The position numbers and the translations under genes are program-made. The notes under the pieces were generated by a model, which was given only the letters and a program-made list of their open reading frames with translations, did no database searches and was not told the DNA's origin. Source: Pseudogymnoascus verrucosus (taxonomy: Eukaryota). Taken from it: DNA of 64,000 bases. Positions 1-64,000 of the stretch are shown here, one piece after another; the stretch's first letter is position 1; each line of letters opens with the position of its first letter. The stretch lies in NCBI GenBank assembly GCA_001662655.1, contig KV460261.1; one strand, given 5' to 3'.

Positions 1-26
1 CAACACTCTTCGATCGGATTAAAGGA

Positions 27-1529
27 ATGGCTTCCCGACGCGACTCTACTCCTAACTCACGAAAATTGACTCCGTACGAAGAGTCAGCTCTTGTTCAGTA
101 TATCCTCGACCTAGATTCACGTGGATTTCCACCCCGGCCACAAGCTGTGCAAGAAATGGCAGACCTTCTACTCTCCAAACGAGGCGAGAGCCCTGTTGGG
201 AAGAACTGGACTACTAACTTCATTAAGCGTCGTACGGAAATCAAAGCAAAGTTTAGTCGGAAGTACGATTACAAACGAGCAAAATGTGAAGATCCTAAGA
301 TAATTCAAGGGTGGTTCTCTCTCGTACGAAACACAGTTGCAAAATACGGCATCTTAGAGCAGGACATCTACAACTTTGATGAAGTAGGTTTCGCAATGGG
401 AGTTATTGCTACTGCAAAGGTAGTCACAAGCTCAGAAGCAAAGAGCCGTCCAAAGACTATACAGCCAGGGAATAGAGAGTGGGTGTCAATTATCCAAGGT
501 GTCAATTCGTACGGATGGGCACTCCCGCCATTCATTATTTTCAAGGCACAGAATCACCTCTCAGCTTGGTATGAGGACTCAGGATTACCAGACAATTGGG
601 TGATTACGCTAAGTGAGAATGGGTGGACTTCAAATTCAATTGGGTACGAGTGGATTCAACACTTCGATCAACATACAAGCACTCGTACGACTGGAACCTA
701 TCGCCTTCTTATTATCGACGGACACGAGAGCCACCTCTCAGCTCAATTTCAACACTACTGTATAGAACAGAAGATAATCACTCTCTGTATGCTACCACAC
801 TCGTCGCACATTCTCCAACCACTTGATGTTAGCTGCTTTGCTCCGCTAAAGCTTTCGTACGGACGTCAGATTGAAACCTTCGTACGGAACCAGCTAAACC
901 ATATCACAAAGCTTGAGTTTCTCTCTGCATTTAAGGAAGCATTCAAAGCTACATTTACAGAGCAGAACATTAAGAGTGGGTTCCGAGCAACAGGACTAGT
1001 TCCGTACGAGCCACAGAGTGTCCTTTCTCACTTAAATCTACACTTAAGGACTCCAACTCCTCCTATAGTTGAGAGTAGCAATTGGACTTCAAAGACTCCT
1101 CAAACTATAAGGGAGCTTAACTTTCAAACAGAGCACATTAAGAACCGCATTGTACGACATCAGAACAGCTCTCCTACCTCAATTAATGATGCTGTTAGCT
1201 GCCTTGTTAAAGGGGCGGAAATGATGATGCATTCTGCTGTTCTACTTAAGGCAGAAGTTAAGGCTCTACAAGTAGCAAATGAACAGAAAAAGAGGAGGGA
1301 AAGGAAGCGTAAGAGGCGTATAATGCAAGGGGGTAGTCTCTCTATACAGGAGGGGGAGGATATCCTTCAGAGTGCTGAGGTTGAAGCTCAAGTCCGTACG
1401 GAGGTAGTAAGTGAGACCGCTCGGCAGGTGGGTTCTAAGGGCCGACAGCGGCGCTGTGGTCGATGTGAGAAAATAGGACATAATACCCGTACGTGCGAGA
1501 GGCGCCAGGAATCAATTGCAGTTGAGTAA
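27..1529 (+). CDS. DDE transposase (CENP-B-type HTH, DD35D catalytic domain, C-terminal CCHC knuckle); probably 5'-partial
   Basis: Motifs YNFDEVGF, LIIDGHESH and LQPLD, with 35 residues between the last two Asp; C-terminal CGRCEKIGHNTRTC. The frame is also open upstream of 27 (TLFDRIKG, psq-HTH-like), so the true start is likely before the window. Confidence 0.95.
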   Translation: MASRRDSTPNSRKLTPYEESALVQYILDLDSRGFPPRPQAVQEMADLLLSKRGESPVGKNWTTNFIKRRTEIKAKFSRKYDYKRAKCEDPKIIQGWFSLVRNTVAKYGILEQDIYNFDEVGFAMGVIATAKVVTSSEAKSRPKTIQPGNREWVSIIQGVNSYGWALPPFIIFKAQNHLSAWYEDSGLPDNWVITLSENGWTSNSIGYEWIQHFDQHTSTRTTGTYRLLIIDGHESHLSAQFQHYCIEQKIITLCMLPHSSHILQPLDVSCFAPLKLSYGRQIETFVRNQLNHITKLEFLSAFKEAFKATFTEQNIKSGFRATGLVPYEPQSVLSHLNLHLRTPTPPIVESSNWTSKTPQTIRELNFQTEHIKNRIVRHQNSSPTSINDAVSCLVKGAEMMMHSAVLLKAEVKALQVANEQKKRRERKRKRRIMQGGSLSIQEGEDILQSAEVEAQVRTEVVSETARQVGSKGRQRRCGRCEKIGHNTRTCERRQESIAVE

Positions 1530-1589
1530 GGGTCACTATATAGGGTTGTGGTGTAGTAGTAGTAGTAATAGTCACAGTTTGGTGTTTTG

Positions 1590-1632
1590 GTGTCCGACCC
1601 GCTTGTGTGTCCGACTCGCTTGTGAAATACGT
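1590..1632. repeat. Right terminal inverted repeat with two internal 17-bp direct repeats
   Basis: TGTCCGACCCGCTTGTG (1591-1607) and TGTCCGACTCGCTTGTG (1608-1624), then AAATACGT. The partner TIR is not in the window. Confidence 0.8.
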
Positions 1633-1848
1633 TACTTAAAATAGTATACACCGGGCTTACTATAAACGATGATAAAGCAGAGTGAGCAGCGAGCATAATA
1701 TGACAGCCCGATGAGTATAACATAAGATGATCACAATTCCTTATAACATTCTTTTGTGCATCACAGTTTAGGTAGGATCTATAAACTACATACATATATA
1801 TCATCAAGTCATAAACAGTAAATACAACTATAACATCATTCTTCTATT

Positions 1849-4480
1849 CTATGAAGTGACCTTCTTTACTATACCTACAACGATTTCTACGTCTTTTCCC
1901 TCCACAACCAATGTCCCATTCTTAGAAGTGTTCTTTTCAGAGGAGTCTAATAACCAACCAGAAGGCGGAGTTACCACACACTGAGTTCCCCTCGGAACCG
2001 TTACTCGAATCTGCCCTTCACTATTTCCATCTTGTATTCTCAATGACATTTGTATGACACCCGCCACTGTTTTCAAAGTAACATCAACCTCCGACAATCC
2101 AGCAAGCAGCGGCTTAACAGACCATCTCTTCCACCCCGGTTCGAGTGGCGTTAAACCTCCGAGATATTGAGGTAAAAGAAATGTTGGCCAAGTTGACCAA
2201 CCATGAGCAAGCGAAGTGTCGTGTCCAAATGGCTTACCATCGGGCTTCATTGCTTCCCAATGTGCGCCCGAATAATTTTCGTTGGATGGATCTGCCATCA
2301 TGCCCCAGACGTGCTTGATAAGTTTGATTGCCGCTTCAGGATCATTGTCAATAAAATGAGCTTCCGCTGCGAAGCCGGTCGCATAGGGGCTAATAATCTT
2401 TATCCTATCCCAACCTTCGATACCTTGGTAGGCTGTAGGGTTTTCAGTATAGTCAGATGCTAACCGATCCGACTTCGGCGGTGCAATACCAGTCGCAACA
2501 GCGTAGGCGTTCACGTCTTGGCAGATACCTAGTGGATTCGATGTGCAACTCATCTTCATGACTTGTCCTTTCTCGCTCCACATATGCTCATTGATACTGC
2601 GTTTGAGCGGTTCTAAACGGCTTGTATAGCAGTCAGTCATATGAAGCTCGCCGCTCATTGTTGCCATTGAGGCCAACGCCTCATAATACGCCATATTTAT
2701 CTTAGCAGAAGCCCCAAAGATAGGACCACCCAGGGGAAACCAATCCACTGAAAAAGAGTCAGGAAATTATTAAAAGATGGGAGAGTTTGTTACTTACTTG
2801 AAAGCGGCGGTGGCGCAACAACCAAGCCGCGGCTGTCGAGGAACGTCTCGGTGAAATGCAGAAGCTTCTCTAATTTATGCCAAACCCCACGAACAACATT
2901 CTCATCGCCGGTGTGAAGCCAATAGTCCTTGATCGCTGTGATTAGCAACAGTGAATAACTCAGAGAGTAAAATTTGTCGGTTGGTGGCTCTGTATTTTCA
3001 TCATGAAGCGGTGCTTGGGCCGGGGAAAGATTTCCCAAATATCCTCCCTCCATTTGATGGCTTGTTAGTAGGTCAATGCTACCCCGAATAGCCTCAAACC
3101 GGCCTGTCGAATAATAGAGCGATCGTCCCATGACGTATAGATCTCCCCCAAATACAGCGCGATCCCTTTTTGCACCATCTATAGTACAGGGAACCTGGTT
3201 TGTGCCAACGGCAAAATCAACCATCGTGCGTTGCTTATTTTCTGGCAGCAAGTTGTTCTCATATAAAATCTGGCCATCGGTGTCGGCAACAATTAAATTC
3301 CGGTACAGAGCTGTATAGGAAGAGGGTCCACCAAATGCGATCGATCCGGTATTGTTTGCAGCACCACCTAGGAGAGGATGGATGTTCAGGTCGTCCAGAG
3401 TCGCAACCATGTCGCCATCTATTTCTAGAGTTACAGAAGCGCCAATGGTAGAGATCTTTACAGCAATCCAGTTACCCAGATTTTCATCTCCCAATGTCCA
3501 TGACCCCCGAGGTGTGCTTGGAAACACACTGTTGACGTGTGATAACCCCTCGAATGCGGTAACCAAGCGTTTTTCGACATCCAGGGAGAATATGAGTCCA
3601 TTTGCAACCATATGAATCCCCCAGCTTGCGCCCGACTGCTCTATTAAAACATCAAATTGAACTGTTATATCGGCCCAGCGTGTGCCATATCTGCAAGGCG
3701 CCCAATGTTGACCAAAGACTCTTGTACCACTGTCTGTGACTTCCCAGCTTGGAAGCGTTTCTCCTGCCGCCATCGTGCACATCTGGACCGTCCTGACCCC
3801 ATCGTCGTAAATATTGTTCAATGCTTCATCCGAGCATCTAAATGAAGATATTATGGGTGTCTTCTGACGTAAGTCGCGGAATCCAATGACTGAAAATTTG
3901 AGCGTTGATTTGGGTGTCCGTAGGATCAGCTTTTGGTATCTTTGTGACTGTTGGGTATATCTGGCTTCTAGTCTCGTAGGCGCATCGGAAGTCTTGAGTT
4001 TATAACTTTCCCGACGGTACGTGTTCATGGCATTTGAGAACAAGAAGAATGGCCCATCGCCTGTTGTTATTAGCGTCGTCGCTCAGATCGATTGAATGTT
4101 TTTTACTCACCTTGCTCATTACCAATGCCCTCCCGGGTCTCGCTATATATAACATCAAACTCCACAGTCTCATTTTCGCTGGTTGCCGTTGATATTTCAA
4201 AAACAGGTACTCCTCCTTCACATCGTCCATAGTCCAAGATTATCTCCCCAGAGGATTCGTCGACAGTGGATATCGAGATAGGGGTGTAAACGTACCCATT
4301 GAGGAAACTATATCGTTTATCAAAAATAGCGCATACCACCAAGCTATCGTCTGTTTGAGGTTCCGACCAGAAAGAGCAAATATTTGTTAGAAATTCTTGA
4401 GAGCACGGCGTTATTCGGTTGAGCAATGCGATGAGAGGTGATGGCTTGAGGGCGTTTTGGGTGATCAGATGAGACGCCAT
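1849..4480 (-). CDS. alpha-L-rhamnosidase (GH78), 3 exons
   Basis: Exons 4480-4111, 4060-2798, 2747-1849 joined by GT-AG introns; motifs LDYG, DGAKRDR and SLAHGWST. No obvious signal peptide. Confidence 0.9.
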
Positions 4481-4765
4481 TCTCAACCTTTGGCGTGATA
4501 CTCCCACAATGCCTTCATTCGTACCGCGACTTAGGCATTATTAACTATATATTGTAAAACTATAGAGAAAGGGAGATTTGAGCTGTTTGCGTTACTGTTA
4601 ATGGCTGGCGGGGCTTCGTGCTGATAATCCGAAAGATTAACGATTAACTGGGGTCGCTATGGATCTATTTGATGTGAGCGGGACATGATTGGCAGGGGAC
4701 ATCTTCGGAACAACCGAGCGGCCCAGGAGCGAACCCATGACCCTGGTTAGTGGGTAGGGGTAATT

Positions 4766-4891
4766 GTCCACTACTCTATAAGTCCCACCGAATCTCCCTT
4801 GTCCACTTCCAACTGTCCACCTCCGACGGAAAACCACATTCGTCCCTTGCTCCCACTTTCGCCAGTCCGCCAAACCACCACACAAGTGGAC
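4766..4891. promoter_or_regulatory. Four GTCCAC/GTGGAC sites in the divergent rhamnosidase/TF promoter
   Basis: GTCCAC at 4766, 4801, 4815; GTGGAC at 4886. Confidence 0.7.
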
Positions 4892-4925
4892 AAAAATAGT
4901 GACATTGTCACAAAAGCGACCGACA

Positions 4926-7915
4926 ATGCCTCCAGTAGCACTGGAATTAGGCACCTCAACTGCATCGACGGCCTCGTTCGCCTGTCCCCAATGCCAGAGG
5001 AGCTTTAGTCGGAGAGAAAACCTTTCCCGACATCTTAGAACACGTAGGTGAAGCTTTTGTGATACTTCATTACAGCAGTGTTTTCTGCTGAGGTTTATTC
5101 CTTTTTTTTTCAGCTTGGTGCTGTGTGTAGGAGTATTCGATTCGATACAGCACTGAGGTCATACTAGTTTTGGAGCATAGCTCAAAATATATTATATACA
5201 CAGAACGCGTACAACTACTAATTAATTGGTCCTTATAGACCGATCGATAAATACACATTCTTGTTCTATATGCTCAAAAACATTCACCAGAAGCGATATA
5301 CTGAAGAGGCATGAAGCATTACACCTACGGAATGATGACATAACAAATGTGGCCGGCGAAAGTAGCGGAGTCAGTAAAAGAAGAAAAAGGGGCCTGACAA
5401 AAACTGTCATCAATGGCTCTCACTTGAACACACCGCCCGAAAACCACACTGCTCCTTCTGATGCGGTACTTCTTAGGGAGGATCATTCTCCATATGTTCT
5501 ACAACATGGCGCCGACAACATGACAAGTCACTCCATTCAAACCACCCATTCCGACCTTACACTTTCTAGCTCTCTTGAAGATACTCCAACTCAACCTGGT
5601 TTGGAGACATCTGACGCGACTTGGCGTCACGTTGCAAATCTACCGTTTGATTTTTCCTTCCTGGATCCTCCTAGCCCACACGTCGAAGGCAGAAGCATGG
5701 ACAATTGGTTCACAGGAGAATTTTACTCGGCGTTGAACGAGACTGGTATTGGTTGGGATGATGCTGATACATCTCTTGGTCAATCATCGTCAACTGATCG
5801 ATGGAATACAAGCAGAGCCAGGCAGAAACATTCTCAGCACAACAATTATCAGCCCACGAATGGTGCAACCCATGCAACGAGGCTTGCTAGGGCTACGCCG
5901 CGCAATGATCCTGCAGTGGGACATGTAAGTCGAGCACCCTCTCCACCGAATGTGGTGTCCGACGAGGATGGATGGCCGTTCGCTTGGAATCCACGGTCAT
6001 CTCAGGTTCTGAGAACCGAATTGATATCAATTGCCGGCGATGACCCTCTATTTTTGGCTCACGATCCTAAATACAACATTTCTGTTAACACCTATCAAGC
6101 TGTGATCGACTGGTTAGATTGGACACATGATCATCGCCTGGCCGAAAGTTCAACTCCTCTAAATATTCCAAGCTTGGATGTTATCAATCTATTTATCGCA
6201 CTCTTCTTTCGGCATTACCATCCTCAAATGCCTGTTATTCATCTAGCCACTTTGGTGATGGACGAAGATCTCCCTCCGGCCCTATTGGCCTCCATGGTCG
6301 TCATTGGCGCCACATACAGCCATCAAAGGCATACGAGATCATTTACCATTATGCTTCTTGATCGGGTGAGGCGCGGATTGTTGATGAATACCGAATACGA
6401 CCATGGGCTAGTGAGAGAACCTATGATTATCTATGCCTTTCTTCTAGTTTGTCATACAGGGCTGTGGTGCGGGAACAAACGTTCCTTTGAGCTTTCACAA
6501 TCTCTACGAGGGTCTGTGGTGAATTTTTGCCGGCGCAAGGGCTTTGGCAATGATTTTCCGCAAACTCCGATCCTGAATCAGAATAATACAGGAGCTAGCA
6601 GTCTCGAAATTCAATGGAGGGAGTGGGTTTTTGATGAGAGTCAAAAACGACTCTGCTGGGCAGTTTTCATGCTCGACTGCCAGTTCCCAACTCTACTCAA
6701 TTTGCCTTCCACCATTTCGCGAGGCGAATTATCATCACTAGAGTGTCCATGCGACGAAGAGTTCTGGCAGGCTCCATCATCACGACACTGGAAACGCTTA
6801 CTCGGGCCAGCCTCTGTCCCACCATCAATATCTTTCACTACTGCGCTTTCCTCTTTTATTGTGCCTCACATTGCTGATGTCACTGGGCCCGGAGGTTTAC
6901 AGAATGATCGACGAGACTTGCAGCCTGAGCTTTCTCCAATGAAGCTTAACCCATCGAGCCAATTCATTGTGCTTCTTGCGATATTAAGTCAGCTTTATGA
7001 ATATTCTCAAGAAGTAGTACTTGCAGGAAAGATTTGTGGTGGTGATGTTTCGTACGACAATAGAGATGCAAATGACGACTCTACTGTTACCACAGAATTT
7101 CATAGGGACGCCGCGAACCAAATGAGAGAAATGCTAAGTGGTCCTTCAGAGACAGAAGGATGGGCCATCTGGAAGCATCTTGCCAAAAGAAAGATGCAAC
7201 TATTAGGTAACAGGCCCCAACTCCCTTCTTATATTATCACATGTCGCAAAGACGGTTGTACTAACATCCTATAGAATCACTTAACAGATGGAGCGAAACA
7301 TACAATCACTATTCAAAGAATATACCGCGACCATCCAACGCGTTGGATCATTTCCAAGAATCCTCTATCCTGCTCTATAATCTTGGTCGACTACTCCTCG
7401 AGATACCACTCACCGACATTCAGAATGCAATTGGCAAATCTGGGCCTTCAAAGATTCCTGAAGCAATGTCAAAGGTATCAAATTGGGTCAGAATGTCTCC
7501 GCAGTCGCTTGATGCGGCATTGCTATGTATAGAAATAATTGATTCACTCGCACCAGTCAATCACAACTCATCCGCCGACAAACACTCGACTGTGAGGTAC
7601 AGTGTCCACAGCATCATAACTGTCTTCCTCTGCCACATCACTCTTTGGGCCTTCATCAATGTCGCGCGAAGAGAACAAAAACAGGGGCTCATGCATTTGA
7701 TAGAGATTAATGATAAAATAAACTCCGGTCACTTTACTGCGGTAGTAAAGAGGGGTCTAATCGAAAATAGCGAAGATGCCCTGAATTGCATGGTGTCCTC
7801 GTCTGATGCTTCGAGATTGATATTTCGAAGTGCATCAGAGGTCCTCACACGCATGAGTACTTGGGGTGCAGCTTTGGATTTGGCTGTCTTGCTATATAAG
7901 AGAGCCGAAATGTAA
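4926..7915 (+). CDS. Transcription factor with two C2H2 zinc fingers and a fungal-specific TF (Fungal_trans-type) domain
   Basis: Exon 1 4926-5043 (missing from the ORF track) encodes MPPVALE...CPQCQRSFSRRENLSRHLRT; intron 5044-5238; second finger CSICSKTFTRSDILKRHEALH; central FFRHYHPQMPVIH...ESQKRLCWAVFMLD...CPCDEEFW; intron 7207-7274. Confidence 0.9.
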
Positions 7916-8253
7916 TTGAGGCCCATATTATTTCTTCATTTATTATATTAAGAAGATTAAAAAAAGAAATCTGTTGAAATTATTGTTTCGCAATCCACGT
8001 GGGGAAAGAAACTGTTGCAGACCGGATTGAAGTTCCGTCCAGTGACTGTGGTCGGGTGAACGGGCATGTAGCGCCATCGGAAGCCATCGCACCCATGATT
8101 TAGATCCGATATCCTTTCGGCACATCTTACAGCGACAGACTCAATTAAAGTATGAACGAGTGCAAATCATTTCGTAAACATAGCTGCTGCAAAAAGCAAC
8201 GTCTGCTTTAATTGGTACCACTCTGGCATAACATGACGTCCAGCAAGAAAAGC

Positions 8254-8317
8254 GTCCACATAGATGTCCACTTGCGGGCCCTGTAATTGTCCACCTCGGC
8301 CCGTCTTTGATGTCCAC
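8254..8317. promoter_or_regulatory. Four GTCCAC sites upstream of the MFS transporter
   Basis: GTCCAC at 8254, 8266, 8289, 8312; several SYGGRG (CreA-type) hexamers follow at about 8340-8480. Confidence 0.7.
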
Positions 8318-8679
8318 TCGCCGCCTCCACCTCTAGTTGCCCCGCGTGCAGGTTAGCTCGTCTCGATTTCTCCATTTCCTCGATTTCCCCACAAACCCCG
8401 CCTCTGGGGTAGGTTTTGTCTCATCCTTGTTGTATTCCGGGGAGGGTTCTCAATGCAATTCTTCAGTAATTCTCCGCACAGAGCTCTCCCGTGTCTACAA
8501 GTGGCGTTGCTTGGGGGTTGTTCAACGTGACAGTGTAGATGTCAGTTGTGTGCTTTATCAAGGAGCTATATCTGCTGCTGTTCCTACTCCTTATATCTCA
8601 TGTCGACACAGAGAAGGGACTCACATTGAAGCACTCATCTGATCTCTAAGTTAACCCAGCCTCAATAAATCTTTTTACA

Positions 8680-10681
8680 ATGTCAACATCGATAAAGGGG
8701 AAAGACGACACTGTTGTTGAGATGGTGGAGAACTCCCTTTCCAACTCCCCTTCCAACTTGGATCAAAAGGCCGAGGAGCATGAATTTATGGAGGCTGAGA
8801 ACCAAATGACCTTGTGGCAAGCTGCTGTAGCCCACAAGCGTATCCTTCTCTACTGTAAGTTGACCAACCAATACTGTGTATTAACCATATCCGATCCATA
8901 CCTACGTTGGTTGGGCCTTGGGACTACAGCGCTGACATGAGATTCAGGCATTGTGCCCTATCTCTGTGGCATGACTTATGGTTACGACGTTATTGCAAAT
9001 GGAGCGACCCTCGCGATGCCTAGTTTTCTGATCTACTTTGGAGCTTTCGACTCGGCTGGCAATCTTTTTATTCCTTCCATCTGGACCTCTCTATGGGTAG
9101 CTATGACCAACCTTGGCCAAGCCGTTGGCTCTTTCGCCGGCGGCCCTCTTGCACATCGCTTCGGCCGTCGATATGTCATCATGGCCTTCTCCATTGTGAG
9201 CATTGTCGGCGTTTCTCTCCAGTTCACTGCCACAACTAGAGGCATATTGCTCGGGGGTAAAATCATCAACGGCTTTGCCGTCGGTGGGTTACTGGCTGTG
9301 GGAACGACATATGCATCAGAGGTAAGGATGTTCAAAGACCACCGCACAACAGGATCGTTTTTCTAACGAGATAGGTTGCCCCACTTCGTCTACGAGCGCC
9401 AGTTCAGCAGGGCTTGGTCTTCTGCGCAGTAGTTATGCAAGGTTGTGGGTTGGGCGTCATACGAGCATTTGTAACAAGATTGGATCCCGCTGCCTTCCGC
9501 ATTGTGTTCGGGCTTCAATGGGTCGTTGGGTCATTGCCCTTACTTGCATTCTTCATACCAGAGTGAGTGCGGAATCCAAAATACACTCAACCATTCCCTC
9601 TAATTCTCTCCCTCAGATCACCCACTTGGCTTCTTTCTCGTGGTCGCACGGATGATGCAAGGGCCTCGTTGAATCGTTTATACAAGAAGAACAATGTTGA
9701 GTTACGCCTAGATGCGCTACAAGCCACACTGACGGCTGAGACGGCTGGCGAGAAAGAAGGCTCCTTTATCGAGTGCTTTAAGGGCACAAACTTGAAGAGA
9801 ACTGCTACAGTGTCCCTTCTGTTTTTCGGAAGTGGTGGCCTAATCGGCGCGTCTTTCCTGAGTCAAAATATCTATTTCTTGCTTACTGTAGGTCTGGAAG
9901 CTGTGCATTCTTTCGACATTGGCATCGGAGGGTTCTTTTTGGCTTGTGTTGCTATTGCCATTGGCTGGTTTTTTACAGATGTCATTGGCCGAAGAACACT
10001 CTGGCTTGTTGGCGTCTCTGGCAATGCTGTTGCAATGGCGGTGATTGGTGCTCTGTCATTCGATTCCTCGAGGGCTGGACTTTGGGCCATCGCTGTCTTG
10101 ATGTGAGTCGCTAACTTGTTACTTATTCAGTATTGTCTTGAGCGCATAACTAACGTGTCATGTAGGAATGTCCTCATCTCGTTTCAAATCTACACCTGCG
10201 TCTCGACCTCCTGGACTATGGCGCCCGAACTCTCCTCATACCGCTTACGACAACATACCCAATCGTTCGGCTACATCATCCAGGCACTCTCCTCGTGGTT
10301 TTTCCAATTCATCGTACCATAGTTAGTATTCTCCATGTCCTTAAAGTCCCTAGGAGGTGGTTACTGACCTGGGTTTCAAAGCATGTACAACATCGACAGC
10401 GGCAATCTAGGAGCTAAAACCGGATTTGTTTTTGCTGGTACCAGTGTTTTGCTCTTCTGCATCTCGTGGTTCGTAGTTCCCGAGACATCTGGGCTTAGTG
10501 TCGAAGATATTGGTATGTTTATCCCTCTCCTTGCCACGTTCCGAGTCGACGGATCATCATTCACTCCACCAAAAACTACACAGGTCTGCTTGCTAACACA
10601 AACTTTACAGATGCCGCATATATTGATCGCGTATCGCCGAGGAAGTTTCACCTTAGAAGGCAGGCGGCCATTGGAGTGTAA
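8680..10681 (+). CDS. MFS sugar porter (maltose/alpha-glucoside permease-like), multi-exon
   Basis: Motifs YGYD, RFGRR, TYASEVAPLRLR, PESP, IGRR, ELSSYRLRQHT, GNLGAKTGFVF, VPET; about 7 exons; last exon 10611-10681 ends in TAA. Confidence 0.9.
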
Positions 10682-11158
10682 ATGGGGCCATAGTGTAGTT
10701 TATATAATATACGCCCTTTGATCTATCATACTTAATCCTTCCGTACACTTGGAGAAAATCAATACACTTTACAGGCAGCCAAAGAATAGCGTGACGTGTG
10801 AATGTGATCATAGGAACAAGCACCCAAACCACGAAGGATATTCACATGGGTGATCAGCATGGCAGTAAGATATTCAAAGGGTGTCTTAATTTAATTTCTA
10901 TATGGCTTCATTAACTCCGGTCACATAACGTTCTACGGTTTGTACAACTCATTACTTCAACCATATATACTGTAAAGGGTTTACTGTCTTTCTAATGCAG
11001 AACAAAACTGCAGAAAGATAACACTTTCGAGACATTACCAACTCGTAAGCCGCCCCTACCAGCCAGCAAGCACGGTTATGCTGTTACCCTTAAGTGAAAT
11101 AGCGACATTGTCTCCTTCCGTTTATAATTGATAACATCTTTGAATATAAATATGTAAC

Positions 11159-12398
11159 CTAAAAAATGACGAATTCTAGCTCCTTTTGCAACCCTTCAAG
11201 CTGCTTCTCATCCCATCCAGTCAAATCTCCAGCTTCCGGCACAACCACCCACTCAAATGGACTTCCTGTCCCTGTGAGGACTTCTCCTATTCCACCTCCG
11301 TTCGCGAAAACATAATACTTCGCAGCTACGCTATGGACCGCACACCTCCATTCCGACTCAGCTGGTATGAAAACCGTCTCCATGCTCCCCACTATGGTTT
11401 GCTTCCCATTAATAACAACGCTCAGTAAGCCCTCTATGACTTGTATAACATGGTGCGTCTTCTCGAACTTAAATGTCGTCTTCTCGAGTCCCTTCCCATC
11501 GTGCAACTTCGAGCCCTCGACACAATATATCGAAAACTTGCCATCTGACTCCTTTCTTGTGGCAAGAGGTCGCACAATTGTGCCACCAGTAGCGAATTTT
11601 GGACCGGTGTCTGCCTTGAGGAAATATCCTCCAATCTCGCACACCCCCGGGAGTTGGGATTCCGTACCATCCCAGGGTTGTGGGTCGAAAGAGGCCTTCT
11701 CGCGCACGGGAACCATATCAAATTTATCGGTTGCAGCGATGAGTTTGGGGATGAGGACTTCGAATGGGGAGCGTGAATCGTGGGTGGGGAAAAGAGGCCC
11801 TGAAAAGGGCTCGCCGACGAAGCGGAAAAACTAGGCAATGAATTAGTTGCACGTAGTTTAAGAACAATGGGAGATTCTAGGGGGTTAGATGACTGGAGAG
11901 ATTTCAGGCAGTGCTGGATATTGGAATCTAGTTGACAAGGGCACATACTTCTTCCCAACCACCGGGGATTATAAGCCCCACGAACTCAGTGTGAGCAGAT
12001 GCAATTTGGTATTGATGGACTGTGTTCTACATTGAATTAGCGATGTATAAAAAAATAGAATGAAGAATAGTATATCAAAGACGACTCACAGGTGGCACGC
12101 TTGCAAAATCTCCTGGACCCAAAGATCTCGCAGAATCATTCGCCCAAACGTTAAGCGTTCCCTTTAAGCAGAGAAACACATCGTGTGCCTCTCTGTGATA
12201 ATGGAAACCAATTGGGTTATCAAACGTTCCGCCAGTGCCAACAACAGCAAATGCGTTGCTTGTCTCTTTCGCTGTTGCGAGGAGGCGCATGGTACTCTTT
12301 GAGGTCGGGATAGTCCATAGCTCCCCAGTAAAGCAAGGGAGTTTGTATGGAGTAGACGAGCCCGGAGGCGTAGTGAGAGTTGGAATCGATTCGGACAT
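11159..12398 (-). CDS. Quercetin 2,3-dioxygenase (quercetinase)-like bicupin, 3 exons
   Basis: Cupin motif 1 GFHYHREAHDVFLCLKG, motif 2 GDFASVPP/NTVHQYQI, then GLIIPGGWEE-FF; second cupin with VFIPA and GGGIG. Exons approx. 12398-12090, 12026-11950, 11830-11159. Confidence 0.8.
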
Positions 12399-12597
12399 GG
12401 CTTTAGTGTAGTTAAATTAATTTCAAATAAAAGTTTGGTATGAGACTCCAGAATCTCGGCTCTACTTATTATTTTGTAGAGTATGCGAGATTCAATCGAA
12501 GGTCAAGAGTACTCGCACCTATATTCGTCAACGCTGTCATGGCCCTGTGGTCTTCGGGTTTCGGGGCTTCGGGACCCTTGATTTCTGATAGACCAAT

Positions 12598-12718
12598 GTG
12601 GACTACCACCATCTGCACCCCCGTCCAATGCCAAGCAAATAGATTTATGTCCACTTCTGGGATTCCCACCACAGATGTAACAATGTGGACTACCCCCGCA
12701 AATCGTCTAGATGTCCAC
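12598..12718. promoter_or_regulatory. Four GTCCAC/GTGGAC sites in the divergent quercetinase/esterase promoter
   Basis: GTGGAC at 12598 and 12685 (both within CAATGTGGACTAC); GTCCAC at 12649 and 12713. Confidence 0.7.
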
Positions 12719-12945
12719 CTTCAAGCTCGACGCTTCACCCCCAGCAACGGCAATTGTCACGGCAGTCTGAACCTAATGCACGCCAGTCGTCTGTTATACA
12801 TCTATTCGCGTTTAGTTTATATAATTTATGCGACTCTTTTTGGTCAGTGAGAGAAGCTGTCCCGAAATTTGGTCTCTTAATGAAGCAAGTCCCATGATAC
12901 TGACTTTATCGTTAAAATAATTCGATCTGGCCATCCTCGAGCGCT

Positions 12946-13968
12946 ATGGATACCATCGCGAAATTTCCGAGCAAAGCAATTGCTTCTATTTTTATGCCAA
13001 CAGTGGAAGCTTTCAAGCCCCTCCTTCTGGCGAATAAATCCGAGATTCTTTCAGTTCCTTCAACAACTTACACCTATGGACAACACAAACGGCAACAATT
13101 AGACGTATACGAAGAATGTACCAATTCACCATCTTCACCCATTATCCTCTTTTTCTACGGCGGCGGGCTTAACAGAGGCGACAAAATTATGCCTCTCGTC
13201 CCATCATCGCTAGTCTATCACAATTTCGGTGCCTTCTTCGCCAAGAGGGGCTTCACCATGATAGTTGCCGATTACCGTCGAGTCACTGATGTAGCCCTGG
13301 GCACAGGCGAAGATGCCGTTTTCCCATCCGGAGGCGAAGATGTGAGAGCCGTCTTAGACTGGCTCGAATCCACGTATCTACCGTCTTGCGGTGATAAGGC
13401 CCAAAAGAAGCGCGACGTCTTTCTCATGGGCAATTCTGCAGGTGGTGTACACGTTTCTACGTATCTCTTGGATGCGCGTTTTGAGAATCGGAGATATGCG
13501 CTCCGACAATCTCAACTCTGTTCTTTACGCGGCGCTGCATTAATAAGCGTCCCTTTCGATTTTAAGGCGGCGACCCCTGACCGATCCGAGATTCTTCAGA
13601 CTTATTATCCTCCACATTTATCTGGCACGCAGCAAGAATCATCTCATGATCTGTTCTGTCCAAATGGTCTCCTGCGAGCTTTGAAGACCAGAAAGGAATC
13701 AATGGGGACGCTTGAGATTGCACGTAACGGTATGCCGGATATTTTGGTGACGTTGGGGGAATTTGATCCCGAGGATGAAATTGTCGAGACGAACGATCGA
13801 TTTTTTAGTTTATGGGATGACTGTTTTGGGAGCGGACAGGGAATAGAATTGAAGCGGATGGGAGGACACAATCATATTAGTCCGCCATTCTCGTTGATGT
13901 GTGGTGATAAAAAGGCAGAAGAATGGGCAGAAAATGTGGTTGAGTGGATGAAAAACTTGCAGAATTGA
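12946..13968 (+). CDS. alpha/beta-hydrolase (HSL/carboxylesterase-like)
   Basis: FFYGGG oxyanion motif, ADYR, GNSAGG nucleophile elbow, GEFD and GHNH; single exon, 340 aa. Confidence 0.9.
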   Translation: MDTIAKFPSKAIASIFMPTVEAFKPLLLANKSEILSVPSTTYTYGQHKRQQLDVYEECTNSPSSPIILFFYGGGLNRGDKIMPLVPSSLVYHNFGAFFAKRGFTMIVADYRRVTDVALGTGEDAVFPSGGEDVRAVLDWLESTYLPSCGDKAQKKRDVFLMGNSAGGVHVSTYLLDARFENRRYALRQSQLCSLRGAALISVPFDFKAATPDRSEILQTYYPPHLSGTQQESSHDLFCPNGLLRALKTRKESMGTLEIARNGMPDILVTLGEFDPEDEIVETNDRFFSLWDDCFGSGQGIELKRMGGHNHISPPFSLMCGDKKAEEWAENVVEWMKNLQN

Positions 13969-14159
13969 AAATGAGATGGTCGAAAATACTATAGATTAAG
14001 ATTATTATGCAATATCTTAGACTAGAGTTTTAATAAAGCATAGCAAAATTTAATCAAGTTCATGGTAAAGTGCTTTTGCATCTCCCTAGAATACTAACTT
14101 GTCACTTCTAACATTCGAGTTGCCCTCGGAACATCCTTCTTTGCCGGCCTCGGCGTCAT

Positions 14160-14200
14160 GTCCACTTCCCGTCCACGCTCAATCCGCTCAATACGTCCAC
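14160..14200. promoter_or_regulatory. Three GTCCAC sites upstream of the FAD monooxygenase
   Basis: GTCCAC at 14160, 14171, 14195; CCCCAC/CCCCGC (CreA-type) repeats follow at about 14244-14335. Confidence 0.65.
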
Positions 14201-14674
14201 TTACATAAAGGCGAAGAAGGCTAGATCATGACCTTCTTAGCACCCCACGATCTCCCCACAAACTCCCCACAAACCCCACACCCTCTACGTACTCATCTAG
14301 ACCAACCCGGGTGGTTCGGTGCTAACTTCCCCGCTCTGCGGGGTAATCTATGCATTATCCGCCGGGGGAGCTTGCTGGAGCTCGACGACGGCTGGATAAG
14401 TAAACATATGGTCAGCAGCGGATGGTGGATCGTGAGAGCATGGGAGCTTTAGGGTTTTGGATAGTACGCCAAGTATTTATGCTCGGCATTCTTGTTCGGC
14501 ATCATCACCGCGACCCCTCATATTTGTATTCATTTTGCCCTTGTTGTTTTCACTGTAGCTTTTCTCGAACTTGGGATAAGGAACACAGCACCTTACATAT
14601 TCGACAAATATATTTCAGCCTGTCTTGGACGTGAACCGGCAAGCAAGCCCAGGACCGTTGTGTAAGAATAACCC

Positions 14675-16306
14675 ATGCCTCACCTCCAAATAATCGTCGT
14701 CGGCGCCGGGCTGAGCGGCCTCAGCACAGCGATCGCATGCACAATCTCCGGCCATTCCGTTACCGTTATCGAATCGGCATCTGAACTACAAGAGGTAAGT
14801 TCCCCTCAATCCTTCAACAGATTATATCTTTCAAACCCGCTAATTGTTCCACAAGGTAGGCGCAGGACTCCAAGTAACACCAAATGCCACGCGCCTCTTG
14901 AAAAAATGGGACCTCCCCGCCTCCTTCTGGGCCACAGCCGCCGAACCAACATTCCTGGCTGTGCATAGATACTCTGATGGCAAAGTATTAGCCATGGAGA
15001 AAGATTTCAATACAAAGATTCGCGACAAGTACGGTGCATCCTTTCTCGATTTCCACCGCGTCGATCTGCAACTAGCCCTATACCAGCGCGCCCTCGCCCT
15101 CGGTGTTAAATTCGAGTTAGGCCAAAGGGTGCAATCAATCGATTTTGACCTCCCACAAGTTACCACAGCTTCCGGGGCGAAGTTCTCATCGGATCTTATT
15201 GTGGCTGCCGACGGACTGTGGTCGCAAAGTCGAAATTGCTTTCTGGATGTCAAAGACGCGCCTCTACCAACCGGTGATCTGGCATATAGAGTTGTTCTGT
15301 CATTAGACGATATTGAAGACCCTGAGCTGAGAGAATGGGTGAGCAACCCATCGGTGCATTTCTGGATTGGTCCAGGAGCTCATGCTGTTGGTTACTCGGT
15401 GCGTGCGGGGAAGATGTATAATATCGTCCTACTTGTTCCGGATGATCCTCCAGAGGGTGTTAGTCGGCAATCTGGTTCGGTGGAGGAAATGAAGGTCCTT
15501 TTCAAAGACTGGGATCCTATGTATGTCACAGATCTCTACATGCTTGATAACGCAACTGGACATCGACTAACTAACCCTTTAGCCTCACGCGATTCCTAAA
15601 CATAGTGCAAACGGTTGATAAGTGGAAATTAATGCACCGTACGTATATCAATCCTGAGCTCTGTTACTCTCTCTAACTCACTTCATAGGAAGCGAGCTAG
15701 ACTCCTGGATCAACGACAAATCAACCTTCGTCATGGTGTAAGTACCCCCCACCTCCTCCTATATCCTCATTTCTAACAGTAAAACAGCGGCGACGCATGC
15801 CACCCTATGCTCCCCTACCTCGCCCAAGGCGCCAACTCCGCCCTCGAAGACGGCGCCGTCCTCGGCCATCTCCTAGGCAAAGTTAAAACCCGTAGCCAGG
15901 TACCTCGAGCCTTGAAATTATACGAACAGTTGAGGAAAACTCGCGGCGAGGCGGTTGTGAGGGAGACGTTTAAACAGGTATTTTATTTACCCCCCTCCCC
16001 CTTCCGCGATCAAAGATGGATGTCCCTGCTTACGAGTTTTCCACTACAGCGCGAGTCTTTCCACATGCCGAATGGCCCGGACCAGGAGGCTAGAGATGAA
16101 TTATTTCTCTCGCAACTGGAGACTGGACTTACAGGGGAACCATTTCCTAGTAGATGGTAAAGCAGCTTTTTCAATTCTCTTCTAATTTTCGAACTAATTT
16201 TATCGATAGGACATGCCCTCAAGTTCAACCCTGGTTGTATAGCTACGATGCATATGAGGAAGCTGAAAAGGCATGGACCTCAGGCTCTAATGCTGAAGTA
16301 CTATAG
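14675..16306 (+). CDS. FAD-dependent aromatic monooxygenase (salicylate hydroxylase-like, group A flavoprotein), multi-exon
   Basis: VVGAGLSG, EVGAGLQ, ADGLWS, GDACHPMLPYLAQGANSALEDG; last exon TCPQVQPWLYSYDAY...TAG at 16304-16306. Confidence 0.9.
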
Positions 16307-16572
16307 TCCTTAGTAATCAGTGCCCGGCCTAGATCTAGGGAATTTACTTTCTTAATAGGAATATTTATTAGTATACAAAATATATTTACAGGCTTGTTGA
16401 ATATGTTCCAGCCTAACCACTAATATTACTCATTTGTAGATGGGCCTATAAGGACACAGGGCACCACTTATAATAAATAGGATATAGGAGTGCAAGTCAG
16501 ATAGGTTGTAGTATAATCCTATAGGTCTACTATAAAGGATATAAAAAAGATAAAGGGGGATCGCAATCATGA

Positions 16573-16830
16573 TAACGCGTTTCGTCACCGAGCGGCACAC
16601 TTTTCCCGCGTGGTCCCCTCTTCCAATTTCCACACACTATGCCTCTATAACAAACAATGGCATTCCAAACCTAAGAAGGATCATCTCAGCCATCGAAGCT
16701 ATCCGATCATCAATAAAAGTAAGCATCCGAAAAGACTATACGCTATACGAGGTACCTGAAACATCCGTCCGCCTCAAAATGAACGGCCAACCCCCTGGAG
16801 CTGAGATCCGCACCAATGGAGAGATCTATC
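16573..16830 (+). mobile_element. Degenerate 5' fragment of a second pogo/Fot1-like element
   Basis: TA then ACGCGTTTCGTCACCGAGCGGCACAC (TIR-like), followed by a psq-HTH-like peptide AIEAIRSSIKVSIRK...LYEVPETSVRLKMNG; no catalytic domain follows. Confidence 0.6.
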
Positions 16831-17470
16831 GCAAGATCTGGTTGGATCCGTGAGGCGTGATGGCTAACTCAGCTGAATTGGGTAGAGTATATATATGTTC
16901 CGGCCCAAACATATATATATCTGAAATTTAAAAAAGAACTTGAATCTCCCCACGAGAGCATAGAATTGTGACATTCTAAATAAGGAATTAAATGTATTTA
17001 ATGCTCCGTGCATACACGGCCGGTTGAGTCGAGATTCGTGCTCAGAATGATGTCAGATGCTCAGTTGGAGGTCAGTTGCAGGTCAAATGGGCACCTGACG
17101 TCACTCTGATAGAAGCCGCCATCAGGCCATATTTAACATCCTGAGCAGGGCTACTATGTAATAAGGGGAGAGTTACGCAATGGCAGTTTTTTGTAATTCT
17201 CTAAATTTTGATTAGTAGCATATGCTTTTGTTACTAGCTCATTTTCCGTTCGGGATTGTGACGCAATAATTACACCCTTTCACCATAATTTGGCACGGCG
17301 AAATGGAGCGGTGGCTAGAAGAAAAGAGAGGCGCGAGGACCTACCATGGTAGTGTAGTCGGATATTTAGCAATGGCTTACATATATTGATAGCACAGCGC
17401 CATGCTTTATCGTCCAGCTAATCTCATTCTTGCTCAGATAAAGTTTCCTCTGATAATTGCAGCCTGCAAT

Positions 17471-19559
17471 ATGTCTACTCGATCGCCCATGCCATCTTTT
17501 TTTATTTTATGCTTACTTCTCTCAATAATTAACGGTAAATCCTTTGAGATTATCTTTATAGATAAATAGTATTTAATAGTTATTACAGGAAATATTATGT
17601 TTCCGGGACGTTCGCCTATGGACGTAGTTGCTGTGGTTGACCCTGCCGCTGCTAACTTGGCCGCTTGGAAACGAGCAACTATGCAAGCACCAAACAATTA
17701 TGCTCCCGCAGCTGTCGATTGTCCCTCGACACGACCGACGATAAGACTTGCTGGATCGCTCTCAGACAACGAGACAGCTTGGTTAGAAGTTAGGCGAAAC
17801 AACACGATTTGGGCAATGCGGAACTTCCTTGGACGCGCAAACATCACAGGACTTGATACCAATGCCTACATCGACAACATTGCTCGTAACGCTAGTGAAT
17901 TACCAAACATTGGCATTGCCATCTCTGGTGGGGGTTATAGGGCCTTGATGAATGGTGCCGGCGCTCTTGCAGCGTTTGATAATCGGACTACAAACTCAAC
18001 CAATCAAGGTCAACTGGGAGGCCTTTTACAAGCTACAACATATTTAACTGGACTGTCTGGAGGTAGCTGGCTAGTTGGAAGTCTCTATGTCAATAATTTT
18101 ACGTCCGTACAAGATATCATCAATACGGGTTCCTTGTGGCAGTTCGATAATTCTATTCTTAAAGGTATTACTTCAGCTTGAGAGAACTATTTTAGGCTAA
18201 TAGATGGTCTGCAGGACCAACTACTTTAAGTACCACAGATTACTACAACACTCTTTACAATGATGTCAATAGCAAAGCCGACGCTGGGTTTAACACTACA
18301 ATCACGGATTACTGGGGACTTTCTTTGTCTTTTCAGTTGGTCAACCCTACCAATGGCGGTCCAGGTATGGAAATGATATATGGTTAAGTGCATAGCCTTA
18401 ACATGCCGCAGCTTACACCTTCTCATCTATCGCCGATGACCCAGGATTCGCAGCTGCCAATGAACCCATGCCTATCATAGTCGCTGATGAAAGAGCACCT
18501 GGCCAACTACTAATCCCCGCCAATACCACCATATACGAATTTAACCCCTGGGAAATTGGGACATTTGATCCCACGACGTTTGGATTTGCCCCTCTTCGTT
18601 ATGTGGGCTCCAATTTCAGCGGCGGTGTTCTCCCTCCCAGCGAAGCATGTGTCCGAGGCGTTGACAACGCTGGCTTTGTTATGGGGACGTCATCTTCGCT
18701 TTTCAACCAGCTCTACCTAACGGTTAATGCGACATCTGGTGTTTCAGACAGAGTTAGGAGTTCAATCAGCAATATTCTTCAAAATGTTGGTGAAAGCAAC
18801 AGTGATATCGCAGACTGGCCGAACCCGTTCTATGGTTATAATAACAAGACGAACCTGAACTCTCAGAGCAAGAGTCTGACTCTCGTGGATGGCGGCGAGG
18901 ACCTTCAGAACATTCCTCTCCATCCTCTACTTCAACCGATCCGCCACGTTGATATTATCTTTGCAGTTGACGCCTCAGCTGACACTTCTGCGAATTGGCC
19001 AAATGGCACCGCAATGGTGGCGTCGTTTCAACGGTCACTTAACACCTCGCTGGAAAATGGCACGGTATTTCCGTCTATCCCAGATCAGAACACTTTCATC
19101 AATCTAGGACTGAACACCCGTCCGACGTTCTTTGGATGCAATGCCAGCAATATGACTGGACCAAGTCCTCTCATAGTGTATCTGCCGAACCATCCATATG
19201 TATACTACTCGAATGTCTCAACCTTCGACCTGAGCTACAATAATACGGAACGCAATAATATCATCCAAAATGGCTACGATGTAGCTACGATGGGCAATGG
19301 CACTGTGGATGAACAGTGGCCTACATGCGTGGGATGTGCAATTCTATCCAGAAGCCTGAGTCGGACTGGGACCAACGTTCCTGACGTCTGTGCTCAATGC
19401 TTCAATAGGTATTGCTGGAATGGTACTGTCAACTCCACTACACCAGCTCCATATGAGCCAATCACTGTTCTCAAGGTTAGTAGTAGTGTGAGTCTCGTTA
19501 GATATATCCCCTTTACGCTTGTAGTAGTATTTAGTACATGTCTACTTTTAGTATTTTAA
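17471..19559 (+). CDS. Lysophospholipase / phospholipase B, secreted and probably GPI-anchored
   Basis: Short first exon with hydrophobic signal ([11 protein letters not shown]); SGGGYRA, GLSGGSW and VDGGED motifs; hydrophobic C-terminus; introns near 17534-17588, 18164-18213, 18363-18410. Confidence 0.93.
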
Positions 19560-22500
19560 GTCATAAGAATATAATCTATCTTAATACATGCTACCAAAGC
19601 CTGCGACCACCAGTCATGCTGCTGTGGCGCCACGTTGCGCGTCGAATACACAAGAGTGGTTAATTGATTTGGCACTTGAGGCAACATGGGGTGGGGTATA
19701 CGCTCTAATGCCGAGCTGGGAAATGTTTTGTATTTATCCCATTTCCTCACAGCAGTCATATCGTCGCTCAAAATCAGAACTCGGGGTGGGGGGGTGGAGG
19801 AGACGGCGAGGAGGGCGTATCCGTATCGCGGGGTTGTGGGGGGGAGAGGGTGGTGGTGGTGTATGGATATGATATTGGGAGGTGGGCATTTAAGAGGTTA
19901 AGAGGGGGAGGAGGTGGGGTTGAGGATTGATTCTGGGTGGGGGGGGGGAGAGGGAATCGTGGCGTCTGGGGATTCTTAGTCCCGTGCTGGTCTTGTGGTG
20001 TGGGATTTGCCTAGAGGGGGGAGGGGTGTACGTTTTCATTCATGCTATGCTAAGCTGAAGCACTTATAAGGCGGAGTGAACGGCGTAGACCCAGTTCTCA
20101 TCTATCCGGGATCGTGTCCGTAGCTATTTAATTTATATAGCTTTATATAAAAGTAGTCCGAATTTTTAAAAATAGTTCAGCTATAAAAATAAGAAATTTC
20201 GTCAATTTTGAAATGAAACTTCATAACTGTCTCTATATTTAATAATAACTGCGGAGAGGATATAATATAACCGTGCCTCTCATGTCATTAACTTCTAACA
20301 GTGATGGTTGTGCCTACAACAGCCACTGATTCCACTCTGGGCCAGGAAATAGGCCTGTCTTCCATCTCGATACAACCACCAAGATATTATACACGCATGC
20401 CAACTACAAGTCGAAATTCGCACCACCCACCCACATCCACATACCTTTAATCAAAATTTACCATATCATCCCCTTCCCCTCCATCCATCTCTAACAGCGA
20501 TCGACACACACCGCAGCACATCGGCATCCCCAAAATTTAACCTCCGCGCCAAGATGCCATCAACCAAGCTTCAAATTACCCGCCGCCTCCGCCATCCCCC
20601 GCAAACTGGCTTCAGTGATATATTATATTACTGGTATATCACTCCCGACTCTCGACGTCGTATAAGAAGTTTTCGACTTTTTGTATTAGTATATCAGTAT
20701 TCAGTATATCAGTATAGCACCACTGATTACTCACACTTGAATATCTGCTCTCTGCTCCCTCTGTGGATTAGACGTCCGATCTCTCGACAGATACAGCAGC
20801 GCAGTACAGCTCGTCGCACGTGGTTAAAATGACAGACCAACTCCCTCAAAAGCGTCGAGACATACAAAACCTCCGGAAAAACCTCGTACGCCCCCGTTCC
20901 ACCCCTCTATCCCCCTTTTCCTCTCCCCCTCCCAACCCCGCCCCCCCCCTTCCATACCATCCCAACTTTACCCCCCCAACAGAAAGAAGAAACCACCCGT
21001 CTCGCCACAGTGCACACCGCCCCAGTAGAGAACGCGCACACGCAGGTCGCAGAGATGGAGACAGATAGAGTAGTCAGTGAGGCGAGAGAGAAGGAGGAGA
21101 AGAGGAGGAAGAGGAATAGGAGGTTGAAGCCGTGGATTGATAGGATGATGGGGATTGGATGTGCTACTTAGCTGTGTTTGGGGTTGGGGGGGGAGGGGCG
21201 GGTGGGTTGGGCTTGGGGGGGTTATTTGTGGTTTGGGGAAGGGTTGAAGAAGGAGGGAGGAGGGAAGGGGGGTGTTGGGAGGAAAAGGGGGGGGGGGGGG
21301 TTGATGTTTGGGTTTCATATGCGATGGGCGGTTGAGGTTGAGAAGTCGAGGGTTGAGTTGGTAGAGAGAGGGGGGAGGAGTTATCCAAGACACAGTTATC
21401 AGACTCGGAGATGCAATATCATCAACCATCATGAGGGTGTTTGTTTCCATGCCGAACTATCCGTTTATACCATCCCAAGTACCCTTTGCGCGATTACCAC
21501 TTCATATTCTATCCAGCACCCATCATCATCATAGCCATCACCATGGCCAGACCATTCCATACCCCACGACCCCAGCACCGGCACTGAGGCATTTGCACCC
21601 CCATTCCAGTTTGCGGGGTTTTCGCCCTCCTCGGCGTGCCGTCTCTGCCGCTCTTCCATCTCTCTTGGCACCTTCTACGCGTGGGGGGCACACTACTTAC
21701 CATCACCGTCTCACTCATCGCGTCACGATACTGTTTGGTGCCTGCATACAACACTTTGCCAACGGCTACAACGGACCTGACACAGTGGCGGTGCAACGTC
21801 GCCAAGCTGTCTGGACCCGTATGTATGTATGTGTCGATCCTTCGTGGCGCGGCGTGGTGGTGGGAGTGGGGCGTCTGTGACTAGACGGTCTGGCGGCGGG
21901 AGGGGATAGCACGGGGATAAGCCGTCCTTCCTTCTACAGTGTTGAGCAGTGGATGCATGGCCGGGGTTGAGCACAGGAGTGGAGCACAATAGAAGAAGAG
22001 TGAAGCACTTCCGCGGCTTCGTGGGGGTTTTCCTCCACCCAAGAAAGTCTCTCGTCGGGCAGGATAGAACCGCATCAGTCCGCGCCAAGACGGCGAGCTG
22101 AACAGAACAGCAGTAAACGGGGTGAAAGCAGTGGGGAAAGCTCGGATGCGAGACGCGGATTGGGAGGGAGACGTTCAGCCTTGTGGTCAGTGCTATCGTT
22201 TGTGCATTGCTGGTGCGAGCTGTGGGGTGTGGTGTTGCATCGAGAGGTGCTGCGCCACGGGGACTATTGGATGTGGATCGCGGTGGTGGGTGTTGGGGGC
22301 TAAACGGACGGGGATGGGGCGATGTGATGGGTTGGATGGATGGGGGGTGGGAGTGTGGTGATGTGATGGGTTGGCGTGGATGGGTGGGGGAATTGAATGT
22401 GATGGGCTGGGTTAGGATGGATGTGAGTGAGTGGGAGTGTGATGGGACATGATGGGCAGTGATTGATTGATGCGTGCAGGGAAGTCTCCGTGCAAGGAAG

Positions 22501-24544
22501 TCTCCGTGCAGGGGTAGTGGTGCAGGGCTGTAAGACAGTGCAGGGGTATTGCTACGCCGCAGGAAGCGAGAGTCACGAGAGACGGGGAGTCAGTTTTGTG
22601 TTCGGTGAGGACGGACAGACGGGGAAGGAGAAGGAGATGGGGTACGGGAGGGTGAGGATTATGACGCGGTGATGGATACCGTGGGTGGGTGGTGCGGGAG
22701 GAAGGGGAAGGGACGGAGATAGGGACGGGGAAAGGAGGAGGGGGAGAAGACAGATCTTTACCATACAAACGTAACCCATCACCCCGGTTTCAAGGGAAGA
22801 AGAGGGTGGAAAGACGGAGAGATGTGACGTGCGTGGGTGTGTGCGTGCTTCATAAATTCCATGAAGCAGCGACGTGTGCACGTACAGTACTCACCGAACC
22901 CAATCCTTCCAACCCCGAATCCCAACGGAGAAGGAAGGAGCAGAACAAAACACGTGCCGCCTCAATAAGTGGTAGACAAGTTATGTAAGCTGTTCGTGAT
23001 CAGACGCGATAGGACAAGTCGATCCCTCACCGGTCGGTCGCCGCTATCTATCCCCCCGACCCCGACTCCCACCCCTGCCATCCGTGCATCCGTGCATGTA
23101 CTAACCCCCTAACATAGCAATCCGATTCGTTGGAGTCCATTTTAAGCTCACCGATTCCGTTTACGCTTTTCTGGATTGGGGTTGGCGAGGGGTGAGGATC
23201 GAGTACGAGGGTGTACCTTTATTGTGGGTTAAGAGAGGCTGTTGCCTGGAATCTGGTGCTGCTTGAAGGGGATGGGTGGATGCGTAATGGGGGACGCAAT
23301 GGTGGAGGGAACTGCGTATGCGTTTGTGATGGGATGGGGATGGGGATGGGGATAACGTTTGGAGTGGGATGCGGGTGGGAATGTGGTGTGCCTTACTCTT
23401 GTTTGCGTGGTGGGAATGCTTGGTTGTGGGAATGGGAGTCTTGGTGGTGAACTTTGTATGGTGGTGGTAGTGGTTTGTGGTTTGTGATTTCGTCACTCAA
23501 GTCGTGATGTTATGGGCGGCGGCTCCTTCTGTCACTCCGAGTGTCAGTGCGCGTGTCAGTACGACGACCGATACGAGAGTTGTGCAAGGACCAGCCAGCT
23601 GTGCCTGTCCCTGCGCGACTTGTTACTTTTGCATACTCGCACACGCCAAAGGGTACTTCCACCACTACTCACTCCCCACGAAACACCTCTTCTAGGCTTC
23701 ACTATTTCCCCCTTCGCTCCTCGTTCCTCGTTCCTCGCTCCAAAAATACCCAATCCATCCATAAATAAAACTCACCTCTATTTTACCCCCATCCCACATC
23801 CTGATTTAATTATCGTCGCCTAATTATCGAATTCAATTCCTGCCCATTATACAATTACCCATTTATTCCCCTCATATCCCTCATCCCTCAACCTCCAAAG
23901 TCACTTCCTCAGCCCTCACCACCTCAATCACCACAAACTGCGCCAAACACCATCGAGGGTTTCGAGGGTCTCGACTCCGTACTTAAATGCACGTCCGCCT
24001 CCACTCTTTTTCCTTTCCCGTCTCCACCTCCAACGCCCATCACCAAAAAAACACCAAAATCGTGACTCCGCGCTAAACAGGTACAAACTGTACCTCCCAC
24101 CACCCACCACCTCTCGCCGTGACGTCCCCACTCGCGTCAACACCGCCCCGCTCACCTTGCTGACTGCTGCCTAATCCACCACCACCATCCAACTTCCACC
24201 CTTCCAATCCATCCTCTCCAAACTCGAATCTCTCTCCCTCTCTCCTCTTTCGAACACCGTGTTTGCCACTCACGAAATCATCGTTAACATCCCTCACAAA
24301 CAAGGCCATCGATTCAACTGCTTTATCGTTATTTATCTCGTTCTTCGCCGCGTTGGCCGCCCATCTCACCCAATTCGCTTTGTTCTTTTCACTTCCAGCA
24401 AACTCAACACCAACAACCCCGACATCTCCGAGAGCCTCGTTTCTGCCTGCCACCACCACCCGCGATTTACATTATTTACGTGAAAACGCCTTTATCCTGC
24501 CTGCTGGCTCAGCTTGCCTGGGGTCGCGAGTCTAAAGGCTGATT

Positions 24545-24940
24545 GTAAGAGCTTCTTCTTCCTTCCCCCTGCTTGCTCCGAATCCTCCCTCGCTCTTATA
24601 TATTCCCCGGATTGTTTGCTTCAAAGCACATCCATCCATCTGCATTGACGAATGAGCGGGTCACCGAGTCGCTTCTCTTCTTCGGTGTACCACTTGGGCC
24701 GCCGGTTTTCTCTGGCCGCTTCCGAGGGTGTGACGGAGGTGACTCACTTGGCCTGGTTCATGCTTGCTTGCTTGGGTCTTCCAACATCCAGCCTGTACAT
24801 CATTCTGTACTGTACTGTTCCGGTGTAGTGGAGTTGCAGTGCAGTGCATTCGTTCCCTTCCCTCGAGTCAACACTGTTCATCAATCCATCCCATCCTCTC
24901 AGAGAACGCCTGGGCTAACTGGGTTCTCCCACCCCCACAG
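24545..24940 (+). other. Probable 5' UTR intron of the ACE1/SltA-like gene
   Basis: GTAAGA donor at 24545, GCTAAC branch near 24914, C-rich tract and CAG at 24938-24940, 48 nt before the ATG. Confidence 0.5.
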
Positions 24941-24987
24941 TCTGCTCGCCGTCAATTCATCAGACGTGTCCAATAAGATCGCCCACG

Positions 24988-27681
24988 ATGACCCCTCCTC
25001 ATCCTCGACGCTCTTTAAAGACCACTTCCTCGTCACCAATGACTCCTCGGTCTGCCGCTACCGCTTCCACTTCGATGCTCGATACAATCTCAATGACCCC
25101 TCCTCATAAGCTTCGCAAAGGTGCCACATTTCACAACCCACCCTCTCCAGTATCCGATCACTTTATCGTACCATGTCTTCCACGCCGTTCGCAAACCTCG
25201 CTTGAGGATGTTGTCGAGGCTCATAAGCGTCGTGTTGCCCTGACACTCGGAGATATTGACCGCGGTTTGTCTGCTGTCGACCTTGGTGCACCCACCCCGA
25301 CCACTCAGAATTTCCGTGACGATAGCCTTCCCGTTCCTCAGGGTTTCCTCAACCACACCGTTGATACAAACCGCCGCGAGACCCGAAGCACCATGTCGCC
25401 CATTGCCTCGCAATCCGACTTCAGCATCGGCAGAGGCTCGCTGCGACCTCGTCGACACAACCGTCGCCAGTCCACCCACCACGCATCTGACAGCGGTCTA
25501 GGATCCTCCATCATGTCTGCCTCCTCTGAGAAGAGAGGCGTCGCCGCCGCCGGCGGCCTCACCTGTCCCACCGACGAGCAGGGCGCCAAATCGACCGTTT
25601 CAGCATCTGCAATCACGCGCTCCGCCGCACCGCATCGCTCATCGCAAGACACCACGCCGCGCCTTAGCGAGCGCGCGACGAACAAGATCCACGAGTTCAT
25701 CCTGAAACCGCTGCTCGCCACGCCGTCTTTGAAGGACTTCCACCCCATCGTCGCGGACTGCCCGCGCAGAATCAACGAGAAGGAGATCGTGTGTCTGCGA
25801 GACCTCGAGAAGACACTGATGTTCATGGCACCTGTAAGTGATATCCATAACGATGATGACGCCGTGAGAGCCTTCACTCACTGGTTTTCTTCGCACCTAA
25901 AGGAACACGCACGCACTGCAAAACTATACTTGGAGTTCTGCGTCACCTCTATCCGCTGCATTCAGGCCACCGTCGAATTCCTGAATGAGAGAGAACAGAC
26001 CAGACCCAACGACCGCCCATATACGCAAGGGTATTTTATTGACCTGGTCGACCAGATTAGGAACTACGCCCAGTCTGTCCAGGCTAGCCGCGAGAAGGAG
26101 GAGGGAGAGACTGACGACATGGATGTCCAACCGTATGTTTCACTGCCCCAGATTGAAGCCACAGCCTTGTCCGTCAGCACTATGACTCTGCGCATAGAGT
26201 CTAGTGGTGCAAGGGCTCCTTCACGGAGGTATAAGAAGACCACTGCTAACCACCTGCGCTCCAGATCTGAGCAGATCAAACTCTACGGCGGTGTTGCCAA
26301 GAATGGCCGCCCAGCAGAGCTCGTCCGCGTGAAGAACGACGGCACAGCCGTTTCGCTCGCGACCGGAAAGCAGATCAAGATGGAGAGCATCGAGGACGAC
26401 GAGAAGAACAGCGTCATGATGAAGCGCTCGCTGAGCCAGGAGCTCGACGACGAGGAGTCCATCATGCGCTCGATGGCGCGCCGCAAGCGCTCTGCCACCG
26501 CCGAGATCCAGGCGAAGAAGTGCAGCGAGCCTGGCTGCACCAAAGAGTTCAAGCGATCGTGCGACCTCACCAAGCACGAGAAGACTCACAGCCGGCCCTG
26601 GAAGTGCCAGGAGCCGCTGTGCAAGTACCATGAGTACGGATGGCCGACGGAGAAGGAGTTGGACCGCCACGTCAACGACAAGCACTCAGCGTCGCCGCGC
26701 CTCTTCAAGTGCCAGTTCCCACCGTGCCCGTACCAGTCAAAGCGCGAGTCGAACTGCAAGCAGCACATGGAGAAGAGCCACAACTGGGTGTACGTGCGCT
26801 CCAAGAACAACGGGAAGAACCGTGACCAGGCGACGCCGGCCCAGCAGCAGAATGCGCTGCCCACGCCGCAGACGACCACCATCCGCACTCCAGACTCGGA
26901 GGCTCAGCTCTCGTCTCCGGATGAGATGAACTGGGAGATGGACGCTGGAGTTGACGCCAACGGCTTTAACAACGACTTCAACCGCTCTCCACTTGACTTC
27001 CCCACCTACCCCTCCGACTTCGCCTACAACAACGCTGAGCAAACCCTACACAACAACAACTACACACTCTCCCCCGTTGACTCGCACCTCAATTCGCTCC
27101 CCTCTTCCAACACATCACCCTACGTCGACACCTCAGACCTCTTCCTCGACGACGTTGCCGCAAATTTCGGCTCCGCCTTCGCTCCGTCCGGGAATGACTT
27201 CACACTTTACGAGGATCTCTACTCCGCCCGTGTCGACGTCCCGCACCAGCTCCCCACACCCGACCCAGCCATCTTCCAACGTGCATACGATCCGTCGTAC
27301 GGCTGCGTTGAGACCGTCACCCCCGCCCGCGCGCAGGGAGTGCAGCATCTCAGCCCAGTAGGACAGGGGAACACAATGCTCTACACCCCGGACTCGTCGT
27401 GCGAGACCTTCGAGGCGCTGATGCCCGGTCGTCAGCACGCCGATACCCACAACAACAACAACATGGGCGCGCAGTTCTCGGACTTCCAGCTCTTTGGATC
27501 CGGTGCGCCGCAGGGACAGGGTGCGCTTTTCGGCGAGGTCGCGCCGCTGGGGGGACACCAGCATGAGGGGGGGAATACTGCGTCGCAGGAGATCTTTATG
27601 GCCTTCTATGGAGCGGGGGGTGCTGGGGCGGCGGAGTGGGGTGGGGATGAGGGGTTTGATGGAAAATGGGGTGGCTTGTGA
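24988..27681 (+). CDS. ace1: ACE1/SltA-family C2H2 zinc-finger transcription factor
   Basis: N-terminal LRKGATFH and LPRRSQTSLEDVVEAHKRRVAL, central EIVCLRDLEKTL and PYTQGYFIDL, three fingers (FKRSCDLTKHEKTHSRPWKC; GWPTEKELDRHVNDKH; SKRESNCKQHMEKSH). Introns 25834-25902 and 26133-26264. Confidence 0.88.
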   Translation: MTPPHPRRSLKTTSSSPMTPRSAATASTSMLDTISMTPPHKLRKGATFHNPPSPVSDHFIVPCLPRRSQTSLEDVVEAHKRRVALTLGDIDRGLSAVDLGAPTPTTQNFRDDSLPVPQGFLNHTVDTNRRETRSTMSPIASQSDFSIGRGSLRPRRHNRRQSTHHASDSGLGSSIMSASSEKRGVAAAGGLTCPTDEQGAKSTVSASAITRSAAPHRSSQDTTPRLSERATNKIHEFILKPLLATPSLKDFHPIVADCPRRINEKEIVCLRDLEKTLMFMAPVSDIHNDDDAVRAFTHWFSSHLKEHARTAKLYLEFCVTSIRCIQATVEFLNEREQTRPNDRPYTQGYFIDLVDQIRNYAQSVQASREKEEGETDDMDVQPYVSLPQIEATALSVSTMTLRIESSGARAPSRRYKKTTANHLRSRSEQIKLYGGVAKNGRPAELVRVKNDGTAVSLATGKQIKMESIEDDEKNSVMMKRSLSQELDDEESIMRSMARRKRSATAEIQAKKCSEPGCTKEFKRSCDLTKHEKTHSRPWKCQEPLCKYHEYGWPTEKELDRHVNDKHSASPRLFKCQFPPCPYQSKRESNCKQHMEKSHNWVYVRSKNNGKNRDQATPAQQQNALPTPQTTTIRTPDSEAQLSSPDEMNWEMDAGVDANGFNNDFNRSPLDFPTYPSDFAYNNAEQTLHNNNYTLSPVDSHLNSLPSSNTSPYVDTSDLFLDDVAANFGSAFAPSGNDFTLYEDLYSARVDVPHQLPTPDPAIFQRAYDPSYGCVETVTPARAQGVQHLSPVGQGNTMLYTPDSSCETFEALMPGRQHADTHNNNNMGAQFSDFQLFGSGAPQGQGALFGEVAPLGGHQHEGGNTASQEIFMAFYGAGGAGAAEWGGDEGFDGKWGGL

Positions 27682-28966
27682 GAGAGCCTGTTTGCCTTTT
27701 CTCCTCGAGGAGGAAAGGTGAAGTGGAGAGTGAGAAGGAAGGAAGGAGGGGGGTGATTAGATCTCTGTGCTATTACGACGTCGCATCTCCTCTTTTTTCT
27801 CTCTCGTTATCTCATCTTGTTTGGGATGTTATACGTTTGTTGTTACTTGTTTACGATGGATGCTGAGGGAGCGCATTTTTTTTATGATGTTATGATATGA
27901 ATTGGAGGGAAGGGTTTACCCAATATTCCGAGGGAAGTTGGGTGGAGGAAGTGGGAAATGGGACGAAAAAGACACCGCTGGCTAGAGAGCGGCGGTGCGT
28001 GTAATGGACGCTGCTGATGACGAACCGAACCGAACTGAGGGAAAGAGGCGTGTGCGCGGGGGATGCATTAGATAGAACTATCCGTTGTTGTTTGTTCTTT
28101 CTTTCTTTCCTTGCCGCTTTAGGATAGCTAGCATTTTGTTTGTTTTCCTTTGATCAATCATCTCGACGGTGGCTCCGGGGATGTGGGATGTGGACTCTTT
28201 CGGGTGGGATTCATACAGCAGATTTGGATGGGGGAATGTAAGACATACACACACACACACACATGCTTGCTTGTCTGCTTTGATATATTGTCTGTGACTA
28301 TGAATGTGAATGTGAGATGTTTGATAGTGATGTGAAAGGGTGGTCGACTAATTGGCTAATTGACAGATAGAGGGGTACTTGGAGATGAGTAAATGGAAGA
28401 GAGGTCTTATCGCCTAAGATATATCCACTTGGGAAAATCTTGGACTGTACTGCCGCTAGCTATTCGACAACCCGGTATAATCAAAGGGTATTAATCTAGA
28501 AGTTGCTACAACTCATATCGACTTAAACGACCTCACCTCGTCCGGACGTTTCAAGAAGTTACTGGGAAGTCCATAACAGCCGCGTTTCTTGACTCCCGAA
28601 GAATACTTCACAGGTGGTTGGTTACGAGCCTCTCGATATAGATAAAAAGCTTGGCTATAGTACAGATGGGTTAGGCAAGATTCTACGGACAGCGGGTCGG
28701 AATTTTATTATATTTTTTTAACGTGTGGTGTGATAATCTTGCTAAAAGGGAGTAACTACCATCTGCTGAACAGGATCTTAGCAACTTCTATGAAAGGGGT
28801 ACAAAGAAAGCTACTGTAATGAAGTTCGAGCTAGGGAGCTATAGTTTATTCGAGCCAGCAGGTGCAAGCCGGTTTGTTGCAACTACTGACACTAAATGCG
28901 ATCACGTAGCGAGGATTCAGGGCACGACTATACGGTACTAAAGTCTTCTATTAATCATTATATGTC

Positions 28967-30209
28967 TTAGTACAGACCCTCAATGTTGGCTAAAATCGAC
29001 TCTTCCAAGCTAGTCCATCCCGGACGTCCCAGATCACGAAGCAGCTGCTCAGCCCTGCCTCGTGGGATGATTTCACTGCCGTCTTCACCGCTGCTGAAGT
29101 TGTCAGGGAACGTTCGCCCCGGAAAATGCTTGCGGAAAATGTCTAGAACAGCATCCCAGTTGAATCTTCCTGCAAATCCGAAGATGCGCTGGTCTTCCAG
29201 TCCAGGCAGGATAGCTGCCGCGACGTGAAGCCGGCCGGCGTCATCGACGTCGATGAAATATTCTATTCATGTGGTCAGACAACCATGGCACACCGTCACT
29301 AAAGGAAAACGATGTTGACCTACGAGGTGTAATGCCTTTGTGGAAATCAGTAACTTCCCCCCTGAATAGGCTAGGGGCCAGGCCAGAGCTGCTCGGATAT
29401 CCCTGTTTCTCGCGGTCAAGCGATCTGCCGAAATTGAAGTTGGGGAGGACTGATCCCTTAATCAGCTAATGCACACCACGATAGCGCTTTCACAAGCAAG
29501 CAAACGGAAATATATTACCAGTGTTCACGGTCAGATCGGGACGCTCCTGGCGGTTCTCCTGGTGGTACTCCCAGACTGCCTTCTCGGCTCGGTTCTTGCT
29601 CGCGGCATATGTCGCCATCGCGCGCTCTCGGGTGTAGGGAGGGTCGGCCCAGGCCGCGGCGACGATGAAGTCCGTCCAGGACTCTTCGGTGATGTTGGCG
29701 GGGGGCGAATCCGGCGAGGGAACAACAGCAGCGGTTGATGAGGATGTGAAGATGAACCGCTTCACGCTCGGCTCCTTGTATGCAGCCCGCAGAGCGTTGA
29801 CGGCAAAATCTACGGCGAAGGGAATCACTTTGCTAGGGTCCGGATTAAACGTCATAATTGACGCGGTGTGGATTACTGCTGCGGCACCTTTTCAATGCTA
29901 GAGTCAGCTCAGCTCTGTGATTAATTTTTATCGTAGTAATAAAAGCTAAAACTTGCCTTTGACTGCTTCGTCAAATGCGCCCTTGGCGGTTAGATCGTCA
30001 ACCTGGATAAGCTCGAAACTGTCCTTGCCGTAGTCCTTCTGGAACAGCTCGAGCATCCAGCTGGATTTAGTGGTGTCTCGGACGGCGCCGCGAACTTTGT
30101 AGCCGTATTCGAGGAACTGCTTTGCGACGTGCGAACCTAGAAGGCCGTTGGCTCCGGTGACTAGAACCAGGGATCCTTTGGGGATCACTGCGTTATCTAA
30201 TGGAGCCAT
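28967..30209 (-). CDS. NAD(P)-dependent aldehyde/carbonyl reductase (extended SDR, aldehyde reductase II-like)
   Basis: VLVTGANGLLG, VIHTAS, FTSSS, YAASK, FIDVDD; C-terminus LLRDLGRPGWTSLEESILANIEGLY*; 4 exons. Confidence 0.9.
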
Positions 30210-31506
30210 TGGAAATAGAGTATGAGGGTTGATTGATGACTGGTATTGTGTGTAGCTTTTGTTATTCAAGGAAGATGGTAGCGGAAAGGGGAGCAGCTTT
30301 CGCAATATATTCTCTTATTTAAATAAGGATTCTACATTCTTCTTTGTAGTTCTGTAATAATAAACATTATTCAGCCTTAGCTTGATCTCCGTAATTGTAA
30401 TCGCGGACTTAATGAGCTTTGAGCAGCGGACATCTGCCCTTTTCGAAGTAAGTCCGAGTAGTACATCATAGAATTACGAAGCGCCGGTTTTGCCACGTCT
30501 ATCACTAGCGAATACCATTACAGTACCTAGCAAGCTTAGGTGGACATAAGAATGTCTGTCCTTTAGCGCGCACGCGACTAGTTTTTGACGAGAAATGCTG
30601 AGATTCTTGCGTCATTCGTTAAGGGGTTAGCAGTGGGAAAAGCCCATCGTATATCCCATCCAAGCTAACTAAGTACTATGATTAAAATCTCCGGAGCTCG
30701 TCATTAACTGTAGTTACTCCTAAGAAGTATTGCTGTGTTCTGTTTTAACGTGCAGACTACGATACGAGCATCAGAAGTACGACCATCGGCCTGCCACGTT
30801 TGCTCTGCCGAGGTCTCTTCGAACGAGGTTTGCTTACGAAGTAGCTAACAACAAGAGTCTAGTATTAAATTTAATGATTAGAACTTTTTGGTGGTGAGTA
30901 ATTTTTTGGTGGATCAGTAATCCGAGTTAAATCCGTCTCTACCACTCTTTCGCACGATAGTACCGAGGCTAACGACGAGATTCTCTTAAGTTACTAATTT
31001 TTTTGAGATCAGTAATCTACATTTAGATTCTCTTAAACCGGTCCCTAAGTAATCTTAATATCATTATCAAACTTATGTTAAGTTACATTAATTATAAATC
31101 AGAAAGAGAATCTCATATAAAGAGTTATAATACTCTCTCGCATCATTGATCGGCATTTCATTTGCATATGTCGTTGAAAGGTTTCAATGTGGAACTAGGG
31201 CCACAAGCCTAGAATAATCATTAGGTATATGAGGACCGCTCGAAATCCCGGAATTTCTAGCATGATGTTGAGATACTCCTTCTTGTGTGATAATACGTAG
31301 CACAAACAGACTTAGGTATAAGAGCTAGATGAGTTTAATCTGTGGAATTGTCTTATAACAGCTTATTAAGGCCACTCAAACTCTCAATATGTTCATAGTT
31401 TGAGAGAAATGTAGCACCACCAAAAATGACAAGAGACTATTGAATTAGCCACCTTCGTCTGTGCCTGTTTGCGTATACAGGAGTCCTACGAGACGCGGTC
31501 GTTGCA

Positions 31507-34003
31507 TTAAACAGTTGCTCCATCAACTGTGTAATTTGAAGAAACCTCTGTATTCAAGATCGAGCTCCCGAGAACACTAACCAGCGCATCCTGCAGCGCC
31601 TGAACACCACTCGAGTCCGCTATTGACGACAGGACCGGAATGGCCTGGGATCCGTCACATTCTCCTGCTGTCACAACACCGCTAGTGGTATCACGCTTGA
31701 AGTTGATCCCGGGCTTGACAGTCGCGCTGCATCTCATGTTTTAGCAAAGTCCCCGCCCTAGTTTCTGTCAAGGGGGGAGGGGAAAGGAGGAGCTGACCAG
31801 TTATACTGCGACTGCGCCGCGCGAAGTTGGCAGATCTCCCCCGTCTTGCAGGTCCCAGTGCATGTCGAGGTGGCGTAGTCGCGGGTCTTGCGGCCGATGT
31901 ACGCCTGGAACACGGCATCGTCTGTCTCGAAAAGCGCGGTGAGGTTGTGCCAGAATGCGGGGGTGAGCTCGGCTGCGGTGTCGGTGATGCCGAGGAGACG
32001 GCCGTAGGTGTCCTTGACGGAGTAGAGAACCTCCCAGGTTGGGGCGATTTGGAAGGTGGAGGAGGTGAGGTCGGTGTAGTAGACTGTCATGTCTAGGATG
32101 CCGAATGTCACTGGATCGACGTCGTATACGCTTGGGGAAAGATTAGCTATTTGTCTTGGAGCGGCAGGGTGCAATAGGCGTGGGCATTTTACCGGAATGT
32201 TGGGTTACCAGAGGTCGGCGTGAGAGCAGGGGCGATGTAGGACATCATAGTAGCAGTGGAGAAGCCCTGGTTTGTGTAGTCGCTGTACGCAATCTCGAAT
32301 TGGTCCTTGTGCGTGTGACTGCATGTCCTCGTTAGCTTTGGGCTGTTCCCGAAGGTCTAATTATTAACGGAAGACGAACCCATAGAAGACGGCAGCGATG
32401 GTGGCATCGAATCTCTGGATGATCAAATCTGATAACCGTCAGCGTGTGCACCTGCACCACCTTGTGAATGAGGCTTGGGGGAACTGGATTTTACCAAAGT
32501 AGTAGGAGGCGTCATGGAAAGCATCTGATGCACCCATCGGCATATGACCTGCGGACATCAGTCAGTTTGTCATTATGCCCCTCGGGCGAATCCCGAATCA
32601 ATACTCGCTGAACCTACCAATAATCCAAACCCTCTCCCCCGCCGTCTCAGCCGTCTGCAGCTGCTTCACCAGCCACGCAAACATGCCCGACGGGTCTCTC
32701 TCCCAGTTCTTCTTATCGTACATCCAGAAGTTCTGCTTATACCAGAAATTAGTATTAATACTGACGATGCGCAGCCCGGAGCCGTCGACAACAGAGTAGC
32801 TGCCAAAGTTAGACGACACCTCAGATGCAGCCGCGCTACCGATCCATGTCTCCCACCCAGCAGACATGGCGTCATACGCCCACTGCGTGCTGATAGTCGT
32901 GCTGACGTCCGCCGGCGGGAATGAGTTAACGGGGCACGCATCATGGTTCCCCGTCACAGCGTACGTCTTACCCATAGCTCGCATGCGCGCGTACGCGCTG
33001 TTAAGGTCCTCGGTCACCTCGGCGTTAGTAACAGACCACACAGCGCCCTCGACCACATCGCCCGTGAAGATTGCGAACTCTCGCTCCGGCACGAGCGTCT
33101 CGATGGCGGCGTACATGCTCTCCTCGAGCGATAGCGGGGTGTCGCAGCGGACATTACCGTACTCCCCGGCGGGGGTGTCGTTGTTCCCCGGCTCGTCGGC
33201 GGGGGTGTACCCGCGGCAGCAGATGTTCTTCGTGCAGTTCCAGCTCGCGCCGACGGTGTAGTCGAGGTCGACGTGGATGTCACTTATGTGCACTACCTTG
33301 ATCGGCGTCTTGCCGCTGGATGCGGGGCGCGAGGTCGCCGGCTTGGGGGTCATGGAGGGAGAGTACGAGGTGTCGACGGCGGGCCATTGGCACAGCCCGA
33401 AAACAGTCAGGCAGAACAGGGTTGACGTTTTGGTCCCAATGGTCATCTGGCGAAGGTCGTGTGCTAAAATAGGGCCCTCAAGACTGATGGCTCCGGAGCT
33501 GGCAATCGATAGAGTGAGCATATGCTCAGGCAGAAAGTGAAGCGAACTTCCGCAGGCAATAGGGGTCAACATACCAGACGTCGTCGTCTTCAACATTCTG
33601 TAAGATATCGAATAAGCATATGTAGTCGTTCATGTACAGTTACAGTGTTAACATACCAGCGTCTGGCAAACTGTCACAATGACTTTCACGAAATCATCGT
33701 TGCCAAAGTGAGCCAACACCTTGAGAACACCAAGCAAAGCCTATAAAATCCAGTAGCAGATAAGTAGGGGTAGTTGTATCAACAGAGCAAATTGCTGGAA
33801 ACGAAACCCCCACTCACCTCGCAAGCACTGCATTCGGCGAGATTTTCAATGTCGGTTAGAATATCCGAGAGCAGGCTCCTCTCCTTAATCTCCTGTCTCG
33901 CAAAAGCCGTGATGGAATTGCGCGTAACATCTCCAATCGTAAGGGCGGTCGATAGTCCCAGCAGCGACAACAGCACGCTTAGTAGGACTGTGGCGAATCG
34001 CAT
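31507..34003 (-). CDS. Acid sphingomyelinase-like metallophosphoesterase, secreted, multi-exon
   Basis: Signal peptide MRFATVLLSVLL, saposin-like CSACE region, HISDIHVD, FTGDVV, GNHD, HTH and LTPAFWHNLT motifs. Confidence 0.9.
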
Positions 34004-36130
34004 ACCTCCTTGTAGATGGGTGCTTAGCTAGCACCCAAAGAGTAGAAGCACTAGAAAGAAAGGCGCTGGAGGCAGGAATGCTAGAAAATGGTGGCGGTGA
34101 TAGATATCCTCGTAAATGACGTTAACTTATATAACCTCGTGTTGCGACCCTATATCACCACCTATCCACGTATTGCAAGGGAACGGCAATCAGTCTGCAT
34201 GGAACCAAATCTGCTCTCGCGTTGCTAGACTGACAGAGGCATGCTTGCCACTACCCCCAACCCCCTCTCGCTCGGGCACGTGTAACGGATGCTAGAACAT
34301 GTATATGTAGTATTCGGTGCATATTCCAATATAGGAATTACCCTGCCAATCGTTTTTATAGGGATGGAATCGCGGCCTGGATGGATACGTTTTGTGTGGT
34401 GATGTAGGCCTGTGCAGACAAGCACCAGACCCCTGTTCGTGGCATGTGATTTATACCCCAGGATCTAGACGACCCTGCCAAACGAGTGCGTCGCTCGCCG
34501 CCAAACCCGGCAAATGACACCAGTGACCCCAATCACACCTACCAGAGTGCTATATAATATCTGCCGGCGAAGTCGACGAAGCTTGACCGCGTTTATGCGC
34601 CGGACGCTATTGATTCTCGATTACACCGATAGCACTATAGTGCTTGATATTGACTCTAGCCTGTCGGTTTGGCCATGTCCGTGTAGTGATATTAAGGTGT
34701 TCGCCTTTCCAGTAGTCAGTACCAACGATAACTACCACGTGCAGGGGATATTTAGTGTCAAATCCCTGGCTGTAATCGCGTTGTAATTTGGTGTTATCGA
34801 AGCCCCTTCCTCTTCCCGTCCTCCGTCCCCCCCGCTCCTGTGCGGGGGGCATGCAGGGTCTCCTTAATGAAGAGGAGGAGCTTGCTCTCATCAACCCGAC
34901 CCCCGGTGGGGTATTTCCCACTAGAAGGAAACCCGTTGGCCTTACACCATGGCTAGGAGGGGAATAGTTAGCCTCGTGCCCGGATTCAGGGGCCTCAATG
35001 GTCTCGAGGACTTGGCAGGCACATGATTGGAGGTACTGGCTCTCTTAAACTTTTTTTGGAGATTCTTCTCTATAGTCGAAACCTTATTGAGGAATGGGGC
35101 ATCTCGATTCCGGGAGAATTTCCACAATCCCACGTGTTCCCACCCTGGTCGATCCATTGGGAATAGGAGCACCAAGGTGCAACTTGATCGTAGTCTTCGA
35201 TAATGCATAGATAGATGCAACCTAGCCAATTCCACTTTCAACGAAAAAAGAAAAACAGGAGGGATGGTTTGACGGTGATTTACTTTAAATGTGCCATTTC
35301 TGCCCCTAGGAACAACTTGGGCTGTGGAAATATCTCTCCACCTCCTCGGGATATTTACTAACCTCAGCCATGGTTACTAGAACCATGAGCTACTTATTCA
35401 GTTAGTGAAATGGGTAAATGATATATATACTAGAGGATTTATAGAAGCAGATTTGTTTCTATGTCTATCGTGGGGACAAATGTTTTTATTGACATTATAT
35501 TGGAGGGCATAATTCTCACTGTAAGAGCCGTTCAAACGAAGGATAGGAGATGACAACTTCAGTAGAAGGTATTTTCGCTAGCTTCAAATATTATATGTCT
35601 ACGCTTGCCAGCGAGATATGTTTTACTCTTGAAGAAATACCGGCAATCGTTGACGTTGAGATGGCAGTTACAAAGCTTGTCTAGGTTCTAATAATAGACA
35701 AGTGCAGAAAGTCACACCTGACGAATGATGTGATATTACACCCAGATTTAACAATGCCCCTCCAACATCCAGCAGATCCAATCACCCTGCGTCATTAAAA
35801 CCTCGAATTATTACACAGCGTATTTGCACCATAGCGATGATACCCCTCACTTTGATTTCAAAGCATGTTTATCATGTATATCCGTCTTATTGGGTGAGCG
35901 ATGGTGTCGAGTGCACAAGTTGGGGGGATCGCATGCGTTTTTGGGGTTATCGCGTGCTGAGATAGTAATCGGATATTACATATCAACCTCGCGTGGTTTC
36001 CGGAAGGCATGTGTAGCACTGGGAATGGTATTTAAAAGCTCTAGAAACGTTCGCTTTTAAAAGTTAGTATTGAAAGTTATAAAACACTCGATTTGAAAAA
36101 TAAGAAATATCCACGTAAACACATCCAACC

Positions 36131-37298
36131 ATGGCCAGCGCTGCAGTCCAACAACCCCTCGCCCCCACCCTCGACCAAGTCATCGAACCTCTCGCCCAGA
36201 AAACGAAGGTTCCTAAACATGACGTCGCCACAGAGTTAAACTACTACCAAGACCCCGGTGATGGATCTCCACCAGTCCCCTACTACGTCGGGTGAGTCTC
36301 TCTTTCCTCTCTCTTTCCCATATGAAGATAACTTCCAATTCTAAGACCAGACCAACAGACAACCAAACACCTATGAGCGCCCCACAGTAGCTCAAAAGGT
36401 GGTTATCCACGATATCACGGGGGATGAGGGGGAATACACACTTGATAGCCATGGGTTCCAGTATACCAAGCATGAGAGTAGGGAGAAGGAATTTTTGGAT
36501 GAGGAGAAGATTAAAGCGGAGTATTATCCTGAGGTGGAACAGCTTTTGAAAGATGTGTGAGTATCCATCCCGCCCAGGCAGCAAATACCCCCCTTATCCT
36601 TTATAATACTAATCCCCCGCCATCCAGCACGGGCGCAACACGCATCTTCATATTCGACCACACCATCCGCCGCTCCCCTGCCGATTCCCGCGATGGGACG
36701 ACACAGCTCCGTGGCCCAGGGAAGAGGGTTCACATTGATCAGACTTACCAAGCGTCTGAGAATCGCGTAAAGTATCATCTCCCCGAGGAGGCGGATGAGC
36801 TGCTCAAGAAGAGGTTTCAGATTATTAATGTAAGTTCGCTGCATCGCTTTCTCTCTTTTGTTCTTTTTCTCTTGCGATCTCCCTTTTTCTCTCTCTTCGT
36901 CACTCATTCTCACACACACACTCTCTCCCTCTCAAACAAAAAACGACACAATTACTCACAACCACCCCCAGGTTTGGCGCCCAATAAAACCCATCCTCCG
37001 CGACCCCCTCGCGCTGGCTTCCGCCCCTACTGTCCCAGAAAGCGACCTCATACCCGTGTCCCTCATCTACCCCGACCGCACCGGGGAAACCTACACGGTC
37101 CGCCCCAACCCGGATCATAAGTGGTACTTCAAGTACGCGCAGCGCCCGGATGAGCCGCTGTTTATCAAGTGTTTTGATTCGCTGGTGGATGGGAGGGCGA
37201 GGAGGGTGCCGCATTCGGCGTTTGAGGATGCGGAGTATGCGGAGGGGGAGACGAGGGAGAGTATTGAGGTGCGGACGTTGGTGTTTTATGATTATTAG
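36131..37298 (+). CDS. AsaB/CmcJ-like hydroxylase/oxidoreductase
   Basis: TELNYY, YTLDSHGFQ, FIFDHTIR, VHIDQT, IIN/VWRP, PHSAF, RESIEVR across four to five exons. Confidence 0.85.
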
Positions 37299-37569
37299 GA
37301 GCGTGAGGGGGTGGGGGTATGATAGGGATGTGTGATTTGGGGGTTTCGGGTTTAATATGCTTGAATAATTAATGTTATCAACTGTTTAATTTCATGTCTT
37401 GATGCACAATCGAGGCTTTGAGAACACATAAAATTGGCAACGACATATATCAATCGACAATTTCTAGCCTAACAATTTTTAAAGGTTAAGAAAGGCAACT
37501 CCTCCCTAGATTCTCCATTAGCTATTGCTACTTGGGCCCGATATCAAGTAGAGGCCGAGAGCAATGGTG

Positions 37570-40551
37570 CTATTCTGTACTATTTTCCTCTGCCGCCGAG
37601 AGTAGCAACTGGACGACGGCTTCGCGCGCCTTCACAGTATCCGCCGATACCGGTGTCTGGTCAATAAAATCCTGCACCTCTACCTTGACCCCCATCTCGA
37701 GCAACAGCTCGACGATGGCCTCATGACTTTCCATATCTGCAATCAGGGTATCAACGCCCTCCTCGGGCAACAGCGCAACAATGGCGTCGTAGGCTTTTTT
37801 AGCAGCTAGTAATAGTAGCTTCTGACCTTTATCACCCTTCACTTCAATATTAGCCCCCTCCTCGAGCAACAGCTTAACGATGGCTTTGTGTCCCATGGTA
37901 ATAGCTACCGTTAACGGTGTCCAGTCGCTACCATCCTGCACCTCTATATCAGCCCCCCCCTCAAGCAACAGCTTAATGGTGACCATGCTTCCATTCCAAG
38001 CAGCTTGTAATAGTGGCGTCTGCCCATAACCATCCTTTGTATCTATATCCGTCTCATTCCTCAGTAGTAGCTTAACAACAGCTTCATGGCCTCCTTTAGC
38101 AGCTAGTAATAGTAGCGTCTGCCCATTATCATCTTTTGCCTCTATATCTGCCTCATTCTTCAGTAGTAGCTCAACAACGGCTTTATGGCCTCTTTTGGCA
38201 GCTAGTAATAGTGGCGTCTGCCCATGATCATCCTTCGCCTCTTATATTTACTCCATTCTTTAGAAGCACCTCAACAACCTTTTCATGGCCTCTTTTAGCA
38301 ACTCCCTTGCCGTCTGGTGGATAAGCGACAATTTTGAGTCGTAGACGCTAACAAAAAGGCCGCAAAGATTTGTGACAACGCTTTGGAATTTGTCCGCTGG
38401 CCATAGTTCCGACTTGAGTTTCGTTTGTGACTCCGGTTCTTCCTTTCGAATAGCTAGTGCCAGCGCAACATTCGTTTCGTCGAGAGTCAAAGGCCGTGTA
38501 GCAGCTAGTATGATTTGGAGGATAATCTTCGTCCATGATTGGTTCGTGCTCCTGCTTAGGATCTTTTCGTATGCGTCAGATACTTGGGATGGCAGACTAG
38601 ACAATAGCGTTTCAATATCAAGCGCCCTACTATACTCACTAGGGCGCTTCTCGATAATATCGAACGTCAAATGTAGCCAGAGGTATGTACGATGCTCCAT
38701 GCTCTTAAGGCATTCACCGATCTTTTGCTGATCCGTGTCGGCGAAGCCAGACGTTATATGTGGCACTCTATAGTCGATAACAAGATCAATCTCCTTCTGG
38801 ATTTCCTTTGACTTGTCATCACCATCGAATCGTAAATAAACAGCTTTGGGGAATTTTCTAAAAGAACTCTCCAAATTATCATATGGACGACTCGTCACAA
38901 GAAACTTGAGCTTCGAGTCATTCGTCAATGGCCTCGCACTTCGAGAATAGAACTCTTCTAGTGTCTTGATAAGTTTCTGCCCGCTTTCGTTCTTACATTC
39001 GTCTAGGGCATCAAGGACGCAGATGATTTCACCAGAATCTAGAGATGTGGCGCAAGCTAATAGGATTTTCCACAGCTCAGACGCTTTCTTAGTGAGAGTT
39101 CGTTCATGGTTCCTGTAGCTCTCAAGCGCATACTTGATCAGTCTAGAGGTGGAATGGCAAGAGAAAAGTTGGTGTAATACTGCACACAACGCTTGAGCAC
39201 TATCCATGGGGCCATCTCCGCCATCTTTAAAAAAAAAGTAGCATATAGTTGACTGTCTGCCAGTAGCAGGTTCATTAGAAAATGACGTAATAGTTATCGT
39301 AGTAATGGCCAGTTGATTCTCGTCAATAAGACATTTTGACAAGACTGACTTGCCACGTCCCGGTCCTGCTGAAACCCAAAGCAGACTAGAAGTTGTATTA
39401 TCGCGCCACTTGCGAAATCTGTCATCCTTCAGAAACCACTCGCAGGTGCCGGGAACCCTTTTTGGGTTGAGATCCTTGTATCTTTCATAGTCTCCTGCTG
39501 CCTCTGCCAAGTCTCCAAGAAGTCTTGTTTCCTGCTCATCTCTGATATGCCGCTCATTGCTCTCCCGTAGATTCTGTATCCCTTGTAGTAAGCTATCCCT
39601 ATTCTCTTGAATTTCGCTTTCACGGGATACACCAATGAGCCTGCTGCAATTTTCGCTCCAGCTATCAATCTCCTCTACCTTACTTTTCCAAAATCCAGGA
39701 CTGCTCAGATCTCCCCATGCGCGCGAGAATTGCGATTTGGAGAGGTGGCATATAACATAAGCCTGGTACGTGAAGAACAGTGAATATAATTTGACCAAGC
39801 GTTCAGTGAGACTTTGATAGTGATGTTGATGTTTGGATTGGAGGGATGTCTTCTCCTGGATCTGCCAGAACTGCTGGAGTTCACCGATCGAGCTGAATCC
39901 CTCTAGCATTGCTTCATTCTCCGTGGTACCGCTTGTAAGGAGCGGGAAAAGTAATGAAACACCAGACCACGCCAGTGCCGCGTAGGGTTGAGTGCTCACG
40001 GCGCTTTTAACCAATGGATCGGACCATTCAAGGATTTTAGTCAACCTTATAACCTGCGCTCGTATATTGACATCGCGGCCTCGGATTGAAACCTTCCATT
40101 GCCTATTTTCTCGGTCCTTTAATAGCTTCTCTAGCGCTGTTTCGATAGACTCTCGGCTTGAGAGATCTGTATCTACTGGAGCGCTACCAAGCACGTGCGT
40201 ATCATAGGCAAGTAGCAGTTCTTGAGGACCTTCCTTTCGGAATTGATCATAAGCCGATTTCCATAGATCGAGGCTGTCGCTCGTCGAGGGGGTAGCAGAG
40301 GCACTCAGTTGATCCGCAGGCCGGATTGATAGCGTCGTCGTGGAGGGGTGGCTCGGCGACTGTGGGCGACTCGGTGATTGTGTCTCTGACGGCTCAGCTC
40401 GCTCAGGTGGTAGTTTAGTACGCACTTCCGGGGACACAGGCGCCGAGGCGGAGGTCTGCTCCAATTTAACAGACGACGCGGGCGAGCCGAGCTCCACTCT
40501 CTTTTCTCTGCGACTCCCAACCTTTTTCTTGACGCGGTCTAGAAGCGTCAT
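37570..40551 (-). pseudogene. NLR-like NACHT NTPase with C-terminal ankyrin repeats, disrupted
   Basis: 763-aa ORF with N-terminal helical domain, Walker A GPGRGKS, Walker B LDALDEC and winged-helix LIHQTARE; then three in-frame stops (38260, 38248, 38242) before about 6 ankyrin repeats of 99 bp (38240-37570). Confidence 0.75.
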
Positions 40552-41075
40552 ATTATTTAAACGGCTATGGTTTTTCCTTTAGCAAAACTGCTAGCAGGTC
40601 AATGTTTTAGTTTTCAGTTTTGCTTCAATAGAACTCAAAGAGTGGCTGAGCAACGTCTGAGTGGCTTCCTCGCTTAAACCTGCAGTGATGCCCAAGGGAG
40701 GAATCCTACACAGAGTTGCGTTAATGTTACAGGGGTGATTTGGGGGCGGGGACGACGACATACTACATAACATTAGGTAGGCAAAGGGACGAACTATTGT
40801 AGAGCTAAGAATTAATATAGCGATGGGTGGGATTACTAACCAGCTATCTAGTCCTCATATATTTTTTATATAGTTGAGGATGCTGCCGTAGCATAGAACC
40901 TATTTATTTGCTAGAGCATTCCTTGTCGGACATGGTGCAAATAGGGTCACTTTTTGTAGAATAGGGTAGTCAAACCAACCCGATACCTACTTACGTTCAA
41001 AATTCAAACAATATAGACTGTGTTTGTTTCGTAATCATATAGCAATAATCAGCAGAAACTTTTCAGCGCATCCCC

Positions 41076-42140
41076 TCAACCCACTCTCTGATTCCCAATA
41101 AACAGCCCCGTTCCACTCACACTCCCAACCGAATAACTCGACCCATAACTATTACTACGAGTCTGTCCCAAAAACGTCCAGGTATTCGTAAATACCCCCT
41201 CTGTCCTCCTATCCCCGGGATCGACGACGGTATAGCTCTCGAAGTTATTCCGCACCCTCGTTGTCGAGCCCATCATCGAGGTACGAGAATCTGAGACTGT
41301 AGGGCCGCGGGCAAACACGATGATCACGCGGCTTATGGTTGTGAATATTCCGTAGACTAGGCCAGCGGCAAAGCCGGCTTTGTTGGAGCATATTTCGAAG
41401 CCTAGATTTGGGAGGGTGAGAGGTGAGAATGTGAAGCTCGGTGGAGAGGGAAGGGGGTTTAGTGGGCATACCTTCTCGCCGCGCCATACGGGCAAATAGG
41501 TAGCCGGAGAAAGCATCCCAGAGTGGAGAGGTTGGGCTTATACTCGTTGCGGCGGTGGCGGGAGAGGTTTCGGAGCCGAGGAAGAGGGAGGCTACGAGGG
41601 CGGGTTTGATGAGGCTATCGTTTACTATTTTCTTCGTCAATATTTTTATGGGGTTGTAGAGGTAGGCCAGGAGTAGCTACTATGGGCACTATCAAGAGAC
41701 GGTTTACGTACCTGTCCCCAGCACCATCGTAGAAACAAAACACGTCACTAGAACCGCGACCCCGAATCTACTACTCGCCATCGCAAATAAAACCGCTATG
41801 GGCATGTTCACACCGCCGTATGCGGTGCCAAAATGCCAGACGGCGAGGATACCAGATTTGAAAAGCCCCGCTCGGCCGCCGAGGATGGCTACTTCCGCGC
41901 CATCGTACGGGGTTTGAGCGGTACTGCTAGAGCGGGACCAGGAGTTGATCCTCGCGCCGGTAAGGGCGGCATAGTGCCCGGCGATTAGGTTGAAAAACAG
42001 GTCGACGAGGTAGATAAGTATTGTAACAGCTACTGTAGGATGGTTAGCGAGGGGTTGTTATAATTATGTGGCGAGCGGGTGTTACTTCGTCGGGAGAGGG
42101 GAGATCGCTCTGTCACATGGGCTTGGGGTGAGAAATCCAT
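41076..42140 (-). CDS. Uncharacterised multi-pass membrane protein, 4 exons
   Basis: Splicing by eye gives MDFSPQAH...AVTILIYLVDLFFNLIAG...LWDAFSGYLFARMARREGFEIC...AAGLVYGIF...GLFIGNQRVG*, with canonical GT-AG introns. Confidence 0.6.
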
Positions 42141-42485
42141 CTTGGCCCCTAATCTGGGGTTTCCTATGGTATGTGAGTGACGATAAATAAAATCTCAGGA
42201 TTAGCCACGCGGTATTCTATCTGTCCATGATATGTATATCTTCTCGGTATCGTGTCATTATCTGTTGCGGGGATTTGACATTCTAGTGCTAGGATTATCA
42301 CCGCAGAACCCTGCAAACGCGAGGCATACGTGAGGCTGAGCTGAGGCTGAGCAGCAGAGTGATAAAAGAGAAGACACGGAAGGCTTCAACGAGAAGATAC
42401 AAGATAAAATAAAACTAAAACCAATGGAAAATAGTCAAAATAAATTTGTATTTTGCGGGATTCTACTCTGACTTCGCATAGCAAA

Positions 42486-43426
42486 ATGTTGAGTGCAGCG
42501 TGCACTATTGAACCAAACCCCGATGTAACGGGAACAGGTGTCAGTGATTTTCTTAGCCCAATAAATACATCTAACTAATTCATATATAGATCCGAATTTC
42601 GATTTACGCTCTTGCACTCGGCGGTCGAGTAATCAGCTTTATTGCCTCCCAGATCGGCAACGAGGAAGACACAAAAGAGCTTAGAGAAGCCATAGATGTA
42701 ACACTAAGTGTCCAAGGCCTTGCTCTCCTCTTCACAGCAGTAACGCAAGCCTTCCTCAACAAATTAACTCTCTTCCACGCTATCTGCGTCATCCATCTCC
42801 TCGCCCTCCTCGGCATAAATCTCCCGCGCCAGGCCAAATACAGAAATGTGGGAGTGCTGAGGATGTATGTATGGCTTGGGATAAAGTTCTGTGCCAGCGG
42901 CATTTTCATGGCTTTTGCTACTTATATCTGGTATACGGCAAGGACATTCGGAGTGCAGCCAGAATGCAATGCGGATATAATTTATGTCGTATTTGGTATC
43001 AGCATTCCTGCTACCTCCGCAGCACTGCGCTGGATCATGGTTGGCACGCTCTTACTCACTGCTTTCTGGTCGTTGGTTGGAGCGGTGCTCATGGTCTGTT
43101 TTTACGCATTTTTCAGCTGGCAAGCGAGGAGGCATCCGAATGGGTGGGAGACGTTTCGGTATTCTGAGCAAATACCGCCGACGAGCGACGGGGAAACGAA
43201 GGTGGAACAGTGGATGGGGATGATTGTTGGCGTTGGCTTCAATATTTATGCGATGGTGTCCCTGGAACAAACTATATCGAGGAATACTATCGGAATCGGA
43301 GAACGAGAGTGGACGTTTGGACAAATACTTTCCATATTTATGTTGGTTGGGGTTGCGAACGAGAGTGTGAATTTTGTTCTTGCGTATTTAGACAGAAATG
43401 AGCGAGAAAGAACGCATGCTGAATGA
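42486..43426 (+). CDS. Uncharacterised fungal multi-pass membrane protein
   Basis: Exon 1 MLSAACTIEPNPDVTGTG, intron, then IRISIY...LTLFHAICV...LEQTISRN...WTFGQIL; these are recurrent motifs of a widespread fungal membrane family of unknown function. Confidence 0.7.
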
Positions 43427-43483
43427 CAAAACAGTCTAGTAATTTAAAAGGCTCATTATTTCATATCTTATTGGGTCGCTCAA

Positions 43484-45053
43484 TCACACCACTCCTTCGC
43501 CGCCATTCCACACCTCTAGAATCCCGACATCCCATCCCCCAGCAAAGACACGCGCTCCCTCGGGTAGCCGAGCGTTGCTCTCCTGTAAAAGGGTAGCGAA
43601 AGCGCGTACCACCGACGCCGGGAGCCGTACCTCCTCCACCGCGCTATTCGGCGCATCGAGGACGGCGGTAGCCTCGTCTCTGGGAGGAGAAGGGCGAAAG
43701 AGGAGCTTGCTTGCTGGGAGGGGTGGTGGTGGTGAGGAGTTCCTGGGCGTGAGGGCTGGCGAGGAAGAGGTGGGGTGGGAAGAGATGGAAGAAAAAGATA
43801 CGGTAAGAGATGGCGCAAACAGCCATACATATACCCCTACCTCTGCATCCGCATTGCTTTCGCTCTTAGCATCAGCCGGTGGTGGCGGTGGCCGGATGAT
43901 GAATTTCGAGACGCCGAGGGCGGAGGATTGGGCGTGGAGTTGCGGGAGGAGGAAGTGGGGGAGAGGTGGAGAGGTGGGTGCGAGTTGTGTTGTAGGGGAG
44001 GAAGTTGCGGTGGTTAGGGGAGCAGTGAGTGAGAGTGACCATTTGTACAGTTGATTGCCTGCGGGTGTGGAGATGCCGATGTGTGCGGCGCAGGATGTGC
44101 AACTGAGGGTGAGGGAGGAGGGGTTGGTCTGTAGTGGGTTAGTCTGGCTGTGAAGGGGTGGTCTGTAGGAGATAGTTGAGTGCTGATGACGGGGGATTGG
44201 GTAATGGGCATGTTTCTCGTCCCTCCCAAGGCGTTCTCTCATGCTAAAGTTAGAGAATCCTGATAGCAGAGTAACCCATTCTCGGTGTGAGAGGGTACAC
44301 TCGCCACCATGGGACGGAGTGGAGGGGTCTCTCTAGGGCATTTGTATCGGTGACCTTGCCACTGAAGCGATGAGCTGGCAGGCCGCCTTCTTGATGCCCG
44401 ACATATGAAAACGAAATAAACCCAACAAAAACAGGTATATCAAAAATCCTTACCTCGAGGCCGCTACAATCCTCCCCATCCAGGAGGAAGTATGTCAAAT
44501 CAACCTTTCCCACCCCTTTCTGAGCCATCATCCGCGTATTCGCCCCATACCCCTTCGTGGTATTATCCCCCCCTTCCTCATCCCCCTTCTCCCCAACCGG
44601 CACATCGGGTTTATGACAGTGCCAGAACTCCATCATCTCGGCCCAGTTCTCGCTAGGCAGGTCGCGCCACGTCGTCACGCGCCCGGGGGACAGGATGACC
44701 TGTCCGCATCCTCGGCAGGAAAACGAGGACGTGCCCGCGAGTGCGCCGGCGGACCACGGCGCGGTAACGGAGGGCGCAGCGCGTGGTTGCAACAGAGAGG
44801 CCGCGAGAGGGATGCGCCAGGATAACTGGGCAAGGTTGGGATGCGGCTGTGCGGGGTTATAGGTCGGTGCTATCGCGCCTGGTAGCTGGAGGGAAGCTGT
44901 TGCGCCATTGTGGACGAGTGTAAGGATCGCGCGGTCTCCGGAGAGGGAAACGCGGGTTGTGCCGTCGGAGGGAGTGGGGAGGGCGGCGAGAACGGAGATC
45001 TGGCGGATATTGGGGAGGAGCTCAGCGTAGATTAGGGGCGGAGAGGGCATCAT
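43484..45053 (-). CDS. HECT-like ubiquitin-conjugating enzyme E2-binding protein (UBE3D/Ipa1 family)
   Basis: IYAELLPNIRQI, CRGC, WRDLPSENWAEMMEFWHCHKP, CTSC, LYKWSL, LQESNARLP...GWDVGIL; one 325-nt intron 44453-44129. Confidence 0.88.
44208..44400 (-). ncRNA. Intronic box H/ACA guide RNA, snR81-like (5' pocket fits U2 snRNA psi-42)
   Basis: 5' hairpin GGGCAU/AUGCCC with pocket strands AAGAA and GAUAC; H-like AGAGAGA 14 nt from the pocket; 3' hairpin closed by CGUCCC/GGGACG; ACA at 44213-44211. Confidence 0.7.
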
Positions 45054-45399
45054 TATAGTGGCTAAGTGGTGTATTTCGCGATGGCCACGCAGGGGAGGAG
45101 TGCGGGCGCGTTGGGTTGAGGCGCCTTGAGGGCGCGGTGCCTGGATGCGGAAGAGGTGAGGTTGGGGATTTGGAGAAGCTCGGGCTAGTATTGGTGTCGC
45201 TAGCGCGATCGGGGACCTGCCGTCATAGCTCCCCGCATTCAACAACTTTAGCTCGTCGTCGTCACCCAGGTTGCACAAGTCACACCATGCTACAAGGATT
45301 GATTTATAATATCTGAGTATCTCCAAGTCATCTGATATTGTGTATGCCATTTACTATATCATTTATTATATCATAACATAGACGGACGACGCCGCTGCC

Positions 45400-46771
45400 A
45401 TGTCAGCCCCCATGATAGCTTGGGCCCCGGTGGTCAACCGCGCCTATCGATTTATGACCTCGTTCAGTATGGCGTCGCATCCTTCAATTGATATTCCCTC
45501 GGTCGACATCCACGATGTAGAGACCGCCCCGGAGAAGAGGGCAAGGACGCTCAAGCACCTGATAAAAGCTAACCACGTGAACTTCGCCGTCTTGTTCCAC
45601 GATCTACAATTCGACAACCATATGGCTCACATATTATGCTCTGCATATATACTCGGGGCGAATGAGGATCACCTGAACCATATCTACAGCGAAATGTCAA
45701 AAATTCTGGATGAGTGGACGGACTCTCCAGCTGAGATAACAGACCAGGATTGGAGGCAGTTCTTGGGTGACAGGAGGTACCAAAGGGCATATGTGGATTT
45801 TTTCGAGGACGAGCTCGCGTTGAAGCACGACTACGACTGGAAGATAGTCGTGAAGGAATTCTTTTTTGAGGGCGAAAACCCCTTGATAAACTGTGTCATC
45901 AGCGGTCGTATGTTTTTCTATGGAAGTATTTTGGTCTGTACTAACACTTACAGTTGGTCATCCTTTGATACAGCTCGGCTATGCGTTCGAGTTCAACAGC
46001 AAGGAGATCGCCATGGAAGCTCTCGGGCTTGCCGCAGTTTCCTATAACTACCTGCATAAGTACTCGGACGACACATCATATACGAAACCCTCGGAGAACC
46101 CCACTACCTCTATCTTCGAAATCCTGGAGAGAATCGGCGTCGACAAGCGCTTCGATGGCATCTTCAAGAATAAGAGTGGCAGTAACTCTACCTACCTTTT
46201 CGAGCACCACGAGAGCCTCGTCCTCGAGCACTGGAATTCATGGGCTATTGAGGACCCCGTCAAGCAGTTTGAAGAGTCTCAGAAGGCTGCCGCATCCTTA
46301 CTGGTTGCCACTGTTGCGGCTGGTGCAGAAGACTATGATTTCTTCCTTGTCCATATTCTCACCACGAGCCATGCAGTGAGGATTCTCCTGCCCTTCATCC
46401 CGAAGAAGTTCCACATTGGCGTCGTGAGACAATGGTTCCTCCTAACTATTGCCGTCTATATTGGCCAGCTGAGGCCGAAAATCGACTGGGAACCAGTGGA
46501 AAAGACGCAGGTGGGAGATAAAGGGTGGAAATATGTGGTCCACAAGGCGGTTGCAGGATCATTTTCGACTGATGCACATTACGTGAAAGGTAGGCTTGCT
46601 CATCTGGCAGTACTGTAATATGTGGCTGACAATCGGATAGCACTTCGCGCCTTGAAAGAGGCTGCGTCGACATGGGGTGATGCTGATGGACTGTATCTGT
46701 CTGGTGCGATTAGGTTTGCGGACGAGTTCAACGGCTGGCACGGCTTTGGTGCAGACGGGAAGGAGCATTAA
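45400..46771 (+). CDS. Questin oxidase-like / DUF4243-type oxidoreductase
   Basis: FDNHMAH, YVDFFEDE, GHPLIQLGYAFE, YDFFLVHILT, DAHYVK/ALR; 3 exons; divergent from the UBE3D-like gene across about 350 bp. Confidence 0.8.
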
Positions 46772-47713
46772 TAAGGAGGGACCGGATGTGTGTGCGGATA
46801 TGGGGCTCGCTCAGTTTTGGCGCTATGGAACATAGGATGGGATCTGATAGCAGTTCAACGATATCACGAAAGGGATGAACCAGGGACTTCTGTGAGTTTA
46901 CTTCCCATGAAGATGTTCTGTACTAATCACATGAGTAGGCGTGGGGATTTGCTGTAATGTATTTTACATGGAACGAGGCTACTCACTACTCAAAAAATAT
47001 TCACTCGTGCAGCTAAAAGTTTGGAGGAGTCTGTACTGTACAACTGAGAAATTGATATCCACTTGTACCGCGGTTGAATCTTGAAAATCCCTCCCTATGG
47101 CTTGATCCTGGAACTAACTTCTACGTGATTAAGACTCGCTATTTGATCCATACTGTAGTTATTATAACTTCCTAAAGCGGCAGTGGGGCTTGGATACTGT
47201 TGGTCCCCTTCCTCTTCGGCGACTTTTCCGCGGTGGCATAAGTACGATGACGTATCAACAATCCTACAATCCACAAAATATGTCCGCAGTGGGTTGTGCA
47301 CGTGACCAAGCTGAGCGTAAATCGCTGGCTCCGCCACAGCGTCACAGCCGTTTCCTCCAAATAGCCCATCAGATGGCACGTTACAATTATAGTCTCCTTC
47401 CCTCCCATAGTACGATTGTAAATATCTACGGGTTTTACTGTCTTACTGTACCCAAGTTAGATTGAATGGCGCGTTCGGTTATGGTGAGCCATCTTGCCAA
47501 GATTTGCCTTGTAAATCGCCTCGTGGATCCGCAAGAATCCTTCGACTAAAGCGGTAACTATCACGCGCTTTGAGGGCGCGGCATCTGACAGGTGACGGTT
47601 TCATTCACAAACCACAGAATCCATAAAAGATCGCTGTAAGTCCAACATTTCTCTTTCTTGTTGCCTCAACTACACAGACAGTTCAAGCCAAACAATCAAA
47701 TTCCAATATCACC

Positions 47714-48340
47714 ATGCCGTCGCCGTCTTCCAAATACGACACGTCCATTGTCGGACCCTTAAAACTACTTACTTTCTTCGGGAACAAAAGCCTCGATATC
47801 AGTGAAAACGGCCCAGGAAAAGCAAGGGCCTTTTACTATGCTAAAAAGCACACCTTCGGCCGCCCGAGCATCACTCTCCATGCAGGCAGCAAAACCGGTC
47901 CCGTCTTAGGGGCAGTCGAACTACACAGCTGGGGTTCCGATGAAGTTTGCCTAGGCAATCCAGCGATGGGGAATAAAACCTGGACACAGGTAACCAGGGG
48001 CAGCATATTTACGCACTCCGAGTATTCGTTTGTCTTTCGCTGCGGGCCGGACCAGGAAGATATGACTTTCTTATGGAGGCGCGTGACGACGAGGACGTTT
48101 CGTCCTATGGGGGACATGGAGTTGGTCGCGGCAGCGAGGCCGGACGAGGTGCTTGCGGAGTATGCGTCCTCGGGGATGATGAGCGCCTCGCAAGCTGTTG
48201 TCAAGGTTAGGGGAGATCTGGGGCAGGAATTAGATATGATGGTCTTGTTGACGATAGTGTCACTTCATTACAGTGCGCAGAGGCGCACGCGGAATGCTGC
48301 AGCTGGAGCAGGTTCTGGAGCTGCGGGGGGTGGATGCTGA
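47714..48340 (+). CDS. Hypothetical protein (small beta-rich fungal family)
   Basis: Single 208-aa ORF in CACCATG context, with CATAAAA upstream and protein-like sequence (PSITLHAG...GPVLG...FLWRR). Confidence 0.7.
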   Translation: MPSPSSKYDTSIVGPLKLLTFFGNKSLDISENGPGKARAFYYAKKHTFGRPSITLHAGSKTGPVLGAVELHSWGSDEVCLGNPAMGNKTWTQVTRGSIFTHSEYSFVFRCGPDQEDMTFLWRRVTTRTFRPMGDMELVAAARPDEVLAEYASSGMMSASQAVVKVRGDLGQELDMMVLLTIVSLHYSAQRRTRNAAAGAGSGAAGGGC

Positions 48341-48979
48341 TTCGATGTCGGGGGGGTTGAGGAGTTTCTTTATTTTAACTGTGCGCATGTATTTGTAGCT
48401 ATGATACCACCTATGCAATGAAAGATGAGAAATGAGAAATTCAGACGAGACATTGTTCATACTGTCAAGACAATATGTTTTAGACCCTTTCGCAGCTCAT
48501 GTGGGGAAGGAACGTGGAGGGGGAGCCAGGGTAAGTTACCCAAACTTCAATGCATAGACACATATGAGACAAGGGGTCAATCAAAGGTTTACATCATGGC
48601 AAATATCAACAGCTACAGCATGGCCATTATTATTTACAACACCCTACAGAATAATCTCCTTGCCTCTTCGCAAGTGTCTTCCCCAGATATTACCGCAGGT
48701 ACCTATCAACGAAATGACGAGGCTGAGCACACAGCCTCGGCGCCTCGTATACGTTCCTGCATCCTCCGCCGCGCGCCAACGCTCAGCCATGAAAGCACTG
48801 AAATAGAATCATGCCAAGCTACCATGCCACCGTCGCGACCACATTGATCACTTCAATACCCTCTTAATCGCATCTCCATCCCGTCTCGCTCCCTCTCGTG
48901 GCTACAACCTCGCCCAACCCCGCACGTGCGCACCCTCCAAACCCGAACACATCCGTCATCACCACACCCACCGCCCAAA

Positions 48980-51041
48980 ATGCCCCTCGGCGACCTCCTC
49001 AAGAGGAAAGACAAAGAAAAGCGTCCCGACCCCCCCGTCTCCTCCCCCTCAAACCCCGAATTCGCATTCCACCGCCCCACCTCTCCGCCCCCAGACTACA
49101 CCGACACCAACATCAACATCAACACCAACACCTCTCCGCCCCTCTCCCCCGAACCCCGCCGCAACCGCCTCTCCCTATCTCCCTTCTCGCGCCCCCGCGC
49201 CAACTCCGCAACATCCTCCAACTCCGCCTCCTCCGCCACCGACCCCGAAAACCGCACCCGCCGCCGCCTCTCCGCCCGCCTCCACCTCCGCCGCGAAGTC
49301 AGCAGCTCAAACATCCCCACCGACCTCCCCGCGATAGACGTAGCCCCCGATGCCGAAGGGGGGGGCGACCAAACAGAGCGCGAGCGCCAGTGGGAGAAGC
49401 GCGCCACGCTGCTTGCGAGGAGCAACGGCGCTATCATTCGCAGCGCGAGCGGGAGTCCTGAGAGGGGCGTTGGAAGCCTGCTAGCGACCGCGGGGGTGGG
49501 GATGGGACAGACGCTGGGGCAGGAGCTGAGGAGAGAGAACGTGGGCGTGGTGGGGGATAAGAAGGCGGATGATAATATACAGGAGGCTATCCGGCTTCAT
49601 GAGGAGGGGAGCTTGGAGGAGGCGACGCGGATGTTTGGCCGGTTGGCGGATCCGGGGGGGGATAATAATGCGTTGAGTCAGGTGCTTTATGGGCTTGCTC
49701 TAAGGTATGGGATTTTATCCTCACTCACCTCCTTGCTGGTCCTTGGGTCATCAGCTACATGGTTCTTTTTCGCAACATTTTACTGACACAATTGAATAGA
49801 CACGGATGGGGCTGCACAGCGGATCCAGCGCAGGCAATGCAATATCTCACCTATGCCGCTTCAAACGCCGCCTCCATCGAAGAAGCCGCTCTGCGCGCCG
49901 GCTCCGCAAAAGGAGGCGCCGCAAAGGGCGAGCTAGTCCTCGCGATTTTCGAGCTCGCGAATTCCTTCAGGCAAGGTTGGGGGGTCAAGAAGGACCCCGT
50001 GGCTGCTAAGCAAGTAAGTGGTGTGGCGTGCGCCTCGTGATCGTCGGTGGTATATGGCGATAGTGAGGGGAAAGTCAATCGGTAGCACAAGGAGCTGACG
50101 AAACGCAGTATTACGAAACCGCCGCGAATCTAGGGGACACAGGTACGACCCTCGCATTCTCTTGGCCCACCCCCACACGTATGCACAGCCGGCTAACGGA
50201 AGGGATTCTAGACGCGATGAATGAGGTTGGGTGGTGCTATCTTGAGGGGTTCGGGTGTAAGAAAGATAAGGTGTGTTTTCACCCCATCTCCCTCCTATTC
50301 GTCCTTGCCTATCCCCGATTCCAATCCCGAATTATTACCCAGCATCTACCATCTCAAACACCCCCAATCCCTCTTCCACACATCTCAGACCAGTCTGATT
50401 CCCCGCCCTCACACCCTCCCACTGGCGCCATCAGGCACCATCCTCCCCCCCTTCCCTCTCCTCTCACCCACCCATCCACAAACAAGGCGAACCCCAACCC
50501 CCAAACCCCGAAGATCCGAGCAGAACCGCGCTTACACAGCCACCACAGATGGAGTCAGCAAAGTACTACCGTCTCGCCGAGAAAGGCGGGAATAAACTCA
50601 TTGGGAATGGATGGTGAGTCTACCCTAACTTCCTGCTGTGCTGCTTTTTTCTTTTTACCGTTCCATGCCCTCCGTTTCGGGCGTGTCTTAGTTTTGGGAG
50701 ATGCGATGCACTGGTGTGTGTTGTGTGTGGCGTGGTGTGGTGGTGGTATGCAGTGCAGAGTTACGCCTGTTGTTGGCGTGTGCTGCGCAGGAAGAGCTTC
50801 AGCTTGACGGGGATGAAGCTCAAGCCAGCTTCTATCCCGCTATCCAGCAATACGCCGCCACCAGCACCCACCACTGCCCGCCCTTCCACCTCAAACACCC
50901 CTAGCCTATCCCCACACACTCCCCAGGCACCCCCCTCATATCCCGCCAAACCCGCCACCAAACCAACGAGTCAAACAAGCTAACCCCCCACCCAGGATCT
51001 GGAAACCCAAATACGACCCCCCCACCACCAGCACGTCCTAA
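48980..51041 (+). CDS. Sel1-repeat protein (DSF2/Nif1-like)
   Basis: IQEAIRLHEEG, SQVLYGLALR/HGWGC, ELVLAIFELANSFRQGWGV, YYETAANLGD, WCYLEGFGCKKDK, AKYYRLAE, WIWKPKY over 6 exons. Confidence 0.85.
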
Positions 51042-51413
51042 CGCGCGCTTACCGTTCTCCATCCCGCCTCCCTACCCTCCCTCCTCTGTATGGACCGCTA
51101 CCACGAACGGGATGTTATATCGATGCGGGGTCTAGACGTGTGCGTGGGCGTGTATGGGTTGGTTCATGCATTCCTACCTGCCCGCATACAGCCTACATAC
51201 CGCCGTACCCTACGCCTACTTTCTCATAATTGACGGTTGGTTGGCTCCGCGACGTCGTGGTTACAGGTCGCACGCGGGGTAGGGGTCGTGACGGCCTACG
51301 TTGGGTACCGACATGCACGCAGGCCAGCCTGAGCCGGGCTACTGGGTTAGGCTGGCAGGCTGGGCTGGACTTTCTGTCGCTCTCTCGCTGGATATGTGCC
51401 GTTTTGGAAACAT

Positions 51414-51520
51414 AGGATAGGTTGGATTGGGATAACGCAGTGCAATGAATCGCACATTACATAGTATAGGACAGGATAGGTCGGATAGGCTGGATAAGTC
51501 GGATAGGATAGGATACAATA
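51414..51520. repeat. Degenerate GGATA-type short tandem repeat
   Basis: Repeated GGATAG/GGATAA units between two convergent genes. Confidence 0.5.
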
Positions 51521-53070
51521 GATAGACAAACCTCGCACGCACGCAAGGCAGTGTAATATTTCCTCACGGGACTCGGATGTTCGGTTTTTTGTCTATTGTG
51601 AGTGAGGGTGTAGTGGGGGTGAAGCTTGAGCTGTTGTGCCTGTGTGTAGTGTACTCTACTGTGGTGCTGTGCTGTAGAGTGTGAAGTGTGTTTAAGTGTA
51701 GTGTGCTCGCTCGTTACATAGTTACAACAGTGGTGGGTGGAACGCGTGGGATCCCCGCTCACTCGCTGTGTTTATATTTCTTCTTCAATCGGGATTCTTT
51801 CTATTTTTGGTTCTGGTAACTAACTAAATAAGCCGTTGGGTTGGTGGGTGTTTGAAACCCACCGAAACAGGTAGACTGACAGGCACAGGCACAACACAAC
51901 AGCAGCAAATAAGCAAATCTCACTAAATCTCACATCTAAAGCATCATAGAAATGAATTTGTATGTGTGTAAAAAGGGTGGTGTTTGAAATTAGATATGTT
52001 AGGTAGAGTAGATTAAGATATTGATAATAAATTTTCCTTTTTGTTGCCAAATCTCATCGATCACCATTACCATTCATCTTCTCCCCGTGCCTCTCGTTTC
52101 ACACCCCCCATTCTCATCCACAACTCCCCTGTGCTCCCTCCTCCTTATCCTCAACAGAGGAAGGAGGAGGTGAGCCAACCCTCCTCAAACTCGCCAGAGA
52201 CTCATCTCCCCAGCCCCGAGTTTGCTCCCAGTCTCCCTCCCAAGAAAACTGCGTGTCTTCATTCAGTCATCTCCCATGATGATTCATCACGTCATAAATG
52301 CATCCCTCCCCCTGTCTCTGTTCAAAATCCCAGGCTGTTCTGTACTCGTGGCATAATCGTCATCTTTTCATTTCGTTCATCATCGTCAAAAAAGGGTCGT
52401 TTCGTTAGAAAAAGAAGAAGTTAGAAAAAGTAGAATGTTTGTTGAAACTTCGTAGACGATGGACGGAAGAAAATGGTATTTGCGTGTGTGTGTGTGTGGT
52501 GTGCTGTGAGGCCGTGATATGCTCGTGTAAATCTTTTCATTTCATTTCATTTCGTGATCCTCCCATCCCAATTCCTTTCCGCCCATTTCCAATGTTCCCG
52601 TCCTATTTCCCTTCCCTACCCAACCGCCCGTTCCGTAACCAACCGGGGAAAAAAGTAAGAGTTGAATCTCCAAAAAACCAAAACCATCCTATGCGCTAAA
52701 TGCAGTAAAACTAACTAAAACAGAAAACTCAGATATCCATCGCTGAAGACATGATTGGGTGTGACAAGATATGATGGGTGGACAATTTGTGCAGGTAAAG
52801 GAAAATGGAGGAAAATGCAAATGAGTAAAACAATTTCTGGACAATTTGGTGCCTCGTGGCAAAAATCAAAAAAATCAACGCGCGCTCGCTGGGTTCGCTG
52901 GATAACATAAAGAGTAAAAGAACTGTCGGTTCAGAGACCGAGGACATGAGGGGCGTGTGCGTGGGCGTTTATCTTCGTGATCATATCGTGTCGTGGTCGT
53001 GTGTAACAAAAGAAAAAAGAGTTGAGAGTTTGGCTGATATAGTCAAGCCTATGAGTGAGTGCATCACCGC

Positions 53071-54969
53071 TCAACCGAGAGCCTCGCACTCCTCACCACC
53101 TCCACCCTCGCACTCCTCTACCAGCCTTGCAAACCGCCTAACAACATCTCGCGGTACCTGCTCCCACAGTAAGCTACGCGTATACACCTCCGTCTTACTC
53201 GCCCGCGCACCCTCACGCATGGCAGCTAAGCTGTCAGCGAGATTGCGGCGGCCGGCGCTACTACTCGGCGCCGGCGCGGCGGAGAAGGACGGAGAGGCAG
53301 CAGCGTTGTACTGTGCGGCAGACAGGGAGAAGAGTTGCTCGTGCTGTTGCTGTGCGGACGGGGCGGTGAGAGAGTCCGCGTATGCGGCAAGTGGCGATGG
53401 ATCAAGGTCGGCGAGTGAGACGTGCGATGGCTGTGTCCAGTCTGCGTGTCCCTGTGCGTGTGCCTGTGCAGATGCAGCGACAGAGGACATGGCACCGGCA
53501 GGCATGACGGCAGAAGCGGATACGCCGGCATCATGGAGGATGTCGGAGAGGATGGTGGCAGAGGCTGCACGAACATCGTCGGACATGCGCGGGATAGACG
53601 GCGAAGAGCCCTTCGATGCCACAAAGGCGCCGAAGAGGAGAAGCATGAGAAGGAGGCCTTGTGCAGCAGGCTTATCGGCGTCGGACAGGACGGTGGATGA
53701 GTCGCCTGACTTGGAGACGGTGAGGGCCTGCGACGGGTTTTCCGCCTTGATGGTAGGCGAGGAGGGGAAGTCGTGCAAGAAGGAGATTCCGTCCCACGCA
53801 CCATCCATGGTGAGGGCATCGATATCGGCAAAGTCGCTCGAGAAGCCCTGCTGTTGCTGGGGTTGCGCAAGCGCAGCACCCTCAAGCTTGGTGACATGGT
53901 CACTCAGCACGCTGACCTTCTTGCGTAACTCGCCCGTCTCGATCGTGTGTGCGCGCAGCATCTCCTCCTTCTCCATACGCAGGTTCTCGATGTACTGCTG
54001 GTACTGAGCCTCCTTGCGTGTGCAGGCATCGAGCGCAATCTTGACGTCTGCGAGTTCCTCTTCGAGCTCGGTGAGAAGGGCGGTGTAGTGCTTCTTCTCA
54101 TCTTCCAGACGCTCAGTGTGCTGCTTCTTGCGTTGCCGCGAGTCGAGACTGATATAGTTAGTTGATGTACCGTTAGAATGTGGGGTTTTGGGGACTTACG
54201 CTGCTTGCCTATTCCTCAGGAGGCGCTTCTGTTGCTTGAGCTCCTTGATCTCGCCCTCGTCGGTCGACTGCTGGATCAGGTGATCGATATTCAAGAGGTT
54301 GCGCTCGGCGGGGATGTCGAAGCGGGCGTTCTTCTTGCGAATACCGTCCCGTCGCATCAACGGCGAATGCGAGCGAAGCCCTGGACTGCCGGGTCGCATG
54401 CGCTTGGGCATCCCGCGGTGCTCCATGCTCTCCGGTACGGCCCAGTCCTTCTGTGGCGACGCTGGCATGGACTCCACGACTGTGCTGGCGGGCGAGAAGA
54501 GCGGCGGTTGCGTCGCTCCATTGCCGAAGAGAGTGTGTACGGGCGCTGTCCTGAAGCCGGAGTTGCTCTGAAACTCTGCAGGTAGGCCATCAAAGGTCTG
54601 CATCGGGGTGCAGGACCCTGAAGTGTTCGGTAGCGACCACCCGTTGTGGGGTTGTTGTTGCGGGTAGTTGTTGCTCGCCTGTCCCATGTTGAGAAACGGG
54701 TTGTTCGGGTTGTGCTCGCCGAACGGGTTATTCGAGTTGCTGGGCTGCATGTCGACGTGTTGCCAGTCTTCTGTCTTGGGGGAAAAGAGGGCGTAGGAGT
54801 CTCGCCTGCTCATGGAGGGGGACATCTCGAGGCCGGAATCGAGAGCGCTACCGTCTAAGATGTTCTCGTCGAGGATGCTGGCGTCGTCGTCGTCGAAGAA
54901 CCTCTCGTTTTGTGTGTCGATGGAGAGTTGTGATGGTCTGTAGAAATTGTTCATTTGAAACCCCGCCAT
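53071..54969 (-). CDS. bZIP transcription factor with a C-terminal hydrophobic segment (resembles Neurospora ADA-1-type proteins; orthology not verified)
   Basis: RRDGIRKKNARFDIP...KQQKRLLRNRQAA/LDSRQRKKQHTERLE basic region and zipper; intron 54199-54149; downstream GLLLMLLLFGAFVAS. Confidence 0.88.
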
Positions 54970-55692
54970 ATTTTTTGGCCTTGGGGTGGGAGGAGGAAGG
55001 GTTGTTGTAGTAGTTGTAGTTCGTTGTTGGTTTGATGTTCCCGTGGCGGAAGCGAGGGAGAGAAGAGGTTGGGTGCGGGACGATAATGGCGGTGAAGCGA
55101 ATTTGGACGATGCGACCGGGATGTTGTTGAGTCGATGTCTTGAAAGTACGCGCAGCGGAAGAGGAATGCCTGTTGCCGGTGCTAGGGGTTGAGGAGGAGA
55201 AGTAGGTAAATAGTAGTGCAGAGGGAGTAATAATGATAAGTGATCGATCGGTGGATGTGAGGTGAGGTGAGGAAGTGGAGGATGAAAAGCGGTGTTGGTG
55301 TTGGTATTTGATATACAACGGGAGGAGGTTGGTTGGTGGTAGTAGTGGTAGTTGATGTAGGATGAATGGATGGAGGGAGGGAAGGATGAAGTAGTAATAG
55401 TAGTAGTAGAGTAGTAGTAGGGTAGTAAAAGAAGTAAGGTAGTAATTGTAATAATAGGCGTGATCGATGCAGGAAGCGTATCGATGTTGTGTGTGGGGGA
55501 AATATAAACTGTTGGTATTGATGATATGGACAAAAGGTGGGATAAGAGGTGGGAGGGTAGTGTGTATTTATTTATTGCATGCACGGGAAGGGACGGTGCA
55601 GGTGAAGATGGGAGGTGGGTGGTGGAGATGGAGGTGGGTGGGTGTAGATGGGCGGTAGATGGGTAGGAGGAGATGGTAGAGGTAGAGGAGTG

Positions 55693-55750
55693 GAAGACTG
55701 GAAGACTGGAAGAACTGGAAGAACTGGAAGAACTGGAAGAACTGGAAGAG
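55693..55750. repeat. GAAGA(A)CTG 8-9-bp tandem repeat
   Basis: About 6 consecutive GAAGACTG/GAAGAACTG units. Confidence 0.8.
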
Positions 55751-56364
55751 CTGCGGGAAGAGCGGGTGGGGTTCCAGTGTGTGAGTGAGAGTAGAGTACA
55801 AGCAACCACTGTAGGGAATAGAGTGTTGAGAGAATGTTGGGCGAGGATGTGATGGGTCTTCAGAAGACGGGCCTTCAGTTTATCCAGGGAGCAGTAAGTG
55901 ATGAGAGGACGAGTATGAGAGGACGGTGGAGGGAAGGGCGAACGACACAGGGTGAAGGGTGAAGGGGGGGTGGAGATTGGGAAGAGATGAGAGGGATAGG
56001 GTGATGAATGGGTGGTGATCGGAGACTCATGAGAGGGTCAATGATGGAATGATGGGTTTTAGAGGGACCACAGGAGAGACCGCACAGGCAGGGACAGAGA
56101 CAGGCAGGGACGACCGAGACCAAACAGAGCGGTGGGTTGTGATGCGGTCTGTGACTGGGAGGGGAGAGGAGGCCGCCAAGTGAGAGGCCTAGTGGGGTTG
56201 GGAAGGGGGCAAGAGGTTTGTGATCTGAGGATTGTGATTTGCGCGTGGGAGAGAGGGATGAGTGAGAAGGGCTGACAAGACTGACTGAGCGACTGACCGC
56301 GGATTTGAGGCTGGCTTGGGTAGGAAGGGGGAGGGGGAAGGGAGGAAACAAGGCCAAGAGGGAG

Positions 56365-56900
56365 GGGATACAGCTATACAGCTAAGATACAGGGAAAGAA
56401 GATACAGGGAAAGAGGGATACAGCTATGATACAAGGAAAGAGGGATACAGCTATGATACAAGGAAAGAGGGATACAGGGAGAGAGAGACATGGCAACACG
56501 GATTATGACATTATGACATACTGGCATACAGATATACAGACATACAGTTACAGAGTTAGTCAGGGTGTCAGATATGGCGGGAATAGTGGAAGTGGCGGGA
56601 GTAGTGGGAGTAGCGGGAGCAGTCTTGGAGCAGAGTGGGATCAGAGAGACCGAGTGGACGAGTGAGAATGGGAGGAGTTGGGGTGACAGAGACATGGACA
56701 GAGACATAGACAGAGACACAGAGATAGAGATAGCTATGCAGAGGTGGGATAGAGGTTTACACGGATTATACAGAGAGGGCACGGATTATACAAAGATACA
56801 GCTACAGAGCGTACGGACTATACAGATACAGCTACAGAGCATACGGATTATACAATACAGCCGAGAGAGTGCACACGGATTATACAGATATTCACTCCGA
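56365..56900. repeat. Low-complexity GATACA-based tandem repeats
   Basis: Duplicated 27-bp GGGATACAGCTATGATACAAGGAAAGA and repeated CGGATTATACA units. Confidence 0.6.
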
Positions 56901-59900
56901 GAGTACAGAGAGATCCTTAGACATGGTGAGATGCAGAGATGCAGATATACAGCATACAGAGATACACAGAGATACAGAGTCGACATCATACAAACACAAA
57001 CACACGCAGTAGGCAGTACAGATCCACACGGCGTACACACAAACCCTCATACACTCTACTCTCAACACACAATACACAGGCACAAAATATCCCTACCAAC
57101 CGACAGTCCTTTCCTTCCTTCCCCAACTGACTGGCTGACCATTTGTGCACATCTACATCCACAGTTTTGTGCACAACATTACCATAGCAGCATCGCGAGA
57201 CAGAACAACAAACACCAAGCACCAAGCCCAACATCCAGTAATCCAGTCGAATCCATTCACATCCAGTCCAGTGACAGACAAACCGATAGTCACCCCCCAC
57301 CTCACACGCCGATCTCACGAGACTATCTCACTCACGCAAATCGCCAAACATAGCACAAACACACCCCAAAACCCATCCAAACGGATCTCTACAAAAGCGC
57401 CTCCCATCCTGCCTCTCGTACAGCCTATACGGCACCGATGTGACATCAAGTCAGTCGGTGGACTGACTCTCTCACACGCGCGTCCTCAACACTTCAGGTC
57501 CGTCCGCCGTTCTCTGCGCCCACATACAATACAATACAATACCATACGGAGTCTTCCTTGGTAAAAGTGCTAAGCTGCTAAGAAACTATAAACCGCAGCA
57601 TCCTAAACCCATAAGGCACGCACGAACAGAACGTCCACGACCACTCACCAGGTTGGGCATCTGCAGCCCTACTTTCGCTGGGCAGGAATATCTGATCTCA
57701 CCCACCGTCCATCTCACTTCCACCCTCTCCCCCCCCAGCTATCCATCCTCATAGGCCACAACGACCTCACCAAGCCCTAACCAAGCACAAGCCCACTCCC
57801 ACCTCCCACCTCCAGCCCAGCCAGCCAGCCTAGACAGATCAGCCCATCCCCATCAAGCCGCGTCGTCCAAGCTCTCTCCAGAAAAGCAAAAAGGCACGCA
57901 CGCCTGATCCCGCACCAGTGACCACACCAGTGACCCCCTCTCGCACCTCCCCACGTCCTACGATTCGCGCTCCAAACCCACCAAGCTAGTCGCCCCCTCG
58001 CGGACGCGCCCCCATCTCCCCATCCAGCCACCCCCCCTCGCCCGCCCACCGTCGTGACGACCTGATTGGGACGCGAGCGAGAGGCAGTTTGCCCAGCCTG
58101 GACAGGCGGTAGACGTGCATACGGCGCCGATGCTGCCCAACCTCGCCTCGTCCGTTTGAAAAAGCAGCTTCTGCGCTTCTTATTGGTGAGAGCTGACGGA
58201 GGTAGGTTGTTTACCTTGCCTGCTTGGCTTGGGTAGGTATGGCGGTTTGTACTATTATGGGAATACGGGAAGGTCTAGGATGAGAGGGGGGGTGTCAGAT
58301 TCGCGGGATCGCTGGCTGGGTTGGTTGTAGACTTCCTTCCTTCTTTCCTTCCCTTCCCCTTCCCTTTCTCCACGGCGCCAGCCAGTTCTAGAGTAGACTA
58401 CGTTACAGTACCAACGGACCACGGCTCGGGGCGCGCGAAAATCCCCCACCCCCTCCATCTATCTGTCTGTCCCTGACTGTCGTTGCTACCACACACGGAG
58501 AATACGTAACTCCGCTCCACCCACCGCTGAATCTGAATCACTCCCATTCGCTGAATCACGACCCCTCCCAGCGTCAACACACTGAACCCCAACTGAACTG
58601 GAACACAACCACCCACAACCATACCGCTCCGACGCGCCGGAACGCCATGTCTCGCCCCCTTCCTGCGCGGGATCGGAGGATGTCCGTACGCGACGCGCGG
58701 GGGATCTGTGTGATCCTCGCCTGGGTGTCGGGTAGGAAGGGAGCAGATGTACGGGACGGAAGGGGGTATGAGACCGAGAGTGATGGCCGTGACATTCCTC
58801 TACTGTAGGTGCAAATCCCCCACTCCCGCTGCACCATCCAGCCAGCCAATATCAGAAACCTGAATCAGTTCAGCCCAGAAAATGGGGGATTAATTGCCTA
58901 TTCTTGTTGCCAGCTGCTGCGGGTGACACCTCATCTTTTCCCTGCACCGCACTCACACTCACACTCACTGCAGTCACCTCACACCCGCTGAACTGAACTG
59001 AAATTCCTCCCAACCTCCGCACACCGCACACCGCACACCGCACACTCGGTACCCTAACCCTTCCCTCCCTCTCTACCCGACCCGCACCGATCCACCGCTC
59101 CCGCTCTCCCGGTCCGCTATCTACCGCGGAGCTAAGCTTGGGTCCCGGGTTTCTGTTTGTTTGTCTGTCTTGGAGTTAAGGGATGCGATGGATCATCAGG
59201 GTACTGTGCGCAAATCAATCCATCACCGCCGGGGTACGGTACTGTGAGACTGAGACTACCAAACCCCATCCATCACCGCTGGTCCCCTAGCCAGACCCGC
59301 TCCGGCTCTCTCTCTCCCACCGCTCATCGCCCAGCCCATTGATTTTTGTGAGCGGAGAGGCGAAGGGGTTCAGGTGGAGTGAGCAACCCCTTCCAAAAGG
59401 AGCGGTGACTTCACCTCCTCTCTATTTTTGGTGCGTAGACAAGTACCGGTCTCCATTCCACTCCACAGCAGGGTACGTGTACCTTACATTCATTCTGCGA
59501 AAAGAGAAAAAAGGCGGTAAATAACCCAAGAGCGATTCATTCGATCGATCAGCCTTCTCTACCCGCTGTTCCCCGGTTGAGCGTAGGCAGGGGCGAGGAA
59601 TGTGAGTGTTGTCAATGAGTAATTGAACAGTCCACTTAATATATTGACAGACAGATAGAGAGCCAGTCACAAAAAGCAGTTTCGTAATTAACAACCAAAC
59701 ACACACACACACACATTCAACCCATCACGTGACACCCTCCTCCTCATCTTCCTCCTCCAACCACACACTCTCCCTCCGAACGAACGAACGAACACTGCTG
59801 CAAACAGACGTACCTGCGTCCGTCCGCCCCACACGCTCTTCTTCTCTTCCCTTCCATCTTTCCGATATGATTACCCACCTAGTATACGTGGGAGCCGTTT

Positions 59901-61369
59901 CTATCCCAAGCTCCACGTCTCACCATTGCAAAGGCAAACGCAAACGGGGATTCTGGGAGACTTGGAATAAGCGGTGAGGTGGGTGTGTTTTTTAGGGTGT
60001 CTATTTTTTGTTTTGGATTTTAGGATCCACATATTCCTTCACCAACGAGCGGTCCAGTGACGCGTTTGCTTACTATGAGCGTATAAGCCGAGAGATGGAT
60101 GAGTGAGTGGTTTACACGTGGGCGTTGGCACTGGGTCGCTGGTGGGGTCAACTAGGCAGCAGGGAGTTTCATTTCTTCTCCTTCTTCGTCTTTTTGCTTT
60201 TTTCTTTGGTTTTCAAACGCGGTGTGTGTGTGCACCGCCCCAGGGCTTGGAGACCCTCTCTCCCTCTCTCTTGCGGCGGTGAAGAGATGGGAACTCAGGG
60301 AGAGGCTGGGAAGTGAGAGACGGGTATAGGGACTGAGACGGAGGGGCTGGAAAGTAAGATGGATCTAGCGGGATGTGAGAATGGGGCCGAGATCTAGAAT
60401 GAGAATGAGAATGAGAATGGGAATCGGAAACAGAATGTCATAATAACCCCCCAGCCACAGTGATCTAACACATGGTACGCATGGTAAGCACGGGAATGTA
60501 AGGCGAGGTGAGGTAAGGTGATGCACAGGAAGACAAATGCGTCCCAACCAAGCAAGGAAGCAAGGGAGCGCGACCTCCCGACCTCTCCCCCCTTGGTTCC
60601 TCGCGTGGAAGGCGACTTTTGGGAAGATGGATGGATGGTTTGGGAAGGGGGGGGTTGAGATTTGTCACGGGGGTGCTGGTGGTGGTGATGGGTAATCAGA
60701 TCGGATTAAATTATATCGAATCATATCATGCATGCACTGCGATAATCGCGTGTTTGCTTACTGGTTTGCTTGCTCATCTATTGTTGGTCTTTTTGTATTG
60801 TTTGTGGTCTGGGTTTTTCTTAGATAATGGTTGGGTTTTGTTGCTGTTTTTTCTTTAGTGTTTTACTTGGGGTATATTAAATGAGGCCGTTTTGTAGAGA
60901 TAGGGCTGTTTGAAGTTAGTATAGTTAGTATATTTTAGTTCTGAAGTTTAAATCTTTAGACATAAATATAGTCGCCATTTTTATATAGAAAATCGAACCA
61001 TCAGTGCCTAGCTCTATCTCTGAGTGACTAATATAACAATTATAGCCCTGAGAAAGGGAGTAATTTAGAGCCTCTATTTTAATTGCAGTAGCTATAATCT
61101 CAGTCGTCGTGTATAGTCCATCTCCCGACTTTTGGGCCGTATGAGTAGATTTATGAGTGAAGTTTATCATATGGTCTTAAATCGATTTCTTAATTACAGT
61201 TGCTATAACCACTACTACTATTCAGGGTCCCTCTCCTGACTTTTAGACCACACGACTAGACTTATGAGTCAATCTTATCATATATAATCCCAAGTTAGTC
61301 CCTCCTCTCATAGTCACCATCACCAACCTCGTCACACAAACCCGTCTCCTCAACTTCCTCAGTATCAAA

Positions 61370-62443
61370 ATGTCTGATAACTCCATCGTCTCCTTTGAGA
61401 CCCTCATCTACGTAGGGCTATCCATTACAAAAGTCGAGGAGTTATGGAACCGATGGACACACTGGGAAAGGGGAGAATACGACCCACGCCGAGAGACTGA
61501 TCCAGATGATGGCGGTTTAACAGTCATGTTTGACGACTTCATTGTTGGCTGGTCAGTTACGAATAGAGTAGATGCTGTGGGGGACAATGACGACGAATGG
61601 CGGGACTGCCTAGATGCATGTGGCATCAATATGCCTACACAAGATGCCATTATGGATCCCAACTTCGCCCATATCCGGCGTTCAAACTCCTGCCTGTACT
61701 GGGCCAAGGAAACTATTGAAATGCGATACAGAGGGCTCTCAGAAACCCAGCCATCTACCTCTAACTCTCAGCAACCAACCACACCAGAGACCGACTTCAA
61801 CAACCAGCCCCCCCTTAATAAGCCCGGATACACCACCCTTTTCAAATCCATAGACCGCGGCCAAATCACAAGACTCCTTGACCAAAACGGCAAATTAGAT
61901 AGAACCGGGGCCATCCTAACCCCAGCCCCCTCAGATTTCAGCGGCACCAGATCCCTCTACTACTTCACCCCCGACCACAACCTCGCGCGCCACCAAGCCG
62001 CATACGCTAAACGCCGTGCCCCCCGCGAATCCATCGCCATCATCTCCCTCCTTATCCCAAACACCGCGATCGAAACCCTCCCTTCCCCAGATTTACAGAT
62101 CGTATCCTGGCCCAGCAACGAGTGGAAGGAACTTCTCTGGCACAGCCGCAACCAGAAATTCCTCCCACCCCATCTGAGGAAGTACCGTGATGCAACCCTT
62201 GTGATAGGGACGGCGGCGTATGGGGCAGGCGCCGTTTACCAGGGGATGAGGACGTGGGAGGAGGTTGGAAAGGAGAACGTATTTTGCGTGGGGAAGCGGG
62301 GAAAGGGGGAGGGGGCTGTTCAGTATGTTTTTTCTGCGGAGAGGGAGGGGTATGATTTTCTCACCGAGCATGCAGAGGATGTCAAGGTGATTCCATTTAC
62401 AGCGGGGGCGCTAGAGGAGTTTCTCGCGGATCCTGCGGGGTAG
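61370..62443 (+). CDS. Hypothetical protein, 357 aa
   Basis: Single long ORF with AAAATG start context and normal composition; no family recognised with confidence. Confidence 0.75.
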   Translation: MSDNSIVSFETLIYVGLSITKVEELWNRWTHWERGEYDPRRETDPDDGGLTVMFDDFIVGWSVTNRVDAVGDNDDEWRDCLDACGINMPTQDAIMDPNFAHIRRSNSCLYWAKETIEMRYRGLSETQPSTSNSQQPTTPETDFNNQPPLNKPGYTTLFKSIDRGQITRLLDQNGKLDRTGAILTPAPSDFSGTRSLYYFTPDHNLARHQAAYAKRRAPRESIAIISLLIPNTAIETLPSPDLQIVSWPSNEWKELLWHSRNQKFLPPHLRKYRDATLVIGTAAYGAGAVYQGMRTWEEVGKENVFCVGKRGKGEGAVQYVFSAEREGYDFLTEHAEDVKVIPFTAGALEEFLADPAG

Positions 62444-62578
62444 GGAGTGGACATTTTGCATGCCTCCCTCCTGAGGAAACTGGGTGTATTAGACAGACTA
62501 AGTTCATTGAATCAAATCAAATAATTTTACGCACTACGAGAACCATTTGTTTGTACAGGTAGCACATTATCATCCATT

Positions 62579-62915
62579 GCAGATTCTAGAGAGGGAAGGC
62601 ACGATCGAGACATGCTTCCTTCCATGTATGGGATATGTGATATGAGGAAGGCGCGATGGACGCACTTGCCATTCTATACTTTATGTCATGCAAAGATTCC
62701 AGAGATGGAAGGCACAATCGGGACACGCTTCCTTCCATATTCGGAGAATGGGGTCTGGGATGTGAGGAAGGCACGATGCATACACTTTTCATTCTATACT
62801 CGGCGCAGATTTTAGAGATGGAAGGCACGATTGGGACATGCTTCTATCTATATTCGGAGAATGGGATCTGAGATACAAGGAAGGCGCGATGCATGCACTT
62901 TCCATTTCATGCTCG
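62579..62915. repeat. Three diverged tandem copies of an approx. 110-117-bp unit
   Basis: Each unit starts near AGATTYYAGAGA and contains GGAAGGCAC(G/A)AT...GACAYGCTTC...GGAAGGCRCGATG...CACTT..CATT. Confidence 0.8.
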
Positions 62916-63487
62916 ATGCTGTGGGCTTGGATTTTCTCAGATAATTTGTAGTTTTATTATTGTATCTTCTCTCCTATAGTTTCTTCTCTTGAGAGTGTGC
63001 TATTCTTTCTGCTTTTTCTTTTTCTTTTCTTCTTCTTCTTTTTTCACTTCCTTGCCTGCCCCCTTGCCTGCTCCCTTGCGCACGCCAAACAAAAGAAAAA
63101 GGGTCGCCAAACGAAAAACGTAGATCATAAAACTCCCCGCCTCAAAGTGAGGGAGTGGGGTATCTATCATCTCGCATCCATCAATCATCCACCCATCCCC
63201 CAACCCCCCGTCCAAAACTTCCTCCTTGGGCTCCCAAGCGAGGTTCGGAATCCAAACACCCGCTGACCACACCACCGAGCAACACGCAATCAAGCAAGCA
63301 AAGCAAGGAAATGCTAAGGCGAGGCAGGGTATCTAGAGTAGACAGATTGCCAATGATGGGGGCGGAGAAAAGAGGAAAATAGCGGGATACTTCTCTTCCA
63401 GACGAGGTGGGAGTGTCCAGTAAACGGGCGCGTAGACCTAGATATTAGCATGCCAAAGTTGCCCATGACGAGCTGAATGAGCAGTCA

Positions 63488-64000
63488 TCACAGCTGCACG
63501 TAATCCTTCTCGAGCATCTCTGCATCCCCCTCCCCCTCCAGCCCCAGCACCTCCAGATCATCAGAATCCACATCGTCACTCCCAATCTCCTCGCCCTCCT
63601 CCTCCTCGCTCTCCAGATCGCTGCCCTCCTCCCCCTCCATCGCCGCGTTCTTGCGCAGCATACTCGCCTTCAGCCGATGCGGCAGCTTACATCCCTTCGT
63701 CTTGCACTCTCCCGTCCTGCTAAACTCAGGACACTCCACTACATGTCGCTCGTCGCACTCCGCGCCCCGCTCGCAGTACCCGTACACAGCAAACGCGCGA
63801 CACACCGGCGCCGATGCCGATACCCGCACGTGCGCGTACCGACAGCTTTCGTTGGCGCAGTTGCCCCGCGCGAAGTGCAGGCAGGCGGGTGTCCGCGAGG
63901 GCGTCGCCTCGTGCGAGAGGTCGCAGGAATCGCCTGCGGCGCAGGTGCCCGTCTGCAGGAAGTCCTTGCAGATAGCGACTTTGGCCGGGTCGTGAGTGTA
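63488..64000 (-). CDS. Tandem CCCH zinc-finger protein (ZC3H3/Red5-like), 3' part only
   Basis: Open frame from the window edge: CKDFLQTGTCAAGDSCDLSH, CLHFARGNCANESCRYAH, CRAFAVYGYCERGAECDERH, CPEFSRTGECKTKGCKLPH, then an acidic tail. Confidence 0.85.
   Translation of the reverse strand, partial: YTHDPAKVAICKDFLQTGTCAAGDSCDLSHEATPSRTPACLHFARGNCANESCRYAHVRVSASAPVCRAFAVYGYCERGAECDERHVVECPEFSRTGECKTKGCKLPHRLKASMLRKNAAMEGEEGSDLESEEEEGEEIGSDDVDSDDLEVLGLEGEGDAEMLEKDYVQL

Follow-up and report, generated by a model that had tools for sequence, protein, structure and literature searches.

Gene content of the locus

The window (the 64,000-nucleotide stretch of Pseudogymnoascus verrucosus contig KV460261.1) begins at the contig start with a Fot1/pogo-type DDE transposon (1..1640, plus strand). 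This element lies outside the gene cluster and forms its visible left border, so genes further left are out of view. Six adjacent genes follow, beginning with a GH78 alpha-L-rhamnosidase-like gene (1849..4480, minus strand; 843 aa, 2 introns, signal peptide not evident) and a gene for a transcription factor with two C2H2 fingers and a Fungal_trans domain (4926..7915, plus strand; 908 aa). Next are a sugar porter (Sugar_tr; 8680..10681, plus strand; 526 aa, 6 introns) and a signal-less bicupin with the quercetin 2,3(2,4)-dioxygenase fold (11159..12398, minus strand; 352 aa). An intronless BD-FAE-like alpha/beta-hydrolase, or esterase (12946..13968, plus strand; 340 aa), and a flavoprotein monooxygenase (14675..16306, plus strand; 427 aa, 6 introns) complete the set. 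All six genes were intact, with stop-free models after splicing, and Pfam returned the families named in the original prediction (GH78, C2H2 regulator, sugar porter, bicupin, esterase, flavin monooxygenase), confirming its account of six adjacent genes. NCBIfam gave no name above cutoff for any scanned cluster protein.

Contigs from public runs bridged 13 of the 18 predicted introns (porter 5/6, cupin 2/2, monooxygenase 6/6, GH78 0/2, transcription factor 0/2). These contigs came from 4 runs of one study on a close relative, their status as RNA was guessed, and they bear on splicing only, not on regulation. GH78 and the transcription factor had almost no contig cover, which is not evidence on expression.

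The GH78 product was assigned to its family by Bac_rhamnosid6H and C-terminal domains and by DGAKRDR, HWE and SLAHGWS motifs, conserved motifs that presumably hold the catalytic acid/base roles. Orthologues at 49–50% were found at two fungal loci (L031, L040), against 27% for the one P. verrucosus paralogue compared. Porter orthologues at 44–51% were found at four (L031, L032, L039, L040); a porter orthologue resembled sugar and maltose permeases, and the maltose-permease likeness was treated as a lead only. Genome-wide, 17 GH1 and 23 GH3 domain matches were recovered, among them one signal-less GH3 on another contig at which the motif shared by the cluster promoters (described below) occurs three times. 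Quercitrin had originally been preferred over rutin for want of a beta-glucosidase, an argument that these matches remove. No GH3 akin to the motif-bearing one was found in 40 cupin loci.

Signal peptides were judged by N-terminal hydropathy. The claim that none of the enzymes has an obvious signal peptide held for the cupin (0.58, without a secreted-type signal); the GH78 value was 1.36, with the first ~50 codons lacking homology and transcript support, and the esterase value of 1.84 was ambiguous, its homologues aligning from residue 1 or about 10. The N-terminal hydrophobic stretch of the monooxygenase is its GxGxxG FAD motif.

The dioxygenase-like cupin and its partner enzymes

The cupin was modelled with a pLDDT of 91.6 and searched with Foldseek. 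The top ten matches were all quercetinases, and the next listed families scored about 0.5. Bacillus subtilis QueD/YxaG, a cytosolic-type enzyme like Streptomyces QueD, was the best match in both sequence and fold (E 2e-41; TM 0.87 to 2h0v). The bicupin fold over both domains and three His positions are likewise common to the secreted fungal Cu-quercetinases (Aspergillus japonicus 1JUH/1GQG, Penicillium olsonii, Sclerotinia SsQDO, Botrytis BcQdo; TM 0.74–0.78, with 0.78 to 1gqg), from which the P. verrucosus protein differs in having no signal peptide, Asp in place of Glu, and clustered genes with a motif in common. BcQdo (Bcin08g05000) was rejected as an orthologue; the Botrytis member of the clade is BCIN_05g03410.

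The metal motif of the N-terminal domain is H66-H68-D73-H107, with Asp where the canonical Glu sits, and the second domain has no metal motif. QueD/YxaG and Streptomyces QueD, in contrast, are 3His/1Glu enzymes, and both domains of YxaG carry a metal motif. The cupin was thus filed as a 3His/1Asp variant and not as a canonical 3His/1Glu protein. Asp was invariant in its clade (33/33 locus motifs, 69/69 proteins), and Glu was present in every solved quercetinase aligned with it. Against a dioxygenase role, Streptomyces QueD with an engineered Glu-to-Asp swap retained marginal activity (PMC4416304). N-terminal hydropathy of at least 1.8 was found in 0/32 clade members versus 13/13 Glu-type relatives, and a quick tree, in which the Verticillium enzyme described next was not placed, put the signal-less clade as sister to the secreted Glu-type quercetinases. 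A genome search with a secreted-type quercetinase returned the same cupin as its only match. From fold and family, the cupin very probably cleaves flavonols. Its route is very probably cytosolic.

A signal-less fungal quercetinase has been published, VdQase of Verticillium dahliae (VDAG_02532; PMC4462102). It shares with the P. verrucosus cupin the lack of a signal peptide and H-x-H-x4-D (motif taken from the paper's supplement), and is a visibly divergent relative. In the part of that paper covered here, VdQase was induced by rutin and quercetin, a knock-out left more flavonol unused, and naringenin, which is not a flavonol, was also an inducer; activity came from mycelial extracts with three isoforms, which tells against our main reading. 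The same part makes no mention of an Asp site or of an esterase or monooxygenase partner. The VdQase gene is annotated as a transcription factor fusion, and a maltose-permease-like gene lies two locus numbers off. A search for long fused cupin forms gave 1 protein from 7,723 candidates, and VdQase was not among the results. Neither VdQase nor the Glu-to-Asp change had figured in the original prediction.

The esterase carries YGGG, GNSAG at 162, EFDPE at 272 and GHNH at 307, which provide the Ser-acid-His set, and 95 of the 111 homologues contained GxSAG plus H[NA]H. Its PDB matches were generic esterases. The chemistry of fungal rutin breakdown has long been known; the literature searched yielded no gene for the depside esterase and none that accounts for what becomes of the A-ring acid. 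We consider it likely, from motifs and gene linkage, that this esterase would split the depside.

The closest solved relatives of the monooxygenase are decarboxylating 4-hydroxybenzoate/vanillate 1-hydroxylases (8gsm, 8x38, 8r2t; E 4e-107 for an orthologue at L007, 3.5e-48 for an exon in the window), a subfamily to which it was accordingly assigned. Cupin-linked monooxygenases were 58–66% identical (8 near-full-length proteins) versus at most 49% for 7 P. verrucosus paralogues, and formed a group separate from 8GSM, 8X38, 8R2T, PhyA and VhyA, with distinct motifs.

Conserved linkage, promoter motif and proposed connection to the tetrahydroxybenzene pathway

The 30-Mb genome holds one copy of the cupin and one of the esterase, yet the two were neighbours in 20 of 40 fungal loci, so their linkage lies far beyond chance. 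Among informative loci (at least 2 kb upstream of the cupin), the esterase was head-to-head with the cupin in 16/21, and these loci came from several parts of the cupin tree; both esterase and porter were missing from 3/21, which counts against the full cluster. Consecutive locus tags for cupin and esterase were found in Coleophoma, Cudoniella and Clarireedia. A monooxygenase orthologue was present at 9/40 loci. Five matching functions were co-located in L031, while the dioxygenase-esterase-monooxygenase core mostly occurred without porter or GH78. Also unfavourable to the full cluster, GH78 was linked at 2/40 loci and a porter orthologue at 4/40, plus a Pseudogymnoascus-like fragment (L004); outside Pseudogymnoascus, linkage of both is apparently confined to one other sampled lineage. 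No homologue of the transcription factor was found at any of the 40 related loci. In bacteria, Asp-type cupins were adjoined by an esterase in 7/10 scanned loci and by an FAD monooxygenase in 6/10.

GTCCAC occurred 15 times over the four cluster promoters (2,462 bp in all), whereas in 300 shuffles the highest count of any 6-mer was at most 9. Four copies lie between GH78 and the transcription factor (4481..4925, divergent; at 4766, 4801, 4815, 4886), four upstream of the porter (7916..8679, plus strand; 8254, 8266, 8289, 8312), four between cupin and esterase (12399..12945, divergent; 12598, 12649, 12685, 12713) and three upstream of the monooxygenase (13969..14674, plus strand; 14160, 14171, 14195). 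Over the whole window the hexamer was not enriched (31 found, 32 expected), so the signal is its concentration in promoters. A close-pair pattern gave 23 genome matches versus 2 with the reversed control; the other sites (17 loci, 68 of 100 ORFs scanned) had no clear aromatic-catabolism theme, and short pairs are therefore not regulon-specific. Weighing against the main reading, GTCCAC was missing from the 800 bp that precede the cupin at 12/28 loci examined, and the DUF3500 locus of P. verrucosus has just 1 copy in 10 kb. The C2H2 factor is the probable regulator of the cluster and would probably drive the gene set through TGTCCAC(T/C) sites. Both conserved linkage and a common cis-element, as used to define a metabolic gene cluster, were thus found. 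Conservation across the related loci and the promoter motif, together with fold and hydropathy, support the predicted co-regulated, apparently cytosolic dioxygenase-esterase-monooxygenase route. Quercetinase may be among the anchor families given in the supplements of a survey of fungal phenylpropanoid clusters. The word 'quercetin' is absent from the bioRxiv text of that survey (10.1101/184242).

That the cluster is 'self-contained' was not upheld: it contains no ring-cleavage enzyme, and the 12 intradiol-dioxygenase matches and the single DUF3500 match were all on other contigs, the latter (contig C5) adjoining another monooxygenase, an MFS gene and a C2H2 gene. In A. nidulans, 2,4,6-trihydroxybenzoate depends on the DUF3500 pathway and not on the gallate monooxygenase AN4576, and the 2,4,6-trihydroxybenzoate monooxygenase was left without a gene in the 1,2,3,5-tetrahydroxybenzene paper (PMC10832562), whose main text contains neither 'quercetin' nor 'flavonoid'. 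At the A. terreus locus ATEG_08219a-08222, the probably orthologous monooxygenase ATEG_08220 is a neighbour of both DUF3500 and a quercetinase-like gene; a transcription factor and an MFS gene are also present there. The P. verrucosus cluster differs in lacking DUF3500 and in having GH78, porter and esterase in addition. DUF3500 comes directly after the cupin in two further loci (L027, L028). ATEG_08220 and AN7684 are probable orthologues of the P. verrucosus monooxygenase, as judged from 6-residue primer-derived peptides only. Since its likely A. terreus orthologue adjoins quercetinase-like and DUF3500 genes, the monooxygenase is a candidate 2,4,6-trihydroxybenzoate 1-monooxygenase. A gallate-type cluster of the 1,2,3,5-tetrahydroxybenzene pathway combines the monooxygenase with DUF3500, FAH-like and short-protein genes; this gene set was not found at the P. 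verrucosus cluster, which is proposed to feed that pathway and not to be a cluster of that type.

Proposed pathway, alternatives and meaning

A co-regulated cytosolic cluster for flavonol catabolism is the best full explanation, and a reasonably likely one. The expected order of glycosidase, dioxygenase and esterase is the same as in the rutin pathway with secreted quercetinases. In the initial and weakest step, the porter would import a rhamnosylated flavonol glycoside, a proposition on which we are evenly divided, and GH78 would remove the rhamnose; for rutin, the motif-bearing cytosolic GH3 encoded elsewhere could take off the remaining glucose. The 3His/1Asp bicupin would then open the flavonol C ring with O2, giving CO and a depside. 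The esterase would probably split this depside into an acid from the B ring, protocatechuate in the case of quercetin, and 2,4,6-trihydroxybenzoate. The latter is the most likely substrate of the monooxygenase, which would hydroxylate C1 with loss of CO2 to give 1,2,3,5-tetrahydroxybenzene, whose ring the DUF3500 pathway, encoded on a different contig, would open. We lean towards the A-ring acid as the main substrate of the monooxygenase. The matches of the cupin are to C-ring quercetinases, and for that reason the bacterial fde/naringenin A-ring route was considered but dropped.

Two alternatives would leave most of this scheme in place. An extracellular diglycosidase might free rutinose, with the porter importing the disaccharide, GH78 splitting it, and the aglycone entering otherwise into the same aromatic core. 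The match of the porter orthologue and of the porter near VdQase to maltose permeases, the listing of rutinose as a rutin product in Aspergillus flavus (PMC8120277) and the usual occurrence of the three-enzyme core without porter or GH78 are in keeping with this, but it would make the motif-bearing signal-less GH3 superfluous, and we consider it unlikely. The monooxygenase might instead act mainly on the B-ring acid, like PhyA or MNX1-type enzymes (protocatechuate to hydroxyquinol, 4-hydroxybenzoate to hydroquinone), with the rest unchanged; its solved relatives use 4-hydroxybenzoates or vanillate, and PhyA performs the protocatechuate conversion in Aspergillus. The original prediction had allowed for either acid. 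General routes for such acids exist, however (the intradiol-dioxygenase matches and 7 other monooxygenase paralogue loci examined), and recurrent DUF3500 linkage points to tetrahydroxybenzene, which is not obtainable from protocatechuate, so that action on the B ring appears improbable.

Other readings depart further from flavonol catabolism. The Asp-type cupin could have another substrate or reaction (a 3-hydroxy-4-oxo heterocycle, a non-flavonol phenolic), and the cluster would then degrade another rhamnosylated plant aromatic. Invariant Asp against Glu in solved quercetinases, the near inactivity of the engineered swap and the reported induction of VdQase by naringenin fit such a role; yet the partner enzymes suit exactly a cleavage that frees CO and leads by way of a depside to hydroxybenzoates. 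In addition, loss of VdQase is described as altering rutin and quercetin use, and the secreted Glu-type enzymes are the sister group of the clade, leaving this a very improbable option. A chance neighbourhood of unrelated catabolic genes, to which the bordering transposon and the transcription factor without a linked homologue might point, was rejected on conserved linkage and the motif in all four promoters, as well as the five functions co-located in L031; its probability is negligible.

Returning to the cytosolic flavonol route, a broader joint reading is put forward tentatively, at somewhat less than even confidence. Widespread, mostly overlooked cytosolic 3His/1Asp quercetinases of many ascomycetes and bacteria would head a dedicated flavonol pathway; the linked monooxygenase (with ATEG_08220 and AN7684 as probable orthologues) would be the 2,4,6-trihydroxybenzoate 1-monooxygenase that carries the A ring into the 1,2,3,5-tetrahydroxybenzene pathway; and the Pseudogymnoascus TGTCCACT regulon would add whole glycosides, rutin included, through the GH3 encoded elsewhere. 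The cluster offers single candidate genes for the depside esterase and the A-ring acid step, and its monooxygenase is a good candidate for the step that published genetics requires. In the cupin, Asp occurs naturally at a metal site where the engineered change all but abolishes activity. Flavonols serve in plant defence and are also litter carbon, and with uncharacterised orthologues in Botrytis and other Helotiales, fungi with a studied secreted quercetinase may own a second, intracellular route.

Gene content and borders of the cluster

Six intact fungal genes free of internal stops were modelled from canonical splice sites: a GH78 gene (4480-1849, minus strand, 843 aa), a C2H2/Fungal_trans factor (4926-7915, 908 aa), a sugar porter (8680-10681, 526 aa), a bicupin (12398-11159, minus strand, 352 aa), an esterase (12946-13968, 340 aa) and a FAD monooxygenase (14675-16306, 427 aa). 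Pfam returned the same families as the gene labels of the original prediction, and the cupin was 99% identical and equal in length to a named Pseudogymnoascus protein. Contigs from four runs (one study of a close relative, silent on regulation, the RNA nature being assumed) bridged 13 of 18 predicted introns, and porter, cupin and monooxygenase are therefore spliced as modelled. Positions 1-1640 at the contig start were occupied by a multicopy Fot1/pogo-type DDE transposon whose 508-aa frame is open (48 genome matches, the long ones 77-92% identical), which leaves the left border of the cluster uncertain. A lysophospholipase gene lay to the right (17570-19559). Neither this gene nor a long C2H2-looking factor lacking a Pfam match at the cutoff used (24919-27681), a NACHT-type gene followed by ankyrin-looking repeats (38260-40578 and 37570-38241) or a questin-oxidase-like gene (45382-46618) had an apparent tie to the cluster. 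GC content was 42-50% in the cluster region (1-20000) and reached 62% rightward (21000-64000).

Conserved linkage and a shared promoter element

Forty cupin loci were retrieved as metagenome contigs by scanning with a cupin alignment. Linkage in other fungi, on which the original prediction depended, was found: an esterase orthologue was present in 20 of the 40, always head-to-head with the cupin, and a monooxygenase orthologue in 9 (58-66% identity in eight near-complete ones, versus at most 49% for seven own-genome paralogues). Where at least 2 kb of upstream sequence was available (n = 21), the esterase occupied 16 loci, the porter instead 2, and neither 3. Cupin and esterase were each single-copy in the 30-Mb genome, their locus tags were consecutive in annotated Coleophoma, Cudoniella and Clarireedia genomes, and loci bearing esterase or monooxygenase were scattered across several branches of a quick cupin tree. 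The sugar module was far less general (GH78 in 2/40 loci, porter orthologue in 4/40), apparently confined to one Dothideomycete-like lineage; one locus, L031, united monooxygenase, a different BD-FAE esterase, GH78, porter and cupin. None of the 40 loci carried a homologue of the cluster factor; the factors present there were of other types. KTI12 adjoined the esterase-cupin pair in Helotiales-type loci (L012, L013, L020 and L035); own-genome KTI12 lies on another contig, C42 (L073), which puts the pair at a different location in this genome. Database entries P0291, P0284 and VDAG_02532 carry the cupin fused to a neighbouring factor or ligase, probably as annotation artefacts, because the A. 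terreus gene was split on re-annotation.

GTCCAC was the top 6-mer of the four promoter regions (GH78/factor, porter, cupin/esterase and monooxygenase), with 4, 4, 4 and 3 copies, giving 15 in 2,462 promoter bp versus 16 in the remaining 61.5 kb. Across 300 shuffles, non-trivial 6-mers reached at most 9 copies, and GTCCAC was missing from three intergenic regions used as controls. Within 800 bp upstream of the cupin, nine Leotiomycete-type loci held 1-5 copies (25 in total versus ~2 expected, the loci not being independent), and 12 of 28 loci examined had none. By the zinc-finger code, the two fingers of the factor (RRENLSR and RSDILKR) would presumably read roughly GTG-GAG, a predicted reading close to the observed GTG-GAC.

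An Asp-type cupin and its function

All solved relatives of the cupin were quercetinases. Its model (pLDDT 91.6) matched Bacillus YxaG at TM 0.87 and the Aspergillus japonicus enzyme at 0.74-0.78, other bicupins giving ~0.5. The metal motif was H66-H68-D73-H107, the solved enzymes aligned having Glu at the Asp position. Asp was invariant in 32 aligned sequences, in 33/33 locus motifs (33 of 40 loci, 7 lacking a motif match) and in 69/69 motif-bearing proteins. In the cupin tree, motif-bearing rows of a signal-less 54-row clade were Asp-type save one long-branch Glu row; its sister clade comprised 12 Glu rows whose N-termini were hydrophobic. An own-genome search with a secreted-type protein matched the window cupin only.

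One finding speaks against a direct transfer of quercetinase function to an Asp-type cupin: Streptomyces QueD with E76D keeps marginal activity (PMC4416304, in part). In favour of it stands VdQase (VDAG_02532 of Verticillium dahliae), which shares the H-x-H-x4-D motif of the window cupin and likewise lacks a predicted signal peptide (PMC4462102 supplement, in part). According to parts of PMC4462102, rutin, quercetin and naringenin induce VdQase, more flavonol is left over when its gene is knocked out, and activity was assayed in extracts only, with three isoforms. A cytosolic fungal quercetinase is thus already published; PMC8120277 (in part) likewise lists it as cytoplasmic. The studied Botrytis quercetinase BcQdo (PMC9597437, in part) is a gene distinct from the Botrytis member of the signal-less clade.

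Proposed route and genes encoded elsewhere

The most likely route would begin with uptake and de-rhamnosylation. The Asp-type dioxygenase would then cleave the flavonol and release CO, the resulting depside would be hydrolysed, and the A-ring acid, hydroxylated with loss of CO2, would enter the tetrahydroxybenzene pathway; all of this would be cytosolic. The gene content, cupin fold, linkage, promoter motif and splicing were observed; the activity of every cluster enzyme is predicted. The best solved relatives of the monooxygenase were decarboxylating 4-hydroxybenzoate and vanillate 1-hydroxylases (8gsm, 8x38, 8r2t). Both depside halves are 4-hydroxybenzoates, and replacing the carboxyl of 2,4,6-trihydroxybenzoate by OH gives 1,2,3,5-tetrahydroxybenzene. 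Growth of A. nidulans on 2,4,6-trihydroxybenzoate requires the DUF3500 pathway and not the gallate monooxygenase AN4576 (PMC10832562, in part), so another monooxygenase must exist. ATEG_08219a (quercetin 2,3-dioxygenase-like) and ATEG_08220 (monooxygenase) are neighbours in A. terreus, together with a factor, an MFS gene and DUF3500 (PMC10832562, Table S5, in part); the main text does not mention quercetin. Primer-derived peptides LTRFLS (ATEG_08220) and WTCPKV (AN7684) fitted the cupin-linked group better than own-genome paralogues, a weak hint that both may be orthologous to the cupin-linked monooxygenases. As an independent observation, DUF3500 came directly after the cupin in L027 and L028, which are close relatives.

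The cluster had been predicted to be self-contained. The single own-genome DUF3500 match lies on contig C5, adjoining another monooxygenase, and intradiol dioxygenases are also encoded outside, making the cluster a feeder that is not self-contained. The C5 locus (~351-359 kb; L047, L048) groups DUF3500, FAD monooxygenase, MFS and C2H2/Fungal_trans genes, as in described gallate clusters, with just 1 GTCCAC in L047.

The same prediction favoured quercitrin over rutin for want of a beta-glucosidase. For 27 GH1 and GH3 matches in other parts of the genome, GTCCAC copies in the upstream sequence were counted. A beta-glucosidase-like GH3 gene on contig C67 (~146.7-149.9 kb; L129:5744-8887), with a non-signal-like N-terminus and an 852-aa open spliced model, had five copies, three within AAGTGGACA 262-398 bp before the start codon (8-mer background 0.02 per kb). 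A genome-wide pair pattern, its spacing picked after seeing the C67 site, matched only the C67 GH3 and porter promoters, with one control match. On the opposite strand, the C67 sites also precede a fragmented kinase-like frame, and no C67-like GH3 was linked to the cupin in the 40 loci. This GH3 is a lead, a candidate regulon member encoded elsewhere, and with it the argument against rutin falls; import of rutinose in place of the glycoside is a live alternative to glycoside uptake. A GH1 gene on contig C6 (~367.2-368.3 kb; L130), with three GTCCAC upstream, one of them within a full TGTCCACTT, is a weaker candidate than the C67 GH3.

Eleven bacterial Asp-type cupin loci were fetched and ten scanned (105 of 212 ORFs); within 5 kb, BD-FAE esterase occurred in 7, FAD monooxygenase in 6, glyoxalase-type dioxygenase in 4 and FAH protein in 3. 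The bacterial monooxygenases gave no tblastn match to the fungal one, so the pathway logic is common to bacteria and fungi and the gene is not. These 3His/1Asp bicupins (L075-L085) come from Rhizobium, Sphingomonas, Acidobacteriota and Gemmatirosa. Genes for esterase, FAD monooxygenase, glyoxalase-type dioxygenase, FAH and LysR share their operons, an arrangement that may represent a bacterial flavonol operon not described before.

Within the literature covered, which excluded most subscription papers and included parts of 10.1101/184242 (whose supplements could bear on novelty), PMC10755750, PMC9280406, PMC7168625, PMC12388069, PMC13094099, PMC5557065 and PMC6692535, neither the cluster as a flavonol pathway nor the cupin's Asp site was described, and no gene was named for the 2,4,6-trihydroxybenzoate step. 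The kind of pathway is already known and parts of it have been published separately; the cluster supplies gene assignments directly open to testing.

Follow-up and report, generated by a model that had tools for sequence, protein, structure and literature searches.

Adr1 of Saccharomyces cerevisiae is a two-finger C2H2 activator of catabolic genes that recognizes TTGGRG, and the site of the carbon catabolite repressor CreA/Mig1 is SYGGRG. In Aspergillus nidulans, AlcR, QutA and PrnA are autoregulated, pathway-specific regulators of the catabolic clusters alc, qut and prn. The locus described here belongs to this known kind of system, a pathway-specific regulator with clustered sites. As in the A. 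nidulans clusters, the cluster itself contains the gene of its regulator, and several copies of a short site occur in each promoter, including the regulator's own and the divergent ones. However, AlcR, QutA and PrnA are Zn2Cys6 proteins with CGG/CCG-type sites, whereas the regulator here is a C2H2 protein and the site is undescribed.

The fungal and bacterial quercetinase pathway, as two papers outline it, leads from rutin to quercetin, then to a depside and on to protocatechuate and phloroglucinol carboxylate (PMC7663156, PMC4462102). Judged by their sequences, the genes of our locus match these steps, with a rhamnosidase-like glycosidase, a quercetinase-like bicupin, an esterase, an enzyme resembling decarboxylating hydroxybenzoate hydroxylases and a sugar-type transporter. 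The Aspergillus flavus “cluster 32” has a Zn2Cys6 regulator (PMC7663156), in contrast to the C2H2 regulator here. The main texts of the open-access articles that we searched describe no cluster regulator for flavonol glycoside catabolism, nor the present regulator, motif or cluster.

The window, i.e., the whole 64,000-nucleotide stretch of Pseudogymnoascus verrucosus DNA that was analyzed, contains a six-gene cluster whose four intergenic regions carry 15 copies of GTCCAC or its complement GTGGAC, three or four per region. The features are as follows:

1849 to 4477, minus strand: GH78-like alpha-L-rhamnosidase gene, in three ORF pieces, ATG at about 4477
4766 to 4891, both strands: site group 1 (4766+, 4801+, 4815+, 4886-), in the divergent GH78-like/regulator region
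4926 to 7915, plus strand: regulator gene, exons 4926-5043, 5239-7206 and 7275-7915, 908 aa
4983 to 5324, plus strand: predicted DNA-binding region of the regulator, two classical C2H2 fingers
8254 to 8317, plus strand: site group 2 (8254, 8266, 8289, 8312)
8681 to 10721, plus strand: MFS sugar-transporter gene (Pfam Sugar_tr)
11159 to 12398, minus strand: bicupin gene, quercetin 2,3-dioxygenase-like (Pfam, PDB, spliced contigs)
12598 to 12718, alternating strands: site group 3 (12598-, 12649+, 12685-, 12713+), in the divergent bicupin/esterase promoter
12946 to 13968, plus strand: alpha/beta-hydrolase esterase gene (Pfam BD-FAE, Abhydrolase_3)
14160 to 14200, plus strand: site group 4 (14160, 14171, 14195)
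14676 to 16160, plus strand: FAD monooxygenase (flavoprotein) gene (Pfam, solved relatives)

The rhamnosidase-like gene encodes the six-hairpin catalytic and C-terminal domains of GH78 (Bac_rhamnosid6H, 27.7 bits against a cut-off of 24.5; Bac_rhamnosid_C, 39.9 against 22.1). Its matches to solved relatives (8hmm, 8iwd) are weak (E=7e-8), it has no obvious signal peptide, and it is 58% and 54% identical to genes at two of the relatives' loci considered below (L002 and L009). The transporter is 43% identical to that of another (L001), and spliced contigs from run X15 bear out its introns, with joints at 9562/9617, 10102/10166, 10321/10382 and 10511/10610. The C-terminal half of the bicupin matches the Bacillus quercetinase YxaG in the PDB (E about 1e-8); its N-terminal Cupin_2 domain scores 26.5 bits, just below the cut-off of 27.2, and contains HYHREAHD. 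The protein lacks a signal peptide in its sequence and resembles the intracellular Bacillus type of quercetinase; the name quercetin dioxygenase is given to its relatives by automatic sources only. In the PDB, the esterase gene product matches the esterase 4zrs (E=7e-20), and the nearest solved relatives of the flavoprotein are decarboxylating 4-hydroxybenzoate and vanillate 1-hydroxylases (8gsm, E=3e-50; 8x38, E=3e-41). Spliced X15 contigs overlap the genes for the regulator, the transporter and the bicupin in part, so these three are transcribed in a close relative. Taken together, the six genes probably serve to break down plant flavonol glycosides.

The regulator is the P. verrucosus protein VE01_09039 (100% identity, length 908). 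Finger 1 is encoded at 4983-5043 and completed at 5239-5240 across a conserved intron, with the helix RRENLSR, and finger 2 at 5262-5324, with the helix RSDILKR. The two fingers, CPQCQRSFSRRENLSRHLRTH and CSICSKTFTRSDILKRHEALH, both fit C-X2-C-X12-H-X3-H and are joined by a 7-residue linker, RSINTHS. Precomputed Pfam assignments for an identical protein (P0001) are PF00096, PF13894 and PF13465, and a Fungal_trans domain (PF04082) is found with E=3.5e-24 and 85.7 bits (cut-off, 23). The contact residues named in the preliminary description proved correct: Arg-1, Asn3 and Arg6 in finger 1, and Arg-1, Ile3 and Arg6 in finger 2. Searched with the full regulator, solved structures return generic finger proteins only, the best being the designed protein Aart; the solved Adr1 finger pair 2adr matches with E=4.5e-10.

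All 15 sites lie at the coordinates and on the strands first reported, 11 on the plus and 4 on the minus strand. Group 1 falls at -160 to -40 relative to the regulator ATG (4926), group 2 lies 369-427 bp upstream of the transporter ATG (8681), and group 4 lies 481-516 bp upstream of the monooxygenase ATG (14676). The window as a whole holds 31 copies, against 32.15 +/- 5.79 in dinucleotide shuffles; therefore, there is no overall excess, and the signal is the grouping. Defining a group as at least three sites within 150 bp, we placed 31 sites at random 100,000 times; 6.6% of these placements yielded one group or more, 0.2% yielded two or more, and none yielded four. The 2,384 bp that we took as the extent of the four intergenic regions hold 15 sites, where about 1.2 are expected at uniform base composition (the earlier estimate was roughly one), as opposed to 16 in the other 61.6 kb. 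Every one of these 16 is a singleton, as the preliminary description had it. GTCCAC is the most enriched 6-mer of the four regions (24-fold, binomial p=4e-16), and longer words behave likewise, with TGTCCAC found 10 times in these regions and 4 times in the rest of the window, and TGTCCACT 7 times and once. The proposal that the sites mark the boundaries of the regulon also held, as copies are absent both from the stretch that separates the flavoprotein gene from its following neighbor (16161-17569) and from the DNA beyond the rhamnosidase gene (1530-1848). When contigs of relatives from four runs were compared with positions 4450-14449, no difference fell in the core hexamers of group 1 among the 40 of 1,060 differences and 12 of 70 indels listed.

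These data bear on whether the grouping could be a functionless product of chance, base composition or duplicated promoter copies. The window-wide count equals expectation, and 2 of the 15 sites (12598 and 12685 of group 3) lie within a 24-nt local direct repeat (12587-12610/12674-12697). However, four groups never arose at random, the four regions have only the motif and short flanks in common beyond that repeat, no single-base variant is clearly enriched, as detailed below, and the motif recurs in relatives' promoters that cannot be aligned. We consider this explanation exceedingly improbable; GTCCAC is a real, conserved cis-element.

On its G-rich strand, the fuller form of the motif is A-[A/G/T]-GTGGAC-[A/G]. 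Among the 31 promoter sites of the window and the relatives, the sixth base is C in all 31, position -2 is A in 25, and position +1 is a purine in 27, so that about 9 bp carry information. The hexamer has 18 single-base variants, and not one of them is clearly enriched, the best being GTGGAT (2.0-fold, p=0.05 uncorrected).

Conservation was assessed in 36 retrieved loci that have a regulator alignment, of which the 11 closest (L001-L011) have regulators at 33-43% identity. L004 has the same sequence as L005. In unrelated metagenome contigs, the regulator start could be placed for six distinct relatives, at 34-39% identity, and five of them have GTCCAC in the 400 bp that precede the inferred ATG, with two sites each in L001, L002, L003 and L009, one in L008 and none in L005. 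This amounts to 9 sites in 2,215 bp, against 1.1 expected. Including two GH78 upstream regions, there are 16 sites in 3,964 bp compared to 100 in 283 kb, and GTCCAC ranks first among 1,641 6-mers (11.5-fold, p=2.5e-12); these promoter sets were fixed after the site positions had been seen, follow gene boundaries and include the site-less locus. The relatives' promoters have no 15-mer in common; thus, conservation is confined to the motif and does not extend to its surroundings.

The motif goes with the regulator gene, being found beside it at 6 of 7 distinct loci (the window and five relatives). In L003 this holds despite unrelated neighbors (CENP-L, DUF4139), and in L001, L002 and L009 the GH78-like gene is the regulator's conserved partner. 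Where the motif is kept, so are the finger contacts: R-1/E2/N3/R6 in finger 1, and R-1/D2/(I,L,M)3/(R,K)6 in finger 2. As a negative control, 14 loci (13 non-redundant) of Adr1-like regulators with different helices (RLEHLKR, RRDLLLR) lack clusters and have 0 sites over 5,598 bp of upstream DNA; different helices and an absence of GTCCAC groups also characterize the true Adr1-like loci, L016-L036. An ORF upstream of the L005 regulator that we had considered as GH78 was rejected as RNase H/RVT-like. We also dropped an apparent pattern of distal sites (-200 to -500) for targets and proximal sites for the regulator, because mapping GH78 exon 1 in L001, L002 and L009 places target sites about 20-290 bp from the start. 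Some of the relatives' sites fall within inferred N-terminal coding sequence (9916, 9959 and 10009 in L001; 9941 in L003 and 730 in L008, encoding a conserved QVDS), so not every site need be regulatory.

Some sites lie near a start codon, at -30 to -76 for L003 and L008 and at -40 for the regulator of the window, and in L001 there is even overlap with one; this would suit an element acting in RNA, within the 5'UTR. Against this, sites reach about 500 bp upstream of start codons, and the two orientations are found together in single promoters as well as in divergent ones; orientation is mixed in the relatives too. Mixed orientation fits recognition of duplex DNA rather than an RNA element, and we regard the latter as very unlikely.

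Since GTCCAC stands beside the same regulator gene in distant fungi, it is very probably the binding site of that regulator. The preliminary description had proposed as much from the recognition code of the fingers, and its assignment of the motif is supported by the conservation beside regulators of 34-39% identity and GH78 genes. The code argument itself is weak. By the canonical C2H2 code, finger 2 reads GTG and finger 1 reads GAG. The resulting GTGGAG agrees with the observed GTGGAC at 5 of 6 bases, as claimed, and three of the four Arg-to-G contacts fit. Moreover, an A opposite Asn3 and three correctly placed G's are what this finger pair should prefer. However, GTGGAG is not enriched (5 copies in 6,431 bp of promoter versus 262 in 345 kb, 1.0-fold). 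The hexamer invariably ends in C, whereas the canonical code expects G opposite the finger 1 Arg-1, as in Adr1 and designed modules; the Aart modules similar to these fingers likewise pair Arg-1 with G.

Like Adr1, the regulator has two N-terminal classical fingers, finger 1 with Arg-1/Glu2/..Arg6 and finger 2 with Arg-1/Asp2/hydrophobic3/Arg6, and both proteins have several sites per promoter, in both orientations, at catabolic genes. In contrast to Adr1, the regulator carries a Fungal_trans domain, its finger 1 has Asn3, which reads A, in place of His3, and its putative site ends in C instead of G. CreA/Mig1 also combines two C2H2 fingers with a G-rich hexamer, and the hexamer that the code predicts, GTGGAG, would count as a CreA-type site. 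The observed GTGGAC, with C as its final base in every promoter site, fits neither TTGGRG nor SYGGRG, each of which requires a final G. Two of the four promoters contain separate SYGGRG sites, about twice as dense there as in the window overall, so that a second and independent input probably comes from catabolite repression.

In another explanation, the cis-element is real and is bound by a different, unlinked transcription factor, under whose control the catabolic genes and the regulator gene alike would stand. The sixth base contradicts the canonical reading of finger 1, the predicted GTGGAG shows no enrichment, and about 9 bp of information exceeds the normal reading length of two fingers, which counts against a two-finger binder. 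The full-text literature that we searched also contains no described factor for a GTCCAC site. On the other hand, the motif is found with the regulator gene at six of the seven loci, including the one with unrelated neighbors, no second regulator gene is conserved at these loci, and the three G's and the A opposite Asn3 suit the regulator's own fingers. We therefore judge an unlinked factor unlikely, and favor, at a probability of roughly 0.7, the reading that the cluster regulator binds GTCCAC and co-ordinates the six genes of the cluster, its own included.

According to this preferred reading, the two-finger C2H2/Fungal_trans regulator would bind GTCCAC as several monomers per promoter and co-ordinate the GH78-like rhamnosidase, itself, the MFS transporter, the bicupin, the esterase and the decarboxylating hydroxylase, presumably as an activator. 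The six products would plausibly import a flavonol rhamnoside or rutinoside and degrade it to simple phenols. The sites that the preliminary description placed in the regulator's own promoter are indeed there, four in the window and one or two in five of six distinct relatives; from this position we infer autoregulation, and these sites may feed back on regulator expression with either sign.

More tentatively, and at somewhat less than even odds in our estimation, the circuit formed by this regulator family and an A-D-GTGGAC-R site may be undescribed, with conservation throughout the Leotiomycetes and an extension to other classes and to a marine contig. Through it, one C2H2 protein would be coupled to a transporter and an intracellular GH78-like glycosidase, and to an entire flavonol-cleavage pathway in the case of Pseudogymnoascus; the first finger of this protein would be a natural exception to the rule that Arg(-1) reads G, because the base there is invariably C. 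That invariant C, set against the G predicted by the code, offers a small, clean test case for recognition-code predictors.

Current ideas are not overturned by these results, as a self-regulating factor encoded within its cluster is expected to have its sites in groups. With no single-base variant clearly enriched, the motif is sharp enough for genome scans of further targets. The analysis provides a concrete regulon and a candidate binding site for an uncharacterized family of fungal C2H2 regulators, as well as a candidate gene set for the use of flavonol glycosides by cold-soil Pseudogymnoascus and its plant-associated relatives in the Leotiomycetes.

The motif GTCCAC (GTGGAC on the other strand) is clustered, sharp and conserved, and it is almost certainly a functional cis-element of the gene cluster in which it recurs. 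Judging from sequence, we put the probability that its binder is the regulator encoded within the same cluster, VE01_09039, at roughly 0.7. The DNA is fungal, with intron-containing genes, and the genes and site groups are placed as follows:

3-1529: Tc5/pogo-type transposase ORF, intact-looking (DDE_1 and HTH_Tnp_Tc5; 508 aa, continuing beyond the window start)
1849 to about 4477, minus strand: GH78-like alpha-L-rhamnosidase gene
4766-4891: site group 1
4926-7915: regulator gene (two classical C2H2 fingers and a Fungal_trans domain)
8254-8317: site group 2
ATG at 8681: MFS sugar transporter gene
ATG at 12398, minus strand: bicupin gene
12598-12718: site group 3
12946-13968: alpha/beta-hydrolase esterase gene
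14160-14200: site group 4
ATG at 14676: FAD monooxygenase gene
Beyond the FAD monooxygenase gene: unrelated lysophospholipase gene

A pattern search found 31 GTCCAC/GTGGAC matches in the 64-kb window, and since dinucleotide shuffles of the window predict 32.15 +/- 5.79 sites, there is no window-wide excess. Fifteen of the 31 sites lie in the four tight groups, at exactly the positions claimed in the preliminary description, and the remaining 16 are isolated, as it had said of copies elsewhere in the window. When 31 sites were placed randomly in 100,000 trials, 6.6% of the trials produced one or more groups (at least three sites within 150 bp), 0.2% produced two, and none produced four. We also counted every k-mer in the 2,384 bp taken as the four intergenic regions versus the rest of the window. 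GTCCAC was the top 6-mer of these regions (15 versus 16 elsewhere, 24-fold, p=4e-16), with longer forms enriched too (TGTCCAC, 10 versus 4; TGTCCACT, 7 versus 1). The motif and its short flanks are all that the four regions have in common, setting aside a local direct repeat of 24 nt within the third. The copies of this repeat (12587-12610 and 12674-12697) are 83% identical and each contains a GTGGAC site (CAATGTGGACTACC), suggesting that a local duplication gave the divergent bicupin/esterase promoter an extra site. Altogether, the four groups occupy four intergenic regions serving six genes, two of these regions being divergent promoters, and the flanking intergenic DNA of the cluster contains no site, in agreement with the proposal that the motif marks the boundaries of a regulon.

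A second element, TCCCCACAAAC(C/T)CC, follows site group 2 once (8378-8399) and site group 4 twice (14245-14277), 70-100 bp downstream in each case; CCCACAAA occurs in those three places only in the whole window. Four CCCCAC lie within 14243-14279, and the CreA-type pattern SYGGRG reaches 10-11 per kb in the promoters of site groups 2 and 4 versus 5.1 per kb window-wide. The second element and the SYGGRG density may reflect catabolite repression or a second regulator. GTCCAC/GTGGAC itself is neither a CreA nor an Adr1 site.

The main new evidence is a comparative test. Regulator exon 2, used as the query, retrieved close orthologues from other Pseudogymnoascus, at 65-92% identity; at 30-48% identity it retrieved relatives from two Penicillium species, from some Sordariomycetes and from further Leotiomycetes. 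The finger helices RRENLSR and RSD(I/L)LKR are kept in the alignment. Scanning metagenome contigs with the regulator alignment yielded 36 loci, 11 of which (L001-L011; L004 duplicates L005) encode regulators of 33-43% identity, while 21 of the other 25 (L016-L036) encode Adr1-like regulators, whose helices differ (RLEHLKR and RRDLLLR). Among the relatives, the finger 1 contacts R-1, E2, N3 and R6 are invariant wherever finger 1 can be located, finger 2 has R-1, D2, a hydrophobic residue at position 3 and R or K at position 6, and an intron interrupts finger 1 at the same position.

We then placed the start codons of the regulator relatives by reference to the open frame and to the N-terminal sequences of annotated relatives, and scored the 400 bp before each inferred start (215 bp in L002). 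GTCCAC occurs twice in each of L001, L002, L003 and L009, once in L008 and not in L005, giving 9 sites in 2,215 bp versus 1.1 expected at uniform composition. A GH78-like orthologue adjoins the regulator in tandem in L001 and L002 and, as in the window, divergently in L009 (58% identity to the window's GH78-like gene in L002, 54% in L009). Three sites lie immediately 5' of GH78 in L002, and in L001 four lie between GH78 and a divergent MFS transporter related to the window's transporter (43% identical over 160 residues). In L003, the regulator's neighbours are unrelated housekeeping-type genes, and the sites are still present in its promoter. Groups of at least three sites within 150 bp occur in three of the 36 loci (L001, L002 and L003). 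With the window left out, GTCCAC ranks top of 1,641 6-mers in the relatives' regulator and GH78 promoter regions versus 283 kb of other fetched DNA (16 versus 100, 11.5-fold, p=2.5e-12); these sets were fixed after the site positions had been seen, but follow gene boundaries and include a locus without sites, and it counts against the reading that the two "GH78 upstream" regions are partly GH78 exon 1. Comparing the regulator promoters with one another, we found no 15-mer common to any of them. As a negative control, 14 Adr1-like regulator genes (13 non-redundant) have no site in 5,598 bp of upstream DNA.

Other observations count against a role for the motif as the regulator's site. L005 (with its duplicate L004) is the sole relative among those scored that lacks GTCCAC upstream of the regulator. 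Its promoter may be disrupted; an RNase H/RVT-like (retroelement) ORF lies at L005 831-1358, directly upstream of the regulator gene. In L001, a site group (9916-10009) falls within what is inferred to be the beginning of the coding sequence (its first 100 bp), one site overlapping the start codon (ATGTCCACC, encoding M-S-T) and two more following within 100 bp (9914-10014). Sites at L003 9941 and L008 730 likewise fall in inferred N-terminal coding sequence, each encoding a conserved QVDS. These in-coding sites may be regulatory, protein-constrained or due to chance.

To describe the motif's shape, we pooled the 15 window sites with 16 sites from promoters of the relatives, 31 in all. Clear enrichment in these promoters was seen for no single-base variant of GTGGAC out of the 18 possible; GTGGAT came highest, at 2.0-fold (p=0.05 uncorrected). 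Site orientation is mixed. The second base 5' of GTGGAC is A in 25 of the 31 sites, the base between that position and the core is C in only one, and a purine directly follows the core in 27. We propose AAGTGGACA as a candidate target sequence for both fingers (residues 1-75) of VE01_09039.

Under the C2H2 recognition code, finger 2 (R-1, D2, I3, R6) specifies GTG and finger 1 (R-1, E2, N3, R6) specifies GAG, jointly GTGGAG. The claim that this code nearly matches the motif holds for five of six bases, with three of four Arg-G contacts, the Asn-A and the Ile-T contacts agreeing with GTGGAC, but the mismatch falls at a normally reliable contact, and GTGGAG, which would itself be a CreA-type site, shows no enrichment over background here (5 in these promoters versus 262, 1.0-fold). 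The best solved sequence match of the regulator is the designed protein Aart, whose similar modules also pair Arg-1 with G. The code therefore gives weak support, and the case for the regulator as binder depends instead on how the motif accompanies the regulator gene from locus to locus. The invariant C, contrary to the code, and the 9-bp span of information are the unusual points of the site.

The three-exon regulator model gives 908 residues, identical to VE01_09039 of Pseudogymnoascus verrucosus. The C-terminal half of the bicupin resembles the Bacillus quercetin 2,3-dioxygenase YxaG (E about 1e-8), and automatic sources label its relatives quercetin dioxygenase-like. The nearest solved structures to the FAD monooxygenase are decarboxylating 4-hydroxybenzoate (E=3e-50) and vanillate (E=3e-41) 1-hydroxylases, and the esterase matches a solved esterase (E=7e-20). 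No obvious signal peptide was found in the GH78-like protein or the bicupin, which suggests that both work inside the cell. Taken together, the predicted activities would fit the known rutin route, which PMC7663156 and PMC4462102 outline as glycoside to quercetin, to depside, to protocatechuate and phloroglucinol carboxylate. The transposase ORF sits at the cluster edge, with about 300 bp between it and the GH78-like gene's 3' end. Farther along, GC skew swings strongly at 22-26 kb (22001-26000), from +0.19 to -0.30, and within 54001-58000 a GC skew of +0.41 (54-56 kb) is followed by an AT skew of +0.30 (56-58 kb).

Contigs of X15, a sequencing run of a close relative, are spliced at GT..AG (CT..AC on the minus strand) in the transporter (four introns, 9562-10610) and bicupin (two introns, 11830-12090) genes, and one contig spans part of the regulator gene. 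The run, though not recorded as RNA, therefore behaves as RNA; no run that is recorded as RNA contains the stretch. Contigs of two further runs, X8 and X19, extend across the entire cluster, at roughly 4% and 8% divergence respectively. The X15 contigs, which inform on transcription and introns rather than expression levels or transcript starts, indicate that the three genes are transcribed in the close relative and confirm several introns.

We infer the binder, sign, inducer and substrate of the circuit as follows. Several regulator monomers would occupy the three to four sites of each promoter, so switching all six genes jointly, the cue being a flavonol glycoside or a breakdown product. Import of the glycoside would fall to the transporter and completion of the route to the esterase and the decarboxylating hydroxylase, and the sites in the regulator's own promoter would provide feedback. 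At the circuit's conserved core stand the regulator and the GH78-like enzyme, joined in L001 by a transporter; bicupin, esterase and hydroxylase seem to have been added in Pseudogymnoascus. In Bisporella sp. PMI_857 (1,208,385 bp), Cadophora sp. MPI-SDFR-AT-0126 (2,982,448 bp) and Cadophora gregata (2,197,371 bp), however, the contig with the regulator relative is exactly as long as the one with the bicupin relative, and the two genes probably share one contig in each, so that the regulator-bicupin link may extend beyond Pseudogymnoascus.

In Sclerotinia, according to one preprint, the quercetin dioxygenase gene (Sscle07g059700) is twelve gene numbers away from a gene for an uncharacterised C2H2 regulator (Sscle07g059580); the motif discussed there is another one, WWCCCCRC. 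Neither a C2H2 regulator with the GTCCAC site nor the site itself was found described in the literature searched. AlcR, QutA and PrnA are pathway-specific, self-regulating factors within fungal catabolic clusters. That design, as read from sequence, is shared here, but unlike in those clusters the factor is a C2H2 protein.
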